From the NCBI GenBank assembly GCA_030694965.1, contig JAUYTZ010000018.1, forward strand, positions 81,559 through 145,558: a stretch of 64,000 nucleotides of DNA. The letters run 5' to 3'. Shown piece after piece: positions 1 through 64,000 of the stretch. The translations under genes and the position numbers were made by a program. Positions within the stretch are counted from its first letter, which is position 1; every line of letters begins with the position of its first letter. The stretch is from Candidatus Paracaedibacteraceae bacterium (GTDB lineage Bacteria > Pseudomonadota > Alphaproteobacteria > Paracaedibacterales > CAIOTO01). Below the pieces are notes generated by a model. It was not told where the DNA came from. It saw nothing but the letters and a program-made list of their open reading frames with translations, and did no database searches.

Positions 1-10
1 AGGGGATCAG

Positions 11-259
11 ATGACAGTACGTACCGCTGCTGCTTTAGTGTCAACTGAGTTGAACAAATTATTGAATGAATTATGCTTAGTTAACGGGATCGCATACAGA
101 ATGTTTTTTGCGCCTGCGCAGAATGATCAGCTTATTCGTGATTTAACGCGCTTTGGTGCAGCATCCTTTACCATTGAAATAGATGCTCGCGAGGAGTACT
201 ACTTTATTGCTGAATGGAAAAATGATAGAAAAATGTACGCATTGAAATATTGGAATTAA
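11..259 (+). CDS. hypothetical small protein (82 aa)
   Basis: ATG at 11 preceded by AGGGGA (1-6) with a 4-nt spacer. Followed by a hairpin at 276-301. No family motif recognised. Confidence 0.4.
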   Translation: MTVRTAAALVSTELNKLLNELCLVNGIAYRMFFAPAQNDQLIRDLTRFGAASFTIEIDAREEYYFIAEWKNDRKMYALKYWN

Positions 260-275
260 TAATCTGAAAAGTAAA

Positions 276-301
276 AAACCCTTGAATGCTTCCAAGGGTT
301 T
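276..301. terminator. hairpin between convergent genes (bidirectional terminator candidate)
   Basis: aaacccttg (276-284) pairs perfectly with caagggttt (293-301), 8-nt loop. A-run on the 5' side, T-containing 3' side. Confidence 0.55.
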
Positions 302-321
302 ATGAAAATTTAATACGTCAT

Positions 322-2334
322 TTATTGCGTATTGCATGATCCCTTTTTGTACATGATGTACATTAACCAAGCAAAGATGCCAACGCCAGCACATTCAGTT
401 ACCATTAGCGGTAGTTGCCCCATCGCTTTATCCATATGGATGCCTTGCGAAAGTGGGATAGCGATTAAAACACCCATTAATGCTGTTCCTGCAATAACAC
501 CAGATGCATAAAGTACGCCATTTTGTTCAGAGATGGCTTGTTTTTCTTTAGGTAATGTATTGCGTTTTTTTGTTGTGTAATATGCTAAAATCCCGCCTGT
601 TAAAAAGGTTAGAATCATTGATGCTGGCATGTACATACCAAATGAAACAGCTAAAACAGGAAGGGTGTTTGGCTTGCCAATACGCTTGAAATACTGATCA
701 ATCGTGATAATAACAATTCCAATCACAGCCCCAATGCTAATCATCACCCAATCAATGCCACCAGCGAACAAACCTTTTGCCATTGTTGCCATCATCGTTG
801 CTTGAGGTGCTTTTAGTGTTTGTGTTAGATCCATGCCTTGGCGTGGAACAACGTCACCAAAACCATATGCATTAAATAAAAGATCAAGAACAGGAGCAAC
901 GACAATGGCTCCACCGACAACGCCAACAAGTAACATAAATTGTTGTTTCCATGGCGTGGCGCCAACTATTGATCCTGCTTTTAGGTCTTGCATATTGTCG
1001 GCACTTAAAGATGCAGAAAGCGCCACAACTGATGCAAATAAAATAGTTGCGCCAGCCACTGAAATGGCATGTGGTGAATTTACAGTCAGATCGACTTGTC
1101 CTGCAAAAAGTAAAAACAACAAACCGCCAAAAAGCAAAATACCTGATATTGTAATTCCTGAGATTGGTAAAAGTGTTGAACCTGCAATACCTGTTAGGTA
1201 TGAACCAACAGCTGCGCACCCAAAAGCAATAAGTAATGAGGCTAATGTTGCTGTTATTGCAACGAAAACACCGTGCATTGTTGAAAGGTCAAGTGGGGCT
1301 GCAAGTGAGCTATAAAACATAAAAAGCAAAGGAATCGTCAACACAATAATCATTAAACCAACGTAGTTCATTGGCATGTCACGATCAACACGTGGCAATG
1401 ATGACATGTCAGTGGTTTTTCCTTTCAGGGTATCAATGGATGATGTGATTGCTTCAATCATGACTTTTGAAAGAGATAACATGCCCCATAAACCACCAAC
1501 AATCATGCCGCCAATACCAATCATTTTTACTTTTTTCCAAATTGCAAGCGCAGAAACATGTGCATCAAGATCTGGTGCACCATAAAGAATTGCATACAAT
1601 GGAACGGCAATAACCCAAGTGATTCCTGTGCCAATAATCATCGCAGTTGAAACACGAAGGCCGACGATATAGCCAGCCCCAAGTAGAACAGGAGATAGTT
1701 CAAACCCGCCGCCAACAGGAACAGGACCAATGTTTTTCCATGATTGTACTTCAGATGTAAGCCAGCGCGCACCGTCTTGAAAAAAACTGTATAGACCAGC
1801 AAACAAGCCGCCTGAAATAAGAATTTTCCCTGTTCCTTTGGCATCACCTGATTTAAGAACAGCTGCTGTTGCTATGCCTTCTGGATAGGGAAGCTTTTGT
1901 TGAATAATCATGCTGCGGCGCAAAGGGACAGAAAAAGCAACACCTAAAAAGCCGCCAATAATAGCAACAGAAAGTACTTCAAAGTAATTAAAATGATCCC
2001 AAAACCCAATCATAACCAACGCTGGAATTGTAAACGTTATGCCTGCGCTGACGACCTCACCTGCGGAAGCTGTTGTTTGAACAATATTGTGTTCAAGAAT
2101 GCTTGTTTTTTTCCAAAAACTAAGAAACAGGATTGATAAAACTGCAGCGGGGATGGAGCCTGAAATTGTTCGGCCGACCTTAAGAGCGACATAGGTATTT
2201 GATGCACATAAAACCATAGCTAAAAGAAAACCAAGCAATACGGCCTTTAATGTGATTTCAGGTAAAATGCTTTCTTTTTTATCTGTTTCGTTTGTTTTTG
2301 TTGAGTTTGGCTGAAAATTAACAGCTGTGGTCAT
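322..2334 (-). CDS. OPT-family oligopeptide transporter
   Basis: 670 aa and highly hydrophobic with many predicted TM helices. The N-terminal region EITLKAVLLGFLLAMVLCASNTYVALKVGRTISGSIPAAVLS is typical of OPT permeases. Confidence 0.8.
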   Translation of the reverse strand: MTTAVNFQPNSTKTNETDKKESILPEITLKAVLLGFLLAMVLCASNTYVALKVGRTISGSIPAAVLSILFLSFWKKTSILEHNIVQTTASAGEVVSAGITFTIPALVMIGFWDHFNYFEVLSVAIIGGFLGVAFSVPLRRSMIIQQKLPYPEGIATAAVLKSGDAKGTGKILISGGLFAGLYSFFQDGARWLTSEVQSWKNIGPVPVGGGFELSPVLLGAGYIVGLRVSTAMIIGTGITWVIAVPLYAILYGAPDLDAHVSALAIWKKVKMIGIGGMIVGGLWGMLSLSKVMIEAITSSIDTLKGKTTDMSSLPRVDRDMPMNYVGLMIIVLTIPLLFMFYSSLAAPLDLSTMHGVFVAITATLASLLIAFGCAAVGSYLTGIAGSTLLPISGITISGILLFGGLLFLLFAGQVDLTVNSPHAISVAGATILFASVVALSASLSADNMQDLKAGSIVGATPWKQQFMLLVGVVGGAIVVAPVLDLLFNAYGFGDVVPRQGMDLTQTLKAPQATMMATMAKGLFAGGIDWVMISIGAVIGIVIITIDQYFKRIGKPNTLPVLAVSFGMYMPASMILTFLTGGILAYYTTKKRNTLPKEKQAISEQNGVLYASGVIAGTALMGVLIAIPLSQGIHMDKAMGQLPLMVTECAGVGIFAWLMYIMYKKGSCNTQ

Positions 2335-2653
2335 CTATAATCTCCTAGTTTAATGCGTTTTTGATTTTATTGTGCCCTCTTTATGATAAGAGTGTGTAAA
2401 TAAAAACGCGAATATATCTATTTAAAATCAATCAATTGAATTGAAAAAGAAGTATTTATATTTTCAAGATCAATTTTTTTATTTGATTTTAGTGTAAGAT
2501 GTTTATTGGTTGGTTTCATGTTAACTAAAAAACAAAGTAACTGCAAATTTATTTTAAAAGTACATTATATGAATTTCTAATGTACATATAAAAATTACGT
2601 GTTAATCGAATAAAAATTACGTGTTGGGCAAAGATGGCTTACTTTAAATTAAT

Positions 2654-5600
2654 TTATCCACATACTTGAAGTAACGCCGCTTTTTGATTTGGCGTTACAT
2701 CATAGCCATCTTTCAGTGTGACTTTAATCGTGCCAATTTCATCAACCGGTATAAGGAACTGAATGATTGTTCGTCCGCGTTTAAGACCGCTTATGATTTC
2801 AGCCAGATAAGCAACATTTGCTTTTTTGGGATCTATAAGCAACTCAAAGGATTCAACCTTTGCTTTGTTATCAAGTGGTTCTAGACCGTTTCCAGTTAAG
2901 CGATAGCTTTCGTCGCCATCTGCACGCAAATTTCCTGTTACGTAAACGGCTTGACCTGGGATTAATTTATCGCGAACGGTTGTAAAGGTTTCGGAAAAGA
3001 AAGCAACTTCATACACACCCGTTAAGTCTGTCATAGTAACAAAGGCAAAGCGGTCGCCTTTTTTAGATGTACGCTCTTGTTTTGTTAAGATGATTCCAGC
3101 GAGAGCAACCGTTTGGTTGCTGTTGGTAGCACGTTCAAGCAAATTACAGCTTTTCACAACACCTAGCTTATCAAGCGCTTCTTTATACATGTCTAATGGG
3201 TGCGCACTTAAATAGAAACCAAGCGCATCAAATTCTTGTTGCAAACGATCAAGTGGTGTCCATTCCATAACATCGGGCAGTGGAACTTCTTGTGCCACCT
3301 CATTAGTGCCGCCGCCGAACAGCATCTTTTGTTTGCTTGCTTTTTGGGTTCGTATTTGTTGCGCAATGCCAAGTAGTGCTTCAAGCCCTTCGACTAATTG
3401 GCGGCGATTGCTTTGCATGCAATCAAATGTGCCTGATGTTACCATATTTTCAAGTTGTCGTTTGTTGACTGCCCCTGCATCAATACGTGCGGCAAAATCG
3501 CCTAGCGATTTAAATGGACCATTTTTAGTGCGCTCTGCTACAAGGCTTTCCATAGCTTGTGCACCAACCCCTTTAATTGCTGCCAAACCATAACGAATAC
3601 CACCATTTTCAACCTTAAAGGTAACGTCTGATTCATTTACATTTGGCGGTAACAATGGGATTTCTTGACGGTCAAGATCCTGACGGTACACATTCAATTT
3701 ATCAGTGTTGTGCATATCCAAGGTCATGGTTGCTGCAAAAAATTGTAGGGGATAATTAGCTTTTAAATAAGCGGTTTGGTAGGCAAGCAATGCGTAAGGC
3801 GCCGAGTGTGATTTGTTAAAACCATACCCTGCGAACTTTGCCATTTGGTCAAAAATTTGTGATGCAATTTCTTTTTTAATGCCATTTTTAATAGCGCCTT
3901 CTGTAAATAAGGTCCGCTGTGCATCCATTTCAGATTTAATTTTTTTACCCATCGCGCGACGAAGTAGGTCAGCAGCGCCAAGTGTGTAACCACCCAAAAC
4001 CTGTGCGATTTGCATAACCTGTTCTTGGTAAACCATAACCCCGTATGTTGGTTCTAAAATATCTTTCAACAGCGGATGCAAATAACTAATGGCTTCTTCA
4101 CCATGTTTACACGCAAGGTAACGCGGAATATCGTCCATCGGACCTGGACGGTATAGGGCCACAAGGGCAATTAAATCTTCGAATCGGTCTGGTTGTAAAC
4201 GACGAAGGACATCACGCATGCCGGCACTTTCCAGCTGGAATATGCCGACAGCTTCAACGCGGCAAAGCAAAGCAAAAGTTGCTGGATCATCAAGTGGAAT
4301 GGTTTGAATACGAAAATCGGTCCCTGTTTCAGCGCGTACAAGTCTGCAGCAATATTCAACAACGGTTAGGGTCTTTAGCCCCAAAAAGTCGAATTTTACC
4401 AAGCCTGCAGTTTCAACATATTTCATGTTAAATTGGGTTACGGCAAGGTCTGATTTTTCGTCTCGGTAAAGTGGCACAAGCTCATCAAGTGGGCGATCAC
4501 CAATGACAACACCGGCAGCATGGGTGGATGCGTGACGATAAAGGCCTTCAAGCTTCATCCCGATGTCCATCAGGCGTGCAACCATTTCATCATCATCACG
4601 TTGCTGTTTTAAAAGCGGTTCGTGTTCAATTGATTGCGCAAGCGTCATTGGATTTGCAGGATTATTTGGAATCATTTTACAAATGCGATCGATTTGACCA
4701 TACGGCATTTGAAGGACCCGGCCAACGTCACGAATCACAATACGCGCTTGTAATTTACCAAAAGTAATAATATGCGCAACACGATCCATGCCGTATTTTT
4801 CGCAGACATAGCGAATGACTTCGTCGCGGCGATCTTGACAAAAATCGACGTCAAAGTCAGGCATAGAAACACGTTCTGGGTTTAAAAAACGTTCAAAGAG
4901 TAAGTTGAATCGAAGGGGGTCCATGTCTGTAATAAGAAGAACCCAAGCGACCAATGATCCCGCCCCAGAGCCGCGGCCTGGTCCAACTGGTATCCCTTTG
5001 TCTTTTGCCCATTTTATAAAGTCCGAGACAATCAAAAAGTACCCAGGAAAGCCCATGGTATCAATAATGCCAAGCTCGTATCGCAAACGTTCGGTGTATT
5101 GCGTGCGAAGGGCTTCGTGTTGTTCTTCGGGAAAACGGTTGAAAACTTCTTCTATTAAGCGTTTTTCAAGTCCTGCATGGGATTGATCCCACATTTCCTC
5201 GTTTTCAGTGCGGCCTGATTCTGTTGGAAAGTTCGGTAGGATTGGCTTTCGCGGCAAAGGCCTGTAGTGACATCGGCGTGCAATATTAACGGTGTTTTCG
5301 ATGGCTTCTGGTAAATCAGCAAAGACTTCCTTCATTTCAGCTGAAGATCTAAAATAATGACGCGGCGTTTCCATGCGACGTTGATCTTGTTCAACATATG
5401 CGCCGGCAGCAACACAAAGCAGGGCATCATGCGCTTGGTGCATATCGGGGGTATCAAAAAACACATTGTTGGTTGCAACAATAGGGATATTAAACCGCAG
5501 TGCAGTATCCAAGAATTGTGTTTCTAGTTGTTGCTGAACTGGAATGCCATGACGTTGTAATTCTATATATAAACGATTCGGAAAAAGTTCTAGAAGTGTT

Positions 5601-6127
5601 TTTACAAAGATGTCGCTGCATTCTGCACGATGTTCTGTGTTAGGTAGTAGAAGTAGCTGCGCAAGGGGTCCTTCATGAGCGCCTGTAAGACAAATCACCC
5701 CATCGGTACAATCGGCAAGTTCAGCCATGGTGACATGTGGTCCTATCAGGCCCTGTTCTTTAAAATAAGCGCGACTGATAAGTTTCATTAAACTCATGTA
5801 GCCAGCTTCATTTTGCGCCAAGAAAACCATTGGAGATGGCGTCGTTGTTACTTTTGGAAAGAGCGTGCTTAGATCAATAGTTAATTGGCACCCAATGATT
5901 GGCTGAATACCGGCATCCGTTGCCGCCATAGAAAATTCAAGCGCGCCAAACATGTTGTTTGTGTCTGTCAGTGCCATGGCAGGCATGTTGTGTTTTTGGC
6001 ATAGCTTTGGTAGGCTCTTCATCAAAATAGCGCCTTCGGTTAACGAATAGGCTGAATGCACGCGAAGGTGCACAAAGCCGTCGTAAACGGCCGAATTTGA
6101 GACCAATGATGAGGAAGTTGAAGTCAA
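2654..6127 (-). CDS. dnaE: DNA polymerase III alpha subunit
   Basis: 1157 aa. PHP domain start FVHLRVHSAYSL, core motifs GFPGYFLIVSDFI and MPDFDVDF, OB-fold C-terminus. Confidence 0.97.
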   Translation of the reverse strand: MTSTSSSLVSNSAVYDGFVHLRVHSAYSLTEGAILMKSLPKLCQKHNMPAMALTDTNNMFGALEFSMAATDAGIQPIIGCQLTIDLSTLFPKVTTTPSPMVFLAQNEAGYMSLMKLISRAYFKEQGLIGPHVTMAELADCTDGVICLTGAHEGPLAQLLLLPNTEHRAECSDIFVKTLLELFPNRLYIELQRHGIPVQQQLETQFLDTALRFNIPIVATNNVFFDTPDMHQAHDALLCVAAGAYVEQDQRRMETPRHYFRSSAEMKEVFADLPEAIENTVNIARRCHYRPLPRKPILPNFPTESGRTENEEMWDQSHAGLEKRLIEEVFNRFPEEQHEALRTQYTERLRYELGIIDTMGFPGYFLIVSDFIKWAKDKGIPVGPGRGSGAGSLVAWVLLITDMDPLRFNLLFERFLNPERVSMPDFDVDFCQDRRDEVIRYVCEKYGMDRVAHIITFGKLQARIVIRDVGRVLQMPYGQIDRICKMIPNNPANPMTLAQSIEHEPLLKQQRDDDEMVARLMDIGMKLEGLYRHASTHAAGVVIGDRPLDELVPLYRDEKSDLAVTQFNMKYVETAGLVKFDFLGLKTLTVVEYCCRLVRAETGTDFRIQTIPLDDPATFALLCRVEAVGIFQLESAGMRDVLRRLQPDRFEDLIALVALYRPGPMDDIPRYLACKHGEEAISYLHPLLKDILEPTYGVMVYQEQVMQIAQVLGGYTLGAADLLRRAMGKKIKSEMDAQRTLFTEGAIKNGIKKEIASQIFDQMAKFAGYGFNKSHSAPYALLAYQTAYLKANYPLQFFAATMTLDMHNTDKLNVYRQDLDRQEIPLLPPNVNESDVTFKVENGGIRYGLAAIKGVGAQAMESLVAERTKNGPFKSLGDFAARIDAGAVNKRQLENMVTSGTFDCMQSNRRQLVEGLEALLGIAQQIRTQKASKQKMLFGGGTNEVAQEVPLPDVMEWTPLDRLQQEFDALGFYLSAHPLDMYKEALDKLGVVKSCNLLERATNSNQTVALAGIILTKQERTSKKGDRFAFVTMTDLTGVYEVAFFSETFTTVRDKLIPGQAVYVTGNLRADGDESYRLTGNGLEPLDNKAKVESFELLIDPKKANVAYLAEIISGLKRGRTIIQFLIPVDEIGTIKVTLKDGYDVTPNQKAALLQVCG

Positions 6128-6206
6128 AGTATATTACTTTTTTATGTGTTTTTCATCTTTTAGGTATACCCTGATTAAAGGGTATATTCAAGGATGATAG
6201 GTGCCC

Positions 6207-9041
6207 TTATCTATTCAAACCAACAACAACATCTTCGCAGCGAATACAAATATCATTGTGTTCTCTGATTGAATCAGCTGCGCCAACTTCAGGAAGAATA
6301 CGCCAGCAACGTTGACATTTTCCGCCCTCTGCTACGTTCACAACAACACCAACACCAGGTACATCATCAAGCGTTACAGCGCCTGCAGGTGCTTGTGCCA
6401 ATAGGATTTTAGCGGATGATGTAATACACAGTTCAGCCAAATCAAGACCTTGTAGATATGTTGCCTTTTCAGCAGAGATATATAACGCAACGCTACCTTG
6501 TAAGCTGGACCCAATGGTTTTTGCTGCGCGTTCTAATTCAAGTGCAGATGTAATCACACGACGAATATCACGAATAGCTTCCCAGCGTGTAGCCAAGGCT
6601 GGTTGGTGCCAATTAGCGTCTAATTTTGGAAATTGTGATGCGTGAATGCTTGTTTTGTCAGTCACACCTGTTTGTGTTTGGTATTCTTGATATGCTTCTT
6701 CAGCTGTAAAGCTTAGAACAGGTGCTAGCCAGTGTGTTAAACATAAAAGTATTTGATTCATTACGGTGCGTGTAGCACGGCGGCTGAGTGAGTCGGCTCC
6801 ATCACAATAGAGTGAATCTTTACGGATATCAAAATAAAAAGCCGATAGATCCACAGCACACAAATGATGCAAATCCATATAGAATGCTGAAAAATCAAAG
6901 CTTTCAATAGCAGCTTGATGCGCCGTTTCGATTTCTTTTAAGCGATGTAAAACCCACTGTTCTAATGCTGGCATAGACTTTGCGTCAATTGTTTCAGCTT
7001 CTGAAAAGCCTGAAAGGGCGCCAAGCAAATAACGTAGAGTGTTGCGGAAACGACGATAAATATCTTCTTGGTGCTTTAGGATTTCATTACCAATACGTAA
7101 ATCTTCAGTGTAGTCAGAGTTGACAATCCAAAGACGTAACATATCTGCACCGTATTTTTGAATGACTTCTGCTGGTGCAACGATATTGCCAATAGACTTT
7201 GACATTTTGTAACCGCGTTCATCAAGCACAAACCCGTGCGTAACAACTTTTTTATAAGGTGCAACGCCAGCAGTTCCACAGCTTTGTAACAACGATGATT
7301 GAAACCAGCCGCGGTGTTGATCGGAACCTTCAAGGTACACATCTGCAGGCCATTGTTGATCTGGATTATCGCGCAATACAAAAGAATGCGTGCAGCCGCT
7401 GTCAAACCATACGTCTAATATATCATTGATTTTTTCATAGTCATTTGCATCATAGGCGTCGCCCAGAAAATAAGCAGCATCATTTTTAAACCAAACATCG
7501 GCACCTTCAGCAGCGATGGCGTCAACAATGCGCTGATGGACAGCAGGATCACGAAGTGGTTCACCGCTGCGCTTGTTTACAAAGATGGTCATTGGCGTTC
7601 CCCAGGCACGTTGACGTGATAGGCACCAATCTGGACGTGATTCAACCATGCTTTTAATGCGGTTTTTACCTGAAGCTGGGAACCATTCAACCACGTCAAT
7701 GGCTTCAAGTGCTTTTTTACGAAGGTCATTTGTTTGCATTGAAACAAACCATTGTGCAGTTGCACGGTAAATAAGCGGGGCCTTTGATCGCCATGAATGT
7801 GGATAGCTATGCGTTAGCTTTGATGTTTTAAGAAGCGCATTAACATCTGTTAAGGCTTGTATAACAACTGGATTTATTTTGAAAATATGTTGACCGGCAA
7901 ATAATGGAACATGTTCATAATATGTACCATCACCTTGAACCGTTTCAGGGACAGCGATACCAAATTTTTTGCCAACTTCAAAGTCTTCCACACCGTGTCC
8001 TGGCGCTGTATGTACAAGACCTGTACCCGCATCAACGGTTACGTGGTCGCCGGTCAAGAATGGAACGTCAAAATCATAACCTTTTAATGCATCTTTGTGA
8101 TCGCGCCATGGGTGTGCACATATAATACCAGCAAGATCTGCACCAAGGCATTTAAATGTAATTTCAAAATCTTCCAGACCGACGGCAGTACAAAAGGCAG
8201 ATGCAAGATCTTTTGCTACAAGGAACTGACGATCGCTTGTAATTAAGTCTGTGGCTTGTTTTGCTTTAATGACGACGTATTCAATTTCTTCGCCATAGGC
8301 GATGGCCCGGTTTCCTGGAAGTGTCCATGGGGTTGTTGTCCAAATGACAGCAGCAACGTTATTAAGCGCTGCAATCGTTGATTTGACGATGTTAAATGCG
8401 ACGTAAATGGAATCACTAGTATGGTCTTTATATTCGACTTCAGCGTCAGCAAGAGCTGTTTTTTCAACAACAGACCACATAACAGGGCGCAGGCCGCGAT
8501 ATAAAGATCCGTTCATCAAAAATTTGCCAAGTTCAGCTACAATTTTTGCTTCTGTTTCAAAGGCCATCGTTGAATAAGCATTGTCAAAGTCAGCAATGAT
8601 ACCTAAACGCTTGAATTCTTCTTTTTGAATAGCTGTCCAATTTGCTGCAAATGTGCGGCATTCAGCGCGAAATACAAGTGGGTCAACTTCGTCTTTATTT
8701 TTACCTTTTGCACGGTATTGTTCTTCGATTTTCCATTCGATGGGAAGGCCATGACAGTCCCAGCCAGGAATCATGCCTGCATCAAAACCATTCATTTGGT
8801 ATGTCTTATTAATAATGTCTTTTAAGACTTCACTTAAAGCATGCCCAATGTGGATGTTGCCATTTGCATAAGGAGGGCCAAACGCCATGACAAATTTTGG
8901 TCGGCCTTTGCTTTGCGTGCGAAGAAACTGGAATAAATGATCGGATTCCCATTGTGCCAAAATTTCTGGTTCGCGCACAGATAGATTTGCTTTCATAGCG
9001 AACGTTGTTTTTGGTAGAAAAACTGAAGCTTTATAGTCCAT
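6207..9041 (-). CDS. ileS: isoleucine--tRNA ligase
   Basis: 944 aa. HIGH-type motif PPYANGNIHIGHAL, KMSKS present, C-terminal zinc knuckle CQRCWR...CIRC. Confidence 0.97.
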   Translation of the reverse strand: MDYKASVFLPKTTFAMKANLSVREPEILAQWESDHLFQFLRTQSKGRPKFVMAFGPPYANGNIHIGHALSEVLKDIINKTYQMNGFDAGMIPGWDCHGLPIEWKIEEQYRAKGKNKDEVDPLVFRAECRTFAANWTAIQKEEFKRLGIIADFDNAYSTMAFETEAKIVAELGKFLMNGSLYRGLRPVMWSVVEKTALADAEVEYKDHTSDSIYVAFNIVKSTIAALNNVAAVIWTTTPWTLPGNRAIAYGEEIEYVVIKAKQATDLITSDRQFLVAKDLASAFCTAVGLEDFEITFKCLGADLAGIICAHPWRDHKDALKGYDFDVPFLTGDHVTVDAGTGLVHTAPGHGVEDFEVGKKFGIAVPETVQGDGTYYEHVPLFAGQHIFKINPVVIQALTDVNALLKTSKLTHSYPHSWRSKAPLIYRATAQWFVSMQTNDLRKKALEAIDVVEWFPASGKNRIKSMVESRPDWCLSRQRAWGTPMTIFVNKRSGEPLRDPAVHQRIVDAIAAEGADVWFKNDAAYFLGDAYDANDYEKINDILDVWFDSGCTHSFVLRDNPDQQWPADVYLEGSDQHRGWFQSSLLQSCGTAGVAPYKKVVTHGFVLDERGYKMSKSIGNIVAPAEVIQKYGADMLRLWIVNSDYTEDLRIGNEILKHQEDIYRRFRNTLRYLLGALSGFSEAETIDAKSMPALEQWVLHRLKEIETAHQAAIESFDFSAFYMDLHHLCAVDLSAFYFDIRKDSLYCDGADSLSRRATRTVMNQILLCLTHWLAPVLSFTAEEAYQEYQTQTGVTDKTSIHASQFPKLDANWHQPALATRWEAIRDIRRVITSALELERAAKTIGSSLQGSVALYISAEKATYLQGLDLAELCITSSAKILLAQAPAGAVTLDDVPGVGVVVNVAEGGKCQRCWRILPEVGAADSIREHNDICIRCEDVVVGLNR

Positions 9042-9464
9042 GTAAATAAATCTTTTAAATTGTATGATTGTGACAATTTAGCAATTTTGAAGCCATTTGT
9101 ATATCAAATCAGTTGTATATGAAATCAGCGAACATATAGCCTATATATCTACCTCAAACCAATCTGTTGATTTCGAAATTCCTTTTGCTCATTTTATACC
9201 ATGTTAAGAAATCAAGTGACCTAACTATTTTCAGTTTTCAAAAAATTAGTTTTATAAAATCAACATGTTGATTAGTGATAGGTACATCAATTTAATTACA
9301 ATTTATTATGTAAATACCCTCGCATGCATAAAGGCTTGTAGGTAAAAAAGGATATGTTTATAAAATTATTTGTCTTCTTTTTTTTAAATATGAATGGCAC
9401 ATAGTTTCTACGCCACTCGCGAACTGGATTATGCCAAGCTTTTTAATTTATTAAATTAATAGTC

Positions 9465-9944
9465 TTACGTGGTTTTTTGACCTGCAGCAGCGACGGCAAT
9501 CTGTACAAGCGGGATTGCAATTGAGGCAACGGCATCTGCTTTGGATACGATATTATTAATTTTTGTGATATCTGCTTGTGCGTATGGGTTAATGGTTAAT
9601 GCTACTGTTTCTGCATTTTTAAGAGCCGCACTTGTAGTTGTTGATTCAGCCACTTTAGAAGCCCCGTCAAGAACAGTTTGTGCTGTGCTTAATTCAGCAA
9701 CTAAGTGAGTATTTCCAGTGGCTGCAGCTGTTGCTTGTGCAAGAGTTATTGCATGAGTGCCTATCGCTTGTGCTATTGGCACATCTTTTTGTGCAGCATG
9801 AACAACGTGTGTAGCAGATATTGATATTTTTTTAAGTCCACTTTCTAATTTTTCAAGAGCATTCCCTTTGCCAGCAAACACATGACCGGTACTAGAACCA
9901 ATTAGAATCGCGAACATTACGGCTTTATTTGTGAGTTTAGACAT
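9465..9944 (-). CDS. secreted Ala/Thr-rich hypothetical protein
   Basis: 159 aa. N-terminal signal-peptide-like MSKLTNKAVMFAILIGSSTGHVFA, then a low-complexity helical Ala-rich sequence. No family recognised. Confidence 0.55.
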   Translation of the reverse strand: MSKLTNKAVMFAILIGSSTGHVFAGKGNALEKLESGLKKISISATHVVHAAQKDVPIAQAIGTHAITLAQATAAATGNTHLVAELSTAQTVLDGASKVAESTTTSAALKNAETVALTINPYAQADITKINNIVSKADAVASIAIPLVQIAVAAAGQKTT

Positions 9945-10152
9945 GAAGTATACCTCAGGTAAAATTTGGCTTTATTGCCAATTTTTAATATATGTAAAAA
10001 ATATTAATAAGTAATTAATTGTGCTTCATAATTTTTTAACAAGTTTTGGGTTCGTTTTTTATTTTCATTGCTTGATTCATTCTTTTTCTTTTAACTTGCG
10101 TGCGCCATGTTTTTCTTGATAAAATTTATGAGTCTATGAAAAGGATTTAGAA

Positions 10153-10932
10153 ATGACTATAAGCAGCCAAAGAAATGACAGAGAAAATCGTTTTAATGAA
10201 TTTAAAAACACACGTTTTTGGATGGAGACAAAAGGATTTTTCAATGCATTTGTCGTAGCGATGATCATTCGTACATTTCTGTTTCAACCGTTTAGCATTC
10301 CATCAGGTTCAATGTATCCAACATTAATGGTTGGTGATTTCTTGTTTGTGAATAAATATTGTTATGGTTATTGCAATCACACATTTCCATTTGCGCCCAA
10401 TTTAATGGAAAATCGTATTTGGTCAACTGAACCGAAACAAGGCGATGTTGTCGTTTTTAATAATCCAAAAGACGAGGGCAAAGATTACATTAAGCGTTTA
10501 GTTGGTAAGCCCGGCGACCGTGTTCAGATTAAAGGTGGGATTTTGCACCTTAATGGTATGCCAGTGAAGCTTGAAAAAATTGCTGATTATCATATGGTTG
10601 ATGAAGAAGGCCGTTTCTTGATTATGCCACAATACATGGAAACATTGCCGAATGGTGTTCGTCATCCGATCTTAAAAGGAAAACCAATGGGTGAAGGTCG
10701 CCTGGATAATACAGAAGAATTTGTTGTACCAGAAGGGCATTATTTTATGATGGGTGATAATCGTGATAATTCAAGTGATAGCCGTGTTCAGTCAATGGTC
10801 GGTTATATCCCTGAAAAAAATGTAATTGGTCGTGCTGAGATTTTGTTTTTCTCTACCTCTGCTAAGTGGTATGAGCCATGGAGTTGGCCATTTGCTTTAC
10901 GCTTTAAACGTTTGTTGAATTTTATTCGGTAG
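10153..10932 (+). CDS. lepB: signal peptidase I
   Basis: S26 motifs SGSMYPTL (Ser), YIKRLVGKPGD (Lys) and GDNRDNSSDSR. Confidence 0.93.
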   Translation: MTISSQRNDRENRFNEFKNTRFWMETKGFFNAFVVAMIIRTFLFQPFSIPSGSMYPTLMVGDFLFVNKYCYGYCNHTFPFAPNLMENRIWSTEPKQGDVVVFNNPKDEGKDYIKRLVGKPGDRVQIKGGILHLNGMPVKLEKIADYHMVDEEGRFLIMPQYMETLPNGVRHPILKGKPMGEGRLDNTEEFVVPEGHYFMMGDNRDNSSDSRVQSMVGYIPEKNVIGRAEILFFSTSAKWYEPWSWPFALRFKRLLNFIR

Positions 10933-10957
10933 AGCAAATTTTATTAAACAAGAAAAA

Positions 10958-10987
10958 ACCTGAGGCCCAATGCTTCAGGTTTTTTTA
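10958..10987 (+). terminator. rho-independent terminator of lepB
   Basis: acctgagg / cttcaggt stem (one G-U pair), 7-nt loop, followed by a T6 run (10981-10986). Confidence 0.7.
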
Positions 10988-11040
10988 TACTTAAATTATC
11001 TGTGAACTTTATCTTAATGGCACCTTAGTATCTCAAAGAG

Positions 11041-13614
11041 TTATTCTTTTTTAGCTGGCGCCTTTTTTGTAGTTACTTTTTTAGCTGCAACTTTCTTTGC
11101 TGGAGCTTTTTTAGCTGCAACTTTCTTTGCTGGAGCTTTTTTGACAGCAGCCTTTTTTGTTGTTGCTTTCACATTTTCAGTGCTATCAGCTGCCTTTGCC
11201 TTAACAGTTGTTTTTCCTCTAACAGGGCGTGGTGGACGTGCTTTCTTTTTTGCAATAAGATCTACTGCTTCTTCGATTGTGACATGCAGGAAATCAATTG
11301 TTTTTGGGATGGATACAAACATGTCTTCATACTTAATATAAGGGCCAAAACGGCCATAACCGACGCTCATGGGCTTATCATCTTCTGGGTGCACACCAAT
11401 CATCTTGGGAAGAACAGATAATTGCATCGCTAATTCTAATGTTGCATCTGTTGGCAATACGGTAGCAGGTAAGGAGACACGCTTTGGCTTAGGTGCCTTT
11501 GGTTCTTTTTTCGGTTTTGCGGTCGACTTGCGTTTCGGTTTTGCCTCAGGATCAATAACAGGTTCTGGCGTTGGAATAATACCTTGCCATTCAAAATAGA
11601 ATCCATAAGGACCACGTTTTAGCAAAATTGGAATATTATGTATGGGGTCATTTCCCATTTCACGTGTTTCAGCTTCCATATGCTCTGCATTTGAATCATC
11701 GTCTTGCACAAGTGAACGTGTGTGGCGGCATTCAGGGTAGTTTGAACAACCGATGAATGCGCCAAACTTACTGAGTTTTAAATTCATTTTGCCTACTTTA
11801 CAAGCAGGGCATGTACGATCTTCTTCTGTTGTGCCATGAAATAAGAAATGCGCAAGATCGGCTTCCAGTGTATCAATAACTTCTGAAATGGTAAGCGGCG
11901 TTGTAAGTTCAACGTTCTTTTTAAAATCAGTCCAGAAATTTGTTAAGGTTGCTTGCCAAGAAAGATTTCCTGCAGAAATTTCGTCAAGCTCTTCTTCAAG
12001 TTGCGCTGTGAAATCATATTCAACATATTTTGGAAAATAGTGCGTTAAAAAGGATGTAACAATTCGGCCCCGATCTTCAGGAAAAAATTGACGCTTGTCA
12101 ACGCGCACATACTGGCGATCTTGTAATGTTTGAATAAGTGATGCGTATGTTGATGGGCGCCCAATACCAAGTTCTTCTAATTTTTTGACAAGCGTTGCTT
12201 CTGAAAAACGTGGTGGTGGCTGTGTGAAATGTTGATTTGGAGTGACGTCTTTTAAATCAACAGCTTGATTCTCGGTAAACTTAGGGAGTGTCCGTGCATT
12301 TTCATCATCGGATGGTTCATCAACACCTTCTTGATATAGGCGTAAAAACCCGTCAAATACTTGTGTTGAACCTGTCGCGCGGAAAACATTTTTACCGCTT
12401 GGGTCAGCCATATCAACAGCTACTTGATCAAATAAAGCTGTTTCCATTTGACTGGCAAGTGCGCGTTTCCATATAAGTTCGTAGAGCTTTCGTTGTTGAT
12501 CGTCAAGGTATGGAGCAACATCTTCAGGTTTTAATGTGAAGCGAGTGGGGCGGATACATTCGTGTGCTTCTTGTGCATTTTTTGCTTTTGTTTTGTATAC
12601 ACGTGGTGCGTTTGGAACATACGCATCGCCAAAATTTTTATTTAAAAAATCACGTGCTTCCGTGATTGCATCACCTGCCATATTGACGCTATCTGTACGC
12701 ATATAAGTGATTAAACCAAGCGTTTCGCCGCCAATTTCAATGCCTTCATATAATTTTTGGGCAACTTGCATTGTACGACTTGCACCAAATCCTAACTTGC
12801 GTGACGCTTCTTGTTGTAAGGTCGATGTGATAAATGGGGCTGCTGGGTTACGCTTTACTTGTTTTTTTTCAATGGATTTAACAGTATAGGATAAGACATT
12901 TAATTGGTTGACAGCAGCTTTTGCATCAATTTCATTAGTAATTGTAAACTTTTCAATCTTTGCGCCATTAAAGTAAGTTAAGCGCGCTTCGAATGCATCT
13001 TTGTTAGATTCAAAAGCACCTGTGATTGACCAGTATTCTTGGCTAATAAAGCGTTCAATTTCTTCTTCACGGTCAACAACAATACGAAGCGCAACAGATT
13101 GAACGCGTCCAGCTGAACGTGCGCCTGGAAGTTTGCGCCATAAGACCGGGGAAAGGGTGAAGCCAACAAGATAGTCAAGAGCCCGGCGCGCAAGATATGC
13201 TTGTACCAGTTCGTCATTTACAGGACGTGGGTGTTGCAGCGATGCTTGAACGGCTTTTTTGGTGATTTCATGAAAGACAATACGATGAATTTCCATGCCT
13301 TTTAATGCATTTGCGTCATTAAGTACTTCATTCACATGCCATGAAATTGCTTCCCCTTCTCTGTCAGGGTCGGTCGCTAGATAAAGTGTGTCAGCACCTT
13401 TTAGTGCTTTTTTTATGGCTTCAATATTTTTTCGTCCACGGTCATCCATTTCCCAAATCATTGAGAATGCATTGTCTGGATTAACAGATCCATTTTTGGA
13501 AGGAAGGTCTCGAATATGCCCATAGCTTGCTAAAACAGTAAAATCAGAACCGAGATACTTATTAATTGTTTTTGCTTTTGCAGGTGATTCAACGACAACG
13601 ACACTTCGTGACAA
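11041..13614 (-). CDS. topA: DNA topoisomerase I with Lys/Ala-rich C-terminal tail
   Basis: Toprim start VVVVESPAKAKTINKY, one C4 zinc ribbon CPACK...CSNYPEC, C-terminal topo-I repeat domains. TTG at 13614 preceded by AAGGAAG is preferred to the track start at 13668. Confidence 0.95.
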   Translation of the reverse strand: MSRSVVVVESPAKAKTINKYLGSDFTVLASYGHIRDLPSKNGSVNPDNAFSMIWEMDDRGRKNIEAIKKALKGADTLYLATDPDREGEAISWHVNEVLNDANALKGMEIHRIVFHEITKKAVQASLQHPRPVNDELVQAYLARRALDYLVGFTLSPVLWRKLPGARSAGRVQSVALRIVVDREEEIERFISQEYWSITGAFESNKDAFEARLTYFNGAKIEKFTITNEIDAKAAVNQLNVLSYTVKSIEKKQVKRNPAAPFITSTLQQEASRKLGFGASRTMQVAQKLYEGIEIGGETLGLITYMRTDSVNMAGDAITEARDFLNKNFGDAYVPNAPRVYKTKAKNAQEAHECIRPTRFTLKPEDVAPYLDDQQRKLYELIWKRALASQMETALFDQVAVDMADPSGKNVFRATGSTQVFDGFLRLYQEGVDEPSDDENARTLPKFTENQAVDLKDVTPNQHFTQPPPRFSEATLVKKLEELGIGRPSTYASLIQTLQDRQYVRVDKRQFFPEDRGRIVTSFLTHYFPKYVEYDFTAQLEEELDEISAGNLSWQATLTNFWTDFKKNVELTTPLTISEVIDTLEADLAHFLFHGTTEEDRTCPACKVGKMNLKLSKFGAFIGCSNYPECRHTRSLVQDDDSNAEHMEAETREMGNDPIHNIPILLKRGPYGFYFEWQGIIPTPEPVIDPEAKPKRKSTAKPKKEPKAPKPKRVSLPATVLPTDATLELAMQLSVLPKMIGVHPEDDKPMSVGYGRFGPYIKYEDMFVSIPKTIDFLHVTIEEAVDLIAKKKARPPRPVRGKTTVKAKAADSTENVKATTKKAAVKKAPAKKVAAKKAPAKKVAAKKVTTKKAPAKKE
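11081..11140. repeat. exact 30-bp tandem duplication inside the topA 3' end
   Basis: ttagctgcaactttctttgctggagctttt occurs at 11081-11110 and again at 11111-11140. It encodes KKAPAKKVAA twice. Confidence 0.9.
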
Positions 13615-13911
13615 AACTAGGACTTCCTTTGGGGGGCTACTTTCGCTTGTACCAAATATAACAAACAAATTGCAACTAAATTGTTCGGAAATTTATTGTT
13701 TTTAGAAAAAAGAAAAAGGGTGTGACTTAAAAAGACCAAATGTAGAATGACTAATGTACACAATATTATTTAAAAATGAATTTTTTTGCTATTGATCTTT
13801 TTAGTCATATGCACGAAAGACCATCATGCTTTCCTATAAATTTAATCTTTGCAGCGTGAATGTTTTTAACAGTGCTGCTTTTTATTAAGTGACACTGTTT
13901 TTTTATGCGAA

Positions 13912-15114
13912 TTAATGTTTTGCGTAATCATCAAAACCTTCAGGTAATTTTACGCGTGGTTCAATAAATGACAGCAACGGGTATAGTACAACAAAGTGAA
14001 AAAAATAATAGGCTGTGCACAAACGACCTAAAATTAAATAGATTCCTTCAGGCGGCTTTCCGCCAACCCAGCCAAGTACAAAACAGTTCGCAAGAAATAC
14101 CCAGAAAAAATATTTGTAATAGGGGCGGAAACGTCCGCTACGTACAGGATGTTTGTCTAGAAATGGTAAAATAAACAAGACAAAAATAGCGCCAAACATA
14201 GCCATAACGCCGCCAAGCTTGCTTGGGATCGACCTTAAAATAGCGTAAAAAGGTAAGAAATACCATTCAGGAACGATATGAGGCGGCGTAACCATTGGGT
14301 TTGCTGGAATGTAGTTGTCTGGTTCACCAAAAAAATTCGGCGTAAAGAAGATTAATGCTGAAAAAATGAGCAGGTAAACGCTTAAGCCAAATAGATCTTT
14401 AATCGTATAAAATGGGTGAAACGGTACGCTGTCAGATGGCTTTGTGCGTTCAATGCCAAGCGGATTATTTGATCCAAATTGATGCAAAGCAACTAAGTGC
14501 AACATTGTCACCGCAATGATTAAAAATGGAAATAAATAATGCAGCACAAAGAAACGATTTAATGTTGGGTTATCTACAGAAAAACCACCCCATAACCAGT
14601 GCACGATGGCTTCACCGCCAGGAAAAGCTGAAAACAAGTTGGTGATTACGGTTGCTCCCCAAAAGCTCATTTGTCCCCATGGTAAGACATAGCCCATGAA
14701 TGCAGTTGCCATCATAAGTAGTAGAATTACAACCCCAATCATCCAAAGGAGTTCGCGGGGGGCTTTATACGAACCATAGTAAAGGCCGCGCGCCATGTGA
14801 GCATAGACGACTATGAAGAACATGGACGCACCATTCATATGAATATAGCGAATGAGCCAACCACCATTTACGTCGCGCATAATGCTTTCAACGCTATCAA
14901 AGGCATGGTCAACGTGCGGCACATAGTGCATTGCTAAAAAAATGCCGGAGATGATCATAATGACAAGTGTGATGCCCGCAAGGGATCCAAAATTCCAAAG
15001 GTAATTTAAGTTTTTTGGCGTTGGGTATTCAGCTAATTCTTTATTAATAAAATGAAAAACTGGAAGACGCGCATCAATCCATTTGATGACTGAGTTCATA
15101 TGATTAAAGTCCAT
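13912..15114 (-). CDS. petB: cytochrome b (bc1 complex)
   Basis: 400 aa. [13 protein letters not shown], heme-ligand regions [12 protein letters not shown] and [10 protein letters not shown], and the Qo PEWY motif ([13 protein letters not shown]). Confidence 0.93.
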
Positions 15115-15590
15115 GCTGCGTTATTAAAATTTATGATTTTATGATGGCTTGGTGGTCGCCTTTTTGCAAGAGGAGAGTTTTAAAAAGTATAAACTTATGC
15201 TGTGCTCAATTTGGAATTAAGTTCGAGGCGTTAGGTTTTAAAATGTGAAAACTATAACATTTTGACATAACCTAGTATCACATACTTGAGGCAGCATTCT
15301 TTGGTGCCTTTAAACATGGGAAGGTCAATACACCCAAGAAGGACGAACTTTTTATTACATGAAGGAACAGTCTATTAAAGTACATCTTAGCAATTTGTTT
15401 GATGTTATTGATATTAGGAAAGCTAAAGATTCCACAGCCAATGTGGCTCATCGTCCTGATAAAATGTGGTTAAATATTTTAGTAAAAAAGGTTTAAGCGA
15501 TCACGGTGTAATTTTTCTATATTCTTTGATTTTGCCAAAAAATATTCAACTGCATTACACTTTTTATAAAGGTGTTTATCGTAATCAATA

Positions 15591-16088
15591 CTAACGATCT
15601 TTTCGATCAATTCGAACTGGAAAGTTAATCATTTCAAATCCGTGTTTTAGTTGCAGGGCGCCAGATACAAAGATATCAAGTGACTGTTTTTGTGAGTCGT
15701 AGTCGCTAATGGTTACTTTTGTGTTTTTAAGACGAGGTTCAAATAAGTTAATTGATTTTTCGCACAAATTTATGATTTTTCGCCTGTCGAGGGTGTTTAA
15801 TGCATCAAAAGATTGAAAATCATTAAACCCAAATAAGGCAGGTAAGCCAAAATAAATAGCGTCATCTTCAACATCATCATAGAAAGCTTGTCGCGCACTG
15901 CGACGTGTATTTAGAATATGTGATACTTCATTGATAACAGAGGCCAATAATTCATCGTAGCCTAAAAAAGCTTGATAATTTTGATCCCACTTCGAGTGTG
16001 GATCTTCATCCGCAAAACGATCAAAAAAAGGTATAGCTGTACCTAAAATTGTTTTTGGCTCTGTTTTGAAAAGATTATCTTTGCTCAT
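15591..16088 (-). CDS. tssE: type VI secretion baseplate wedge protein TssE (gp25-like)
   Basis: 165 aa. GPW/gp25 pattern LLASVINEVSHILNTRRS...YFGLPALFGF...INLFEPRL. Starts 3 nt after the hcp-like stop. Confidence 0.8.
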   Translation of the reverse strand: MSKDNLFKTEPKTILGTAIPFFDRFADEDPHSKWDQNYQAFLGYDELLASVINEVSHILNTRRSARQAFYDDVEDDAIYFGLPALFGFNDFQSFDALNTLDRRKIINLCEKSINLFEPRLKNTKVTISDYDSQKQSLDIFVSGALQLKHGFEMINFPVRIDRKDR

Positions 16089-16091
16089 GAA

Positions 16092-16658
16092 TTATTCCGC
16101 TGTGTTTTTAATATAATCTGTTTTACTAACCATTTGTCCTGTGCAAAGACCTGTTTGATCGTAAACAAAAACAGTATTGGTTTTAACTGAAATCATGACG
16201 TGCACAATCATGCGATCAAGCTGCTGTTGGCACCGTTGAATACGGCAATTATTAAATTCAAGTGTTTGCAAGGGGACTTTATTATTTAAGACTGCACCTA
16301 TGTGCGTTATCACAATGCTGTCTAAATATTCACAACGATTCATTTTTGTTTCAATTTGTGCACTATGACCGCCAAAGGGAATAATCAAGATAAGGTCTGT
16401 GTGGCGTAATGTTGATGATGCAAGATTTGGACCACCACTTACTGGTGTTGCAGAAAGACAATTTGATTCTCCTTGCCATCCAAAAAGTTCAATGTAATTT
16501 GTATACCCATCAATTTCTGACGTAGTTATATTGTCAATTTTAATCATCCATTCAGGGGATCTTGCGCTCAAGAAAGAATCATTGTTTTGCGCATCTGTTG
16601 TGGCTACACGAAATTCACCTTTGCCAGGCAAATCGACAAGTTGAAAATTGTTTGGCAT
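16092..16658 (-). CDS. hcp: divergent Hcp/TssD-like tube protein with N-terminal extension
   Basis: 188 aa. WMIKIDNITTSEIDGYTNYIELFGWQGES aligns with the Hcp N-terminus (MFIKI..GES..IEVLSWSWG), followed by later beta-strand patterns. AGGAG lies 6 nt upstream of the ATG at 16658. The gene sits in the position hcp occupies in tssBC-hcp-tssE loci. Confidence 0.65.
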   Translation of the reverse strand: MPNNFQLVDLPGKGEFRVATTDAQNNDSFLSARSPEWMIKIDNITTSEIDGYTNYIELFGWQGESNCLSATPVSGGPNLASSTLRHTDLILIIPFGGHSAQIETKMNRCEYLDSIVITHIGAVLNNKVPLQTLEFNNCRIQRCQQQLDRMIVHVMISVKTNTVFVYDQTGLCTGQMVSKTDYIKNTAE

Positions 16659-16709
16659 TTAGTTCTCCTGTTGGATAATTCACTTGCGCAAATAAGAATA
16701 TATAAGACC

Positions 16710-18158
16710 TTACTTTGCAGGTGGTGGTAATGTAGCTACTAATCGTATAGACGCTGTAAGTTCTTCCATTTGGAAATGTGGTCTTAAGTAGACGACCGCG
16801 CGATAAGAGCCTGGCTGCCCTGGTACATCAAACACATCAATTCGCCCTTCGCGCAATGGATATTTAGCTTTAATACTTTGTGGCGCATCGTCATTTAAAA
16901 GGATATAGTTTGCGATCCATGTATTAAGGAAAAGCTCAACCTTGTCCCGTGTCATGAATGACCCGATCTTATCGCGCATCATTACTTTTATGTAATGTGC
17001 AAAACGTGATGCCGCAAGCACATAAGGTAAACGCGCGGAAAGCATTGCATTGGCATTTGCGTCATCAATGTCATAAAGACGTGGTCGTTGAACAGTTTGT
17101 GCGCCAAAGAACGCAGCATAGTCAGTGCCTTTACAGTGGCAAAGCGCTATAAAACCTTGGTCACTTAATTCTTTTTCACGGCGATCAGTAATTGCAACTT
17201 CGGTTGGGCATTTTAATGACACGTCGCCTGCTGTTGTTTTGAATGAATACGCTGGTAAGTTTTCCACTAATCCTCCGCCTTCAACGCCGCGAATAGCTGC
17301 AGTCCAGCCATAGTTTGAAAATGCATTGGTGATACGTTCAGCCATGACATAAGCCGGATTTCCCCAACAAAAGAGTTTTGTGTCTGTGCCATTCACATCT
17401 TCTATGAAGTTGAATCCATCAATAGGGGAGGTGTCTGGTCCATACGGAAGGCGCATTAAAACACGTGGTAAGAATAGGGATACGTATCTGGAATCTTCGC
17501 TGTTACGGAAGCTGTTCCATTTTGCAAGTTCTTGGCTTTGAAATGTTTTTGCAAGGTCGCGCGGAGCTGATATATTTTCAAAACTATCTAAGTCAAATAG
17601 TTTTGGATTTGCTGCTGTTAAAAGCGGTGCGTGGGCAGCTGCTGCCACAGCGGATAGTTTTTCTAAAAAGTTTAAGTCAAGCGCGCTACGTGAAAATTCA
17701 AAATCAGCAACTAAGCACGAGTAAGGGTGACCACCAAATGTGCCATATTCTTCTTCGTATACTTTTTTAAAGAGGTGGCTTTGATCAAATTCAGGTGATC
17801 GTTCAAGATCTTCAATCAGTTCTTTTTTAGATGTATTAAGCAAGCGCAATTTAAGTTTATTACTTGTTTTGGTATTTGACACAAGATAGTGAAGTCCTCT
17901 CCATGACCCCTCTAACTTTAAAAACTTTGGATCATGCAAAAATTCATTTAGCTGAGCTGTGATCAACTCATCTAATTGCCTGATGCGTTCTGAAATAAAT
18001 GCGCTAATATTTGAATGTGCAATATTTCCTTGTTGAAGTAGCTGATTAGCAAATTCAGTTAAAAGTTCGCGTGCAAAGGGTTTTTGGCTTTCATCATGAA
18101 CCATCTTTCCTTCAATCATAAGGGTATCAAGAACAGATGTCTTTGTATCCTCAGCCAT
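16710..18158 (-). CDS. tssC: type VI secretion sheath large subunit TssC (VipB)
   Basis: 482 aa. YGTFGGHPYSCLVADFEF, WGNPAYVMAERIT, CPTEVAITDRREKELSDQGFI. GGGAGA SD upstream of the ATG. Confidence 0.93.
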   Translation of the reverse strand: MAEDTKTSVLDTLMIEGKMVHDESQKPFARELLTEFANQLLQQGNIAHSNISAFISERIRQLDELITAQLNEFLHDPKFLKLEGSWRGLHYLVSNTKTSNKLKLRLLNTSKKELIEDLERSPEFDQSHLFKKVYEEEYGTFGGHPYSCLVADFEFSRSALDLNFLEKLSAVAAAAHAPLLTAANPKLFDLDSFENISAPRDLAKTFQSQELAKWNSFRNSEDSRYVSLFLPRVLMRLPYGPDTSPIDGFNFIEDVNGTDTKLFCWGNPAYVMAERITNAFSNYGWTAAIRGVEGGGLVENLPAYSFKTTAGDVSLKCPTEVAITDRREKELSDQGFIALCHCKGTDYAAFFGAQTVQRPRLYDIDDANANAMLSARLPYVLAASRFAHYIKVMMRDKIGSFMTRDKVELFLNTWIANYILLNDDAPQSIKAKYPLREGRIDVFDVPGQPGSYRAVVYLRPHFQMEELTASIRLVATLPPPAK

Positions 18159-18215
18159 AATTATCTCCCTGTAACTCAGTATCTTTTATTATTTTTTGGT
18201 TGTTTTGCTATTTTC

Positions 18216-18803
18216 TTATTTTGGGTCTAATTCATCATCTGAATTATTTTGATCAGCTTGGTAGTCATTCGTTTCTTTTTTCATGCGTATGCTTGGCATA
18301 AATGATTTTTTAATTAAGCCAAGTTCGATTAGAAGTGACTCGCGCTTATCTGGGTCATGAACAATATCGTTAAGCAGCTGTTCAAGCACGTCATTACCAT
18401 CTAGTTTTGCGAGCAAATCTTTAAGGTGAATACGTGATTCATAGAGTTTTAATAAAGCTGGGACCTGTTTTACGATGCTGAGCGGCTTAAAGTCATCCAT
18501 GCTTTCAAAGCGTAAATCTGCTTTTAATTTGCTATCATTATTAAAAAGTTTGTTGCTTGCATTAAGTGAAAGCGCTGGCTGAATAAATGACATAATATCA
18601 TCGAAATTATCAGCATCGATGTCTATGAATTTCTTATCTTTGATTTTTACTGTGTCAGAATGCATGCCTGAAAGATTTGCCATAATACCAACAACAAAGG
18701 GAAGCTCTTTGATTTCTGTTGTATCTCCCACAAGAACGTCATAGGTAATCTGCACGCGTGGTGCGCGAACGCGATCGATTTTATGTTGTGTGTTCTCGGA
18801 CAT
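18216..18803 (-). CDS. tssB: type VI secretion sheath small subunit TssB (VipA)
   Basis: RAPRVQITYDV...ELPFVVGIMANLSG...FESMDDFKP. The second ATG (18803) has GGGAG 6 nt upstream and is preferred to the track start at 18833. Confidence 0.9.
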   Translation of the reverse strand: MSENTQHKIDRVRAPRVQITYDVLVGDTTEIKELPFVVGIMANLSGMHSDTVKIKDKKFIDIDADNFDDIMSFIQPALSLNASNKLFNNDSKLKADLRFESMDDFKPLSIVKQVPALLKLYESRIHLKDLLAKLDGNDVLEQLLNDIVHDPDKRESLLIELGLIKKSFMPSIRMKKETNDYQADQNNSDDELDPK

Positions 18804-18982
18804 AACTAGCTCCCATTGTGTACTGTTTTGCATTCAAAACTACTCAGCAGTGCACATTCAAAATTTAAATATCGTATAAACGCAATTGTTCATAATTCAA
18901 TTTGACACTTTGAAAATTAAGATTTGGTTAATTTTATAAAATTTAAGAGAATTTTTCTTTTTATTGTTTAAAATGGTGGGAA

Positions 18983-19015
18983 TAAAAAAAATAGATGACA
19001 CCCTGTGACATCTAT
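18983..19015 (-). terminator. rho-independent terminator of pgk
   Basis: Hairpin atagatg(a)cac-cct-gtg(a)catctat at 18991-19015. On the minus strand it is followed by an 8-T run with one interruption (complement of ataaaaaaa, 18982-18990). Confidence 0.75.
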
Positions 19016-19051
19016 TTTGTAAATTTTATATACGTTTCTAGAAGGAATTCT

Positions 19052-20281
19052 TTACACCAAAGCTTCAATTCCTGGTAATGATTTCCCTTCAAGATATTCC
19101 AAGAAGGCTCCGCCAGCGGTTGAGCAATACGATAATTTATCCAAGCACCCTGCTTTGGTTAGAGTCGCCAATGTGTCGCCGCCGCCTGCAAGAGTGAGCA
19201 CACCTTTTTCCGTTAAATGGCCAAGCGCATGGGCAATCGCAAAACTGCCGCCTGTAAAGGCATCGTTTTCAAACATACCAACAGGTCCGTTCCAAATAAT
19301 TGTTTTGGCATTTTGTAATTTCTCAATGAAGAGCCTACGTGATTTTTCGCCAATGTCAAAAACAGAATAGGTTTCGGGTAGTTGGTCGTAGTCAACGGAG
19401 ATAACATTCATTTTTTCAGTAAAAGATAACTTTTCAACGGCAAGTCGGTCGCATGGAAAAACGATTTCAGCCGTGGCATTTTTTAAGATCTCGCGTGCTG
19501 TTTCAATATAATCATCTTCGACTAAAGATTGGCCGGCGCCAATGCCTTGTGCTTTAAAAAATGTATTGGCCATAGCACCGGCAATGATTAGACCATCTAC
19601 CTTTTTCGATAGATTTAAAAGCAAGTCAATTTTAGTTGAGACCTTTGATCCTGCGACAATAACCCATAAGGGGCGCTTAGGACTTTCAAAGGCATTTTTT
19701 AGGTATGAAATTTCACGTGCTAGACCCAAACCTGCATATGAAGGCAGTAAATGTGCAATGGCTTCGATGGATGCATGTGCGCGATGACTGCAAGAAAACG
19801 CCTCATTTACATAAAAATCAGCAAGTGCAGCAAGTTTTGCTGCAAAGACAGCATCATTTGTTTCTTCACCGCCAAAAAAGCGTATGTTTTCGCATAGCGC
19901 GATGTCGCCATTTTGCATCGCATTAATATGTTCAGATCCTGCAGAGGTTAGGGGGTTTTCAACATAACTTAAATCAAGGCTTAAGGCAGCTTGCATGTCA
20001 GCAAGTAGTGGTTTAAAGGAAAAGGCTCCTTCCATTACAAATAAATCAGGCGTATTATTGCCGGCTTTACGTTCGTTCTTTGCAAGAGTTGGTCTGCCAT
20101 AATGCGCTAATACAACTATTTTTGCGCCATTAGCCTGCAGTAAATGTAACGTTTCACGTGTATTAATCAAACGTGTTGCATCTAACATTTTTCCGTCCAT
20201 GTAGGGTACATTCCAATCAACGCGTACCAAGACATGTTTGCCGGTAAATGCTTTTGCAGTATCTGTTGTTAGAAAGTTCAT
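19052..20281 (-). CDS. pgk: phosphoglycerate kinase
   Basis: 409 aa. VLVRVDWNVP N-terminus and STAGGAFLEYLEGKSLPG C-terminus. Confidence 0.95.
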   Translation of the reverse strand: MNFLTTDTAKAFTGKHVLVRVDWNVPYMDGKMLDATRLINTRETLHLLQANGAKIVVLAHYGRPTLAKNERKAGNNTPDLFVMEGAFSFKPLLADMQAALSLDLSYVENPLTSAGSEHINAMQNGDIALCENIRFFGGEETNDAVFAAKLAALADFYVNEAFSCSHRAHASIEAIAHLLPSYAGLGLAREISYLKNAFESPKRPLWVIVAGSKVSTKIDLLLNLSKKVDGLIIAGAMANTFFKAQGIGAGQSLVEDDYIETAREILKNATAEIVFPCDRLAVEKLSFTEKMNVISVDYDQLPETYSVFDIGEKSRRLFIEKLQNAKTIIWNGPVGMFENDAFTGGSFAIAHALGHLTEKGVLTLAGGGDTLATLTKAGCLDKLSYCSTAGGAFLEYLEGKSLPGIEALV

Positions 20282-20718
20282 GGCAGAATCCTATTGAATG
20301 ATTGAAAAATGAGTGTAATTGCTGAAGCTATAAAAATGCTGGGTAAAAAAGGAAAACGTTTCGATGTTAAAAGATATGCTGTTGCAGTGCCTAGTATCCC
20401 TGTTAGAGCTAAAAATAGTGGCACTATATCAAGCTGAATCCAAAGCGATAGAGATACGATAACAATGATATCGGCGAATCCAATAAGTTCTTTTTGCCTG
20501 AACCACTGATAGGCATATAAAAATGCTGAAAGGCTTGTTAGTGCTATAAATGTGTCGTAGTGAGGTGGTGTAATGAGTGCGATTAAAATAAAAAGCAGTC
20601 CCCATAAACTTAAGGCCCATATAGGTACTGATTCGTGGTGCCAGTCTTGCCAAGAAAGGTAGGCAGCACATAGTGCCGCCATAGTTATTAATAATGTATG
20701 TGCTGTAGATTCAGGCAT
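20278..20718 (-). CDS. polytopic membrane protein, A24 prepilin-peptidase-like (tentative)
   Basis: 146 aa with about 5 hydrophobic helices. D25-x6-P32 and G80-F-A-D83 resemble the two Asp motifs of CpaA-type A24 peptidases. ATGA overlap with the pgk start; starts 3 nt after the sodB stop. Confidence 0.45.
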   Translation of the reverse strand: MPESTAHTLLITMAALCAAYLSWQDWHHESVPIWALSLWGLLFILIALITPPHYDTFIALTSLSAFLYAYQWFRQKELIGFADIIVIVSLSLWIQLDIVPLFLALTGILGTATAYLLTSKRFPFLPSIFIASAITLIFQSFNRILP

Positions 20719-20721
20719 ATG

Positions 20722-21318
20722 CTATTCAGTTAGCTGTGACGTCGCAAAATCCCAGTTAACTAGGTGATCTAAAAACGTATCAACATAATCTGCACGACGA
20801 TTTTGGAAATCCAAGTAGTATGCGTGTTCCCAAACATCAATCGTTAGTAAAGCTGTTTGACCATGTGCAAATGGGCAATCTGCATTACTTGTTTTTGTAA
20901 TCGCTAGTTTGCCTTCAGCTGTTAACACAAGCCATGCCCAACCGCTGCCAAATTGCGTTATTGCGGCTTGTTTGAATTGTTCGCGAAACGTATTGTATGA
21001 GCCAAAATCAGCATCAATTTTTGAAAGCAGTGCGCCAGTTGGCATTCCGCCGCCGTTTGATTTCATGCAATTCCAATAAAATGTGTGGTTCCATACTTGT
21101 GCTGCATTATTGAAAATACCAACATGCGCGGCTGAGTCAGCTGTTTTTTCAATGATTTCCTCAAGTGTCAGTAACGCAAATGCCGTATCAGCTACTAAAT
21201 TATTTAAATTTGTAACATACGTTTGGTGGTGCTTTTCGTGGTGAAATGAAAGCGTAGTCGCTGTAATGTGTGGTTCAAGTGCATTTTTTGCGTACGGTAA
21301 TGGCGGTAATGTGAACAT
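20722..21318 (-). CDS. sodB: Fe/Mn superoxide dismutase
   Basis: LPPLPYAKNALEPHI, HHEKHHQTYV, DVWEHAYYLDFQNRR. Confidence 0.95.
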   Translation of the reverse strand: MFTLPPLPYAKNALEPHITATTLSFHHEKHHQTYVTNLNNLVADTAFALLTLEEIIEKTADSAAHVGIFNNAAQVWNHTFYWNCMKSNGGGMPTGALLSKIDADFGSYNTFREQFKQAAITQFGSGWAWLVLTAEGKLAITKTSNADCPFAHGQTALLTIDVWEHAYYLDFQNRRADYVDTFLDHLVNWDFATSQLTE

Positions 21319-21559
21319 ATTTTTTCTCCAAAAACGTTTTGTTTGTAATTGTTTTGAATATTAACAGATCTCTTGATAATGCGATATCCCTCAAAATAGA
21401 TCTTTGAAACAAAACATCATCTTGTGTTAAAATCATTCTATTTGTTAGAAAATGCGTCAACTTTTGGAAAATTTTGTTTTTATCTTGTTTTTTCACTTGC
21501 AGATTGAAAAAAGCACTATTAACATCAAATTTTAGTAAAGATAATAAGGAATAACATAG

Positions 21560-21847
21560 ATGGCCGGAGAGAAGCCCGTTAACGTACAAGATGTCTTTTT
21601 AAATCATGTTCGTAAAAATAAAACACCTTTGACTGTATTTTTAATTAATGGCGTTAAATTGCAAGGGATTGTAACTTGGTTTGATCAAGCAACAATGCTA
21701 TTGCGTCGTGAGGGGCACTCACAGTTGGTTTATAAGCATGCAATTTCAACAATAATGCCGCAAGGTCCAATTATGTTGTTTGAAAGCAATCACCAAAGTG
21801 AAGTTTCACTGCCACTTGATGAAGAATATGAATCCGAATCTGAATAA
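21560..21847 (+). CDS. hfq: RNA chaperone Hfq
   Basis: Sm1/Sm2 motifs: [28 protein letters not shown]...[10 protein letters not shown]. Acidic C-terminal tail. Confidence 0.95.
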
Positions 21848-21871
21848 GATTTTGATTTTACAATAAACGCC

Positions 21872-21901
21872 AAGGCATAGTTTTAACTGTGCCTTTTTTT
21901 A
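21872..21901 (+). terminator. rho-independent terminator of hfq
   Basis: aaggcata / tgtgcctt stem (one G-U pair), 8-nt loop, followed by a T-run to 21900. Confidence 0.75.
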
Positions 21902-22011
21902 TATGTGCTTAAAATCAATAAATTAACTTTATTTTAACTTAGTGATAGTAATTTGGTACTTAAAAGAACTTTTGTTTTTTAAGGTTTTATAATCTATTAA
22001 GGGTTAATTTT

Positions 22012-22770
22012 ATGAAAAAGAATATTTTATCAATTTTAAGTCTTGCGCTTTTATTAGGGGTTGGTATTAGCGAACTAAGTGCATCAACACCGCCAGCATC
22101 TGGAACAGGTGAAAATTCAGCAAGTGCTGCAGTAGTAACAGAAGAGCAAGCAAAGCAAAAGGTCGAAGCACTTAAAAAATTATTGGATCAAAGTAACATC
22201 GTACCAGTTAATGAAACATTAGAAAATAAAATAGCTAGATTAAATAAAAGTAGAAAATTTAGAGTTGAACTTAAAGAAGCAAAAAATGTTTTAAGCACAG
22301 TGAGTGATAAAAAAATGCAAGATCAAACAGCTCAAGCGCATCAAGAACTGGAACAACGAGTTGCATCTCATACAGCAAAATTTCAGGACCGTGCAGCTAT
22401 TCGTGATGATCAATCTAGGGTATTTGAGGCCGCTGCAGCAAGTATCAAAGAATCGCATAAGGAAATGCAGGAAAGGATAAAGCGTGGTGAGGTTCTAACA
22501 GAAGAAAAGTTACATAATAGCATGTTGCAGTTACAAAGAAAAAAAGAAGACATTGCAGGAAAAATAATGGAACAACATGATAAACGTGAAGCACTGAACG
22601 ACTTGATGGCTGAAATACAAGCTGAAATAATTCTAACAAATAAAAAAGCTGAAAACCTGCAGAGCCAAAACAATATTGTTATGGATCTTTTAGTGAGGCG
22701 GGAAGTTGAGTTAAAGAGCATGAAGATGGCAGTTGGTAAGCTTGATTTGCCTTCTCCTGATGCTAATTGA
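22012..22770 (+). CDS. secreted coiled-coil protein (hypothetical)
   Basis: 252 aa. Signal peptide MKKNILSILSLALLLGVGISELSA, then charged E/K/Q-rich sequence that looks heptad-like (coiled coil judged by eye). Confidence 0.6.
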   Translation: MKKNILSILSLALLLGVGISELSASTPPASGTGENSASAAVVTEEQAKQKVEALKKLLDQSNIVPVNETLENKIARLNKSRKFRVELKEAKNVLSTVSDKKMQDQTAQAHQELEQRVASHTAKFQDRAAIRDDQSRVFEAAAASIKESHKEMQERIKRGEVLTEEKLHNSMLQLQRKKEDIAGKIMEQHDKREALNDLMAEIQAEIILTNKKAENLQSQNNIVMDLLVRREVELKSMKMAVGKLDLPSPDAN

Positions 22771-22851
22771 CTCACTGCTTTAAAGGGGAGTCGTGAATGC
22801 AGGAGGGCTAATGTTTCTACCTCACCGCATTCGGTGCTTGGTAATTCAAAA

Positions 22852-23316
22852 ATGGTGTTACAAAAGAAAACGCTAGGTTCTTTTCCGTCTGTAGAAAGTA
22901 GTGATCGAAAGGTAGATTCTTCTAAAGCAAGGGGAGAGCTAGCTAAAAGCTCTCTTCAAAAAGGAGCTCCTACGGCAAATAATAGTAAGAGAAGCCCGGC
23001 TATTCAATATGATGCAGCGAGCATGAGAACTCCTAAGAAGTTAAGTGCTAATGAGTCAGGAAGCACGTCACAGGAAAGTTTGAGCTCTAGTAACTTACTT
23101 GTAACCCCTGGACCAACAAAAAATCGTCAACCTGGTTCTTCTTTTGCTAAAAAGTCTGCTTCATCTGCTGAACAGTCCTCCATAAATTCATCAAAAAAGG
23201 CTTGGAAAATTACAGGGGGTTCTATGAGTCCTGAAAAAAGTACTGTTGCAGAAAAAATTGGTGCAAAAGAAGGAAACGGTGATGGAAAAGTAGCCAAGAA
23301 ATTAGATTTTAAGTAA
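22852..23316 (+). CDS. Ser/Lys-rich intrinsically disordered hypothetical protein
   Basis: 154 aa from the ATG at 22852 (the track starts at GTG 22834). No signal peptide, low complexity. Coding status is uncertain. Confidence 0.4.
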   Translation: MVLQKKTLGSFPSVESSDRKVDSSKARGELAKSSLQKGAPTANNSKRSPAIQYDAASMRTPKKLSANESGSTSQESLSSSNLLVTPGPTKNRQPGSSFAKKSASSAEQSSINSSKKAWKITGGSMSPEKSTVAEKIGAKEGNGDGKVAKKLDFK

Positions 23317-23376
23317 AGATTTTTTTAATCCTTAATCATATAAACATCATAGCTATTTACTTTGCCTGCTCTTGAT

Positions 23377-24069
23377 TTAAAATGTCCAAGTGAATCCTGC
23401 TAGAATTTGGACCTTTGCTACACGTGTGAAAGCATGACTTTGGTAATAAGTGCCATCTGATTGTTTTGTGTCAACATATAAGTTTTCAGTTAAGCTGTTT
23501 ACATAGCGTACATCAAATCGGGCAGATAAGTTATCAGTTATACTGGCTTCAACACCAATGCTATAAACTGGGGAAACTTGTGATTTTGTTTTAAAAATTG
23601 CTTCAGCCCCTTCAAGACTTTTTATAGTGTAGGAATAGATAAAACCTGTTTTTTCAGCGCCAAGTCTAAAAAAGACAAGCAAATTACTGGGGGTCATGTA
23701 GCCAATTCTAAAGCCACCGCCGTACTGGTTTTTATTTTGTAGACTAAATTCTTCAGCAGGCTGCTGATCGTTATGATTTTCTGTATGCAAAATGTTAAAT
23801 TTTGTTGAGTCAAGCATGAAGTTTAGCTCTGTGCCTAAATAAATTGGCCCCCAATTTCGTCCATACCCAAGTGCAAATCCGCCTAAATAGCCACGTTCCG
23901 CAAATTTAGATGCGAGTAATGTTTTATTATTGTAAAAGTCCATAGCGCGAAAAGAACCATTTGTCATGTTATACCCTGTATGCATATTTACAAAGATGCC
24001 AGGTTTAGCAAATAATTTTTGGCTGATACAAATACAAAGCAAACATACAAAAATAATTTTCTTAAACAT
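23377..24069 (-). CDS. outer-membrane beta-barrel protein (Omp25/31- or OmpW-like)
   Basis: 230 aa. Signal peptide ending FA-KP, alternating amphipathic strands, C-terminal ...LAGFTWTF with a terminal Phe. Confidence 0.75.
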   Translation of the reverse strand: MFKKIIFVCLLCICISQKLFAKPGIFVNMHTGYNMTNGSFRAMDFYNNKTLLASKFAERGYLGGFALGYGRNWGPIYLGTELNFMLDSTKFNILHTENHNDQQPAEEFSLQNKNQYGGGFRIGYMTPSNLLVFFRLGAEKTGFIYSYTIKSLEGAEAIFKTKSQVSPVYSIGVEASITDNLSARFDVRYVNSLTENLYVDTKQSDGTYYQSHAFTRVAKVQILAGFTWTF

Positions 24070-24142
24070 TTTTTCTCATTTTAATAAAATATTAACTAAT
24101 TAACTATAGAATTGGGACAGGAAACAAATCAATGAAAAAATC

Positions 24143-24961
24143 ATGTGTTTTTTTCTTTTTCTTTTATTTATTTGCTTTGGGTTAACTAGTGTCATTGCTC
24201 CTACATTTGCAAAAACAGCATATTGTACTACGCACTGTAAAACGGATCTTCAGGTAATGAGCAAAACTTGCCAAGCAGAAGCCATTACTGGAGAATATGG
24301 GTGTTTTCTAAATTGCGTTGGGGTTAAAGGTTCGCCTGGTATAAGTAAGCAAATTGATTTTTGCGTGCTTCATCAAAAGGCGCATAGAGAAGAAGCACAA
24401 AAAATAGCTGAAACAGCTGAAAAAGAACGTCATAGACGTGAGGCTGAACGTCAAGCTATTGAAGCTAATCGTCATAGAAATAATGTTACGATTATAAATG
24501 CTTTATTAACTAGGGCTATAACTGCAAAGAACGTTGCAGAGGAAAGCTTAACTGAAGAGCGAAATCGTGCACAGCAGCTTGCGACTATTATTCAGCTGAT
24601 TGAAGACGAGCACAGTGAATTAGATGCAGAGCACTTAGCATATAAAGCTGAGAAGGATGAATATCTGCGTGTCTTAACAACGTTATATGCCACAACTCTG
24701 GAAGATGTTCATAAAATGGAAGTAATAAGCCAAATGGCACATGATATATCTAATTCTCTTGATTTTAAAGCAAGAAGGCTTGAAGAGATAGCACTTGTTT
24801 TAGGTAATGTACGTGCTTCAGCTTTGCTGGAAGAGGCCGAACATACTCAAATGAGAACTGAACTTGCTGCAGCAGACATACAAATAAGATTCTTAAGCGA
24901 AGCAGTGAGCGCGTTAGAAAATACTGGATTGCCTGCAATGCCTTCTCCAGTCGCAGAATAA
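24143..24961 (+). CDS. secreted protein: N-terminal Cys-rich module plus coiled coil (hypothetical)
   Basis: 272 aa. Hydrophobic leader ending APTFA-K, 7 Cys in residues ~28-74, then an E/R/A-rich helical region. Confidence 0.6.
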   Translation: MCFFLFLLFICFGLTSVIAPTFAKTAYCTTHCKTDLQVMSKTCQAEAITGEYGCFLNCVGVKGSPGISKQIDFCVLHQKAHREEAQKIAETAEKERHRREAERQAIEANRHRNNVTIINALLTRAITAKNVAEESLTEERNRAQQLATIIQLIEDEHSELDAEHLAYKAEKDEYLRVLTTLYATTLEDVHKMEVISQMAHDISNSLDFKARRLEEIALVLGNVRASALLEEAEHTQMRTELAAADIQIRFLSEAVSALENTGLPAMPSPVAE

Positions 24962-24967
24962 GCATTA

Positions 24968-25006
24968 AAACAAAAAACCAAGACTTTCTAAATCATTCCT
25001 TGGTTT
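24968..25006 (-). terminator. terminator of the sucB operon (hairpin shared with the convergent + gene)
   Basis: aaaccaag (24975-24982) pairs with cttggttt (24999-25006). On the minus strand it is followed by a T6 run (complement of caaaaaa). Confidence 0.55.
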
Positions 25007-25039
25007 ATAATGTCCGTTATTCTGATTGTGGACCCAAAA

Positions 25040-26317
25040 TTATAAGTCCAATAAAAACCGTCCTGGATTTTCCATGCAATCTTTAATCGTTGCTAAGAAT
25101 GTTACTGCCTCACGGCCATCAATTAATCGATGATCATAAGAGAGCGCCACATACATCATTGGGCGAATTTCAACATGCCCATTAATGGCCATTGGGCGAT
25201 CTTGGATTTTATGCATGCCTAAAATTGCTGATTGGGGTGGGTTAATAATTGGTGTTGAAAATAAGGACCCAAATACACCGCCGTTTGAAATTGTAAAGGT
25301 GCCGCCGCTCATTTCTTCCATAGTTAATTTACCATCTTTTGCTTTTTTACCATAGGCAGAAACAGCGGCTTCGATACCCGCTAAGTCAAGCAATTCTGCG
25401 TCACGTATGATCGGCACCATAAGTCCTGATGGTGCAGATACAGCAACGCCTATATCACAATAATTGTTTGTGACAATCTCATCGCCTTCAATGCGGCTGT
25501 TTACCATTGGAATTTCTTTAAGGGCTTGCACACACGCTTTTACAAAGAACGACATGAAACCAAGCTTCACACCATTCTTTTTTTCAAATACATCTTTATA
25601 GCGATCACGAAGTTGCTTTACGGCCATCATGTCTATTTCATTAAAAGTTGTTAAAATTGCTGCGGTGTTTTGTGCAGACTTTAGTCGTTCGGCAATACGA
25701 AGGCGTAAACGTGATAAAGGCACACGTGTTTCCAGTCGATCATCTGACGTGTTTTTGGAAACAATTTTATTTGACGATTGCTCACTTGCTGCCGCTGGTG
25801 CTTTTGCTTGATTTTCACTTTGCACATGGTTAAGTGAATCTGCTTTTGATAAGCGGCCATCTAGGCTGCTTGTTAGTATGCTGCCTGTCGTTAATTTGTT
25901 ATCGCCAAGTTGTTTGCGAACAGATGGTGGCATATGTTCTGTGTTTGGAATAATAAGTGATACGTTTGAAGTTTTTTGTGGCACAAATACTTCTTCTTTT
26001 ACAATGCGAACGGCAGGTTCAACTGGAGCCGTCGCTGATTGCACTGCTGCAACTGTGATAGCTGGTTGCGTAATCGCTTTTGAATCAATATTCCCTAAAA
26101 GTGCGCCAATTTTAACAATCTCACCTTTTGCTGTATGTATATTTGAAAGCACCCCAGAAGATGGAGCTGTAATCTCGAGCGTTACTTTATCAGTTTCAAG
26201 TTCAACCAGGACTTCGTCAACGACGACTGCTTCACCTACTTTTTTAAGCCATTTTGCAATGATTGCTTCTGAGACAGATTCACCTAAGGCGGGAACTTTA
26301 ATTTCAACAAGACTCAT
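25040..26317 (-). CDS. sucB: 2-oxoglutarate dehydrogenase E2 (dihydrolipoyllysine succinyltransferase)
   Basis: Lipoyl domain [10 protein letters not shown], Ala/Pro linker, catalytic domain ending [13 protein letters not shown]. Confidence 0.95.
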
Positions 26318-26430
26318 ATTTTATTCCTTTTATGGTTTAATTTTGTTTCCGTATTATCATCTTCAGAGTTAATTCAAAAAATCTTTAATGTGTTGATGTG
26401 CATATATTCTTTTCCTTAATAACTTTGTAA

Positions 26431-26492
26431 ATTCTCGGATCAAGTCCGAGGATGACAAAAGTGCGGGTGAGGATGGCAAAAGAGGGGTAAGA
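26431..26492. repeat. GC-rich palindromic mini-element in the sucA-sucB spacer
   Basis: Hairpin ctcgga-tcaag-tccgag (26434-26450), followed by the direct repeat gaggatgRcaaaag at 26448-26461 and 26469-26482. It stands out against the AT-rich flanks. Confidence 0.45.
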
Positions 26493-26537
26493 TATGACAT
26501 TAGTTGAGCGTTTGAAATATTAATAATAAGCATAGAA

Positions 26538-29381
26538 TCATAACCAATGTGGCACTTTGACAGGATGAACTAATGCATCCATGATGAGTGCCGCTTGCTC
26601 GTCGTTGTGGCGTTTCATGTGACCTGCAGCTGGCACAGCAGCCTCGCTTCGTCCTGCATAATGTGGGCGGTGATGGTGTGCTTTTGTTGCGTAAAAGGCT
26701 TTTTCTAAACGCCTGTCCATAAATGTCCATGCCCCCATATTTAAAGGTTCTTCTTGGCACCAAACAATTTCTGCATGTAAGTTCTTTTTTGAAGCTTCTT
26801 GAATTTCGATATACGGGAATGGATATAGTTGTTCAACACGAATTAATGCGACATCGGTCAGTCCAAGTTCAGTTCTTTTGTCAAGTAAGTCAAAATAAAC
26901 TTTTCCTGTACAAAAAACAAAGCGACGTGCACTTTTCATAATTTCAGGTGTGTCTTCAATGATTTTTTTGAGCGATGTGCCTTCAGCGAAATCTGTAAGT
27001 GGTGATACTGCACCTTTATGCCGCAGTAGTGATTTAGGTGACATTATGACGAGTGGTTTACGGTAAGGATTATAAATTTGTCCTCGTAGTGCGTGAAAGA
27101 GGTTTGCAGGGGTGGTGCAATTCATAATACGCCAGTTATTATGGGCACACATTTGTAGAAAGCGTTCAGGGCGAGCGGATGAATGTTCAGGCCCTTGTCC
27201 CTCAAATCCATGTGGTAGCAACATGGTGAGGCCAGATAAACGATGCCATTTAACTTCAGACGTAGCAATAAATTGATCAATCATCACTTGCGCACCATTT
27301 GCAAAATCGCCAAACTGTGCTTCCCAGATAACAAGGTTATTTGGCGTTGTTGAACTGTAGCCATATTCAAAACCTAAAACAGATGCTTCTGCCAAGGGGC
27401 TGTCAACAGCTTCAAAATGACCTTGTTTTTCCTGTAAGCTGTTTATAGGAACATATTGATACTCTGTTGTCTGGTCAATCCAGTAGGAATGTCGGTGTGA
27501 AAACGTCCCGCGGCGACTATCTTGACCACTTAAACGTACGTGGTATCCATCAAGCACAAGTGATGAAAAGGCCATGACTTCACCCATCCCCCAGTCTAAA
27601 GGACTTTCACCGTTTATCATTGAAATGCGTTGATCAATAAGACGCTTTAGCTTTGAGTTAAGTGTGAAACCTTTAGGTGTTTTCATTGATTCTGCGATAA
27701 GTGGCATAATCGTTCCAATATTAATCCCTGTTAACACGTCATGCTCGCTTGGATTTGATTTTTGAAAACTTTGAATGCCTTTCCAATTACCTTGCAACCA
27801 ATCAAGTTCAAGAAATTTTTCGCCTGAATCTTCAACCATTTTATTAGCAATAGCAAATTCTTCATTTAAAACGTCTTGAATGGCCGTCACCATTGTTTGT
27901 GATTCATGATCACTTAAAATTCCTGATTCTAATAGCTTTTTTTGATATTGAACAGCGACAGAGGCGTGCTCAGAAATAGCTTTATACATGATTGGCTGTG
28001 TGAACATAGGTTCATCACCCTCATTGTGTCCATGGCGGCGATAGCACACTAAATCAATCACAACATCATGTTTAAAGCGTTGTTTGAAATCAACAGCAAG
28101 CTTTGTAACGGCAATAACAGCTTCTGGATCATCTCCATTCACATGAAAAATTGGGGCTTGAATTACTTTTGCCAAATCAGAAGAATAAGGAGAAGATCGT
28201 GACATTGGCGGTGCCGTTGTAAATCCAATTTGATTATTGATAATAATGTGCAGTGTACCGCCTGTGTGATATCCCTCAAGTGCTGAAAGCTCAAGGGTTT
28301 CTGCAACTAAACCTTGCCCGGCGAATGCGGCGTCACCATGTAAAAGTAAACCAACTACCTGTGATCGATCGTTATCAGCAAAAAGTTGTTGTTTCGCACG
28401 TACCTTGCCAAGCGTAACAGGATCAACGGCTTCTAGATGTGATGGGTTTGGGCTTAGTGAAAGATGTACCCGTTTATCGCCAATTGTACGATCACAAGAA
28501 TATCCTTGGTGATATTTTACATCACCCGATATGTAATCATCTTTTTGATAAATGTCTGTTCCCTTAAATTGCGCAAATAAGTAGCGCATTGGTTGATCCA
28601 TAAAGTTTGTCAGTACGCACAAACGTCCGCGATGTGCCATACCAAAAATAAGCTCGTGAACAGAGTATTTTTGAACGAGACGTGTGAGTAATGTTTCAAG
28701 TGATGCAAGTAGGCTTTCACCTCCTTCAATACCAAAACGTTTGGCACCGGGGTACTTTATATGCAAGAAACGTTCAAATGCTTCAACACGCAACAAGTGA
28801 ATGAGAATTTCTTTTTTTTCATGATTTGATGTAGGTTCAAAATCCCCTTCAATGCGTTCTTGAAGCCATGCTTTTTGCTCTGCGTCTTGGATGTGCATGA
28901 ATTCAAAGCCGATTGTTCCGCAATAAATAGATTGAAGCTTGTCAATAATATTTCGAATAGAAGATGATTCAATGCCCATAACATTGTCAATGAATACTTT
29001 TGTATCCATATTGCTGTCATTAAATCCGTAGCGTTTTGGATCAAGTTCAGGATGATAGACTGGTTTTTCAATGCGTAGTGGATCGAGTTGTGCAGCTAAA
29101 TGCCCGCGTACACGAAATGCACGAATCATCATGAGTGCACGTATGGATAATAATGTGTCTTCAGTTATGTTTTGTGATGATTCTTTGTTTTTAACTGTCC
29201 TTTTGGGAGGAAGCATGATTTCTTCATGTGCTAAATCATCGGCAAATTCATCAAAAAAAACGCGCCAAGATGCATCCACATCTACGGGGTTTTGACGATA
29301 CGCTTTAAGCAAATCCTGCAAAAAGGAGATGTTGGCTCCATTCAAAATTGATTCGGGCGAATAGCGTATCGATTCAGTCAT
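26538..29381 (-). CDS. sucA: 2-oxoglutarate dehydrogenase E1 component
   Basis: 947 aa. Length and conserved E1o blocks ([38 protein letters not shown]). Confidence 0.97.
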
Positions 29382-30274
29382 CGTGTAGACTTTCCTTCTA
29401 GAAGTTTTTTCATAGTCGCACCAAGTGTTGCTGGTGAATTTGCAACTTCAATGCCAACTTTTTTAAAGTAATCAATTTTATCTTGGGCAGTATCGCCGGC
29501 GCCTGAAACAATTGCGCCTGCATGCCCCATGCGACGTCCTGCTGGCGCCGTTACGCCTGCGATAAAAGCTACGGCTGGTTTCCCATTTCCTTTTTTCGCT
29601 TGATAGGCGATAAAGTCAGCACCTTCTTGTTCGTCTTGTCCCCCAATTTCACCGATAATCATGACACCTTTAGTTGCATCGTCTTGCCAAAATAGTTCAA
29701 GCACGTCAATGAAGTTCATTCCTTTTATAGGATCACCGCCAATGCCGACACATGTTGTTTGACCAAGATCCTCAGCAGTTGTTTGGTGAACCGCTTCATA
29801 CGTTAATGTTCCTGAACGAGACACGATTCCAATGTTGCCTTTTTTGTGGATAAAGCCAGGCATAATACCAATTTTACATTCATCAGATGTGATAATTCCT
29901 GGGCAGTTCGGTCCAATCAAGCGTGTTTTTTTACCATCAAGGTAACGACGTACTGAAATCATATCATTTACAGGAATGCCTTCTGTTATACATACAATTA
30001 GTTCTATACCTGCATCAGCAGCTTCACAAATAGCATCAGCAGCAAAGGGAGCTGGCACATAAATCATGGTTGCTGTTGCGCCTGTTTTGGCGACTGCATC
30101 GTGTACCGTGTTAAATACTGGAAGTCCTAAATGTTCTGCGCCGCCTTTACCAGGGGTCACCCCACCCAGTAGTTTCGTGCCATAAGCTAATGCTTGCTCT
30201 GAATGGAATGTGCCGTGTTTGCCTGTGAATCCTTGGCAAATAAGTTTTGTATTGCGGTTAACTAAAATAGACAT
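29378..30274 (-). CDS. sucD: succinyl-CoA ligase alpha subunit
   Basis: 298 aa. [10 protein letters not shown], phosphohistidine loop MGHAGAIV. 4-nt overlap with the sucA start. Confidence 0.97.
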
Positions 30275-30288
30275 AAATTTAAATTCCT

Positions 30289-31461
30289 TTACGCAGCAGC
30301 TTTAGAAGAAGCTTCAACAACTTTATGAGCAGCATCATCTAAATCATCAGCTGTGATTACAGCTAAACCTGATTCAGCTAATATTTTTTTACCCAATTCA
30401 TGATTAGTCCCTTGTAAACGCACAACCATTGGTACGTTAAGTTTTATTTCTTTAGCAGCTGCAATGATGCCTTCAGCAATAATATCGCAGCGCATGATCC
30501 CACCAAAAATATTGATTAAAACAGCTTTTACATTTTTATCAGAAAGAATAATTTTAAAGGCAGCTTCAACTTTTTCTTTTGTAGCTCCGCCGCCGACATC
30601 CAAAAAGTTTGCAGGGGATGCGCCGTGTAGTTTCACAATATCCATTGTTGCCATAGCAAGGCCTGCACCGTTTACCATGCACCCAATTGTACCATCCAGC
30701 TTCACATAGTTTAGGTCATGTTTTTTAGCTTCAAGTTCTGCTGGATCTTCTTCTGCTTCGTCGCGCAACGCTTCAATTTCAGGGTGGCGATAAAGTGCGT
30801 TATCGTCAAAGCTAACTTTTGCGTCTAATGCGACTAATTCATCATCTGCTGTGAGCACAAATGGATTGATTTCAATCATATCTGTATCAAGTTCATTGGC
30901 AGCGTCGTAAAGACCTTTCAATATTGAACAAAATGCATTGTGTGTTTTTGTTGGCAGTCCAAGTGCGAATGCAAGTTTGCGACCTTGATAAGGCATGACA
31001 CCTAAAACAGGATCGATGCCTTCTTTTATAATTTTTTTAGGGGTGTTTTTAGCAACTTCTTCAATATCAACACCGCCTTCAGTGGAGGCAACAATACATA
31101 AACGGCGTTCTGCACGATTTAAAACAAGGCTAATATAAAATTCGCGTTTGATATTGCAGCCCTCTTCAATAAAAATGCGATTAATATTTTGCCCTTCAGG
31201 ACCTGTTTGATGGGTAACAAGAACTTTGTTAAGTAGCTTTTCTGCTGCGGCTTTTACTTCGGCTACAGAGCGCGCCAAAATCACGCCGCCTGCTTTGCCG
31301 CGACCACCTGCATGAATTTGCGCCTTAACAACCCAAAGTTCATTAGCAATTTCCGCTGCTGCTTGTTCAGCTTCTTCCGCTGTGTAGGCAACCGCACCTT
31401 TTAAAATAGGTAATCCAAAGCTATCTAAAATATTTTTTGCTTGGTATTCATGTACATTCAT
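30289..31461 (-). CDS. sucC: succinyl-CoA ligase beta subunit
   Basis: 390 aa. [15 protein letters not shown]-grasp fold, GGIMRCD. Confidence 0.97.
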
Positions 31462-31465
31462 AAAC

Positions 31466-33098
<1,633 letters not shown>

Positions 33099-33386
33099 AA
33101 AATACCATTAAAACTTTAGTTTATTTGAATCTAGTGTAGCGCTGTATGGAATTTAGGACAATGTGTTTCTTTTGAAAAAATGTTTTATACCCGTCAGACA
33201 TCAAAGTATTGACTTTATAAATCTAATTTTTTCCTCGGAAAAAAACTTAAAAACCGCAAATGGTTATGTTATTTAGGGCTTTTTAATAAAAGTTTAAGAG
33301 GTGAAAAAGCGGTTTAAAAATCAGTAGATTGGTTTGGGATAGGTGCAATTATGTACAATAGCGTTTTGTCATTGAAAAGATGAGCT

Positions 33387-34283
33387 TTAATCCAAATTTT
33401 TACTGAGCCATTTCTTTAAGATAAGCATATCTTTCCACACCTGTGCTTTTTGGCTTGGGGATCGCATAATGTAAGATGGATGAAATGTTGGTAATGCTGC
33501 AATTGTAGTGCCGTTTCGCATCGTGTATTCAAAAATTTGACCGCGTAATTTTAAAATACCATCACTACGACCAAGTAATGTTTTTACTGCGACCCCTCCT
33601 AACAAAATTAATATTTTGGGAGATATCAGTTCGATGTGCTTATGAATAAAAGGCAGGCAATAATTTGTTTCTGTAGTTGTTGGTGGACGATTTCCTGGTG
33701 GACGCCATGGGATAATGTTGCTAATATAGACGGCTTTTCTATCAAGTCCAATGGTTGCTAAAATTGTGTTCAATAATTGCCCACTTTGTCCAACAAAAGG
33801 CTGTCCAACGCGATCTTCATCAGCACCTGGTGCTTCGCCAATAATCATGATACGTGCACTTGGGTCGCCATCTGCAAAAACAGTATGGGTTGCCGCTTTG
33901 ATTAAATCACACCCTTTTGCGTTTTCCATGGCGCTACGTAGTTGCTCAAGTGTCTCGCAGATAAATGCGGGATGATTGCCATGATCATCTGATAGTGCAG
34001 GTGATTTTATATCGCCTAATATGCGTGGGGCAACGTTAGTGGGTGAATTGATCTTTGGCGCAGCAGGTATTGATTTTATCGACAACGGTGAGTTTTGCAG
34101 GGGCATTTGTTCTAACTGAGCAGAATGCTTTTCCGCAAAAGTTCCTGCCAATGCTTTTAACGAAAATTTACCTGGTACATTATCAATATAATGATTGCGC
34201 GGCACATCACTCATTAGTGTATCAGCGCCACATGCGCTATACCATTCAAGAATCTGAGTATATGATTGTAATGTTTTTTCCAT
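33387..34283 (-). CDS. family-4 uracil-DNA glycosylase with N-terminal extension
   Basis: Motif A GEAPGADEDRVGQPFVGQSGQLL and motif B TFHPSYIMRSP. About 130 aa of N-terminal extension. Confidence 0.85.
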   Translation of the reverse strand: MEKTLQSYTQILEWYSACGADTLMSDVPRNHYIDNVPGKFSLKALAGTFAEKHSAQLEQMPLQNSPLSIKSIPAAPKINSPTNVAPRILGDIKSPALSDDHGNHPAFICETLEQLRSAMENAKGCDLIKAATHTVFADGDPSARIMIIGEAPGADEDRVGQPFVGQSGQLLNTILATIGLDRKAVYISNIIPWRPPGNRPPTTTETNYCLPFIHKHIELISPKILILLGGVAVKTLLGRSDGILKLRGQIFEYTMRNGTTIAALPTFHPSYIMRSPSQKAQVWKDMLILKKWLSKNLD

Positions 34284-34528
34284 AGAAAGCAGTATATACC
34301 TGTTTAGAAGTTAAAAACAATAAATGACACATAAAAAAATAATATGCTTGTACCTTGAGAATGGCTAGATTGTTTGCAAAGAATTATCTATTCTCAAGAT
34401 AACCGGTATATATACCTGCCTTTATGACGAGATCATGTTATTTCGTTCAACTTGGAACTTGCGCTCTTAAGTAAATCACGATAGCGTGAGTGAAGCTTTT
34501 CTATTTTTAAAGATACAACGGAACAGAT

Positions 34529-35152
34529 ATGACTCATGAAAAATTTAATTGTGCATATGATTCAAAGTTAAGAAGTCATGAAAATAAATTATTTTTTAAA
34601 CAATGGGTTCAAAATCCAGCGCGTCTTGGTACCCTTGCGCCTATTTCATTGCGATTAGCGCGTGATGCAGCATTGAATGTTCCTTTGCTTGAAACAGAAG
34701 AGCAATATGTTGTTGAAATTGGTGCAGGGACGGGCCGCTTGACGCGCGCTTTGCTAGAACGTGGTGTACCGCCAGCACAGCTTGCAGCTATTGAGCTTGA
34801 TACAAAATTATGTGCGTTTTTAACAGAAACATTACCTGCGGTTTGCCCTCAATCAACACCACCTCTTGTGGTCGAAGGTGATGCGACCTATTTAGAAGAA
34901 CTAATACCATCACATTGGGTTGGTAAAGTTGATACTGTTGTGTCGGCAATTCCTTTTATGTATTTACCTGAAGAAAAACGTATTGCTATTATTGAATCTG
35001 CATTTAAAGTTTTGAAACCCGGTGGTAAAATTATTCATATTACGTATAATCCAAAGTCACCAATTGCCTTTTCCCGTGCATATCATCAGACACGTGTGGT
35101 AAGTTTGTGGATAAACATGCCTCCAGGGTTTGTGTGGGCTTACACGAAATAA
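34529..35152 (+). CDS. class I SAM-dependent methyltransferase, phospholipid N-methyltransferase-like (paralogue 1)
   Basis: 207 aa. HENKLFFKQWVQNPARLGTLAPIS, SAM motif VVEIGAGTGRLT, GDA, ...PPGFVWAY. Confidence 0.7.
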   Translation: MTHEKFNCAYDSKLRSHENKLFFKQWVQNPARLGTLAPISLRLARDAALNVPLLETEEQYVVEIGAGTGRLTRALLERGVPPAQLAAIELDTKLCAFLTETLPAVCPQSTPPLVVEGDATYLEELIPSHWVGKVDTVVSAIPFMYLPEEKRIAIIESAFKVLKPGGKIIHITYNPKSPIAFSRAYHQTRVVSLWINMPPGFVWAYTK

Positions 35153-35202
35153 AGATGCTTAATAAAAATAAGCCTTGCTGGTTTATATGGGAACAAAAAT
35201 AG

Positions 35203-35910
35203 ATGACACTGGATCCTGGCAAACGTGCACTTATTCGTCACGAAAATATGTTGTTTTTGAAGCGTTTGCTTAGGAATCCAAAAGCTCTTGGGGCTGTCGC
35301 ACCAAGCTCAAAAGGGTTAGCCCGGATGATAGTGCGTCATGTAACAATTGATGAGTCGACATATGTTGTTGAAGTGGGGGCAGGAACAGGTCGCTTTACA
35401 CGTTTTTTGCTTGAAGCAGGAGTTTGTGCTACTAATCTTATTGTCATTGAGTTAGATAGCGAACTTTGTTTTTACCTGAAAAAAAATTTTCCAGATTTAA
35501 CAATTATTCAAGGTGATGCCACTAAGTTGCATACATTATTGCCAGCAAACGTTATTAAGAATGTTGATACGATTATATCTGGTATTCCATTGATGAATTT
35601 AAATAAGGATGAACAGCTTAATTTGTTCCAAGCATTTAAGCATACCTTAAGCCCATCTGGGCAAATTTTGCAGTTTACATACGCACCAATATCAACGCTT
35701 TCACATAAAAAATTAGGATTAACTGCAACACGTATTGGCCATGTTTTACGTAACATGCCGCCTGCAACGGTTTGGTCATATCGATTCTGTAGCGAACTTG
35801 CACCAAAGAAACGTCGTCACCCATTTAGTATTTATTTACATGCAGCTCAACGAAAGGCACGTGCAAAATTCCAAGAGGTGAGGCGCGCAAAATTTTTGCC
35901 CAAAAGTTAA
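35203..35910 (+). CDS. class I SAM-dependent methyltransferase, phospholipid N-methyltransferase-like (paralogue 2, basic tail)
   Basis: 235 aa. HENMLFLKRLLRNPKALGAVAPSS, VVEVGAGTGRFT, GDA, PPATVWSY. Co-linear with the upstream paralogue, plus a ~40-aa Arg/Lys-rich C-terminal extension. Confidence 0.7.
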   Translation: MTLDPGKRALIRHENMLFLKRLLRNPKALGAVAPSSKGLARMIVRHVTIDESTYVVEVGAGTGRFTRFLLEAGVCATNLIVIELDSELCFYLKKNFPDLTIIQGDATKLHTLLPANVIKNVDTIISGIPLMNLNKDEQLNLFQAFKHTLSPSGQILQFTYAPISTLSHKKLGLTATRIGHVLRNMPPATVWSYRFCSELAPKKRRHPFSIYLHAAQRKARAKFQEVRRAKFLPKS

Positions 35911-36061
35911 ATTAAAATATAGCATTCCAAGGATAATTTGAGTATAAAAAGATAAGAATCGAGCAGCTTAGTATTTATTCGCTTGAGTAGCTTCGCTTTC
36001 AATGGTTTTGCCACAACCAATTTATAGCTTAATTGCTATAAATAATACTGGAGTAACCAAG

Positions 36062-36754
36062 ATGCATGTAAAAAGAATCGCACTTGTAGGTGCAACAGGT
36101 CGCATGGGTAAATGCATAATAGAGCAAACAGAGCAACATTCAAAATGGCGTGTTGCAAAAAAAATTACTCGAGATTTAAACGAGCATGATCCGTGGGATC
36201 ATACTTCTGGCCATAAAATTGATGTTATTATCGATTTTTCCAATGCAGCAATGACAGCTGAGCTTGCAAAACAGGCCATTGGTACAAAGATTCCATTACT
36301 TATCTGTACGACAGGTTTATCAAGTGCAACAATAAATACATTAAAGAAGTGTAGCGAGCATGCTGCTGTTTTGCTTGTATCTAATACGAGTATAGGTATC
36401 CAGCTGATGCATGAATTATTAAAGATTGCATCATCCATGTTGGATAGTACGTTTGATGTTGATATCGTTGAAACTCATCATCGTCATAAAGTGGATGCTC
36501 CTTCAGGGACTGCATTTTCATTGGCTAAAACAATTGATGCAATCCGCTCAATTTCTACTAAAATTCACTCACTTAGGTCAGGTGAGGGCTTCACGGAACA
36601 CACGGTGACTTTTAATGGTAATAATGAAACGATAACTTTGTCGCACACAGCACATTCACGCGATGTTTTTGCAAATGGAGCTCTACGATTAGCTGACTGG
36701 TTGATTGAGCAAAAGCCTGGCTTTTATACGTCGCAGGATATGTTGCCAGTATAG
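36062..36754 (+). CDS. dapB: 4-hydroxy-tetrahydrodipicolinate reductase
   Basis: Start at MHVKRIALVGATGRMG (in-frame ATG at 36062). Signature ETHHRHKVDAPSGTA. Confidence 0.9.
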   Translation: MHVKRIALVGATGRMGKCIIEQTEQHSKWRVAKKITRDLNEHDPWDHTSGHKIDVIIDFSNAAMTAELAKQAIGTKIPLLICTTGLSSATINTLKKCSEHAAVLLVSNTSIGIQLMHELLKIASSMLDSTFDVDIVETHHRHKVDAPSGTAFSLAKTIDAIRSISTKIHSLRSGEGFTEHTVTFNGNNETITLSHTAHSRDVFANGALRLADWLIEQKPGFYTSQDMLPV

Positions 36755-37058
36755 TGTGTGGCAATTCAATTATAAAATGATTGTGCTGTTGTGTTCGCTA
36801 AAATACCTACTAAGTGTTTTTTTGTATATAGAATGGTAAGATAATTACCTGAAAAATTGATTGATCTTATGAAGAAATTGTCGAACAAGCCACTTCCAAT
36901 AAAAATTTGAAGCTATTAATTAAGAATCCAAAAACTCTGTATCTTTAAATTGTTTTCTTGTCTATTTTGCATAAGATTGCCTTTGGTTTTATGACTGCTG
37001 TTGCACTTCACTATTGAATCGGCGTTAATTAAAAAACTTATCAAGAGTGACTAGATAA

Positions 37059-37781
37059 TTATGGGGCTGAATAGTTAACTTGCTCTTTAAGCCATCCAAT
37101 GTAATTGATTGTTAAATCTTTTGAAAATGACCATTCACGACTACGCAGATTAAGTGATAATCCTTTTAATTCATTCCATTGCATATTAGCTATGCCTGAA
37201 ATTTCACTTGGTTTTAAAAAACGATTCCATTCATGCGTGCCGCGTGGTACCCAACGTAGTATATACTCAGCACCTAAAATTGCTCCAAGATATGATTTAG
37301 ATGTGCGGTTAATTGTTGATAAAATGATCCCTTTATTGTTAGGCGCGAGTTGTTGTTTGCACGCAGCTAAAAAGGATGTAGGATTTGGCACATGTTCGAT
37401 GATTTCTGATGCAATAATAAGATCAAATCCGAGATCTCTTTTTGAGAATTCTTCAATTGTTGTATGTTGATATTCAATATTAAGCCCCATCATTTCAGCA
37501 TGCGCGCGTGCGGCATGAATAGCTCCTAAACTTGTATCTATTCCTGTAACGTTTGCACCTAAGCGAGCGAGTGGTTCTGATAATATTCCGCCACCACAGC
37601 CTATATCTAGAATACGTAGATCACGCACATCACCTATGCATTTTGTTATGAATGAAATGCGTAAAGGATTCATTGCATGTAATAAATCAAAAGGGCCTCC
37701 CATTTTCCACCAAAAATCGGCATCGCGGTCGAAGAGCTCAATTTGTTCATCAAAGACATGATTTTTTTTGAAAGTAGGCAT
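37059..37781 (-). CDS. ubiG: ubiquinone biosynthesis O-methyltransferase
   Basis: 240 aa. FWWKMGGPFDLLHAMNPLR, ILDIGCGGGILSEPLARLG, EIIEHV. Confidence 0.9.
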   Translation of the reverse strand: MPTFKKNHVFDEQIELFDRDADFWWKMGGPFDLLHAMNPLRISFITKCIGDVRDLRILDIGCGGGILSEPLARLGANVTGIDTSLGAIHAARAHAEMMGLNIEYQHTTIEEFSKRDLGFDLIIASEIIEHVPNPTSFLAACKQQLAPNNKGIILSTINRTSKSYLGAILGAEYILRWVPRGTHEWNRFLKPSEISGIANMQWNELKGLSLNLRSREWSFSKDLTINYIGWLKEQVNYSAP

Positions 37782-37903
37782 AGCTTTGCTTCATTGTTTA
37801 TTGTAAAAACTTTACTCATAGTAAACTTTATTCCTAAAATAGGATACTTTTTTAAGCTCTGCTGGTAAAATCATTGTAGGCACGTTTTTTTTCATAAAAA
37901 ATC

Positions 37904-38434
37904 ATGAACATAACACCTCTTACGCGTAAATTCTTTGAACAGCCCACCCTAAAAGTTGCCGAAGATCTTTTAGGAAAACTTTTTGTTTTTAATAATTTTA
38001 AAGGAATTATTATTGAAACTGAAGCTTATATTGGCATTGATGATCCTGCTTGTCATGCTGCACGTGGCCGCACTCCCCGTACAGAAATTATGTTTGGGAA
38101 TGCGGGACATTCTTATGTGTATTTAATCTATGGCATGTATCATTGTTTGAACTTTGTAACAGAGGCTGTTGGCTTTCCTGCAGGTGTTTTAATTAGATCA
38201 ATTCAAATTATCGAGCCTGAATCTATTTTACTTGATGGGCCTGGAAAATTATGTAAACACTTAGGAATAACAAGGCAACATACTGGTTTGGACATAATAA
38301 ATTTGCCGAATTTTTTTGTTGCTGATATTGAACGAAAATTTGAAATATCGACAACACCTCGCATTGGAATTAAGCAAGGGGTAGATAAGTTATGGCGTTT
38401 CGTTGCCCACGATCGTGTTAATTTTAGTAAATGA
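37904..38434 (+). CDS. DNA-3-methyladenine glycosylase (AAG/Mpg family)
   Basis: 176 aa. VAEDLLGK, IIETEAYIGIDDPACHAARGRTPRTEIMFG, GHSYVYLIYGMYHCLN. Confidence 0.9.
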   Translation: MNITPLTRKFFEQPTLKVAEDLLGKLFVFNNFKGIIIETEAYIGIDDPACHAARGRTPRTEIMFGNAGHSYVYLIYGMYHCLNFVTEAVGFPAGVLIRSIQIIEPESILLDGPGKLCKHLGITRQHTGLDIINLPNFFVADIERKFEISTTPRIGIKQGVDKLWRFVAHDRVNFSK

Positions 38435-38492
38435 AAAAACATATAAAAGCGCTATCACTTTTTTCTCGAAATCCCTCTCAACCTCAGCCATA

Positions 38493-39728
38493 ATGGCTGC
38501 ATTACTGAAATACGATATTTTTGTGGCTCGATACATTGTAAAATTTGGTGGGACATCGGTTGGTAATCTTGACCGTATCCAACATGCAGCATGCATTGTA
38601 GCTGAGCTTGCTAAAGAGGGTCATGAAATTGCGGTTGTTGTGTCGGCCATGGCGGGCATGACTAATCAACTTTTTTCATACGCAAACACATTTTGCGATG
38701 TTTCTTTTTCACCTGAGCATGATGTTGTGGTATCAAGCGGCGAGCAAATAACAGCCGGCCTCATGGCGCTTGCTCTTCAAAAATATGGTTTGGACGCACA
38801 ATCTTTTCTTGCTTGGCAAGCAACAATTTTAACTGATAACAATTACGGTAATGCAACGATTGAATCTATAAAAACATCTTCATTTGACACTCATTTTGCA
38901 AAAAAAAGCATTCCTGTTATTGCGGGATTTCAAGGCATAACCGCTGATAATCGTATCACAACACTTGGACGCGGAGGCTCAGATACAACTGCTGTAGCGT
39001 TGGCAGCATCTCTTAAAGCTGATTGTTGTTATATTTACACAGATGTTGAAGGGGTCTATACGGCAGATCCGCGTATTGTTCAAAATGCTCGCAAGATTGA
39101 TTCTATTCATTATTCCCATATGTTAGAGCTTGCAAAACATGGTGCAAAGGTTCTTCATGCACGTTGTGTTGAACTTGGCATGCAGCATGATGTTGATTTG
39201 TATGTGTTATCTAGTTTTGTAAAGACAGCAGGAACTCGTATTTTAAATAATACAGATAACCACAATAAGTGTGCGATTAGCGGTATTACGCATAGTTTAA
39301 ACGAGGTGCACATTCATATTAATGGAGAATCGGCTTATATTTCTTTAGTGTTAAATGAGCTGTCGCAAAATAATATTGCGATTGATGCACTTGTCAGAGA
39401 AAGGTTGAGTGATGCATGCGTTCTTGAATCTGCGCATTTTACGATTGGTAAAGCCGATTTTGAACATGCAAAAACACTATTAATCGCACATAAAGCAACA
39501 AATTCTTTTGATCTGCTTGCTATTGATCCGAATATTGTTAAAATATCCATTATTGGTGTTGGAATAAAAGATCAGGCTGCTGAAATGTTTGTGCTAAAGA
39601 TATTGGCAGAAAATCATATATTTGTTCATTTTAGTTACCGATTAGACATAAAATTAAGTCTTGTTATTACAAATGATCAGATGACAAAAGCAATAAATCT
39701 TTTACACGATGCGCTTATTATAAGATAA
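38493..39728 (+). CDS. lysC: aspartate kinase
   Basis: IVKFGGTSVG kinase N-terminus and two C-terminal ACT-like regions. ATG at 38493 (or GTG at 38523, giving VARYIVKFGG) is preferred to the track start at 38403, which overlaps the glycosylase gene. Confidence 0.9.
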   Translation: MAALLKYDIFVARYIVKFGGTSVGNLDRIQHAACIVAELAKEGHEIAVVVSAMAGMTNQLFSYANTFCDVSFSPEHDVVVSSGEQITAGLMALALQKYGLDAQSFLAWQATILTDNNYGNATIESIKTSSFDTHFAKKSIPVIAGFQGITADNRITTLGRGGSDTTAVALAASLKADCCYIYTDVEGVYTADPRIVQNARKIDSIHYSHMLELAKHGAKVLHARCVELGMQHDVDLYVLSSFVKTAGTRILNNTDNHNKCAISGITHSLNEVHIHINGESAYISLVLNELSQNNIAIDALVRERLSDACVLESAHFTIGKADFEHAKTLLIAHKATNSFDLLAIDPNIVKISIIGVGIKDQAAEMFVLKILAENHIFVHFSYRLDIKLSLVITNDQMTKAINLLHDALIIR

Positions 39729-39757
39729 AACAAATTAAACTAAATTGAGAGAGATAA

Positions 39758-40783
39758 ATGACTATAAACGCGGATAAAGTGCTTAAAAAATTATGGCAAA
39801 GAGGAAGTGACTTTTTAGGATGCGAACATGCTATTTTAGGCGGTGCTATGACGTGGGTATCAAATGCAAGCCTTGTTGCATCCATATCAAACGCGGGTGG
39901 TTTTGGAGTTGTTGCTTGCGGCGCAATGACACCTGATATTTTAGATGCTGAAATCACAAAGACAAAAGCATTAACAAATAAACCTTTTGGTGTTAACTTG
40001 ATCACGCTGCATCCAATGTTGCATGATTTAATTGATGTTGTTGGTAAGCACCAAATTAGTCACGTTGTGTTGGCTGGCGGGTTGCCAACAAATGAATCAA
40101 TAGAGCGCATTAAAAGCTATGGCTGTAAAGTAATAGGATTTGCACCAGCTCTAATTATTGCAAAGAAATTACAGCGTTCACATGTGGATGCTATTGTGAT
40201 TGAAGGTGCGGAAGCGGGAGGACACATAGGCCCTGTTTCAACAAGCGTTCTTGCGCAAGAGATTTTACCACATATTCGTGATATTCCCGTATTTGTTGCT
40301 GGTGGTATTGGCCGCGGTGAAGCAATAGTATCTTATCTTCAAATGGGGGCTGCGGGTTGTCAGTTAGGAACGCGTTTTGTTTGTGCAGATGAATCCCCAG
40401 CACACGCTAATTTCAAAAAAGCATTTATACGCGGAAATGCGCGCGACGCAGTTGCGTCTGTTCAGCTTGATCCTCGTTTTCCAGTTATTCCTGTACGAGC
40501 TCTTGTTAATCAAGCAAGTAAGCGTTTTGCTGAATGCCAGGCTGAAATTATTGCGCGTTTTGACCGCGGTGAAGTTGAGCTTAAAGCAGGGCAGTTGGAA
40601 ATTGAACATTTTTGGGCAGGTGCATTGCGTCGTGCCGTAATGGATGGAGACATTGAAAATGGTTCTATCATGGCTGGGCAAAGTGTTGGAATGGTAACAA
40701 AAGAACAACCTACGCAAGAGATTATCGATGAGCTAGTTGCACAAGCATGTAGTCATATTGAATCACAAAATCAAGTAGCCTAA
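39758..40783 (+). CDS. nitronate monooxygenase / FabK-type enoyl-ACP reductase family flavoprotein
   Basis: 341 aa. GGAMTWVSNASLVASISNAGGFGVVA, IEGAEAGGHIG, AGGIGRGE. Confidence 0.8.
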   Translation: MTINADKVLKKLWQRGSDFLGCEHAILGGAMTWVSNASLVASISNAGGFGVVACGAMTPDILDAEITKTKALTNKPFGVNLITLHPMLHDLIDVVGKHQISHVVLAGGLPTNESIERIKSYGCKVIGFAPALIIAKKLQRSHVDAIVIEGAEAGGHIGPVSTSVLAQEILPHIRDIPVFVAGGIGRGEAIVSYLQMGAAGCQLGTRFVCADESPAHANFKKAFIRGNARDAVASVQLDPRFPVIPVRALVNQASKRFAECQAEIIARFDRGEVELKAGQLEIEHFWAGALRRAVMDGDIENGSIMAGQSVGMVTKEQPTQEIIDELVAQACSHIESQNQVA

Positions 40784-40800
40784 AAAAGATGCTAAAAATT

Positions 40801-40836
40801 AAAAATGCTTGAGAAAAGATCCATCAGGCATTTTTA
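40801..40836. terminator. hairpin terminator between convergent genes
   Basis: aatgcttga (40804-40812) pairs with tcaggcatt (40824-40832) with one G-U pair. A5 upstream and T5 downstream. Confidence 0.65.
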
Positions 40837-41020
40837 ACTAAATTATGAATCACAGGAAATTTAGGACAACAATAAAGCCGCTCACTTCTTGATAATGCTC
40901 TGTTATCCCTCACTTTTTGTCAAGCCTGGTGATAACAGGAAATGGGCTGCTGAATAAAAGTAAGGGGACTGTGAATAATATTTTTAAAATTACCAGTTTG
41001 AAGTTATTAAGTTTTATTTT

Positions 41021-42409
41021 TTACTTAATAATAATTACATTCAAATCAGAATCAATTTTAAAAGAAATATTGTTTAATAAAGCGGGATTGTCTCGAACTT
41101 GTCCAGCCGCTTTATTGAAATTTAAAGTTAACTGGGGATTGTAAGGTACGTTTGTTTTTCCAGTTCTATATGCTCGCAAAACTTGAGCAATAAATACACT
41201 TCCTTTTGTAATGCACTCTTGAATTGCTTGATATCTTGTTAAACCTTGCTTTTCTAAAGTGCTTGAAAGATTCACTAACAAAGCAGGAACATATGTTGGC
41301 GTTCTTTCTGTTCTGTATGTTAAAGGATCAAGCTCTTCTTGTAAAAGCATTTTCTGATCAAATGAAAGGGAGGCATAGGCATCTTTTAGGGCTTTTCCTT
41401 CTTCTTTTGAAAAGAGCCTAAGCATTGAGCCGATGCGTGCTAAAATGTATATTTGTTTGTTTTTGTCTAAACCTAATAAATTCGCCCGAGCATGTATATA
41501 ATGCTCCATTGCTTCTTTTTCACTATGTTCTTTCAGGAAATGGATAGCCTCTTTTACAGATTCTATAGATTTGAATGTATTTTCAGTGAGCACCTTTGAC
41601 CCACTGTTATCTTCATGGCCGCGCGCTCCGCTTACGTCACAAATATGGGTAAGGATTTCAAAATCAAATTCCTTTAAATCTTTGTCAAGGGTACCTGATT
41701 GTTTTAGCTTTGTAAGAATTTCTGGGCCACCTTCTACATGTGTAACGTGGCCAAAGTGCACTAGCCCATTCACTTTTTTTAGAATTTTTTTAGCTTTATC
41801 AGAAATTGATAAGAATGTTGGAAATATTCCAGGGCATTTCTTTAGGCATGCGTCAAGAAAAATATCATGATCTGATTCAATAATTCCATACTTTTTTGCC
41901 TTAAGACGTGCTGTTTGCGTTTTCCCCATGTCACCTAAAATAAGATTGACTTCCAAAGTTTGAAGAAAGTGTAAATCGTTTTCAATAATACTGTTAGCAA
42001 ATTCATGGAGACGCTTGAAGCTAACAAGCGAAAGCTTATCTTTTTGAGGTTGAAGTGAGGTAAAACGTTTATAAGCTTGATCACTTCCATTAACAATTAA
42101 ATGTAAACTAACAATACTTAAAATTGTTCTTTCAAATTCAGGATAATGCTTTCCTTTGAGCTTTTTCGACCAGCTATGCTCATATTTATATTGCTCAGAT
42201 TTCCCTTCTTGAGTATGTTGAACGGCATCACTTAAAAGCCATTCGAGCTCAGGATATTCTTTGATTTTGTTTTCTACCCATGATTTTTCCCCCAATTCAC
42301 TTAATGCAGGGACAGTAAAGGTTGCATTTGCAGGTGCTGGAAATAATAAGAAAAAAGATATTGCTGCATGAAAAAAAATACTTTTATAAAAATAATTAAT
42401 TTTTTTCAT
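41021..42409 (-). CDS. secreted hypothetical protein with degenerate HD-like and His-rich motifs
   Basis: 462 aa. Signal peptide MKKINYFYKSIFFHAAISFFLLFPAPANA. Motifs LILGDMGKT, ESDHDIFLD, HFGHVTHVEGG, THICDVSGARGHED. No family confidently recognised. Confidence 0.6.
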   Translation of the reverse strand: MKKINYFYKSIFFHAAISFFLLFPAPANATFTVPALSELGEKSWVENKIKEYPELEWLLSDAVQHTQEGKSEQYKYEHSWSKKLKGKHYPEFERTILSIVSLHLIVNGSDQAYKRFTSLQPQKDKLSLVSFKRLHEFANSIIENDLHFLQTLEVNLILGDMGKTQTARLKAKKYGIIESDHDIFLDACLKKCPGIFPTFLSISDKAKKILKKVNGLVHFGHVTHVEGGPEILTKLKQSGTLDKDLKEFDFEILTHICDVSGARGHEDNSGSKVLTENTFKSIESVKEAIHFLKEHSEKEAMEHYIHARANLLGLDKNKQIYILARIGSMLRLFSKEEGKALKDAYASLSFDQKMLLQEELDPLTYRTERTPTYVPALLVNLSSTLEKQGLTRYQAIQECITKGSVFIAQVLRAYRTGKTNVPYNPQLTLNFNKAAGQVRDNPALLNNISFKIDSDLNVIIIK

Positions 42410-42560
42410 TACATATAACCCTATTTTTCAAAATCGATGTATCTTGCGTTTATGTTATTTCTTCTTAGTTATTCTTTTTACTTTAATAAGAATAATATTT
42501 AGGGGAAAATATGAGAAATATAGCATCTTTACTTTTTTTAGCAAGGTTAAATTAAAATAG

Positions 42561-43787
42561 CTAGTTGATTTTACTTTGAAGTTTCAATAACTCACCAATT
42601 AAAAATAAAGAACCTGTAGCAATCATAGGACATTGCGTTTTTTCTATTATATTAAGGAATTCCTGCATTGAAGAAATGGCGACTACATTAACTCCTAAAT
42701 CATTAGATATATGCTTTAATTCCTTTGGTGACACAGCATTTCCACCTGGAATAGAAGCATCAATAAAATAAAACATTTTTGCTATTGCGGCAAAGTGAGT
42801 CAAAAGTGCTTTTGCATCTTTTCGTTGTTTAATATGAACAAAAAAGATCCATAAGGACGGATCAATTCGCTGAAGGCTTTGTGTCAGTGCTTTTGCTGCT
42901 GCTTCATTGTGTGCACCGTCAATCCACACGTGTTTGTTTTTTAATGTAATTTTTTGCAACCTGCCTGGCCATGTTGTTTTCTTAAGTGAGTTTTCAGTAT
43001 TAATACATTTAATATCTGCGGTTTTAAGCATTTGTACGGCGATTTCTGCGTTTGATTGTTGATGAGTGCCTTTAAGACCTAATTCATGTTCTGGAAGTGA
43101 TTTCGCTATTGTAATAGGCGCGTTTTTTGTGTCTGCGATTGACTTTATGACAGTGTGTGCCGATTTTTGCAGATTAGAGGGCAGTACAAGGGGGACGCCA
43201 TGCTTTATAATTCCTGCCTTTTCTGCGGCAATTGCTTCAACAGTTGTGCCAAGGTCCTGTTGGTGGTCAAGGCTAATAGACGTGATTGCTGTAACTAAAG
43301 GACGCAAAATGAGATTCGTTGCATCCAAGCGTCCACCCATGCCAACTTCCAGTAATGTAAAATCTGCAGGATGGCGCGCAAATAATGTGAATGCAAGGCA
43401 GGTAATGATTTCAAATGTGGTAAGTGGAGCATTTGCATTAATATCTAAAATTTCAGTAAGCGTCGTTACTAAAATTTTATTTTTTGCTGGGAGACCATTC
43501 AATTCAATACGTTCGTTGAAATGAACGAGGTGAGGCGACGTATAACGATGAACCGAATAACCATTGTCCTCGAGCATTTGCTTTAGAAATGCAAGCGTTG
43601 ATCCTTTGCCATTTGTACCTGCCACATGAAAAACAGGTGGCATATGCAGGTGAGGATTGCCTAGTTTTTCTAATAGCTCAAAGCAACGAGTAAGTCCCTT
43701 AGAAATGCCTTGGTAGCGCAATAGCTCTACTTGATTAAGTAGGTCGTGTAAGTAAGCCATGCGCAGACGTTCTGTTAGGCATAACAT
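42561..43787 (-). CDS. folC: folylpolyglutamate synthase / dihydrofolate synthase
   Basis: 408 aa. P-loop HVAGTNGKGST and a Mur-ligase-type fold. Overlaps the accD 3' end, so the start could be the downstream in-frame ATG at 43760. Confidence 0.9.
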   Translation of the reverse strand: MLCLTERLRMAYLHDLLNQVELLRYQGISKGLTRCFELLEKLGNPHLHMPPVFHVAGTNGKGSTLAFLKQMLEDNGYSVHRYTSPHLVHFNERIELNGLPAKNKILVTTLTEILDINANAPLTTFEIITCLAFTLFARHPADFTLLEVGMGGRLDATNLILRPLVTAITSISLDHQQDLGTTVEAIAAEKAGIIKHGVPLVLPSNLQKSAHTVIKSIADTKNAPITIAKSLPEHELGLKGTHQQSNAEIAVQMLKTADIKCINTENSLKKTTWPGRLQKITLKNKHVWIDGAHNEAAAKALTQSLQRIDPSLWIFFVHIKQRKDAKALLTHFAAIAKMFYFIDASIPGGNAVSPKELKHISNDLGVNVVAISSMQEFLNIIEKTQCPMIATGSLFLIGELLKLQSKIN

Positions 43788-44619
43788 GTGTTAAAAGCTG
43801 ACTTATTTTTTGCTTCATTTCAGAGCGATGTATAACCATATCAACCATACCGTGATCAAGTAAGTACTCAGCCTTTTGGAAGCCTTCTGGTAGCTTTTGA
43901 CGAATTGTTTCTTCAATTACGCGTGCGCCAGCAAAACCAATCAAGCAGCCCGGCTCGGCAATTGAAACATCACCTAGCATCGCAAAAGAAGCTGTCACAC
44001 CCCCAGTGGTTGGATCTGTAAGCAATGTGATATACGGAAGGCCTGCTTCCTTAACACGTTGCACAGCAATAATTGTACGTGGCATTTGCATTAATGATAA
44101 AATACCTTCTTGCATACGTGCACCGCCTGATGCAGAAATAGCAATAAGTGGTGATCGAGTTTTGACGGCGTATTCAGAGGCAGTTACGAGTGCTTCGCCT
44201 GCAGCCATTCCCATGGAGCCGCCCATGAAGTTAAAATCAAAAGCTGCAATAACTGTTGGGATGCGGCTAATTTGCCCATAAGCAACTAAGACAGAATCGT
44301 TACGATTTGTTTTGCTACGGTATTCTTTTAAGCGATCGCTATAACGTTTGGAATCTTTAAATTTGAGTGGATCTGCTACGACTTTAGGTACTTCGATCAG
44401 TGTATAGTTTTGTTCATCATAAAGAGACTCTAAACGATTAATAACATCGATACGCATGTGATGGTGACAGTAGTGACAGACGTGTAAGTTTTCTTGCAAG
44501 TCTCGATGAAATAACATGTGTTCACAGCTGGGGCATTTTGTCCACAAATTGCCTGGAATATCATTACGATGAATGAGTGATTCAATTTTAGGTTTTACAA
44601 AGTTTGTTAGCCAATTCAT
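43735..44619 (-). CDS. accD: acetyl-CoA carboxylase carboxyltransferase beta subunit
   Basis: Start at MNWLTNFVKPKI (ATG 44619). Zn ribbon CPSCEHML...CHYCHHH, then the carboxyltransferase domain. Confidence 0.93.
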   Translation of the reverse strand: MNWLTNFVKPKIESLIHRNDIPGNLWTKCPSCEHMLFHRDLQENLHVCHYCHHHMRIDVINRLESLYDEQNYTLIEVPKVVADPLKFKDSKRYSDRLKEYRSKTNRNDSVLVAYGQISRIPTVIAAFDFNFMGGSMGMAAGEALVTASEYAVKTRSPLIAISASGGARMQEGILSLMQMPRTIIAVQRVKEAGLPYITLLTDPTTGGVTASFAMLGDVSIAEPGCLIGFAGARVIEETIRQKLPEGFQKAEYLLDHGMVDMVIHRSEMKQKISQLLTHVMPNRTSAHGLLTRPT

Positions 44620-44770
44620 GCATTCTTCTCGTTTTTGAAAGATAGTATTTTTTGTTTTCTTTAATTTAGGCGCTATGTAAATAATTTTGTCCAAATGAAC
44701 GTAACTAATGCACATTAAAGAGAACATACATATTATTATCTGATTTATACATCAAATAGGGGGTGTCTGG

Positions 44771-44801
44771 CAAAAGAAAAAGGGGCAACGTATGTCGCCC
44801 C
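44771..44801 (-). terminator. rho-independent terminator of rpsA
   Basis: GC-rich hairpin ggggcaac / gtcgcccc (44782-44801). On the minus strand it is followed by tttttcttttg. Confidence 0.8.
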
Positions 44802-44826
44802 TTTTGTTTTTGAGATAGCTCACAGC

Positions 44827-46521
44827 TTATGATGCTGACTTTTTCTTCATAGCAGCACCAAGGATATCACCAAGGCTTGCTCCGCTATCAGAGGAACCAT
44901 AATCAGCAAGAACTTGCTTTTCTTCATCCATTTCACGTGCTTTGATTGATAAGTTGACGCGGCGTGTTGTCTTATCAACAGACAATACTTTTGCATCTAC
45001 TTTTTCGCCAAGTGCAAAACGATCTGGACGTTGTAAATCACGATCACGTGATAAATCGATTTTTTTGATTGTTCCGATAGAACCGCCTTCGATTTCAACA
45101 TCGATACCTTTGTCAGTAATTGCGCTAACGGTACCAGTTACAACAGAACCTTTTTTGAATGTTGCAATTGCTGATTCAATTGGATCATTAGTTAATTGCT
45201 TAACACCAAGGCTGATGCGTTCTTTTTCATGATCAACGTCAAGAACTTTTACTTGAATTGTTGCATTTTTAGCATATTCTTTTACAGCTTCTTCGCCAGA
45301 CTTTTCCCATGACAAATCAGATAAGTGAATCATACCATCAAGCGCATCATTAACACCCACAAACAAACCGAATTCAGTAATGTTTTTGATTGTTCCCTCA
45401 AGCACGCTTCCAACTGGATGCATATCAAGGAATTGCTTCCATGGGTTTTCTGTACCTTGCTTTAGGCCTAAGCTGATACGACGTTTTGTTGGGTCTACTT
45501 CAAGAACAACAACGTCAACTTCTTGGTCAATTGCTACGATTTTATTTGGGTGAACGTTTTTCTTTGTCCAGCTCATTTCAGTAACATAAATAAGACCTTC
45601 GATGTTTCCTTCGAGTTCAACGAAAGCACCGTAGTCAGCAATACTTGTAATTTTACCCTTGAGGCGAGTTCCTGGAGTAAACAAATCTTCTTTGCCTTTC
45701 CATGGATCTTCTTCAAGTTGCTTCATGCCAAGGCTGATACGTTGTGTTTCTTTATTGAAACGAATAACAACAACTTTTACAGTTTCACCGAGTTTCAAGA
45801 TGTCTGCTGGGTGATTAATACGACGCCATGAAATGTCAGTAACGTGCAATAGACCATCAACGCCACCTAGATCAATAAACGCACCATAATCAGTGATATT
45901 CTTAACGATACCGTCAAGAACTTGGTTTTCTTGAAGTTGCGAAACAAGTTCAGTGCGTGCTTCAGCGCGTGATTCCTCAAGAACAGAACGACGTGATACA
46001 ACGATATTGCTACGGCTCTTGTCCATTTTAAGAATTTTGAATGGTTGCACGATATTCATCAATGGTCCGATGTCACGTACTGGGCGAACATCAACTTGGC
46101 TACCTGGTAAGAATGCAACTGCGCCGTTCAGATCAACAGCAAAACCACCTTTAACTTTACCAAAAATAACACCGTTTACAAGCGTGCCTGATTCAGATGC
46201 TTTCTCAAGTTCGATCCAAGCTGCTTCGCGGCGTGCTTTTTCAACGCTGAGAGAAGCGTCGCCGTGGCGGTCTTCGATGCGTTCAACGAATACATCAATG
46301 GTGTCGCCAACTTTAACTTCTTCACCAAGACCACGTGCATTAATTTCTTTTAATGGGACTCGACCTTCTGATTTTAGGCCAACGTCAATAATTGCAATGT
46401 CTTTTTGAATCGCAACGATATAGCCTTTTACAACTTTGCCTTCAAAAGATAGGTTGCCTGACATTGAACTTTCAAGAAGTTCTGCAAAACTTTCTTTTTT
46501 TAATAATTCGTTCTGTTCCAT
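44827..46521 (-). CDS. rpsA: 30S ribosomal protein S1
   Basis: 564 aa with six S1-domain repeats (recurrent G.V..I..FGAFV-type blocks). Confidence 0.97.
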   Translation of the reverse strand: MEQNELLKKESFAELLESSMSGNLSFEGKVVKGYIVAIQKDIAIIDVGLKSEGRVPLKEINARGLGEEVKVGDTIDVFVERIEDRHGDASLSVEKARREAAWIELEKASESGTLVNGVIFGKVKGGFAVDLNGAVAFLPGSQVDVRPVRDIGPLMNIVQPFKILKMDKSRSNIVVSRRSVLEESRAEARTELVSQLQENQVLDGIVKNITDYGAFIDLGGVDGLLHVTDISWRRINHPADILKLGETVKVVVIRFNKETQRISLGMKQLEEDPWKGKEDLFTPGTRLKGKITSIADYGAFVELEGNIEGLIYVTEMSWTKKNVHPNKIVAIDQEVDVVVLEVDPTKRRISLGLKQGTENPWKQFLDMHPVGSVLEGTIKNITEFGLFVGVNDALDGMIHLSDLSWEKSGEEAVKEYAKNATIQVKVLDVDHEKERISLGVKQLTNDPIESAIATFKKGSVVTGTVSAITDKGIDVEIEGGSIGTIKKIDLSRDRDLQRPDRFALGEKVDAKVLSVDKTTRRVNLSIKAREMDEEKQVLADYGSSDSGASLGDILGAAMKKKSAS

Positions 46522-46714
46522 GTAATTTCCTTATACTATGGCTTTTTTACGTCACGCCCGACGGGGTTAGAGGGTACAATTAAGCAGTATTATGACTGAC
46601 AAGTCTAAAGAAATCAATGAAAAAAGATCCAATTAGTTTTGATTTTGATATTCATTATTATCTGAGTATTTCTTGTTTTTTTAAGGTGTGAATAGATAAA
46701 ATCAGCGGTGTCAT

Positions 46715-46747
46715 AAATAAAAAAGACCCCTTTTAGGGGTCTTTTTG
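46715..46747. terminator. hairpin terminator downstream of the repeat-protein gene
   Basis: agacccct (46724-46731) pairs with aggggtct (46735-46742). Flanked by an A-run and a T-run, so it works in both orientations. Confidence 0.75.
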
Positions 46748-46772
46748 TGTGCTGGGTAATAATGATTAATAA

Positions 46773-47441
46773 TTACTTCGCTGCAGGAGCTGCTACTGGC
46801 ATTGCAGCCGCTGGAGTTGTTGCTGAAGCAACTGGAGCTTCAACTTTTTTGTCAGCTTTTGGAGCTTCAATTTTTGCTGCATCTTTTGGAGCTTCAATTT
46901 TTGCTGCATCTTTTGGAGCTTCAATTTTTGCTGCGTCTTTTGGAGCTTCAATTTTTGCTGCGTCTTTTGGAGCATCAACTTTTGCTGCGTCTTTTGAAGA
47001 GTCAGCTTTTGGAGCATCAACTTTTACAGCATCAACTTTTGGTGCATGTGCTTTTTTGCTTTTTTTACCAGCTTTTTTGCTGTGCTTGTGTTCTTTGCAA
47101 TCTTTGCTACATTCTTTTATTTTGATTTCGCCTGGTACATAAACGTGACTAGCATCTGCGTTGAAGGCATCAGTAAGCTTGTTGTCGCGTGAGTGTCCGC
47201 TACCTTTTTTTGATTCTTTAGCGTGCTTGTCATCTTTTTTGACAGCATCTATTTTGCCGTGGTCAGCTACTGCTGGAACTGAAGCCATTACAGGTGCAGC
47301 ACCAATTACTGGGGCTGAGGCTGTAGGCATTGGAGCCATTACAGGTGCTGGAGCTGCTGGCATTGGAGCCGCAGCTGGTGCAGCGCAATAACCAGAAGTA
47401 GTTCCAATTAGTACTAGTACAAGATTTAACATTTTTTTCAT
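46773..47441 (-). CDS. secreted Ala/Pro- and Lys-rich tandem-repeat protein (hypothetical)
   Basis: 222 aa. Signal peptide MKKMLNLVLVLIGTTSGYCA, an AP-rich segment, a basic His/Lys segment, then 9-aa repeats K(I/V)(E/D)APKDAA. Confidence 0.65.
   Translation of the reverse strand: MKKMLNLVLVLIGTTSGYCAAPAAAPMPAAPAPVMAPMPTASAPVIGAAPVMASVPAVADHGKIDAVKKDDKHAKESKKGSGHSRDNKLTDAFNADASHVYVPGEIKIKECSKDCKEHKHSKKAGKKSKKAHAPKVDAVKVDAPKADSSKDAAKVDAPKDAAKIEAPKDAAKIEAPKDAAKIEAPKDAAKIEAPKADKKVEAPVASATTPAAAMPVAAPAAK
46857..46991. repeat. 27-bp in-frame tandem repeat (about 5 copies plus degenerate flanking copies)
   Basis: Unit ttttggagcttcaatttttgctgcatc repeats head-to-tail from 46857. Degenerate copies extend to about 46827 and 47045. 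Confidence 0.9.
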
Positions 47442-47748
47442 AGCAGAATTAACTCCTTAAACAATTTAACATGGACCCCAAAGCTGGACATATACCAACT
47501 CGATCTTACTAAATTTTATACCGCAAATTATTAATATAACCTTAAAATTTTAAACATAAATCACATGTATTTATCTAGCCCTGTGACTTTTGCGTCACCA
47601 ATACCATTTTATTATTGTTTAATGTATTTTTTCTTATATTTTACTCAATATGGAATTAAATTTGATTTTTAAAATTTATTTTGTTTTTTATTTAACGTGT
47701 TAATGTTAATAAAGTAATAGGATTTTCAAGTTAGATTCTTATGGAAAA

Positions 47749-48051
47749 CTAGGTGGGGATATTTTTTATGCGATCACTGCGCTTTAAATTAGAAAATATT
47801 ATGCATGATGTTAGTGTTTGAAGTATCAATTGTCGCTCATACTGCTTCTCACTTTTACTCAACAGCCTGTTTTTGTTAATATCGAGCTTGACCCCGGTGA
47901 TCTTTATCAGTTCAAGGGCAAATATTCTATCGTCTTCAAAGCAACAATCGCTTATATGATTTTCTAAAAGTACAGATTCTTTGGCTAAGCCCAAGAATGA
48001 CAAAAAGCGGGAGGCAGTATAAATTGTCGCTAGAAGAAAAGGAAATTTCAA
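47749..48051 (-). CDS. doubtful small ORF (100 aa), possibly a gene relic
   Basis: ORF only. The segment SKSEKQYERQLILQTLTSC faintly resembles the start of a Fis-type HTH but the rest does not follow. AT-rich surroundings. Confidence 0.25.
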   Translation of the reverse strand: MKFPFLLATIYTASRFLSFLGLAKESVLLENHISDCCFEDDRIFALELIKITGVKLDINKNRLLSKSEKQYERQLILQTLTSCIIFSNLKRSDRIKNIPT

Positions 48052-48136
48052 TGAAATAAGAAAATATTAAATTGGAGTAAATGTATTTTTATCTTGTAAT
48101 AGTGTTTTAGATGCGCTATAAAAATACATCAGTTGA

Positions 48137-48213
<77 letters not shown>

Positions 48214-48238
48214 AATTTTCTTAGTAAGAACTTAGTCA

Positions 48239-48724
48239 ATGATTCCAGCTTTTAATCTTATTGCTTCTTCTTTTGGCTTAGGTAAGCTGCCTTGGTTTCC
48301 TGGCACATGGGGAACTCTTGGTGCATTTTTCATTTCTTTGTTTATTCTTCAACAAAGTTGTTTTAGTTGGTTTATTTTATCACTAGTAACAACAATTATT
48401 GGATTTTTTGCCTCTGAATTTTCTTTGAAGGCAGAATCTTATAATAATACAGATCCAAGCTGGATTGTTATTGACGAGGTGGCAGGTTATTTCTGGGCTG
48501 TTGCACTTATTTCATTTGTGCGTCCTATTGATGTTGTGCAACTTACATTAGCTTTTATTTTCTTTCGCATTTTTGATATTACAAAGCCATGGCCAATCTC
48601 TTGGGTTGATAAAGCACTTGCGCAATCTCATAAAACTGCAGCTCTTGGCATTATGCTTGATGATGTATTGGCAGGCATATTTGCCGCATTATTTACTATT
48701 TTCACATGCTACGCTTTCAAGTAA
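48239..48724 (+). CDS. pgpA: phosphatidylglycerophosphatase A
   Basis: 161 aa. GLGKLPWFPGTWGTLGA, IVIDEVAGY, FRIFDITKPWP. Confidence 0.88.
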   Translation: MIPAFNLIASSFGLGKLPWFPGTWGTLGAFFISLFILQQSCFSWFILSLVTTIIGFFASEFSLKAESYNNTDPSWIVIDEVAGYFWAVALISFVRPIDVVQLTLAFIFFRIFDITKPWPISWVDKALAQSHKTAALGIMLDDVLAGIFAALFTIFTCYAFK

Positions 48725-48832
48725 AACCTTTTGCAAAATGAGTTATAAAGTCCAAACGCACTAACCTTTGTTTGCTAATAAAATATTTTCAATCTTGACT
48801 TAATTAATTTTCTAAGAAGAGTAGGCAATATC

Positions 48833-50737
48833 TTATTTTGCTACACAAGAATTATCGCCTCTTGCGCCTTTTGACCATTTGCACATCCCGCTACCTGCAT
48901 TCTTGCAAATTGACCTTGAGGTAATGCCTTCACATTTAAACTCGCAACCTGTTGGTTCTTTCCAAATGCAATGAGATGATCGTGTTTGACAATCATAGAG
49001 TTGTTTACCTTGGCAATTCTTTTGTGCGCTCATAATAAGATCTGGGTTATTCAAATCATAAATAGGTGGCCCCATGTCTTTTTCAGCTTTAAGCGCTGCC
49101 TTTACGGTTGATTGAGCTGCTTCATTAGCAAGCGCTGCTGCGCGTGCGGCCTGTAAAAGCGGTTCAACAAGTTTTTTTGCTTTATGCGCTGCATGCGCAG
49201 ATTCTTCAAGAGGAAGAACAGCTGCATGCTGTGCTGAGTTTGCTTTAGACATAGCATGGAATGCTTTTCTTAAATCACTTGCGTGAGTTGCTGCTTTTTG
49301 TTTGTCTGTTGCCGATGAGGTTTCATCGGATTGAATAATATTGTTTGATTCCGCAGCCAGTTTTGACGCCTGTTCAAGCGATTCCATTGTCTTTTGTTCT
49401 GATTTTTCAATATCTGATAAGAGTAATTGAGCGCCAATAGCAAGATCAGCTGCTTCTTCCACCGCTTTAGCGACGGCATTTGCTGCATATATAGCTGCTG
49501 CTGCTGCCTGGCGTGCTAACTTTTCTGCCATAAGCTTGTATTCAGTTAAATTTTCTGCAACTACATTGCGTTGTATTTGCATTTGTTCTTTTAAGTTTAT
49601 AGGTAATATTACTTTCTGCGCAGTGTCTGGCTTGGTTGTTGTTGATATGTTGTCTTTTGATTTTGCTATATCACGTTGAATAATTACACTGGTATTATTA
49701 TTTGCACGAGTTGTTGATGCTTTGGTTGCAGGTGTCATAGAGAGTGTTTCTGTAGTAGGCTTGATTGGCATTGCATCGGCGTTTAATGCTTTATTTATTG
49801 ATACTTGCTGTGTGTTGGTAGTTGCTGTGGTTGGTATTGTAGTAGGTGCGGATTGAACAGACGCAAGGGCAGGAATTGGGGCAGCCGGTTTTTTTTGAAA
49901 GTTTGAAAAGAGACTAGAAGCAATATTTTGAGCACTCGATGGTAGTTGAGGTATGGAAGATGCTACAGCTAGTAAGCTCTTTGAAGCGATAGGCTCTGTT
50001 TGTGTGGCTGCTGCTGTAGTAGAAGCATTTGTTTCACTGGAAGTCTTAGAGTCTGCAGAAGAAATTGGTGCTGCTTGAGGCGCTGCTGTAGTAGAAGCAT
50101 TTGTTTCATTGGAGGTCGCAGAGTCTGCAGAAGAAATTGGTGCTGCTTGAGGCGCTGCTGTAGTAGAAGCATTTGTTTCATTGGAGGTCGCAGAGTCTGT
50201 AGAAGAAGTTGGCATTGCCTGAGGCGCTGCTATAGTAGAAGCATTTGTTTCATTGAAGGTCACAGAGTCTGCAGAAGAAGTTGGCATTGCCTGAGGCACT
50301 GCTATAGTAGAAGCATTTGTTTCATTGGAAGTCGTAGAATCTGTAGAAGAAGCTGGCACTGCCTGAGGCGCTGCTGTAGTGGAAGTGTTTGTTTCATTGA
50401 AGGTCGCTGAATCTGCAGAAGAAGTTGGTGCCGTTTGAGGAGCTGCTGTAGTAGAAGTATTTGTTTCACTGGAGGTAGCAGAATCTGTAGAGGTCCTGTT
50501 TGTTATGGTTGGGATTTCAAAATCATCTATGGGTGCTTGCGTTTTAGTAGTCTCTGTGTTTGAATCCGTGTTAGTTGTGGATGTTGTATTTGATACAGCA
50601 AAGTCATCTACAGGTGCTGGACTTGAAGATGTGGTTGCTGCTGTTTCCTCTGTTGAGTAAGAATAGCTTATGTGAAAAATGACCGCTAAAAGCACATAAA
50701 GAATTTTGTTTTTATTTATAATTTTCATCACATTCAC
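48833..50737 (-). CDS. secreted mucin-like Ser/Thr-rich repeat protein with Ala-rich helical region and C-terminal 8-Cys module
   Basis: 634 aa. Signal/anchor KILYVLLAVIFHISYS, about 7 copies of the 24-aa repeat APQAxPxSSxDSxTxNETNASTxA, an Ala-rich helical middle, and 8 Cys in the last ~60 aa including an RGD. Confidence 0.7.
   Translation of the reverse strand: MNVMKIINKNKILYVLLAVIFHISYSYSTEETAATTSSSPAPVDDFAVSNTTSTTNTDSNTETTKTQAPIDDFEIPTITNRTSTDSATSSETNTSTTAAPQTAPTSSADSATFNETNTSTTAAPQAVPASSTDSTTSNETNASTIAVPQAMPTSSADSVTFNETNASTIAAPQAMPTSSTDSATSNETNASTTAAPQAAPISSADSATSNETNASTTAAPQAAPISSADSKTSSETNASTTAAATQTEPIASKSLLAVASSIPQLPSSAQNIASSLFSNFQKKPAAPIPALASVQSAPTTIPTTATTNTQQVSINKALNADAMPIKPTTETLSMTPATKASTTRANNNTSVIIQRDIAKSKDNISTTTKPDTAQKVILPINLKEQMQIQRNVVAENLTEYKLMAEKLARQAAAAAIYAANAVAKAVEEAADLAIGAQLLLSDIEKSEQKTMESLEQASKLAAESNNIIQSDETSSATDKQKAATHASDLRKAFHAMSKANSAQHAAVLPLEESAHAAHKAKKLVEPLLQAARAAALANEAAQSTVKAALKAEKDMGPPIYDLNNPDLIMSAQKNCQGKQLYDCQTRSSHCIWKEPTGCEFKCEGITSRSICKNAGSGMCKWSKGARGDNSCVAK
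50009..50494. repeat. 72-bp in-frame tandem repeat (about 7 copies)
   Basis: gagtctgcag recurs at 50049 and 50121, and as gagtctgtag at 50193 (period 72). Adjacent central copies are nearly identical. Confidence 0.9.
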
Positions 50738-50955
50738 ATAAAGATACGTAGTTACTCACCATTAAATGTAGCAATGTATTGGTTAACGTATAGTTAAAAG
50801 CTCTAAAAAACAATATTTTTCATTATCATTTAATATATATTCAAGCTATTATTTGCGATGAGATTGTATTTATCTGTGACACCAGGTTCTAGGTACACGC
50901 CTCTTTTTATTTAAAATTTTCAATAATCAGCGGAGCTGGCCGCTTAAGGATCTGC

Positions 50956-51642
50956 CTACTTTATTGACCAGCGAGATCCAGCTATTGTCGTAATGAAATC
51001 TTTGTGTAATTGGTCTTCTTCAACTGAAATGCAGAAGGTACGTTTGGCAAAGTTGACTTGTGTTTGAGGCGTATAGATTGGCTCAATCAATTGTTCAATT
51101 TCAAATCCAAGAGAACGTTGACGCCCACCAAGCAACTCGATGTACACATAATAGAGAAGTTCAGCGTCAAGAAGTGCGCCATGTTTATCACGTTTAGATA
51201 AGTCAATTTCAAACCGTTTACAAAGCGCATCTAAGCTAGCAGGTGAACCCGGAAACTTTTTGCGTGCCATCAATAGTGTGTCAAGTGCTCGCGTTTTTGG
51301 CAAAAAAGGTTTGCTTGCCCAGCCAAGTTCTGCATTCAAAAAAGTCATGTCAAAGCTTGCATTGTGAATCACAAGTTGATCGTCGCCAATAAAGTCTAAA
51401 AACGCGTCAACAATTTGATTAAAGACAGGAAATGGTTTTAAAAATTCTGTTGTTAGTCCTGTTATTTCAGTAGCTTTCGCAGGAACATCGCGTTGCGGGT
51501 TTATGTATTGGTGATATGTTTTTCCTGTGGCTTTTTTGTTAATTAATTCAATGCAACCAATTTCAGTAATACGATGGCCTTGATCTGGTGAAAGTCCTGT
51601 TGTTTCAGTGTCAAGTATGATTTCGCGCATTGCGTTCTCCAA
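50956..51642 (-). CDS. dnaQ: DNA polymerase III epsilon subunit (3'-5' exonuclease)
   Basis: 228 aa. ExoI ILDTETTGL, ExoII HNASFDMTFL, ExoIII HGALLDAELL. Confidence 0.93.
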   Translation of the reverse strand: MENAMREIILDTETTGLSPDQGHRITEIGCIELINKKATGKTYHQYINPQRDVPAKATEITGLTTEFLKPFPVFNQIVDAFLDFIGDDQLVIHNASFDMTFLNAELGWASKPFLPKTRALDTLLMARKKFPGSPASLDALCKRFEIDLSKRDKHGALLDAELLYYVYIELLGGRQRSLGFEIEQLIEPIYTPQTQVNFAKRTFCISVEEDQLHKDFITTIAGSRWSIK

Positions 51643-51651
51643 CTAATAGCG

Positions 51652-52680
51652 TTAAATTTTTAATGATTCTAAAGGCCAACGTGGTTTAGGACTAATATCA
51701 AATTCAGAGGTTAATCCAGCTTCAAAGCGTTCAAGCCCAGCCCATGCGATCATAGCTGCATTATCTGTACATAGTTTAATAGGTGGCGCTACAAATATGC
51801 GCTTACGTTTGCAAGCCAACGTGTTTAATCGATTTCTGATATATTCATTTGCTGCAACGCCTCCAGCCACAACAAGGTATTGGTAGCGTTCATCAACAAG
51901 TGAAAGTGCATGGGATGCTCGATCAATAATATGATCTGCAACGACTTTTTGAAAACTGGCAGCCAAATCAGCTTTATCTTGACGATTGACAATGTCACCT
52001 TTTCCTAAAAGGGTGCGTACCGATGTTTTAAGTCCTGAAAATGAGAAATTACAATCTTTTCGCCCAATAAGCGGGCGCGGCAATACAAACCGTTCTGAAT
52101 TTCCTGTTTTAGCTAATTGTTCAATGGCTGGTCCGCCTGGATATCCAACATCCATCATTTTTGCAACTTTATCAAATGCTTCGCCTGCTGCATCATCTAA
52201 GGTGCGGCCTAAGACGCGATAGCTGCCTAAACTTTCTACAGCAACAAATTGGCAATGACCGCCGGATATTAATAGCAAAAGATAGGGGTAGGGGACATTA
52301 TTTGTTAAACGTACGGTTAATGCGTGTCCTTCAAGGTGATTGATGCCTAAAAAGGGAATGTTATGGGTCATAGCGATGGCTTTTGCTGCCATTAGGCCGA
52401 CAAGCACTCCACCAATTAAACCAGGCCCTGAAGTTACAGCAATTCCATCTATATCGTTTAGAGTGAGATTTGCTTGCAACAGTGCGCTTTCTATTGTCGG
52501 GCGTATGTAATGTAAGTGTGCCCGTGCGGCAATTTCTGGTACGACACCACCATATTCAATATGTTCACTGATTTGTGAAAAAACAATATTGCTTCGTATG
52601 CGCGATACCGCGTCATTTGCGTCACACACGACAGCAGCTGCTGTTTCATCGCAGCTTGTTTCAATACCAAGAATGTTCAT
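51652..52680 (-). CDS. tsaD: tRNA N6-adenosine threonylcarbamoyltransferase
   Basis: 342 aa. ILGIETSCDETAAAV, GINHLEGH, VAGGVAAN. Confidence 0.96.
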   Translation of the reverse strand: MNILGIETSCDETAAAVVCDANDAVSRIRSNIVFSQISEHIEYGGVVPEIAARAHLHYIRPTIESALLQANLTLNDIDGIAVTSGPGLIGGVLVGLMAAKAIAMTHNIPFLGINHLEGHALTVRLTNNVPYPYLLLLISGGHCQFVAVESLGSYRVLGRTLDDAAGEAFDKVAKMMDVGYPGGPAIEQLAKTGNSERFVLPRPLIGRKDCNFSFSGLKTSVRTLLGKGDIVNRQDKADLAASFQKVVADHIIDRASHALSLVDERYQYLVVAGGVAANEYIRNRLNTLACKRKRIFVAPPIKLCTDNAAMIAWAGLERFEAGLTSEFDISPKPRWPLESLKI

Positions 52681-52731
52681 AATTTCCTAAACTATGGTTT
52701 ATATTTAAAAAGTTCTTGCAAGAGGTCTCTT

Positions 52732-53157
52732 ATGCGCTTAAAAATAAATCTTACTGCCTTACTGGCTATTATATTAATCATTGTAGGAGCTTATCATTTT
52801 ATGCCTGAACATTTAGACTATACTCAAACTGACACCGCACTTCAATTTAAAGATACAAAGGTTGGCGATGGCGTTAGCCCTAAAAAAGGTCAAACTGTTA
52901 TTGTGCACTATACAGGTCGTTTAACGAATGGCCAAGTTTTTGATAGCTCACATAAGCGTAATCAACCATTTAAGTTTCAAATTGGAATTGGCCAAGTGAT
53001 TAAAGGCTGGGATGAAGGCGTTATGTCTATGAAAGTTGGCGGTACACGCACACTAGTAATTCCGCCTGAGTTAGGTTATGGTTCACGGGGCGCTGGCGGA
53101 TTAATCCCACCAAATGCAACATTAGAGTTTGACGTTGAATTATTGGGCGTAGAATAG
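52732..53157 (+). CDS. FKBP-type peptidyl-prolyl cis-trans isomerase (membrane-anchored or exported)
   Basis: 141 aa. N-terminal hydrophobic helix, then VHYTGRLTNGQVFDSS...GIGQVIKGWDEG...IPPNATLEFDVELL. Confidence 0.9.
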   Translation: MRLKINLTALLAIILIIVGAYHFMPEHLDYTQTDTALQFKDTKVGDGVSPKKGQTVIVHYTGRLTNGQVFDSSHKRNQPFKFQIGIGQVIKGWDEGVMSMKVGGTRTLVIPPELGYGSRGAGGLIPPNATLEFDVELLGVE

Positions 53158-53181
53158 TTTTTTTAACAAGCACTATGTTAA

Positions 53182-53213
53182 AAAAGCCATCTTTTAATAA
53201 GATGGCTTTTTTA
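53182..53213 (+). terminator. rho-independent terminator of the FKBP gene
   Basis: aagccatctt / aagatggctt 10-bp stem, 5-nt loop, T6 run. Confidence 0.8.
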
Positions 53214-53340
53214 TTATTTAAGATTTGGCGTTAGTTCTAAATAAATGTAAATGATATAAAAATTGAATTATGCATTTTAAAATTATACGATTTAATTTAA
53301 TGCTTGGTGAATAAAATGTGTTACATTGAAGAGCTGTAAT

Positions 53341-54126
53341 TTATTTGTGTACGAAGCGATAGCTCCAATATAAAATAGGTGTTCCCATTACATTGACAAC
53401 GATACGCACGATACACCCTGCTAGAACATAAGTTATTATAACAGTTCTAAGGCTTAAGGGGGTTGGGCTTAGCACAATCCAGGCAAGGATGCTAAAAAGC
53501 ATGTTATCTAAAAATCCTGAGATGAATAACGATACATTTTGACGCAGCCACAAGTAGCGATTGTTTGTTTTTTCGCGAATCCATTGGTATAGAGAAATAT
53601 CAATAAGCTGAGTAGCTACATAGGATAAAATGCTAGCTACAAAAAAACGTGCCGATGGCATGAAAATAAGCCATATGCTTTTAAAGATATTTTCTTGTTC
53701 TTTCACGAGTTCAGTGGTAATGCCACTAGTATACGCAACGCCAGGATGAGCTAAACATAGCACCATCCAGCAAGTAGTTAAAAGCTGTGCTGTAAATCCA
53801 ATAATCATCGCTTGGCGTGCAGCTTTTACGCCATAGTGTTCGGTTATAATATCGCTTACTAAGTATGTCGTCGCAAATAAAACAGTACCTAATGCAACAG
53901 ATTCAGGTGTTGAAAAATAGCTTCCTAAGCGCAGCACTTGTATGTTGGCAACAACAATTGCTAATGCATTGTATGCACACAAAGCACCATAACCAAAGCG
54001 ACAGGCGCCTAAGATAGAAATTGCACACACGATAAATGTTAATAAAGACGCAATCTCTGCAGGATATCCTTGCAGCCAATATATAAAAATACTAAGATTT
54101 TGGTCGATCATGAAAATACCATGCAA
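53341..54126 (-). CDS. queuosine-precursor transporter (YhhQ/DUF165 family)
   Basis: 261 aa polytopic membrane protein. TVLFATTYLVSDIITEHYG and the overall pattern are typical of YhhQ. The start may be the in-frame ATG at 54111. Confidence 0.75.
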   Translation of the reverse strand: MHGIFMIDQNLSIFIYWLQGYPAEIASLLTFIVCAISILGACRFGYGALCAYNALAIVVANIQVLRLGSYFSTPESVALGTVLFATTYLVSDIITEHYGVKAARQAMIIGFTAQLLTTCWMVLCLAHPGVAYTSGITTELVKEQENIFKSIWLIFMPSARFFVASILSYVATQLIDISLYQWIREKTNNRYLWLRQNVSLFISGFLDNMLFSILAWIVLSPTPLSLRTVIITYVLAGCIVRIVVNVMGTPILYWSYRFVHK

Positions 54127-54577
54127 ATTCGTTTATGATTTGGTTATACATATTTTTTTTAAATGTAACAATTAAAGATAATAGTTCATCGACGTTGACC
54201 CATTTATGCGCAGAAAATTCAGGGCTATCAACTTTTAGATTAGTAATATCTTTATCCGTATTAAGGCGCATAAGATACCATTTTTGGCATTGTCCTATAT
54301 ATAAGCCGTCCCATAATATTTTTTGCAACTCTTGAGGCCAATCAAAAGATATCCATTTATCTGATTCTGCAATAATAGTAACATCTGAGCTTGGAATGCC
54401 AGTTTCTTCTTCTAATTCACGCAATGCTGCTAAGCGTGGGTCTTCATGGGGCTCAATTCCGCCTTGCGGCATTTGCCAAGCATTAGGAGTATTGATACGT
54501 TCGCCTACCCATACTTGTTTTTTTGCATTAACAAGCATCATACCAACGCCAAGTCGATAATGTGCCTTAGATTCCAT
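54092..54577 (-). CDS. rppH: RNA pyrophosphohydrolase (Nudix; IalA/InvA-type)
   Basis: 161 aa. Nudix box GGIEPHEDPRLAALRELEEETGI and WQMPQGG. Confidence 0.9.
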   Translation of the reverse strand: MESKAHYRLGVGMMLVNAKKQVWVGERINTPNAWQMPQGGIEPHEDPRLAALRELEEETGIPSSDVTIIAESDKWISFDWPQELQKILWDGLYIGQCQKWYLMRLNTDKDITNLKVDSPEFSAHKWVNVDELLSLIVTFKKNMYNQIINEFAWYFHDRPKS

Positions 54578-54731
54578 TATTATTCCTTTTATCTCTTCTT
54601 ATTTATTTCTTTATATATTGCTTTGATCAAAAATGGCCTTTTTCATGTAATTGATCAAGGTAGTATTGATGTTTTTGTTTGTGATCATTGAGTGTAAATT
54701 TAAAGAATAAAAAAATGAATTTTCAATTTTA

Positions 54732-55916
54732 TTAATCATCTCTTACTTGAAAAAAAGATAGTCCGCGCAATAGATCATAGGCACGCTTTAGCTGTGTGTC
54801 GTGCGTAGAGTCAAACATTACATCTTTTTGGTCAGAATTAACAATAATGTCAGGTTCTATCCCTTTTTCATGAATTTTATGATGCTTAGGTGAGAAAAAA
54901 TAAGCAGTTGTTAATTTTAAAACACCATTATTTGATAGTGGGAATAAGGTTTGAACGGCACCTTTTCCAAAAGACTGTGATCCCATTAAAATGGCACGCT
55001 TGTGATCTTTTAGCGCGGCTGCAAAAATTTCGGAACCTGAAGCTGATCCTTTGTTAATTAAAACAACAATAGGAAGACCGCGTACGTGATCATGTCCTTT
55101 TGCATTATAGACTCTATAATCAGCAGTTGATCGTCCTTGAATTTCGACAATTGATCCTCCATCTAAAAAAAGCTGTGTTACAGAAATAGCTTGCTCAAGA
55201 ATGCCGCCAGGATTATTGCGTAAATCAACAATAAGGCCGTGTAACTTGCCTTCACTTAAGATTGAAGAAAGTGCTGTTTTGACTTCTTTTTCGCAATTTT
55301 CATTAAACAGGCTAATGCGTAAGTAAGCAATTTTTTCTTTGACGTACGATCTTACCGGATTCACAAGGATTTTAGATCGAAAGAGTATTATTTCTCGTTG
55401 CTTGCCGCTTTGCTCTAATATTGAGAGAGTGATTTTTGTCCCAGGCGCTCCACATAATTGACGTAGTGCGTCCGAAATTAAGATTTTTGTTACGTCTTGC
55501 CCGTTGATGTGTGTGATAAGATCCCCTGGTTGAATTGCAGAACGTTGCGCGGGCGTCCCATCAATTGCTGAAATAACTCTTAAGCCTGTTTTTGTGGGCA
55601 GGATTTCAAGACCAATACCCGCAAATTCACCCTTATTAACGTTTTTTAGTTCTGCGGAGTCTTTAGGATTTAGATATAGCGAATAAGGATCGAGTGCCAT
55701 TAATACGCCGCTCAAAGCCCCTTCGACTAAGCGTGATTCAGATACACTGTCTATGTAGTCTGAACGTACGCGTGTGAGTACTTCTGGCAAAAGAACTTCA
55801 AGTGTTTGTTTTGATGTTTCTTCCTCTCGAGCAGGCTCATCTTCATCCAGGCAGCCACTTAATGTTAGCAATAGGGTCAAGCAAGCGAAAAAACAGGCAA
55901 ACTGGTTAAATAGCAT
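54732..55916 (-). CDS. ctpA: carboxy-terminal processing protease (S41), lipoprotein
   Basis: 394 aa. Lipobox LTLSGC, PDZ region GIGLEI, catalytic region LINKGSASGSEIFAAALKDHKRAILMGSQSFGKG. Confidence 0.9.
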   Translation of the reverse strand: MLFNQFACFFACLTLLLTLSGCLDEDEPAREEETSKQTLEVLLPEVLTRVRSDYIDSVSESRLVEGALSGVLMALDPYSLYLNPKDSAELKNVNKGEFAGIGLEILPTKTGLRVISAIDGTPAQRSAIQPGDLITHINGQDVTKILISDALRQLCGAPGTKITLSILEQSGKQREIILFRSKILVNPVRSYVKEKIAYLRISLFNENCEKEVKTALSSILSEGKLHGLIVDLRNNPGGILEQAISVTQLFLDGGSIVEIQGRSTADYRVYNAKGHDHVRGLPIVVLINKGSASGSEIFAAALKDHKRAILMGSQSFGKGAVQTLFPLSNNGVLKLTTAYFFSPKHHKIHEKGIEPDIIVNSDQKDVMFDSTHDTQLKRAYDLLRGLSFFQVRDD

Positions 55917-55922
55917 GGAATA

Positions 55923-56528
55923 CTAAGCCTTTTTTTCAATAGGTTTTTCACTAACTTTTGTTGCATGTTTTTTTAATGTTGATTTATTTATAATACGTGT
56001 ATCTGATGGGCTAATTGCTTTTAATGCTTCTGCTATGCCTGAAACTGATTTTTCTTTTGTCGGAGCAGCCTTTTGTGCTTTATCGTTAAAGTTAAGCTTG
56101 CTTTTATCGTGTATGACTGTAGATGATGATTTTTCAGTCATTACTTTTCCCTCAACGATAAAATCTTTTTCTGCTAACACAACTTTTGCATCGGACATTA
56201 CGGTAACGTGCCAGTGGCCAGTGCGTGCTGTGACATAGCTTTGCGTTCTATAGCGAGGGCTGTTTTTTATAGGCGTGTTAAATTTTGTATATGGTTTTCC
56301 ATTAAGGGTCCAGATAAAACATACCTTGCCATTTTTTGAGGGATTTAATTCCAGTTGTGCCCAAATAAAGCCGTCATCTATGCTGAAGTGATTGCTTTGG
56401 TTTTTAAGTTCTCTTTTTTCTAGTTTTGTTCCAAGAGAAAGTTGTGAGGTCATTGCATAAGTAGACTGAGGGATCATCAAGGATATTACTGCAAGAGCTA
56501 GGCATAAGGAACGGTGCATCTGATTCAT
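55923..56528 (-). CDS. secreted hypothetical protein (possible DUF2914-like beta domain, unverified)
   Basis: 201 aa. Signal peptide MNQMHRSLCLALAVISLMIPQSTYA. Stops 6 nt before the ctpA start, so it is probably co-transcribed. Confidence 0.55.
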   Translation of the reverse strand: MNQMHRSLCLALAVISLMIPQSTYAMTSQLSLGTKLEKRELKNQSNHFSIDDGFIWAQLELNPSKNGKVCFIWTLNGKPYTKFNTPIKNSPRYRTQSYVTARTGHWHVTVMSDAKVVLAEKDFIVEGKVMTEKSSSTVIHDKSKLNFNDKAQKAAPTKEKSVSGIAEALKAISPSDTRIINKSTLKKHATKVSEKPIEKKA

Positions 56529-57088
56529 AAAAAACCCTCAGTAATATAATGTGTACTTTATGTTAACTGTATCATCATTTGATTTCAAGCTTTGCACTGC
56601 TAAAAGTTTTTAAAAAATATAGATGCTGAGTTAGTAAAAAATTAATGTTTTTCATTTTACGAGCATTAAAATATTATTATTTGTTTGAAAAAATGTTGCG
56701 ATAAAAATTAAGCTGAAAATTTTTTTATACATCTAGAAAAACCATTGCTGAGTTAGAAAAGTTTACTGAACTAATAAAAGCAGCTAATATGGGAGGAACG
56801 CAAAGCAAAGTGGCTGATATAGAAAAGTTATAGAATTTCAAAGATAATCTAAGTTTAAACGATCTCATTACAAGCTAAAGTATTATAGTTGTATCCGTGA
56901 CTGTATTAAAATGCTTGATGATAATTGTGGTGATACTTTTTATGATATAAGTCATGCAAGAAAGAAAAAAAGATAAATATGTTACAAAGTAAAATATGCA
57001 TAAAAGATATAGTAAGTAAAAACATTTTGAAATTCCTTAATTTAAAGTGTAAAAATCAAAGATATATAGGATAGTCCTACCTTTTTTG

Positions 57089-57118
57089 TTGACCAAGTCC
57101 GGAGTGATTTGTTATCAT
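57089..57118 (+). promoter_or_regulatory. putative sigma70-type promoter of rpmB
   Basis: TTGACC (57089-57094), an 18-nt spacer, then TATCAT (57113-57118), about 30 nt upstream of the rpmB ATG. Confidence 0.35.
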
Positions 57119-57147
57119 ATACCAAATAATTTATAAGGGAAATTTTT

Positions 57148-57441
57148 ATGTCTCGTCTATGCCCAATTACTGGCAAAAAAGGCCTTTCAGGCAACCACGT
57201 AAGTCATGCTAACAATAAGTCAAAGCGTCGTTATCAGCCAAACTTGCAACAAGTTTCACTAATGAGTGAAGCGCTTGGTCGTTCAGTTCACATGCGTATG
57301 ACAACACGTGGCCTTAAGACTGTTGAATTTCATGGCGGGTTAGATGCGTTTTTGCTTCGTTCGTCAACACGCATTTTGAATTCAGAATTGCGTTCACTTA
57401 AAAAAATCATTACCGCACGCCAAACGGTTGCAACAGCGTAG
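57148..57441 (+). CDS. rpmB: 50S ribosomal protein L28
   Basis: 97 aa. MSRLCPITGKKGLSGNHVSHANNKSKRRYQPNLQ. Confidence 0.95.
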   Translation: MSRLCPITGKKGLSGNHVSHANNKSKRRYQPNLQQVSLMSEALGRSVHMRMTTRGLKTVEFHGGLDAFLLRSSTRILNSELRSLKKIITARQTVATA

Positions 57442-57468
57442 TAAATTAATTCGTTTTTTTTTGTTATC

Positions 57469-57526
57469 TTCGGGCTTCTTCTTTGTCGAATGTTTTTCTG
57501 ACAAAGAAAAAGCCCGAAAATTTTTG
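57469..57526 (+). terminator. rho-independent terminator of rpmB
   Basis: 19-bp stem (ttcgggcttcttctttgtc / gacaaagaaaaagcccgaa, one mismatch), 12-nt loop, followed by aaTTTTT. Confidence 0.8.
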
Positions 57527-57845
57527 CGTTTAGAAGCCATTGCTCATTCTTGCTATCTTTCTCCATACTAATGAAAGTGCTTTTAATTATCTAAAACTAT
57601 GTAAATAAACGCATTATTTTTTTTAAGGGTTGACATTTGGCGAAATAAAGCCCATGTATGTAGTGTGGGGTTAAGATAGCTTTTTTGCACGCACTTGCAT
57701 TTTTGAATGCAGGCCGTAAGAACTAATTACTAGTATCTTGTGGTTGTCATTGTGTTTGCCTTGATGTCCTATTGCTGACTCCGCTAGTTTAATTTAATTA
57801 ACTTAAACTATATTAACGCTAACACTATGAATAGGATTTCTACGA

Positions 57846-58052
57846 ATGGCAACCGGTACAGTAAAATGGTTTAATTCAACAAAAGGTTATGGCTTTATAA
57901 TGCCTGATGATAAAAGCAGCGACGTTTTTGTTCACATCAGTGCTCTTGAGCGCGCAGGCCTACAGTCACTCAATGATGGCCAAAAGCTTTCATATGAATT
58001 GGCTTCAAACAAAGGCAAAGTTTCAGCTGTTAACTTAAAGTTGGCTGACTAA
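57846..58052 (+). CDS. cspA: cold-shock protein (CspA family)
   Basis: 68 aa. [15 protein letters not shown] (RNP1) and VFVHIS (RNP2). Confidence 0.95.
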
Positions 58053-58063
58053 TCTTTACTATA

Positions 58064-58104
58064 CTGCTTGAGTGCCATTAAAGGCCTCGAGCAGCTTTAT
58101 TTAG
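58064..58104 (+). terminator. possible terminator of cspA
   Basis: ctgcttgag (58064-58072) pairs with ctcgagcag (58086-58094) with one G-U pair. Only a weak T-tract (ctttattt) follows. Confidence 0.4.
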
Positions 58105-58460
58105 AAATAAAAAAAAGACGGCATTAATTTTTATTGTGCCAGTTTAAGAATTTTTGAAAGCTATACGCTCATAAATTTAGTCAATGCTTCTTGAAACAGT
58201 CAAGGACCCCGACTAAGCCCCAGGGGCAACGCAGTAATCAATATTTTGTGAAATTGGTAAATAACCACTCTAAGTTAAAACTGCGACTGTTTTAAGTGCT
58301 TTTTGATTGATATAAGAATTTGGTGTTAAGTCAAATTTTATACAGTGAATTTAAAGTCACATTTTTTGTAATTTAGACGGATATACTTAAAGCCTTCTTT
58401 CAATGAAGCCCACTATAATTTGGGCTTATATATTTAACATTGGAAAAGAGAAAAAAAACA

Positions 58461-60437
58461 ATGACAGACTTTAAATCATTTAATTTACCAGAGGCGCTTG
58501 TGTCTGCTCTGGAACGTTTAGATATTACAACCCCAACACCAATCCAGGCTGAAGCTATTCCGTTAGCGCTTGCTGGTGATGATGTTTTAGGTTCGGCCCA
58601 AACGGGAACAGGCAAAACACTTGCTTACTTAATTCCTATTTGCGTTAATTTACTTCAGTCTTCTGAAAAAAGAGCACTTGTAATGACGCCAACACGCGAG
58701 CTTGCAATTCAAGTACGTGATATGGCTATGAAAATTTTATCAAAAAAACCACAATTTGAAGCAGCTTTGTTGATTGGCGGAGATCCGATGGGCAAGCAGC
58801 TTGGTCAACTTCGTCATCACCCACAACTTATAATTGGTACACCAGGTCGTATTAATGATCACTTGAACCGTGGTTCACTTGATTTGCGCTCAACAGAACT
58901 TCTTGTTTTGGATGAAACAGACCGCATGCTTGATATGGGCTTTAGTGAACAGCTAGAAACAATTATTGAAGTGATGCCGACTGAACGCCAAACGTTGATG
59001 TTCTCAGCAACAATGCCAGATAATATCACGCGTATTGCAAAGCGTTATTTGAAAAATCCAAAGCGTATTACAATTGGTTCAACAACACAGCCAGTAACGC
59101 ACATTAAGCAGGACGTTATCTTTACCTCACATTCTGAAAAGTTTGCACATTTGCTGCGTGAGCTTAATGAACGTGAAGGTTCAGTTATCGTTTTCGTTAA
59201 AACAAAAATTAGTTGTGAAGATTTAAAAGAACGTTTATGTGATGAGCAACACTCAGCTGATGCAATTCATGGCGACTTGCAACAACGTAAACGTGAACGT
59301 GTTGTAAAAGCATTCCGTGCGAACAAAAGCCGTATTATGGTTGCAACTGATATTGCTGCACGTGGCTTGGATGTTCCACATATTCGTCACGTAATTAACT
59401 ATGACTTACCACAATGTCCAGAAGATTATATCCACCGTATTGGCCGTACAGGTCGTGCGGGCGCTGAAGGTTCTGCACTTTGCTTGTTGGCTCCAGATGA
59501 TCGTCATAAGTGGCGTGCAATTAGCCAATTGATGAATCCAGGCGAGCCTGTTGATTTTCCAAAAGGCATGAAGCCTGAAGGTCGTTCTGAAGGTGGCCGC
59601 GGACGCGGTGGCTTTGGTGGTCGTTCAGGTGGCGGCGGATTTGGTGGTCGTTCAAGTGGCGGTGGCTTCGGCGGTCGTCCACGCAGCGGTGGTTCTGAAG
59701 GCCGTGGCTTTGGTGGAGATCGTCCGCGTGGTGAAGGCCGCGGAGAAGGTCGCAGCTTTGGTAGTGGTGAAGGTCGCAGCTTTGGCGGTGATCGTAAACC
59801 ATCAGGTGAAGGTCGTGGCTTTGGTGGTGATCGTCCGCGCACTCCATCAGGTGAAGGTCGTAGCTTCGGCGGTGATCGTGATCGTAAACCAAGTGGTGAA
59901 GGTCGTAGCTTCGGCGGTGATCGTGATCGTAAACCAAGTGGTGAAGGTCGTAGCTTCGGCGGTGATCGTAAACCATCAGGTGAAGGCCGTGGCTTTGGTG
60001 GTGATCGTCCGCGTACTCCATCAGGTGAAGGCCGTAGTTTTGGCGGTGATCGCAGACCATCAGGTGAAGGCCGCAGTTTTGGTGGGGATCGTGATCGTAA
60101 ACCAAGTGGTGAAGGCCGTAGTTTCGGTGGTGATCGCAAACCAAGTGGTGAAGGTCGTAGTTTTGGTGGGGACCGTAAACCATCCGGTGAAGGCCGCAGT
60201 TTCGGCGGTGATCGTAAACCATCCGGTGAAGGCCGTAGTTTCGGTGGTGATCGTAAACCATCCGGTGAAGGTCGTGGTTTCAGTGGCGACCGTGATCGTA
60301 AACCAAGCGGTGAAGGCCGTAGTTTTGGCGGTGATCGCAAACCATCCGGTGAAGGTCGCAGTTTTGGCGGCGGGGCGTTTACGCCAAAGCCTAAGTCAGG
60401 TTTTGATGCGCGAAAAGCATTTTCACATTCTAACTAA
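58461..60437 (+). CDS. DEAD-box ATP-dependent RNA helicase (RhlE-like) with long RGG/FGG tandem-repeat C-terminal tail
   Basis: Q motif TPTPIQ, motif I AQTGTGKT, Ia PTRELA, II DETD (variant of DEAD), III SAT, V ATDIAARGLD, VI HRIGRTGRAG. ATG at 58461 is preferred to TTG at 58440. Confidence 0.93.
   Translation: MTDFKSFNLPEALVSALERLDITTPTPIQAEAIPLALAGDDVLGSAQTGTGKTLAYLIPICVNLLQSSEKRALVMTPTRELAIQVRDMAMKILSKKPQFEAALLIGGDPMGKQLGQLRHHPQLIIGTPGRINDHLNRGSLDLRSTELLVLDETDRMLDMGFSEQLETIIEVMPTERQTLMFSATMPDNITRIAKRYLKNPKRITIGSTTQPVTHIKQDVIFTSHSEKFAHLLRELNEREGSVIVFVKTKISCEDLKERLCDEQHSADAIHGDLQQRKRERVVKAFRANKSRIMVATDIAARGLDVPHIRHVINYDLPQCPEDYIHRIGRTGRAGAEGSALCLLAPDDRHKWRAISQLMNPGEPVDFPKGMKPEGRSEGGRGRGGFGGRSGGGGFGGRSSGGGFGGRPRSGGSEGRGFGGDRPRGEGRGEGRSFGSGEGRSFGGDRKPSGEGRGFGGDRPRTPSGEGRSFGGDRDRKPSGEGRSFGGDRDRKPSGEGRSFGGDRKPSGEGRGFGGDRPRTPSGEGRSFGGDRRPSGEGRSFGGDRDRKPSGEGRSFGGDRKPSGEGRSFGGDRKPSGEGRSFGGDRKPSGEGRSFGGDRKPSGEGRGFSGDRDRKPSGEGRSFGGDRKPSGEGRSFGGGAFTPKPKSGFDARKAFSHSN
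59578..60375. repeat. in-frame 39/45-bp tandem repeats (about 16 units) encoding GEGR(S/G)FGGDR(DR)(K/T)PS
   Basis: Protein-level periodicity is near perfect. DNA copies differ mostly at synonymous positions (ggtcgtagcttcggcggt vs ggccgcagttttggtggg), except for one exact 45-bp duplication around 59858-59947. Confidence 0.9.
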
Positions 60438-60467
60438 AAATTAATTTAGTTTAAAAATCACTTTTAA

Positions 60468-60502
60468 TAGCTATCTGAAAAACTCAGGTAGCTATTTTTT
60501 TT
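60468..60502 (+). terminator. rho-independent terminator of the helicase gene
   Basis: 11-bp stem tagctatctga / tcaggtagcta (one G-U pair), 5-nt loop, T8 run. Confidence 0.85.
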
Positions 60503-60715
60503 ATGTGTATGAGTGATGAGGACTAAGCAAGCAAAAGGAGCGGGTGTATCTCGATGCCTAATCGCTGCCTAAGAATCCAAAGCGAAAAGAGTTGGGGGCA
60601 AAACAAAAAATAAATTTTTTAGCTAACTTTATTAAAAATTTTAATTAATTGTTAACATAGTGAGGCGTAAATTCTTAATAAGACAAAGATATTGTAATAT
60701 TTTGGAGACCTTCTA

Positions 60716-63700
60716 ATGCGTAAAATGTTAACGCTAGCAGCGTTCAGTTTGAATTTTATAAGCCTTTTGAATGCCTCAACAGCACTTGATATAACCACTG
60801 CATTTTCACAAGCCAAGCTTCAAACGGCAAATTTTCAGAACAATACAACTGGGCCTGTTGATATTAATATATTAACGAATATTGTAACAATTTTAAATCC
60901 AGGTGAAGAAAAAGTAATTAATGCTGCTGGTGAAAATGGTTTTTTTATTTTAAATCAGGACAAATCTAAAAAAGTTAAAAAGGTGTTGCTGCATAATCTT
61001 GATAGAAAAGTGGCTTATAAAAAGATTACTCAAAAACATATTATTCATTTAGAAGGGGGAGAGAGTCACACGACCACTGTTTCTTTGCCTTCTTCTATAA
61101 ATGGGGCTAGCCTTGCTGATGCAAATCAAGCGTATCTAAATTGGTCTATCGACAATGGTCAATTCTCAGTTTTTGTATCTGGCGAAGATAATTTGTCAAT
61201 TTTAAGCTTAGATTTAGGTGTTAATTCTACACCCATGAATAAAGTCATTTTGGATTGCGCTGAATTTAAAACGCTTGAAGAGCAATTTGAGTCGCTTGGA
61301 GGAGAATTAATAAAAATTGATACTTCGTCAATGGCAGGCTACGTATATAACCCATGCATTATTAATTATAATGAAAAAATTTATATGACATTTCGTGTTC
61401 AAGAAGGTAGAAATAATCATTCATCGAATAGTAATATTTATTTTGCTGAAATTAGTAGCCAGTTTAAAGTTATAAAGAGCTATCCATTAATTGAAGGTAC
61501 TAAGCGCAATGCAGATGCACGTTTAAGTACTTATGCTTCAAAATTGTTTATTTCATACGTTCATGACTTTTATAAGTCAGATTATAGCTTTAGTAATTAC
61601 CACCCAAATGTTCACACTTCTTTTTTCAATCCTAACGAAACTATTCAACATACAATAAAGCCAGATATAGAAAATAATTGTACTTTTGATGCTAGGCAGA
61701 AAAATTGGCTTTTTTTTGAAAAAAGTAATAAGTTTTATATTATAGATAACATTGATCCTTTGTCTCTTTGGGACGCAACTAATAGTATAGAAAGACCGAC
61801 TAAGATCTTAGTAAAGGACAAAAAATTAAATAACTGGTGTTTTGGAGAGCCAAGAGCTTCTACAAATCCAATATTTATTGAAGAAATTGGCAAATGGCTC
61901 GTCTTGTTTCACTCATGTTTGACAAATTCAGACAATATTAGAAGTTACTTCAATGGTGCGTTATTATTTGATGATGATTTTGATATTACTCACTATACAA
62001 TGCTTCCAATTATAAGTTCAACATCGCAATACTCGCGAGGATTGTCTTATCCTCTCAATGCAATTATTCCCTATGGTTGCATTAGAAATAAGAATGACTT
62101 AGTTGTTAGTTTTGGTGTTAATGACGCTATTTCAGTTATAGGACGTTTTTCACTTAATAAGATACTTAATGCATTAAATCCGGTTAAAAACAATATCTTA
62201 TTTAATTTAAATAATAAGCAATCAGTGTATCCAAATGTATCTTTTAATATTGTTACATCAAAAGCGTTGCAAGGAGAACAAGGAGTAGTAGCTTGTTATG
62301 ATCGAGCATTAAAAGGGATTAAGCTTGGTTCTTCTAATGAAAATGAAATTATTTCAAAAGGAAAAGAAAATATTGATATTGTTTTAAGCTTTCATGGAGA
62401 AAGAATACATGATTTGATTCCAAATAATTATAGCTATTTAATTACTTCAGTAATAATGAATAATTTTTACCCTTACAATAGGGATGATGTGAAATTTCGA
62501 GCTAATTTGCAGCTTGGGAGCAATTCCTATTTAAAAGGAGTTTCAAAGTATGGAATTTTAAATAAATTCTTACTTGCACATCCCCGTACAAATTTTACTC
62601 CTTTAAATATTGATAATTTAAGTATCTTTTTTTGTGGAGGTGCTTGGGATAGTCGATACCCTAATTTATTAAATATTATGGATAACAAGCCATACTTTAA
62701 TTGGTACGGCCACCCTACTCACGGCATACCTGAAAGGAATTCGTATCGTGGCTTCAGCTCAATTCCGGCACAAACAATTAAGAAGCATGGCATTGCGCTT
62801 TTATTGCATGCTAAAGCTAATATTGAAAACTCAGAACCAGCATCAAAAATATTCGAAGCAGCTGCAGGAAGCGCTGTAATTATTTCTGATAAACTTACTT
62901 TCATAACGGAAGAGTTTGGTGATGCTGTATTTTATATTGATCAAAATGACCCTGAGGAAAAAATAGCACAAGATATTGATGGCTATTATCATTGGATTAT
63001 TACTCATCCTATTGAAGCGCAAGCAATGGCAAAAAAGGCGCATTCAATTTTTGTAGAAAGATTTACTTTAGAAGATCAACTCACTAGACTAATTAGTTTT
63101 CACCAAGAGAGCTTGCCTTTAGATGGTGAATCTATTTTATTGCCTCGAGCGCCCTTTAAAGTTCGTTCTTCTATAAATAAAAAATTTTTTGATCAGGCAA
63201 TAAATATGTTATTACCAACATCTTTGTCTATAGAAGCGAGTGATTATAACAATTTCAAACCAGTTTTTTTTGTTAAATATTTAAAAAAGGATTCTGTTTT
63301 TCCAGATGTGCCTGAATATATGGTACGGACTTCGAAAATAACTGAAATTATGGAGAACATGGCAGGTTCTAGTTGTGTAGCGCATGCTTTAGATTACGCT
63401 CCTTTGATTGCAAAAAAAATGGAACTAGAATTAGGAAGTGGCTTTTATTTTTCTGGAGTAGAAACTTTAAATTATTCTGATGTTTCTTTTTCTTGGGATG
63501 GAAATAAGTTCAAAATTTATTTTAATATAAATTCTTATGAAGAAAAATATGCGACGCAAAAATCAAAAGATCCTCTTTCAAGTTCTTTAGCGGATGCGCC
63601 AATTAAGTATTTTAGAAATGTCGACTTTATTGAGGGTTTTTCACGTTTAGAAGATTGGGGTGTGTGGACAGAAAGTAATCAATGCAAAATTAGAATAATT

Positions 63701-63997
63701 ATGAGTTCATTGGAATTAAATAAAAAATATGAGATTTCTTTTAAAATGAGTAGTTATACACCTAAAAAAGATTCATGCGTTGATTTGCAATTATTAGTAA
63801 ATAATGTAGTTGTAAACCAATCAAGATTTACAAAAGATTCAAACATGCAGACTTTATCAGTCTTTTATACTAAAGAAGTAGAAAAAGATTTAGTCATAAA
63901 TTTTTTGTTGAATGGGATTTCTTCGCCTTTTGAGAATAATGAAAATATGGATTATCGTAGATTAGGTGTTTCAATTAGGGACATTATTATTAAATAA
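60716..63997 (+). CDS. large Sec-signal multidomain protein with GT-B (CgeB/Glyco_trans_1_2-like) glycosyltransferase half and beta-rich flanking domains
   Basis: 1093 aa. Signal peptide MRKMLTLAAFSLNFISLLNASTA. Residues ~190-480 are beta-propeller-like (YNPCIINYNEKIYMTFRV, QKNWLFFEKSNKFYIID). Residues ~640-790 are GT1-like (SKIFEAAAGSAVIISD...AQAMAKKAHSIFVERFTLEDQL). The C-terminal ~130 aa are beta-sandwich-like (GFSRLEDWGVWTES...DYRRLGVSIRDIII). Confidence 0.7.
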   Translation: MRKMLTLAAFSLNFISLLNASTALDITTAFSQAKLQTANFQNNTTGPVDINILTNIVTILNPGEEKVINAAGENGFFILNQDKSKKVKKVLLHNLDRKVAYKKITQKHIIHLEGGESHTTTVSLPSSINGASLADANQAYLNWSIDNGQFSVFVSGEDNLSILSLDLGVNSTPMNKVILDCAEFKTLEEQFESLGGELIKIDTSSMAGYVYNPCIINYNEKIYMTFRVQEGRNNHSSNSNIYFAEISSQFKVIKSYPLIEGTKRNADARLSTYASKLFISYVHDFYKSDYSFSNYHPNVHTSFFNPNETIQHTIKPDIENNCTFDARQKNWLFFEKSNKFYIIDNIDPLSLWDATNSIERPTKILVKDKKLNNWCFGEPRASTNPIFIEEIGKWLVLFHSCLTNSDNIRSYFNGALLFDDDFDITHYTMLPIISSTSQYSRGLSYPLNAIIPYGCIRNKNDLVVSFGVNDAISVIGRFSLNKILNALNPVKNNILFNLNNKQSVYPNVSFNIVTSKALQGEQGVVACYDRALKGIKLGSSNENEIISKGKENIDIVLSFHGERIHDLIPNNYSYLITSVIMNNFYPYNRDDVKFRANLQLGSNSYLKGVSKYGILNKFLLAHPRTNFTPLNIDNLSIFFCGGAWDSRYPNLLNIMDNKPYFNWYGHPTHGIPERNSYRGFSSIPAQTIKKHGIALLLHAKANIENSEPASKIFEAAAGSAVIISDKLTFITEEFGDAVFYIDQNDPEEKIAQDIDGYYHWIITHPIEAQAMAKKAHSIFVERFTLEDQLTRLISFHQESLPLDGESILLPRAPFKVRSSINKKFFDQAINMLLPTSLSIEASDYNNFKPVFFVKYLKKDSVFPDVPEYMVRTSKITEIMENMAGSSCVAHALDYAPLIAKKMELELGSGFYFSGVETLNYSDVSFSWDGNKFKIYFNINSYEEKYATQKSKDPLSSSLADAPIKYFRNVDFIEGFSRLEDWGVWTESNQCKIRIIMSSLELNKKYEISFKMSSYTPKKDSCVDLQLLVNNVVVNQSRFTKDSNMQTLSVFYTKEVEKDLVINFLLNGISSPFENNENMDYRRLGVSIRDIIIK

Positions 63998-64000
63998 CTT

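What the first reader, a model, noticed from the sequence alone, without database searches (positions are those of the whole stretch)
15591..18833. Stand-alone tssB-tssC-hcp-tssE operon with no other T6SS core genes in 64 kb
Four intact, tightly packed genes (gaps of 57, 51 and 3 nt, good SD sites) encode only the contractile sheath, the tube and the gp25-like wedge. Upstream, pgk ends in its own hairpin plus T-run terminator (18983-19015), so the module has its own promoter. Downstream of tssE, where canonical T6SS-i loci continue with tssF-tssG, there are 476 bp of non-coding DNA and then cytochrome b. I recognise no TssA/F/G/J/K/L/M, ClpV, VgrG or PAAR ORF anywhere in the window. There are three readings. 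(a) The apparatus is scattered across the genome. (b) This minimal sheath/tube/wedge module works with a non-canonical baseplate or membrane anchor. (c) It is a young relic. Readings (a) and (b) would both be unusual for an alphaproteobacterial, symbiont-like genome and deserve follow-up.
Basis: partly seen in the sequence, partly recalled or inferred. Interest (0 to 1): 0.7.

Follow-up and report, generated by a model that had tools for sequence, protein, structure and literature searches.

The report
Sheath-tube module of scattered symbiont T6SS

Summary
Four intact minus-strand genes at 15591-18833 encode TssB, TssC, a 188-aa protein and TssE, with the stated gaps, and a hairpin plus T-run follows pgk. 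Pfam scans and custom HMMs find no other T6SS core gene in the 64 kb. Pfam, NCBIfam and PDB sequence searches do not recognise the 188-aa protein. Profile-profile comparison (98.4%, E 9e-15) and a predicted fold whose best PDB matches are nearly all Hcp show it is a divergent Hcp with about 35 extra N-terminal residues.

The source is a Candidatus Paracaedibacteraceae (Holosporales) MAG. Midha et al. [quoted passage not shown] So reading (a), a scattered apparatus, is the known norm and not unusual.

The same module with housekeeping flanks occurs in 15 related genome loci. One metagenomic relative has tssK-L-M 3 kb upstream. All four genes show dN/dS far below 1, which argues against a relic.

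I could not reach the rest of this genome, so the other modules are inferred. Low interest.

The parts
18983..19017 (-). Intrinsic terminator of pgk: a 13-bp stem, a 3-nt loop and a T-run
   Evidence: Read directly. The RNA fold centroid keeps this hairpin, z = -2.2.
18834..18982 (-). AT-rich intergenic region presumed to hold the module's own promoter (inferred, not mapped)
   Evidence: It lies between the pgk terminator and tssB. The sigma-70 consensus scan gave no more sites than shuffled sequence.
18216..18833 (-). tssB (VipA), small sheath subunit. The likely true start is the ATG at 18803.
   Evidence: PF05591 E 8e-48 and TIGR03358 164.7 bits. A GGGAG Shine-Dalgarno site sits before 18803.
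16710..18158 (-). tssC (VipB), large sheath subunit
   Evidence: TIGR03355 672 bits. PDB sheath chains 9n4v, 5n8n, 5urw and 5mxn match at E 1e-219 to 1e-113.
16092..16658 (-). Divergent Hcp (tube protein) with an N-terminal extension of about 35 residues. This subfamily is missed by Pfam and NCBIfam.
   Evidence: No HMM hit. hhalign against canonical Hcp gives 98.4%, E 9e-15. AF2 pLDDT is 70.6 overall and above 80 for the core residues 90-180. Foldseek top hits are Hcp1 chains 4w64, 4tv4 and 1y12.
15591..16088 (-). tssE, gp25-like baseplate wedge, probably translationally coupled to hcp (3-nt gap)
   Evidence: TIGR03357 62.9 bits and PF04965.
15115..15590 (-). 476-nt non-coding spacer between tssE and cytochrome b. 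It contains no tssF.
   Evidence: The custom TssF/TssG HMMs found nothing there.

Best explanation
This is the sheath-tube-wedge transcription unit (tssB-tssC-hcp-tssE) of a Holosporales-type type VI secretion system. Its remaining core genes are encoded in separate small modules elsewhere on the chromosome, expected as tssG-tssF, tssK-L-M-A, vgrG and a PAAR-like DUF4280 gene. The unit has its own promoter region downstream of the pgk terminator. In the standard T6SS model, TssE joins TssF, TssG, TssK and VgrG in the baseplate, which docks on TssL and TssM. Hcp hexamers stack into the tube and TssB/TssC polymerise around it. Contraction expels Hcp, VgrG and effectors, presumably into the protist host. 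Shown here: the gene identities, the Hcp fold, conservation of the module, purifying selection, and isolation from other T6SS genes within 64 kb. Inferred: the presence of the other modules in this genome, expression, and the target.
For: The identities of TssB, TssC and TssE are above curated equivalog cutoffs. Hcp is supported by profile-profile comparison and by fold. The source is named Candidatus Paracaedibacteraceae bacterium, locus tag Q8S21_04535, in the order Holosporales. The published conserved arrangement for this family has four or more separate modules including [tssB-tssC-hcp] (PMC8163844). In the complete Ca. Bodocaedibacter genome the locus tags are scattered: TssF/G 00125-6, TssE 00258, VgrG 00353 and 00355, K/L/M/A about 00934-7, B/C/Hcp 00985-7, and DUF4280 01201; the paper reports them as transcribed at low levels, though DUF4280 has zero reads in its table. 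Fifteen related genome loci carry tssB-tssC plus this Hcp type with housekeeping flanks and no other T6SS core gene within 10 kb. Examples are uvrB after tssE in Caedibacter sp. and cytb in L002. The metagenome relative L088/L089 has TssK, TssL and TssM confirmed by Pfam, then two housekeeping genes, then tssB-C-hcp-tssE. Synonymous sites are saturated (pS 0.56-0.79) while pN is 0.03-0.31, giving dN/dS of 0.02-0.3, similar to the housekeeping controls.
Against: The other modules were not seen in this genome. The genome is not among the species representatives scanned, where the best TssC match was 89%. Two protein searches aimed at its TssF and TssM returned only canonical or unrelated lineages. 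It is a MAG, so completeness is unknown. ClpV does not appear in the published Holosporales component list, so sheath recycling is unexplained.
Confidence: 0.85

Rival explanations
1. A minimal sheath/tube/wedge module that works without canonical TssF, G, K, L and M, using a non-canonical baseplate or membrane anchor.
For: No other core gene lies in 64 kb or in about 15 kb of extensions. Hcp is unusually divergent. A review calls the Holosporales T6SS 'probably non-standard'.
Against: Relatives with the same Hcp type have canonical TssK, TssL and TssM. The complete Bodocaedibacter genome has TssA, F, G, K, L, M and VgrG. TssE has no known function apart from TssF and TssG.
Confidence: 0.05
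2. A young relic of a decaying T6SS (reading c).
For: The genome is symbiont-like with reduced, shuffled gene order. Holospora has lost its T6SS altogether.
Against: All four ORFs are intact here and in L002, L003 and L004, even though synonymous sites are saturated. dN/dS is 0.02-0.3. Shine-Dalgarno sites are preserved.
Confidence: 0.03
3. An auxiliary duplicate of tssBC-hcp-tssE that accompanies a complete canonical T6SS cluster elsewhere.
For: It cannot be excluded without the whole genome. Orphan hcp and vgrG islands are common in other bacteria.
Against: In the complete Bodocaedibacter genome only one tssB, one tssC and one hcp are listed. None of the 15 related genome loci with this Hcp type sits in a full cluster.
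Confidence: 0.05

Closest known systems
Scattered T6SS of Paracaedibacteraceae, Bodocaedibacteraceae and Caedimonadaceae (Midha et al. 2021, ISME J, PMC8163844; Ca. Bodocaedibacter vickermanii CPBP_00985-00987)
   Same: A [tssB-tssC-hcp-like] module flanked by housekeeping genes. The Hcp is recognisable only as 'Hcp1-like superfamily'. The bacterial family is the same in NCBI taxonomy.
   Different: Here tssE directly follows hcp with a 3-nt gap. In Bodocaedibacter tssE (CPBP_00258) sits alone. tssE is also adjacent in L002-L004, Caedibacter sp. L059 and L068, L081 and L089.
Canonical T6SS-i clusters, for example the P. aeruginosa H1-T6SS sheath (PDB 5n8n) and V. cholerae VipA/VipB/Hcp (PDB 5mxn)
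   Same: TssB, TssC and TssE are equivalog-level members. The gene order tssB-tssC-hcp-tssE is the usual core order.
   Different: The canonical continuation with tssF-tssG-clpV, seen in 43 of the fetched loci, is missing. Hcp is a long divergent subfamily.
Francisella T6SS-ii (IglA/IglB, PDB 3j9o)
   Same: A T6SS of an intracellular bacterium without a dedicated ClpV. This parallel rests on my own knowledge of Francisella.
   Different: TssC here scores only 216 bits against IglB, versus 380-730 bits against T6SS-i sheaths. It is therefore not subtype ii.

Membership tests
T6SS-i contractile sheath (TssB/TssC) | Equivalog HMMs TIGR03358 and TIGR03355 scored above their curated cutoffs | tested here: met
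   164.7 bits against a cutoff of 97.25, and 672 bits against 271.5. PDB sheath matches.
Hcp (TssD) tube protein | PF05638 match at the gathering score | tested here: not met
   No hit at E<=0.1. Among 89 family members, 22 give weak PF05638 hits, best E 1.6e-5.
Hcp (TssD) tube protein | Remote homology and the Hcp beta-barrel fold | tested here: met
   hhalign 98.4%, E 9e-15 over 152 columns. Foldseek against PDB: 54 hits at E<=1e-3, with Hcp structures making up nearly all of the 50 listed and TM up to 0.8 normalised to the target.
Hcp (TssD) tube protein | Hexameric rings that stack into a tube and are secreted | not testable with these tools
   Needs biochemistry or cryo-EM.
TssE (gp25-like wedge) | TIGR03357 or PF04965 scored above cutoff | tested here: met
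   62.9 bits against 53.2, and 34.8 bits against 27.2.
Complete T6SS (13 core components) | TssA, F, G, K, L, M and VgrG present in the same genome | not testable with these tools
   Absent from the window. They are present in relatives.
Complete T6SS (13 core components) | ClpV (TssH) and TssJ | not tested
   Neither is in the window. ClpV is absent from the published Bodocaedibacter list, which has only a TssJ-like lipoprotein.
Holosporales scattered T6SS layout | A tssB-tssC-hcp module isolated among housekeeping genes in a Holosporales genome | tested here: met
   Flanked by pgk, sodB and hfq upstream and cytb and topA downstream. Taxon. The same pattern is seen in 15 related genome loci.
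eCIS / T6SS-iv / phage-tail-like particle | A single phage-type sheath protein with tail-tube and baseplate genes, and no split TssB/TssC | tested here: not met
   The sheath is the split TssB/TssC pair of T6SS-i. No phage baseplate genes are in the window.

The most novel reading that the evidence does not exclude
The Holosporales T6SS could be a distinct, streamlined subclass of T6SS-i. Its marks would be a long, N-terminally extended Hcp subfamily (about 250 clusters at 50% identity, largely invisible to Pfam and NCBIfam), no dedicated ClpV, and core genes dispersed as small independently transcribed modules. Assembly or recycling would then differ mechanistically from model systems. A still less likely reading is that this MAG has lost the other modules and the four genes act alone.
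Probability: 0.2. Interest if true: 0.5.

Novelty: already known. Interest (0 to 1): 0.2.

Why it matters
T6SS is the leading candidate for how Holosporales symbionts manipulate or 'addict' their protist hosts, so correct annotation of its parts matters. The practical point is that the tube protein of this lineage escapes Pfam and NCBIfam and is usually labelled 'hypothetical'. That fits a recent review's statement that the tube component is apparently lacking. Profile-profile comparison and fold evidence here show the tube gene is present and conserved. The isolated position of the module is not a discovery.

Tried and rejected
1. Pfam, NCBIfam and PDB sequence searches on the 188-aa protein found nothing. 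Profile-profile comparison and fold search were needed.

2. The consensus promoter/terminator scan gave no more sites than chance and missed the pgk terminator. Direct reading and folding recovered it.

3. I tried to find this genome's TssF with a 43-sequence TssF profile. Only the best 120 canonical TssF proteins were listed, and none came from Holosporales or carried a Q8S21 tag.

4. I tried to find its TssM using the TssM of L088, a relative with the same Hcp type. That protein is only 22-28% identical to its next hits, none from this genome. The two contigs I followed up were ordinary contiguous clusters of other bacteria.

5. Extending the window through the Logan contigs showed only housekeeping and glycosyltransferase genes.

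6. The eCIS or phage-tail reading is rejected, because the sheath is split TssB/TssC at equivalog level.

7. Subtype assignment (i1-i5) by phylogeny was not done, because no reference set was available. The best PDB match is 9n4v at 731 bits; its organism is unknown to me and no paper was found.

Full report
**Observation.** The minus strand of 15591-18833 carries four intact ORFs of 205, 482, 188 and 165 aa. They are separated by 57, 51 and 3 nt, and 476 nt of non-coding DNA lie before cytochrome b. NCBIfam equivalog models identify three of them: TssB (TIGR03358, 164.7 bits), TssC (TIGR03355, 672 bits) and TssE (TIGR03357, 62.9 bits). All three are above the curated cutoffs, and Pfam agrees. 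Strong Shine-Dalgarno sites precede tssC (AGGGAG) and the third gene (AGGAGA). For tssB the good site (GGGAG) precedes the ATG at 18803, which is probably the real start. Downstream of pgk there is a clean hairpin followed by a T-run at about 19017-18983. A consensus scan missed it.

**The third gene.** Standard tools do not support that call. There is no Pfam or NCBIfam hit at E<=0.1 and no PDB sequence hit. I collected 18 homologues, all unnamed or labelled 'hypothetical'. I also found that 15 of 81 TssC-anchored loci carry this protein directly after tssC, 37 carry a canonical Hcp there, and none carries both.
- hhalign of the two groups gives 98.4% probability, E 9e-15, over 152 columns. 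Residues 36-188 align to the whole of Hcp.
- The reference group is genuine Hcp (PF05638, E 4e-43).
- An AlphaFold2 model has mean pLDDT 70.6. The core is above 80, while residues 1-35 and 65-83 are low. It retrieves Hcp crystal structures almost exclusively, with best E 7e-10.

So the gene is hcp. It belongs to a divergent subfamily that is about 25-35 residues longer than canonical Hcp. A full HMMER scan finds about 251 clusters at 50% identity. Named members come from Candidatus Finniella, Holosporales and unclassified Alphaproteobacteria MAGs. UniRef already calls the Finniella protein 'tube protein Hcp'. Only 22 of 89 members give even weak PF05638 hits.

**Absence of other T6SS genes.** Pfam scans of essentially every ORF of 90 aa or more show housekeeping genes: dnaE, ileS-like, topA, cytb, pgk, sodB, sucABCD, mdh, rpsA and others. 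A few ORFs have no family. I built HMMs for TssA, F, G, K, L, M, ClpV and VgrG from clusters in the 80 related loci and checked their identities with Pfam. They hit nothing in a six-frame translation of the window at E<=1. Roughly 5-10 kb beyond each window end, read from a Logan assembly of SRR13727522, likewise shows no T6SS gene.

**What it is.** The 188-aa protein is recorded at NCBI as Q8S21_04535 from a 'Candidatus Paracaedibacteraceae bacterium' MAG. That family belongs to the order Holosporales. For exactly this group, Midha et al. [quoted passage not shown] Their Supplementary Table 3 lists the scattered locus tags in the closed Ca. Bodocaedibacter genome. The paper reports these genes as transcribed at low levels; the DUF4280 gene shows zero reads in the table. 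A 2025 review says the T6SS is conserved in almost all Holosporales genomes except Holospora, and that the tube and TssJ are 'apparently lacking' (PMC11909080).

My own comparison agrees.
- The closest genomes (TssC 82-89% identical: L002, L003, L004) have the same four genes with different housekeeping neighbours.
- Caedibacter sp. MAGs have tssBC, the long Hcp and tssE, followed by uvrB.
- None of the 15 related genome loci with this Hcp type has another T6SS core gene within 10 kb.
- One metagenomic relative (L088/L089) has TssK, TssL and TssM, confirmed by Pfam. A TPR protein and two housekeeping genes follow, and then tssB-tssC-hcp-tssE. This shows that this Hcp type coexists with canonical membrane-complex and baseplate genes.

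**Selection.** Against L002, L003 and L004, synonymous sites are saturated (pS 0.56-0.79). Non-synonymous divergence stays low (pN 0.03-0.31). Where computable, dN/dS is 0.02-0.07 for tssC, 0.09-0.31 for hcp, 0.08-0.23 for tssE and 0.11-0.13 for tssB. The housekeeping controls span 0.02-0.17. A relic is therefore very unlikely.

**Mechanism.** The module most likely supplies the sheath (TssB/TssC), the tube (Hcp) and one baseplate wedge subunit (TssE) of a single T6SS whose other parts are transcribed from separate modules. This mechanism is inferred from established T6SS biology.

**Limits.** I could not inspect the rest of this genome.
- The genome is not among the species representatives scanned, where the best TssC match was 89%.
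- Two searches aimed at its TssF and TssM returned only other lineages.
- The presence of the other modules in this MAG is therefore inferred from family-level precedent.
- ClpV is not in the published component list for the family, and I did not test for it.

**Verdict.** The feature is real and the observation accurate. The layout is the published norm for this family, so the finding is not novel. The small additions are the fold and profile evidence that the 'missing' tube protein is a divergent Hcp, and the observation that tssE is attached to the module in this and several related lineages.

Noticed in passing
window 13912-15114 (-): Cytochrome b stands alone. tssE lies upstream and topA downstream, with no adjacent Rieske (petA) or cytochrome c1 gene. 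The Rieske protein that sits next to cytb in Caedibacter sp. (L059) has no tblastn match anywhere in the window. The usual petABC operon appears broken up in this lineage.
   Followed up: partly
window 48833-50737 (-), 22012-22770 (+), 22834-23316 (+), 24143-24961 (+), 9465-9944 (-), 46773-47441 (-): These ORFs, including one of 634 aa, have no Pfam family at E<=0.01. They may be lineage-specific symbiont proteins and could be secreted effectors. None was examined further.
   Followed up: no
window 60716-63997 (+) and the Logan extension L082: A 1093-aa protein with only faint glycosyl-hydrolase and glycosyltransferase hits lies in the lowest-GC part of the window (0.31-0.36). A 629-aa GT61-like protein follows it. 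This may be an acquired surface-glycan island.
   Followed up: no
L088 1-10726 and L089 (JGI contigs Ga0208106_1000592 and Ga0214919_10000527): A relative with tssK-tssL-tssM, then a 455-aa TPR protein in the position where tssA is expected but not recognised as ImpA_N. A redoxin gene and truA follow, then tssB-tssC-hcp-tssE. This may be an intermediate stage of cluster break-up.
   Followed up: partly
window 16710-18158 (-): The best solved-structure match of TssC is PDB 9n4v, deposited as 'DUF877 family protein' with 24 chains, at 731 bits. That is far above the P. aeruginosa, Myxococcus and Vibrio sheaths. No paper citing this entry was found.
   Followed up: partly
window 16554-16658 (-), Hcp residues 1-35: The N-terminal extension of the long Hcp carries a conserved motif (NFQ[IL]VDLPGKG.FR[IV]ATTD) but is modelled with low confidence. 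Its role is unknown.
   Followed up: no
window 41021-42409 (-): A 462-aa DUF6829 protein sits among housekeeping genes.
   Followed up: no

Follow-up and report, generated by a model that had tools for sequence, protein, structure and literature searches.

A DEAD-box-family RNA helicase with a long, regular FGG/GR repeat tail downstream of a cold-shock-domain gene in a Candidatus Paracaedibacteraceae genome

What might a long tail of tandem Gly/Arg/Phe-rich repeats do for a bacterial RNA helicase? The question is raised by a gene in a metagenome-assembled genome (MAG) of a Candidatus Paracaedibacteraceae bacterium, which we analyzed within a 64,000-nucleotide stretch of one contig (here called the window; Table 1). 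The ORF enclosing the gene runs from 58440 to 60437 on the forward strand, and the best start is the ATG at 58461. The resulting product of 658 aa is 100% identical to the NCBI model P0001, annotated as [quoted passage not shown] Long ORFs in other frames (59504..60340 and 59521..60261 on the reverse strand, 59593..60444 on the forward strand) were rejected as stop-free by-products of the repeat, since only the helicase frame extends the conserved core and is kept in relatives. Pfam recognized the domains DEAD (PF00270, aa 33-198, E 1.5e-48) and Helicase_C (PF00271, aa 234-341, E 1.7e-34), both well over their gathering scores, and a motif scan (patterns I AxTGoGKT, Ia PTRELA, Ib TPGR, II D-E-A-D, III SAT, and VI HRIGRTGR) located the complete series Q, I, Ia, Ib, II, III, IV, V, and VI. 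The original prediction had spoken of a normal helicase core; it is indeed complete, with all motifs, but motif II reads DETD instead of DEAD. The same DETD occurs in 111 of 175 homologues, and we read it as a DExD variant involving no loss of the motif. The core was modeled by AF2 with pLDDT values of ca. 85 to 98, and the nearest solved structures are CshA (5ivl) and Hera (4kbf). Judged by domains and motifs, the protein is a member of the DEAD-box (SF2) RNA helicase family, whose two-RecA core unwinds RNA duplexes locally and non-processively.

Table 1. Features of the helicase locus, in window coordinates
Feature	Coordinates	Strand	Basis or remark
Cold-shock-domain protein gene (csp), 68 aa	57846..58052	+	Pfam CSD, E 6.8e-24; conserved upstream partner of the helicase
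Conserved csp-helicase intergenic leader	58053..58460	+	Alignment of five relatives
Helicase CDS, complete	58461..60437	+	658 aa plus stop; source, Candidatus Paracaedibacteraceae MAG
Two-RecA helicase core, aa 1-371	58461..59573	+	Pfam, motif scan, AF2
Disordered C-terminal tail, 287 aa	59574..60434	+	Composition, AF2, Uversky plot
Proximal GAR-like block, three GG(G)FGGRS units, with the sole RGG	59605..59692	+	TRF period 27, sequence
Main tandem array, 17 GEGR(S/G)FGGDR units	59694..60371	+	Peptide parsing, TRF
Identical 45-bp unit pair, units 5 and 6 (GEGRSFGGDRDRKPS twice)	59850..59939	+	DNA identity
Non-repeat basic C-terminal end, GAFTPKPKSGFDARKAFSHSN	60372..60434	+	Sequence
Terminator-like hairpin and T run downstream of the helicase stop (13-pair stem, then TTTTTTATGT)	60466..60496	+	Consensus scan, pattern match only

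None of the NCBIfam equivalog cut-offs (RhlE, RhlE1/2, SrmB, DeaD, RhlB, DbpA, CshA, or Psychrobacter CsdA) was reached, and therefore any transfer of function from those proteins is by analogy, not orthology. Scores stayed under the RhlE-type thresholds (295 versus 743 for PRK10590, 317 versus 750 for RhlE1, and 315 versus 925 for RhlE2) and under that of DeaD/CsdA (PRK11634, 300 versus 989). For DbpA/YxiN (PRK11776, 375 versus 524), the match was confined to the core (profile positions 3-362 of 460). The C-terminal RRM-like domain with which DbpA/YxiN proteins bind hairpin 92 of the 23S rRNA is the element in question, and no DbpA-type RNA-binding domain was found by Pfam in the helicase. 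The model of CshA, the degradosome helicase of Firmicutes (NF053631, 394 versus 646), aligned as far as aa 358 of the protein and position 356 of its 434-position profile; beyond aa 358 AF2 placed no folded element, and nothing corresponding to the CshA-type C-terminal dimerization domain was seen. The best named model was NF053636, “DEAD/DEAH box helicase CsdA” of the Psychrobacter Psyc_1082 type, with 396 bits against a cut-off of 890. Its match (aa 4-504) enters the G/R-rich tail region, the model being just 512 positions long, and the relation is not that of an equivalog. A literature search on Psyc_1082 found nothing. By family and neighborhood, the protein is a DEAD-box-family (DETD variant) ATP-dependent RNA helicase of a widespread, mostly alphaproteobacterial clade that often lies just downstream of a csp gene.

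The csp product resembles CspE/CspA in NCBIfam, with scores under the cut-offs, and rpmB (L28) lies just upstream of its gene. Directly upstream of the helicase and on the same strand, csp is found in the window and in all six close relatives (L001 to L005 and the P0004 contig), as well as in 33 of 80 species-representative loci that we picked on core similarity alone. The leader between the two genes is conserved, with a mean column identity of 66% and long invariant runs among five relatives. It contains a hairpin right after the csp stop (ca. 58063-58095), followed by a conserved block (ca. 58110-58180) and a highly conserved one with two small hairpins (ca. 58205-58262). We infer from this conservation a candidate promoter and long 5' UTR of the helicase. 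RNAalifold returned small hairpins with almost no covariation in the leader, and for this reason we claim no RNA structure for it. The link of the helicase to cold, a plausible one, rests on gene order together with a sub-threshold Rfam match to the cspA thermoregulator, a weak one (29 bits versus a gathering score of 78) that overlaps the csp coding sequence; the conservation of the csp-helicase pair strengthens this link.

Turning to the tail, TRF detected a 27-nt array (59605-59692, 3.3 copies) and a 39/45-nt array (59766-60370, 14.6 copies, score 459, with periods of 39, 45, and 84). Peptide parsing resolved the latter region into 17 “GEGR[SG]F” starts between 59694 and 60371, namely, 15 full units of 13 to 16 aa and two partial ones, the full unit being GEGR(S/G)FGGDR(DR)(K/T)PS with KPS, DRKPS, or PRTPS as linkers. 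This bears out the about 16 units originally placed at 59578-60375, and the exact 45-bp duplication noticed at that time is also there: the units at 59850-59894 and 59895-59939 are the same 45-mer, a total of 90 bp exactly repeated, and represent the newest duplication in the array. In close relatives, a block resembling the proximal one (GGGFGGGGRSGGFGG) is kept at the same position, and the proteins close with a similar K/F/P-rich cap (e.g., KGFGAPKSKPAYSDKK), which indicates that the frame is kept to the end.

The tail is made of 12 amino acid types only, mostly G (94 residues), R (49), S (38), F (23), P (21), E (20), D (20), and K (14), with no aliphatic residues, a net charge of +23, and a pI of 11.3. 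Its fraction of charged residues (FCR 0.36), net charge per residue (NCPR +0.08), and kappa of ca. 0.05 go with a position on the disordered side of the charge-hydropathy (Uversky) plot, and AlphaFold assigned residues 374 to 658 no secondary structure and pLDDT values of less than 50. On these results the tail is predicted to be disordered. Searched alone against Pfam, it matched zero families even at E ≤ 10. By these models, the protein has the structure of bacterial DEAD-box helicases with condensate-forming intrinsically disordered regions (IDRs), i.e., a net-basic disordered extension without a folded accessory domain. However, the RGG-type tail of the original prediction is not strictly canonical: against the eukaryotic-type definition of an RGG/GAR box (closely spaced RGG/RG clusters, often interspersed with aromatic residues) stand a single RGG, 32 RG/GR dipeptides (24 GR and 8 RG), and 27 FG/GF, while FGG occurs 18 times. 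By composition the tail may be called GAR-like, without strictly satisfying the RGG/GAR motif definition, and it is an FGG plus GR/DR polyampholyte. Its DNA has a GC content of 0.55 to 0.61, versus 0.39 for the whole window, because of the Gly, Arg, and Pro codons. Codon choice is equal in tail and core (biased to CGT, GGT, and CCA), so that the tail is native, and we rejected foreign or newly acquired DNA as its source, the GC excess being explained by amino acid content.

The length of the array rests on one MAG assembly, and this leaves room for the explanation that the extreme copy number arose in part from faulty assembly or from neutral runaway growth, with a true tail that is shorter or extra units that have no function. 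No second assembly of the array turned up in two exact/degenerate DNA pattern scans of metagenome contigs, the contig index has no record of the exact helicase protein (nor of P0003), and close relatives have just eight GEGR units. The units themselves speak against such an error. All seven that encode GEGRSFGGDRKPS are distinct at the DNA level, and 9 of the 13 codon columns vary only synonymously. Across units, pS is 0.43 and pN 0.03 to 0.07; a short-read assembler can order most units that are told apart in this way, with 90 bp exactly repeated, and an erroneous expansion would have yielded identical units, not diverged ones. The relative P0005, moreover, came out the same in assemblies of two samples (L001 and L002). 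As to neutrality of the peptide, it is rejected by a pN/pS of 0.06 to 0.17, close to the value of 0.18 for the catalytic core between relatives, and from these ratios we regard the repeat peptide as being under purifying selection. We thus consider artefact or neutral growth improbable. The same figures uphold the earlier claims of selection on the peptide and of an origin other than recent slippage, given that the pS within the array nears that of the orthologous core (0.53 to 0.63).

The array was also said to be still dynamic, and besides the exact duplicate there is the relative pair P0012 and P0013, two proteins that are identical in their 393-aa cores and differ solely by in-frame repeat indels of 9 and 50 aa, which may be polymorphism or, on the artefact reading, collapse. 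The tail lengthens and shortens through in-frame duplication and deletion of units. The reading frame is retained in all relatives examined, with none of the frameshifts that had been named beforehand as evidence against a selected repeat. Nearest-neighbor unit distances, compared within and between genomes, gave no clear sign of strong recent homogenization. What selection preserves is the unit peptide, the aromatic fraction (ca. 7 to 8% in close relatives), and the net charge (ca. +17 to +30 over the long tails of the family) rather than a particular repeat sequence.

Over the 80 loci, the median tail is 52 aa long, and 24 tails reach 100 aa or more, 11 of them 200 or more, and 4 of them 280 or more; the tail in the window measures 286 aa on this scale. 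The 14 closest relatives listed (76 to 86% core identity) all have tails of 118 to 224 aa, which at 84 to 86% core identity are G/R/F-rich with net charges of ca. +14 to +23, and the motif GEGR[SG][FY]GGDR of the array is also found in L001 and L004, with just eight such units. Comparably regular arrays appear in Berkiella (SEGSSERPYRAK, ca. 17 times), Ca. Paracaedibacter symbiosus (SGGFGDKKRSGGFGEERS, ca. 7 times), and Micavibrio (DRPF/DRPR repeats). The idea that such a tail is unusual in bacteria therefore did not hold, the more so as long IDRs of bacterial helicases have already been studied by experiment. Distant lineages use other repeat units with the same grammar of F/Y, R, and D/E and similar net charge. 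Tail length and flanking genomic GC were not correlated (Spearman rho 0.05, p 0.65). In the orthologue of Ca. Caedibacter acanthamoebae (L020) the tail is absent, and this, together with the family median of ca. 50 aa, means that the long array is not essential for the core function.

A search with the tail only, against 1.84 billion representatives, retrieved similar repeats mainly on RNA enzymes (S4 + pseudouridine synthases, RsmB/NusB, other DEAD helicases, and Rho), a bias that is consistent with a generic RNA-binding appendage. Among the 74 matches bearing Pfam domains, 4 had the eukaryotic Pcf11 RFEGP repeat and 1 the Nucleoporin_FG repeat. Since Paracaedibacteraceae and Berkiella are amoeba symbionts according to record titles, these matches could hint at a eukaryote-mimicking effector, an FG/RG-rich helicase exported to the RNP granules or nucleoporin-like FG networks of the host. 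We give this very little credence: long-tailed members of the clade also occur in the predatory Micavibrio and many uncultured Alphaproteobacteria, the csp gene order and core-like codon usage point to a housekeeping cytoplasmic role, and the N terminus opens directly with the Q motif region, with no evident signal sequence.

The enzymes retrieved raise another possibility, that the tail is a GAR-like domain for targeting to ribosome biogenesis. As a bacterial analogue of nucleolar GAR-domain proteins, it would gather the helicase at pre-ribosomes or nascent rRNA alongside rRNA-modifying enzymes that have tails of a similar kind. Tandem F/Y-G-D-R-K repeats do occur at the N termini of RsmB (P0177) and of S4 + pseudouridine synthases (P0179, P0182, and P0185), for example, ERKSFGGDRDRKPYG compared with GRSFGGDRDRKPSG in the window; the models that score best with the core are of the DbpA, CshA, and CsdA types, all with ties to ribosome assembly, and the locus includes rpmB. 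However, the RsmB and RluB-like proteins with such repeats are known as anonymous representatives that may belong to other lineages, and their resemblance may be convergent low complexity; the absence of a DbpA-type rRNA-binding domain also weighs against the idea, which seems unlikely to us as a separate explanation and overlaps with RNA tethering instead of excluding it.

The reading that we favor, with a probability of roughly 0.55 and by analogy with better-known helicases, is that the csp-coupled helicase carries a tail which tethers RNA multivalently and non-specifically and is prone to form condensates. In this tail, Phe-Gly-Gly and Arg “stickers” recur ca. 17 times at even distances, with G/S/P/D/E residues as spacers, and it would most likely act as a multivalent, sequence-non-specific RNA-binding tether. 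The tether may keep the core on large structured RNAs (rRNA precursors and mRNAs) and boost the efficiency of unwinding, and at high protein and RNA concentrations it could lead to RNA-dependent condensates. Such effects have been demonstrated for the C-terminal IDRs of P. aeruginosa RhlE1/RhlE2, and condensates also for Caulobacter RhlE and DEAD. The low kappa and ca. 14% of acidic residues argue against strong self-coacervation, so that phase separation would probably need RNA. The adjacent Csp and helicase would probably form an RNA-remodeling module that matters most when RNA structures are over-stabilized, e.g., in the cold.

If this mechanism is true, the protein offers a clean natural model of the way in which the RNA binding and phase behavior of a bacterial enzyme depend on the number of repeats and the spacing of stickers, with 17 nearly identical units of 13 to 15 aa and relatives that have 0, 8, 17, or different units. 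The roughly constant net charge and aromatic fraction, combined with lineage-specific units, suggest selection on tail composition and not on sequence, a mode much discussed for eukaryotic IDRs. The conserved csp-helicase pair, with its conserved leader, is also a concrete entry point to cold-shock regulation in intracellular Alphaproteobacteria that have been little studied. A broader conjecture, which we put forward as speculative and doubtful, is that csp-linked DETD-box helicases and rRNA-modifying enzymes (RsmB and RluB-like) repeatedly and independently grew aromatic, Arg, and acidic “sticker-spacer” tails that co-assemble on nascent or cold-trapped RNA into a dedicated bacterial condensate for RNA remodeling and ribosome biogenesis. 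Prokaryotes would then have their own analogue of the nucleolar GAR-domain system, in which condensate properties could be tuned in evolution through the copy number of the repeats.

The finding reveals no new kind of system, and the tail is an extreme example of a known theme, that of bacterial helicase tails that bind RNA and form droplets. In Pseudomonas aeruginosa RhlE2, a basic C-terminal extension (CTE/IDR) of 255 residues drives phase separation and makes the enzyme bind and unwind RNA better; the interaction with RNase E requires this extension, which also suffices for it (PMC11260450, PMC8266600). RhlE1 and RhlE2 are both required for growth in the cold, and their tails are described as clade-specific and fast evolving (PMC11260450, PMC8266600). 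Like RhlE2, the helicase in the window has a REC core without a folded accessory domain and a long, basic, disordered C-terminal extension. However, the RhlE2 tail contains poly-Q and G/E-rich stretches instead of a regular FGG/GR tandem array, and the core in the window differs from those of RhlE1 and RhlE2 in its scores (315 to 317 bits, with cut-offs of 750 and 925) and its DETD motif II.

RhlE and DEAD of Caulobacter are also alphaproteobacterial DEAD-box helicases with IDRs, and no tandem FGG array is described for them. They form RNA-stimulated, salt- and RNase-sensitive condensates, which are reduced by deletion of the DEAD IDR; deletion of the RhlE IDR left in vitro condensation unchanged (PMC9882336), so that condensation is not driven by the IDR in every helicase. 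Caulobacter RhlE is cold-induced; it is drawn strongly into condensates of RNase E and becomes part of the degradosome at low temperature (PMC9882336, PMC5472812). Following these two precedents, the tail might mainly be a protein-docking device that recruits the helicase to RNase E, the RNA degradosome, or another partner, with RNA tethering or condensation as secondary effects, and one relative (L003) has an RNase E/G gene ca. 4.5 kb upstream. We consider this unlikely: the helicase in the window has no RNase E gene next to it, the contact between RhlE2 and RNase E is itself mediated or stabilized by RNA (PMC11260450), and units that differ wholly among lineages while composition is conserved fit non-specific electrostatic and aromatic binding, i.e., the RNA-tethering reading, better than a defined docking motif.

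E. coli DeaD/CsdA is reported to have a long regulatory csdA 5' UTR and has five R/E/G-rich C-terminal nonamers (GGERRGGGR) (PMC3093544; bioRxiv 10.1101/2021.03.08.434349). It shares with our helicase the cold-shock context and a C-terminal tandem GAR-like repeat, short in DeaD; the window's array has ca. 3 times as many units, includes Phe, and is much more regular, and the DbpA-type RNA-binding domain of DeaD has no counterpart in our protein. DeaD reportedly forms condensates as well (work attributed to Hondele and colleagues, 2019). Among eukaryotes, DDX4/Vasa, LAF-1, Ded1/DDX3, and nucleolar GAR domains have disordered Gly/Arg/aromatic-rich extensions with a “sticker” grammar of multivalent Arg-aromatic contacts. 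The tail in the window is likewise a disordered Gly/Arg/aromatic-rich extension on a DEAD-box core, as in the RGG/FG-tailed Ded1 (PMC8315639). The proteins are not orthologous, with ca. 240 bits for the DDX3X and Vasa cores versus 305 for the bacterial CshA, and compared with the eukaryotic tails the one described here is C-terminal, has one RGG, carries well-mixed instead of blocky charges, and is built from near-identical units.

The helicase of the window has its biologically supported start at the ATG at 58461, and the 658-aa product is 100% identical to P0001, the corresponding NCBI protein model, titled [quoted passage not shown]. The Pfam DEAD domain spans aa 33 to 198 and Helicase_C aa 234 to 341, a motif scan found the full motif set, and AlphaFold2 (45-sequence alignment) gave the core a pLDDT of about 85 to 98. 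This core had been described as normal, but motif II (aa 148 to 154) is the D-E-T-D variant; among 175 retrieved homologues, DETD was found in 111, DEAD in 35, DEMD in 11, DEVD in 9, and DESD in 3. No NCBIfam equivalog model reached its cut-off. The best score was that of the Psychrobacter-type CsdA (396 bits versus 890, with the aligned part running into the tail), CshA scored 394 versus 646 and DbpA 375 versus 524. The RhlE-type models scored only 295 to 317 bits. The closest solved structures were Geobacillus CshA and Thermus Hera. DbpA, DeaD, and CshA have accessory domains, none of which is present here. We therefore class the protein in the DEAD-box family and in an unnamed DETD clade linked to a cold-shock-domain gene (csp), and avoid the name RhlE for it.

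The protein takes on a different character at about aa 372 (nt 59574); two repeat blocks follow (see the table), closed by a short basic cap. Apart from two identical, adjacent 45-mers, all array units are distinct at the DNA level, including seven that code for exactly GEGRSFGGDRKPS, and among the 13 codons shared by the units, 9 show synonymous variation only. With 17 units, the exact 45-mer pair, and a pS of 0.43 versus a pN of 0.03 to 0.07 (Nei-Gojobori counting), the original prediction had described the array accurately in its units, synonymous differences, and single 45-bp duplicate. Its wording "RGG/FGG" needs correcting for RGG, which occurs once, whereas FGG is found 18, GR 24, and RG 8 times. 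GC rises to 0.55 to 0.61 over the tail because of its amino acid content; for Arg, Gly, and Pro the tail prefers the same codons as the core (CGT, GGT, and CCA), so it is native sequence. The repeat is also crossed by three long ORFs, in other frames or on the opposite strand, which were rejected as its stop-free by-products and might be miscalled as genes.

Positions of features in the window
Feature	Position	Strand	Basis
rpsA (ribosomal protein S1)	44827-46521	-	
222-aa ORF adjoining rpsA; hydrophobic signal-like N terminus	46773-47441	-	
27-nt repeat coding (APKDAAKIE)n, in the 222-aa ORF	46833-47055		
634-aa ORF; hydrophobic signal-like N terminus, Cys-rich C terminus	48833-50737	-	
6.7 copies of a 72-nt (24-aa) Ser/Thr/Ala-rich unit, in the 634-aa ORF	50010-50491		
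TTGACA-type promoter-like sequence	near 57630		
cspA thermoregulator match, sub-threshold	57717-58096		Rfam
csp, 68-aa cold-shock-domain gene, directly 5' of helicase	57846..58052	+	Pfam
csp-helicase spacer, 408 nt	58053-58460		
Hairpin immediately after csp stop	about 58063-58095		Leader alignment
Invariant block	about 58110-58180		Leader alignment
Invariant block with two small hairpins	about 58205-58262		Leader alignment
Helicase ORF, 665 codons	58440..60437	+	ORF listing
Motif II	58902-58913		Motif scan
Stop-free frames over the repeat (278, 246, and 283 aa)	59504-60444		
First tail block, three GG(G)FGGRS units	59605-59692	+	Repeat parsing
17 units beginning GEGR(S/G)F, 15 complete at 13-16 aa each	59694-60371	+	Repeat parsing
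Identical 45-mers	59850-59894, 59895-59939		
1093-aa ORF 3' of helicase	60716-63997	+	

Other repeats are found in the window. The 634-aa ORF probably codes for a protein that is secreted or surface-located, and the 1093-aa ORF had only sub-threshold Pfam matches (GH130-like, glycosyltransferase-like, and DUF7024).

Comparison of the array with orthologous cores indicates its age. Between the window and its relatives the cores have a pS of 0.53 to 0.63 and a pN/pS of 0.18, versus a pN/pS of 0.06 to 0.17 within the array, so silent-site divergence among units is nearly that of orthologues in different genera-level relatives, and the repeat peptide is constrained at least as much as the enzyme core. 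The array is an old one kept by purifying selection, and its sole recent element is the 45-bp duplicate. The original prediction had proposed comparing orthologue tails, which brought out in-frame copy-number differences. Two close-relative loci (L001 and L004) have in common with the window the motif GEGR[SG][FY]GGDR, but in 8 units versus 17 and with PRTPS or PRGDRPAG linkers, the KPS-linker type being expanded in the window. Proteins of two nearly identical strains (P0012 and P0013) are identical throughout their 393-aa core, repeat indels of 9 aa and 50 aa, both in frame, being the only differences, and the close-relative loci L003 and L005 (core pN of 0.009) have tails of 175 versus 220 aa. 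These differences could be copy-number polymorphism or assembly collapse, a caveat that extends to the window, where there is a small chance that copy number is partly an assembly artefact; an independent assembly of its helicase gene was looked for and not found, and for the relative's protein P0005 two samples gave the same assembly.

A core-only query, removing tail bias, was used to collect relatives. Among the matches listed, all 14 of the closest (76 to 86% core identity) had tails of 118 to 224 aa, and the next 105 (59 to 65% identity) had a median of 50 aa, with at least 100 aa in 28 and at least 200 aa in 6. Across 80 species-representative loci the median was 52 aa (at least 100 aa in 24, 200 aa in 11, and 280 aa in 4), the longest being those of a Berkiellales MAG (301 aa), L035 (290 aa), L025 (287 aa), and Micavibrio aeruginosavorus (284 aa); on this measure the window tail has 286 aa. 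Many long tails are tandem arrays of unrelated units, such as about 17 copies of (SEGSSERPYRAK) in a Berkiella MAG, about 7 of (SGGFGDKKRSGGFGEERS) in Ca. Paracaedibacter symbiosus, DRPF/DRPR in Micavibrio, and FGDRREG(N)GGRP(A/S) in the related protein P0025. In 31 of the 119 tails that reach 60 aa, half or more of the length lies in 4-mers recurring at least three times, and on this measure the window tail ranked first jointly with P0018. By this census the window tail is the long, regular extreme of a recurrent family trait, not a singular oddity. Long tails fall in a fairly narrow range of aromatic fraction (0.03 to 0.12, mostly 0.06 to 0.11) and net charge (about +17 to +31); short ones, of 20 to 60 aa, are purely basic (+9 to +17). 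The Candidatus Caedibacter acanthamoebae orthologue (L020, CP008936.1; 364 aa, 60% core identity) has neither C-terminal tail nor upstream csp.

Elsewhere the pairing with csp recurs, on the same strand in 6/6 close relatives with differing outer flanks and in 33/80 species-level loci, including Berkiella and Micavibrio. This conservation supports functional coupling of RNA chaperone and helicase; a role in cold is our inference. The spacer, a candidate for the helicase promoter together with a long 5' UTR or attenuator, is strongly conserved across five relatives, and its consensus fold has almost no covariation. The Rfam match (29.4 bits versus a gathering score of 78, E of 1.5e-4) covers the csp 5' leader and CDS, and a terminator-like hairpin lies 3' of the helicase. 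The conserved module is one of the two main points of interest.

The 287 tail residues comprise only 12 amino acid types (94 G, 49 R, 38 S, 23 F, 21 P, 20 E, 20 D, and 14 K among them) and no aliphatic residue. With a net charge of +23, a pI of 11.3, a charged fraction of 0.36, and well-mixed charges (kappa of about 0.05), the tail lies in the disordered region of the charge-hydropathy plot; AlphaFold2 gave residues 374 to 658 a pLDDT below 50 and no secondary structure, and Pfam detected no family in it even at E≤10. Searched with phmmer against 1.84 billion representatives, the tail alone had just 75 matches at E≤0.001. Among the 74 scanned with Pfam the largest groups had RNA-related domains: S4 plus pseudouridine synthase (5 to 6), DEAD helicases (5), eukaryotic Pcf11 RFEGP repeats (4), NusB/RsmB (3), and Rho, eIF3a, and FG nucleoporin (1 each). 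We consider an exported, eukaryote-mimicking effector unlikely. F/Y-G-D-R-K tandem repeats closely resembling those of the window extend the N termini of RsmB (16S rRNA methyltransferase) and of S4 plus pseudouridine synthases, and make up the tail at the C terminus of an unrelated DEAD helicase (P0177, P0179, P0182, P0185, and P0184); the N terminus of the synthase P0179 repeats ERKSFGGDRDRKPYG, near the window's GRSFGGDRDRKPSG. This distribution fits a generic, portable RNA-binding appendage, speculatively a bacterial counterpart to nucleolar GAR domains. Targeting of pre-ribosomes by the tail has, in our view, a small chance of being right.

In the most likely mechanism, a generic helicase core would be held on structured RNA by its tail, a disordered, multivalent, polycationic polyampholyte that could also seed RNA-dependent condensates, the enzyme working alongside the adjacent Csp. 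The observation of the original prediction holds and its interpretation is supported in part. In our literature search, neither this FGG/GR tandem-repeat architecture nor the csp-linked clade was found described, and the tail offers an unusually clean example, of use as a model of how repeat number tunes IDR function. Variable, basic C termini have long been known in bacterial DEAD-box proteins, E. coli DeaD having five GGERRGGGR nonamers (PMC3093544). RhlE2 binds RNase E through a basic 255-residue IDR (PMC11260450), and in Caulobacter, RhlE is induced by cold and becomes part of the degradosome (PMC5472812); that the window's tail serves for degradosome docking we regard as rather improbable. 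Closer to RNA tethering and condensation, the RhlE2 IDR increases RNA binding and unwinding and drives phase separation, and growth at low temperature is supported by RhlE1 as well as RhlE2 (PMC11260450). RNA stimulates the condensates that Caulobacter RhlE and DEAD form, and IDR deletion lowers condensation for DEAD but not for RhlE (PMC9882336). On the evidence of these systems, the class originally proposed, condensate-type tailed helicases, is already established in bacteria.

Follow-up and report, generated by a model that had tools for sequence, protein, structure and literature searches.

The stretch of DNA analysed here, 64,000 nt of a Candidatus Paracaedibacteraceae MAG and referred to as the window, carries an ATG-started ORF encoding a protein of 1093 aa (60716-63997, +). 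This ORF, already reported in the initial annotation, is a real gene: it is preceded by a GGAG ribosome-binding site (60704-60707, +; 8 nt 5' of the ATG, read from the sequence), a homologue search retrieved an identical protein deposited as "hypothetical protein" of the MAG, and the chance of 1093 stop-free codons amounts by simple arithmetic to ~1e-39 (at ~31% GC, with ~7.8% stops among random codons). A terminator-like hairpin with a 13-pair stem and a T-run (60466-60496, +), located 3' of the upstream DEAD-box helicase gene, indicates that a new transcription unit begins with the 1093-aa gene. The next gene downstream lies outside the window and encodes a leader-bearing protein consisting of DUF7024 and GT61; the 1093-aa gene and this DUF7024 + GT61 gene make up a unit of two genes, in which the latter comes second. 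The encoded protein combines a signal peptide, a new beta-sandwich, a propeller, a GT-B module, and DUF7024, an architecture that has not been described so far. The domain anatomy of the initial annotation proved correct, or almost so, in every call by Pfam, profiles, AF2, and Foldseek.

Residues 1-23 (60716-60784, +) are predicted to form a Sec-type signal peptide. By inspection, the positively charged n-region MRK is followed by MLTLAAFSLNFISLL, an h-region of 15 residues within the range of 7-15 residues of Sec type I peptides, and by NASTA-LD, with S-T-A before the likely cleavage site and small residues at -3/-1. This n-h-c layout bears out the N-terminal Sec signal proposed before. Because the leader is devoid of Cys, and of a lipobox Cys in particular (the first Cys is residue 181), the protein is not a lipoprotein, and no further hydrophobic segment of transmembrane strength was detected in the 1093-aa protein. 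In a crude count of hydrophobicity and charge, 12 of 20 close relatives with N-terminal room show a hydrophobic run of ~17 residues, with a net charge of +2 before and -3.5 after it; the charge asymmetry has the same direction in 12/12 close and 45/67 distant relatives. Eight of the 20 are leaderless as called, although for at least one of them (P0005) a GTG start further upstream, equipped with a GGAGG site, adds a leader. Another relative (P0017) harbors a lipobox. The same heuristic also flags 17 of the 49 ORFs in the window. Neighboring GT61, methyltransferase-like, and sulfotransferase-like genes start with signal-like leaders as well, so the paradox raised by the initial annotation, an exported enzyme of the Leloir type, concerns the whole family, with classical leaders on close relatives and on neighboring genes.

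Gram-negative Leloir glycosyltransferases are taken to act at the cytoplasmic face, the site of nucleotide sugars, and we know of no bacterial periplasm that contains these donors. The hydrophobic stretch might be an uncleaved anchor or remain unused, the enzyme working at the cytoplasmic face with the bacterium's own nucleotide sugars in the manner of O-antigen or capsule synthesis. Such a location would suit both catalytic folds, which are normally cytoplasmic, as well as the relatives annotated without leader and the occurrence of the modules next to ordinary GT4 genes in a cluster of the standard Wzx type; the doubtful surface site claimed for Lst, discussed below, points the same way. We nevertheless regard it as distinctly unlikely, since the h-region spans just 15 residues, among them the helix-breaking residues N and S, and has MRK before it and small residues and acidic charge after it, a layout that predicts an N-in/C-out orientation or cleavage. 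The agreement of the charge asymmetry among close and distant relatives, the conserved beta-sandwich directly after the leader, and the presence of DUF7024 in a periplasmic enzyme likewise argue against it.

The beta-sandwich behind the leader (N-domain, residues 22-175; 60779-61240, +) is specific to the lineage. Homologous stretches follow the signal peptide in differently built relatives (P0003, P0016, P0033, P0040, and P0123), and a profile of this domain matched no credible Pfam or PDB family. AF2 places strands at residues 35-130 (pLDDT ~80), in line with the beta-rich N-domain anticipated by the initial annotation.

Residues 182-490 (61259-62185, +) form a five-bladed beta-propeller of the GH130/GT108 type, modelled by AF2 at pLDDT > 90 (residues 185-490). 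In a Foldseek search against PDB, each of the top 44 matches belongs to GH130 or GT108 (E 6e-14 to 2e-9), with a target-normalised TM of 0.53-0.71 to solved members, which substantiates the formerly tentative GH130/DUF377-type propeller. The family profile matches the PDB chains of Lin0857 at 4e-9 and of Uhgb_MS at 1e-7. The Pfam GH130 match (PF04041, residues 382-487) stays under the curated cut-off of 26 with 24.5 bits, and a relative (P0002) lies above it with 34.3 bits; PHROGs contained no informative family for the propeller. For locus scanning, a 9-sequence propeller alignment was used, a 17-sequence version being too diverse. Conserved positions comprise D267-A-R269, K329-N330-W331, H399, and Y411, and every family-invariant propeller residue is kept in the 1093-aa protein. 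In alignments, D267-A-R269 takes the place of DPR in Uhgb_MS and Lin0857 (D-x-R motif), FHS (H399) that of YHG, and Y411 that of the Y in Y-x-x-G-A-L-L-D. D267 is presumably the catalytic Asp of the D-P/A-R motif, and we take H399/Y411 to belong to the phosphate/donor site. The middle blades, whose complete set of basic phosphate-binding residues tells phosphorylases, hydrolases, and transferases of the family apart, are unalignable to solved GH130 sequences by HMMER; K329-N330 is present.

The 1093-aa protein thus shares its propeller fold, the acid motif D-x-R, and the block H...Y...G-A-L-L-x-D of the C-terminal part with the GH130 beta-mannoside phosphorylases/transferases Lin0857, Uhgb_MS, and Teth514_1788, and with the GT108 mannosyltransferase/phosphorylases of Leishmania. 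In contrast to these, its propeller is one module of a multidomain, leader-bearing protein, is only 11-18% identical to solved members, and has Q-K-N-W-L-F-F-E in place of the usual middle-blade signature. The nearest solved GH130 enzymes are those of the beta-1,2-mannoside group. Members of GH130/GT108 work as phosphorylases, hydrolases, or NDP-sugar transferases; phosphorolysis is the canonical GH130 reaction, and enzymes of the beta-1,2-mannoside group can also use GDP-mannose (PMC12814180).

The propeller is followed by a complete GT-B fold (residues ~505-805; 62228-63130, +). AF2 modelling of residues 495-960 with a trimmed alignment (pLDDT 84.8, pTM 0.87) yielded two Rossmann-like domains with an interdomain cleft. 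The best Foldseek match is SenB (4.6e-9, 336 columns of a 321-residue target), followed by GtfC, Gtf3, PimA, BshA, and WaaG; alignments to SenB, Gtf3, GtfC, and GT4 enzymes extend over 320-345 columns (E 5e-9 to 1e-5). Pfam Glyco_trans_1_2 (PF13524) matches residues 686-793 with 20.9 bits, under the curated cut-off of 25, and relatives of the module score above it (29-48 bits). The module is assigned to the Glyco_trans_1_2 (CgeB/YkvP-like) subgroup of glycosyltransferase folds, with nucleotide-sugar-dependent transfer as its predicted activity. The initial annotation had named this type correctly, but had recognised a GT-B C-terminal half where both Rossmann-like domains are present. Among 85 sequences, H698, R711, E714, and D725 are conserved, and all family-invariant residues, including R-x-x-E of the nucleotide-binding half, are kept in the 1093-aa protein. 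Two Rossmann-like halves and an R-x-x-E helix in the C-terminal one are likewise found in the GT-B Leloir enzymes SenB, Gtf3/GtfC, and GT4. The module is, however, only ~12% identical to its structural neighbors, carries an extra C-terminal alpha/beta domain, and belongs to a putatively exported protein, whereas known members are cytoplasmic. Its family profile matched no PDB sequence, no match of the GT-A or DXD type, as in the glycosylating toxins and effectors of the GT44 kind (TcdA/TcdB, Lgt, SetA), was obtained for the 1093-aa protein, and the literature on Glyco_trans_1_2 consisted of LOS locus catalogues only.

The extra domain (residues ~810-955; 63143-63580, +) is a small alpha/beta and beta-sheet accessory domain common to the long GT-B relatives, whose alignments reach into it (up to query residues 857-928). 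AF2 gives it both strands and helices (pLDDT 70-94) and one disordered loop. The C-terminal beta-sandwich of the initial annotation corresponds to DUF7024 (residues 966-1092; 63611-63991, +). The Pfam match (PF22895, residues 968-1092) reaches 23.4 bits, under the curated cut-off of 24.4. Its paralogue in the downstream protein occupies residues 34-160, shares 31% identity with it along 127 aa (E 7e-21), and lies above the DUF7024 cut-off with 30 bits. The full-length AF2 model is poor at residues 492-706 and 940-1093, owing to a noisy alignment of mixed architectures, which leaves both the DUF7024 region and the relative placement of the domains poorly modelled. The DUF7024 of the downstream partner shows a weak match (E 0.0016) to the C-terminus of the phosphoglycerol transferase OpgB (MdoB), at model positions 638-761 of 763, a likeness that is indirect for the 1093-aa protein itself, which in contrast to OpgB is devoid of a sulfatase-type catalytic domain. 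OpgB is a periplasmic enzyme acting on periplasmic beta-glucans. The flanking beta-sandwich modules of the 1093-aa protein probably hold the glycan substrate. A literature search for DUF7024/PF22895 returned nothing.

The gene was initially annotated as markedly more AT-rich than its flanks. Its GC content is indeed 0.311, compared with a mean of 0.399 (sd 0.028) for the 48 other ORFs in the window (z = -3.2), and synonymous third-position GC is 0.199, compared with 0.266 expected from amino-acid content (z = -5.0); both values are the lowest of the 49 ORFs. The contrast seen by eye was nevertheless exaggerated, because the upstream helicase gene is the GC-richest in the window (0.480). The AT-richness had been taken to suggest horizontal acquisition, and a recent event of this kind, with a giant virus, a eukaryote, or an unrelated bacterium as donor, would agree with the below-average GC of the downstream DUF7024 + GT61 gene (0.362), with distant propeller relatives on 55 viral contigs, including giant-virus MAGs, and with CgeB-like proteins of giant viruses as top viral fold matches. 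Yet the closest relatives (40-46% identity) belong to the same bacterial family, namely to Finniella and allied MAGs, the viral propeller relatives are just 21-31% identical, and the flanks are free of tRNA, integrase, repeat, or other mobile-element signature. Homologues elsewhere are not consistently GC-poor (0.362 in L002, compared with 0.355 for the locus), and a large share of the GC deficit falls on codon positions 1 and 2, where it reflects amino-acid composition; the FYMINK content of the protein (0.376) is the highest among the 49 ORFs. Moreover, GC3 in the window tracks expression-type genes (a 1157-aa ORF at 2654-6127 has a synonymous-site z of +5.7), and low GC3 would equally fit a weakly expressed, fast-evolving gene. 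With same-family relatives and a low GC3 explicable by weak expression, recent horizontal transfer is unsupported, and we consider it highly improbable. A giant-virus origin of the GT-B module was rejected, as a sequence scan of viral contigs disclosed no GT-B relatives and the viral fold matches reflect generic similarity at 10-16% identity.

Relatives were gathered by an exhaustive HMMER search. Word-indexed homologue searches returned only the 1093-aa protein itself for the full length, and itself or nothing for residues 860-1093 and for a two-sequence DUF7024 alignment; a single-sequence PDB search gave no match. The taxon-named relatives stem exclusively from intracellular symbiont lineages, namely Finniella, Bodocaedibacter, Holosporaceae, Rickettsiaceae, and Parachlamydiaceae. 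All described Paracaedibacteraceae inhabit the host cytoplasm (PMC11909080). On contig L072, the two catalytic modules are split between separate genes, P0005 (GT-B) and P0014 (propeller), of a single polysaccharide cluster that also encodes GT90, a Wzx-type flippase, and two GT4 proteins. The succession of a GT-B gene and a GT61 gene recurs in another genome (L074), and a viral propeller relative is flanked by GT25 and GT32-like genes.

These neighborhoods bear on the possibility that the protein is a periplasmic scavenger, whose GH130 module, and perhaps GT-B, would act as phosphorylase or hydrolase on host glycans and use inorganic phosphate to release sugar-1-phosphates for uptake. The donor paradox would vanish, as no nucleotide sugar is needed; GT-B folds include phosphorylases, the protein retains D-x-R, His, and Tyr at the phosphate/donor site, and the canonical reaction of the propeller family fits. 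All informative neighborhoods are, however, biosynthetic (GT61, GT4, GT90, GT25, GT32-like, Wzx), inspection of the ORFs adjoining the 1093-aa gene revealed no transporter or catabolic gene, and the GT-B matches are Leloir transferases instead of GT35-type phosphorylases, which renders scavenging quite improbable.

A further possibility is a host-directed effector that leaves the bacterium after Sec export and glycosylates host proteins or glycans with host nucleotide sugars. The confinement to endosymbionts is consistent with this, as are the SAM-/PAPS-type cofactors required by the exported partners, which are present only in a cytoplasm, and one Finniella homologue is located just 3' of VgrG and MORN-repeat genes. 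To our knowledge, type VI substrates normally lack Sec leaders. Two relatives (P0019 and P0023) show weak matches to TcdA/TcdB-like and DXD sugar-binding (Gly_transf_sug) families, but these are sub-threshold and the 1093-aa protein has no GT-A module, nor does it contain an outer-membrane translocation domain or a recognised secretion motif. As the Wzx/GT4 cluster and the OpgB-type DUF7024 suggest glycans of the bacterium's own, an effector function appears rather unlikely.

The reading we favor, tentatively and with a likelihood somewhat short of even, is that of an exported enzyme that builds or tailors a glycan outside the cytoplasmic membrane from activated sugars supplied by the host. 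A fusion of two glycan-forming catalytic modules, the GT-B and a propeller closest to the beta-1,2-mannoside phosphorylase/transferase group, would be exported via Sec and work either periplasmically or on the cell surface, and its acceptor, to be lengthened or decorated, may be a polysaccharide of the envelope or a glycoprotein of the surface. Donors could be GDP-/UDP-sugars or sugar-1-phosphates from the cytoplasm of the protist host, which surrounds the symbiont. From the sequence features described, we infer export and activity; the passage of anionic donors of ~570-600 Da across the outer membrane is unproven. Outside the bacterium, activated sugars could be provided by the host only. The host sugar nucleotides invoked by the initial annotation to resolve the paradox fit the symbiont-only distribution of named relatives, and their actual use is what we infer beyond it. 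It is further conceivable, though doubtful, that symbionts of the protist cytoplasm have shifted some of their glycan synthesis out of their own cytoplasm by means of a Sec-exported Leloir-type toolkit that runs on host nucleotide sugars, perhaps also on SAM/PAPS, and builds a coat or glycosylates an exported Ser/Thr-rich protein. Such a toolkit might comprise GT-B, GH130/GT108-like, and GT61 enzymes together with methyl-/sulfotransferase-like partners, and the 1093-aa gene would encode a fused two-enzyme member.

If true, a leader-bearing GT-B, GH130-like, and GT61 family confined to intracellular symbionts provides a testable case of host activated sugars being used outside the bacterial cytoplasm. 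This bears on surface building or disguise by symbionts with reduced genomes, on metabolic parasitism, and on the functional range of GH130/GT108 propellers, and the fusion ties two uncharacterised enzyme groups to one pathway. A related situation is found in Chlamydia trachomatis, an intracellular bacterium that secretes the GT-B enzyme GlgA out of the bacterial cell into the inclusion lumen, where host UDP-glucose is used (PMC4829429). Unlike the 1093-aa protein, GlgA is a single-domain GT5 enzyme secreted by a type III system without Sec leader, and its compartment is a vacuole fed by a recruited host transporter. Dependence of a bacterial Leloir-type enzyme on an activated sugar made by the host has also been claimed for the sialyltransferase Lst of Neisseria, with CMP-Neu5Ac as the donor; Lst shows no sequence kinship with the 1093-aa protein. 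The surface location of gonococcal Lst, the single popular counter-example to the cytoplasmic-face rule, is now disputed, and we rejected it as a firm precedent since the evidence points to a cytoplasmic location (PMC8092323).

The target, a protein of 1093 aa, is encoded by a single ATG-initiated frame on the plus strand (60716-63997) that stops 3 bases short of the window edge, and an open frame of 1093 codons at 31% GC is no chance event. A ribosome-binding site, GGAG, can be read in the sequence 8 nt 5' of the ATG. Upstream lie housekeeping genes (helicase, L28, Ctp peptidase, RppH, TsaD, S1), the nearest being a DEAD-box helicase gene closed by a strong terminator-like hairpin (60466-60496); the target therefore begins its own transcription unit. 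An identical protein is already deposited as a hypothetical protein from a 368-kb contig of a Candidatus Paracaedibacteraceae MAG.

Residues 1-23 (MRK / MLTLAAFSLNFISLL / NASTA) are arranged n-h-c, like a Sec type I signal peptide, and carry no lipobox Cys, so the cleavable-type leader proposed in the initial annotation is also predicted here. A search of the target protein for a later hydrophobic segment of transmembrane strength found none. The leader is followed by a beta-sandwich N-domain (residues 22-175; AF2 strands at 35-130, pLDDT ~80), which gave no match to Pfam and PDB families. The same domain directly follows the signal peptide in five relatives of widely differing catalytic content (P0003, P0016, P0033, P0040, and P0123).

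Residues 182-490 form a propeller of the GH130/GT108 type (AF2 pLDDT >90). Against the PDB, the first 44 Foldseek matches of the propeller model consist entirely of GH130 enzymes and Leishmania GT108 mannosyltransferase/phosphorylases (E 6e-14 to 2e-9), and a 17-sequence profile matches the beta-1,2-mannobiose phosphorylase Lin0857 at 4e-9 and Uhgb_MS at 1e-7, which bears out the GH130-like module suspected earlier. At the sequence level, the D-x-R acid motif (D267, R269), H399, and Y411 align with blocks of Lin0857 and Uhgb_MS that read DPR, YHG, and Y-x-x-GALLD. A QKNWLFFE motif specific to the family occupies the middle blades, which could not be aligned by HMMER to solved GH130 members. 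Enzymes of GH130/GT108 act as hydrolases, phosphorylases, or transferases, and beta-1,2-specific GH130 phosphorylases also take GDP-mannose (PMC12814180); the propeller fold by itself therefore leaves the reaction unfixed. The closest named relative, P0002 of Candidatus Finniella inopinata (WP_130153808.1), has two tandem propeller domains (residues 1-273 and 335-649), the first of which seems to be truncated by the annotated start. Propellers of the subgroup sharing the QKNW motif also have 55 distant relatives (21-31% identity) on IMG/VR viral contigs of 5-380 kb (L017-L071), giant-virus MAGs among them.

A GT-B glycosyltransferase fold spans residues ~505-805. Since a first, untrimmed model was poor in this region, residues 495-960 were modeled from a trimmed 85-sequence alignment (pLDDT 84.8, pTM 0.87). 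In Foldseek, this model aligns with SenB, GtfC, Gtf3, PimA, BshA, and WaaG across 320-345 columns, so the GT-B enzyme is complete; the fold assigned by the initial annotation is present, but not merely as a C-terminal half. The near-invariant residues H698, R711, E714, and D725 are retained, and the Glyco_trans_1_2 cut-off is passed by relatives but missed by the target. A small accessory alpha/beta domain (residues ~810-955), common to long GT-B relatives, precedes the C-terminal beta-sandwich, which can now be named DUF7024 (residues 966-1092). In the target, the match to this family scores slightly below threshold, and the domain shares 31% identity (E 7e-21) with the N-terminal domain of the protein encoded next downstream, which passes the cut-off.

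This partner gene was viewed on a Logan contig (L001) that continues past the window and is 100% identical through an overlap of 3691 bp. It starts 57 nt after the target stop (L001 3746-5635), has its own AAAGGA site and a GC of 0.362, and is probably co-transcribed with the target. Its 629-aa product combines a hydrophobic leader without a basic n-region (MIFIIILVNLFLFNFCFA-QS), DUF7024 (30 bits), and a GT61 domain (E 2.7e-21); its DUF7024 has a weak match to the OpgB model, at the final 125 positions. Beyond the partner gene come a metallo-beta-lactamase-fold gene and ComEC.

When 1.84 billion representatives were searched exhaustively with HMMER, 1220 relatives reached E <= 1e-3. Matches to the N-domain, the propeller, and the GT-B module form separate groups, the modules being shuffled among proteins of 350-1050 aa. 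On inspection, nearly all close relatives have classical leaders, one with a lipobox, and at least one seemingly leaderless relative, the GT-B protein P0005, gains a leader if translation starts at an in-frame GTG further upstream, which GGAGG precedes. By a crude count, a hydrophobic N-terminal run of ~17 residues occurs in 12 of 20 close relatives (charge +2 before, -3.5 after) and, mostly with the same polarity, in 67 of 105 shorter GT-B relatives; these numbers are supportive, not decisive, because the heuristic also flags 17 of the 49 window ORFs. A conventional enzyme working at the cytoplasmic face, with the leader retained as an anchor, would draw on the cell's own sugar nucleotides; given the n-h-c layout of the target, this is doubtful. 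Some relatives add GT2-type or weak TcdA/TcdB-like matches. Family members with taxon names belong to Finniella, Bodocaedibacter, Holosporaceae, Rickettsiaceae, Parachlamydiaceae, and two loosely named alphaproteobacterial MAGs. Among species-representative genomes, close copies occur only in Finniella and one related MAG, remoter ones (20-28% identity) in Chlamydiia and assorted MAGs.

Gene neighborhoods of relatives point to glycan assembly. On L072, one cluster encodes the GT-B module (P0005) and a propeller protein (P0014) as distinct genes and also includes a leader-bearing unknown, GT90, a pair of GT4 genes, and a Wzx-type flippase; this argues, in Rosetta-stone fashion, that the modules fused in the target serve a common glycan pathway. 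On L074, a leader-bearing GT61 gene (30% identity to the partner, E 1e-12) comes after a GT-B relative and is itself followed by a leader-bearing unknown; the gene pair is therefore conserved. The relative on L073 has a DXD sugar-binding protein on one side and, on the other, a leader-bearing gene (12131-13222) that gives a faint Sulfotransfer_1 match, and that on L002 is followed by a leader-bearing SAM-methyltransferase-like gene (6958-8593). These two neighbors would add to the set of exported enzymes that ordinarily depend on cofactors found nowhere but in a cytoplasm. On the viral contig L020, a propeller relative above the GH130 cut-off lies between GT25 and GT32-like genes. Every one of these five settings is biosynthetic rather than catabolic, which weighs against phosphorolytic scavenging, an improbable reading. 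On a contig of a Candidatus Finniella inopinata MAG (L004 1437-6921), a leader-bearing propeller homologue lies directly downstream of a VgrG spike gene, a MORN-repeat gene, and an opposite-strand leader-bearing gene, which hints at a tie to a type VI secretion island. A host-directed effector, to which the toxin-like matches of some relatives would also be congenial, is unlikely in view of the biosynthetic contexts.

The best-supported, though tentative, reading is a Sec-exported protein that would act past the cytoplasmic membrane on a glycan, using host-supplied donors. Its beta-sandwich modules would hold the polymer, the propeller and GT-B would add sugars, and the GT61 partner would carry out a further step. 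A normal periplasm cannot supply the donors, but every described member of the Paracaedibacteraceae dwells in host cytoplasm (PMC11909080), so the medium around the symbiont cell contains the GDP- and UDP-sugars that would serve. Both the taxonomic pattern and the presence of other exported, cofactor-dependent neighbors agree with the host-sugar-nucleotide idea raised earlier. Chlamydial GlgA offers a parallel, being a GT-B enzyme of an intracellular bacterium run outside its own cell on host UDP-glucose (PMC4829429); Lst is no longer secure as a precedent (PMC8092323). Each fold in the target is already known. Its architecture as a whole, the N-domain, which is new, the propeller subgroup with the QKNW motif, and the occurrence throughout the family, in intracellular symbionts, of Sec leaders on Leloir-type folds have not been described so far. 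A demonstration of export and host-donor use would raise the interest of the target.

The AT-rich, distinct composition holds up numerically. Target GC is 0.311 against a mean of 0.399 (sd 0.028) across the other 48 window ORFs (z = -3.2), much of the shortfall lying at codon positions 1 and 2, and the share of FYMINK residues in the protein, 37.6%, exceeds that of every other ORF among the 49. With expectation derived from its amino-acid content and the codon usage of the window, GC3s is 0.199 instead of 0.266 (z = -5.0; other ORFs -2.7 to +5.7). The contrast with flanking genes noted by eye is real but exaggerated, because the adjoining helicase gene (58440-60437, plus strand; GC 0.480, GC2 0.54) is the GC-richest of the window; several spurious overlapping ORFs are called inside it on both strands. 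The case for horizontal acquisition is weak: the closest relatives (40-46% identity) come from the target's own bacterial family, namely from Candidatus Finniella inopinata and allied MAGs, no tRNA or mobile-element signals were found flanking the target (the only tRNA of the window is at 48137), and GC is not uniformly low in homologues from other genomes. The identical signal would be expected of a gene that is AT-biased, weakly expressed, and fast-evolving.

Other leader-bearing ORFs occur on the minus strand of the window. One of 634 aa (48833-50737) has a signal-like leader, belongs to no Pfam or NCBIfam family, and contains 6.7 tandem copies (50010-50491) of a Ser/Thr-rich 72-bp (24-aa) unit, approximately SSADSATSNETNASTTAAPQAAPI, each with two N-x-S/T sequons, followed by an Ala-rich helical region and a Cys-rich C-terminus. 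This mucin-like, predicted exported protein, 10 kb from the target, would be a natural glycosylation acceptor. An ORF of 222 aa (46773-47441) combines a leader, a Pro/Ala-rich stretch, and repeated APKDAAKIE units with the lowest GC3 of the window after the target, and a leader-bearing ORF of 462 aa (41021-42409) matches DUF6829 (E 1.4e-34) at a low GC of 0.341.
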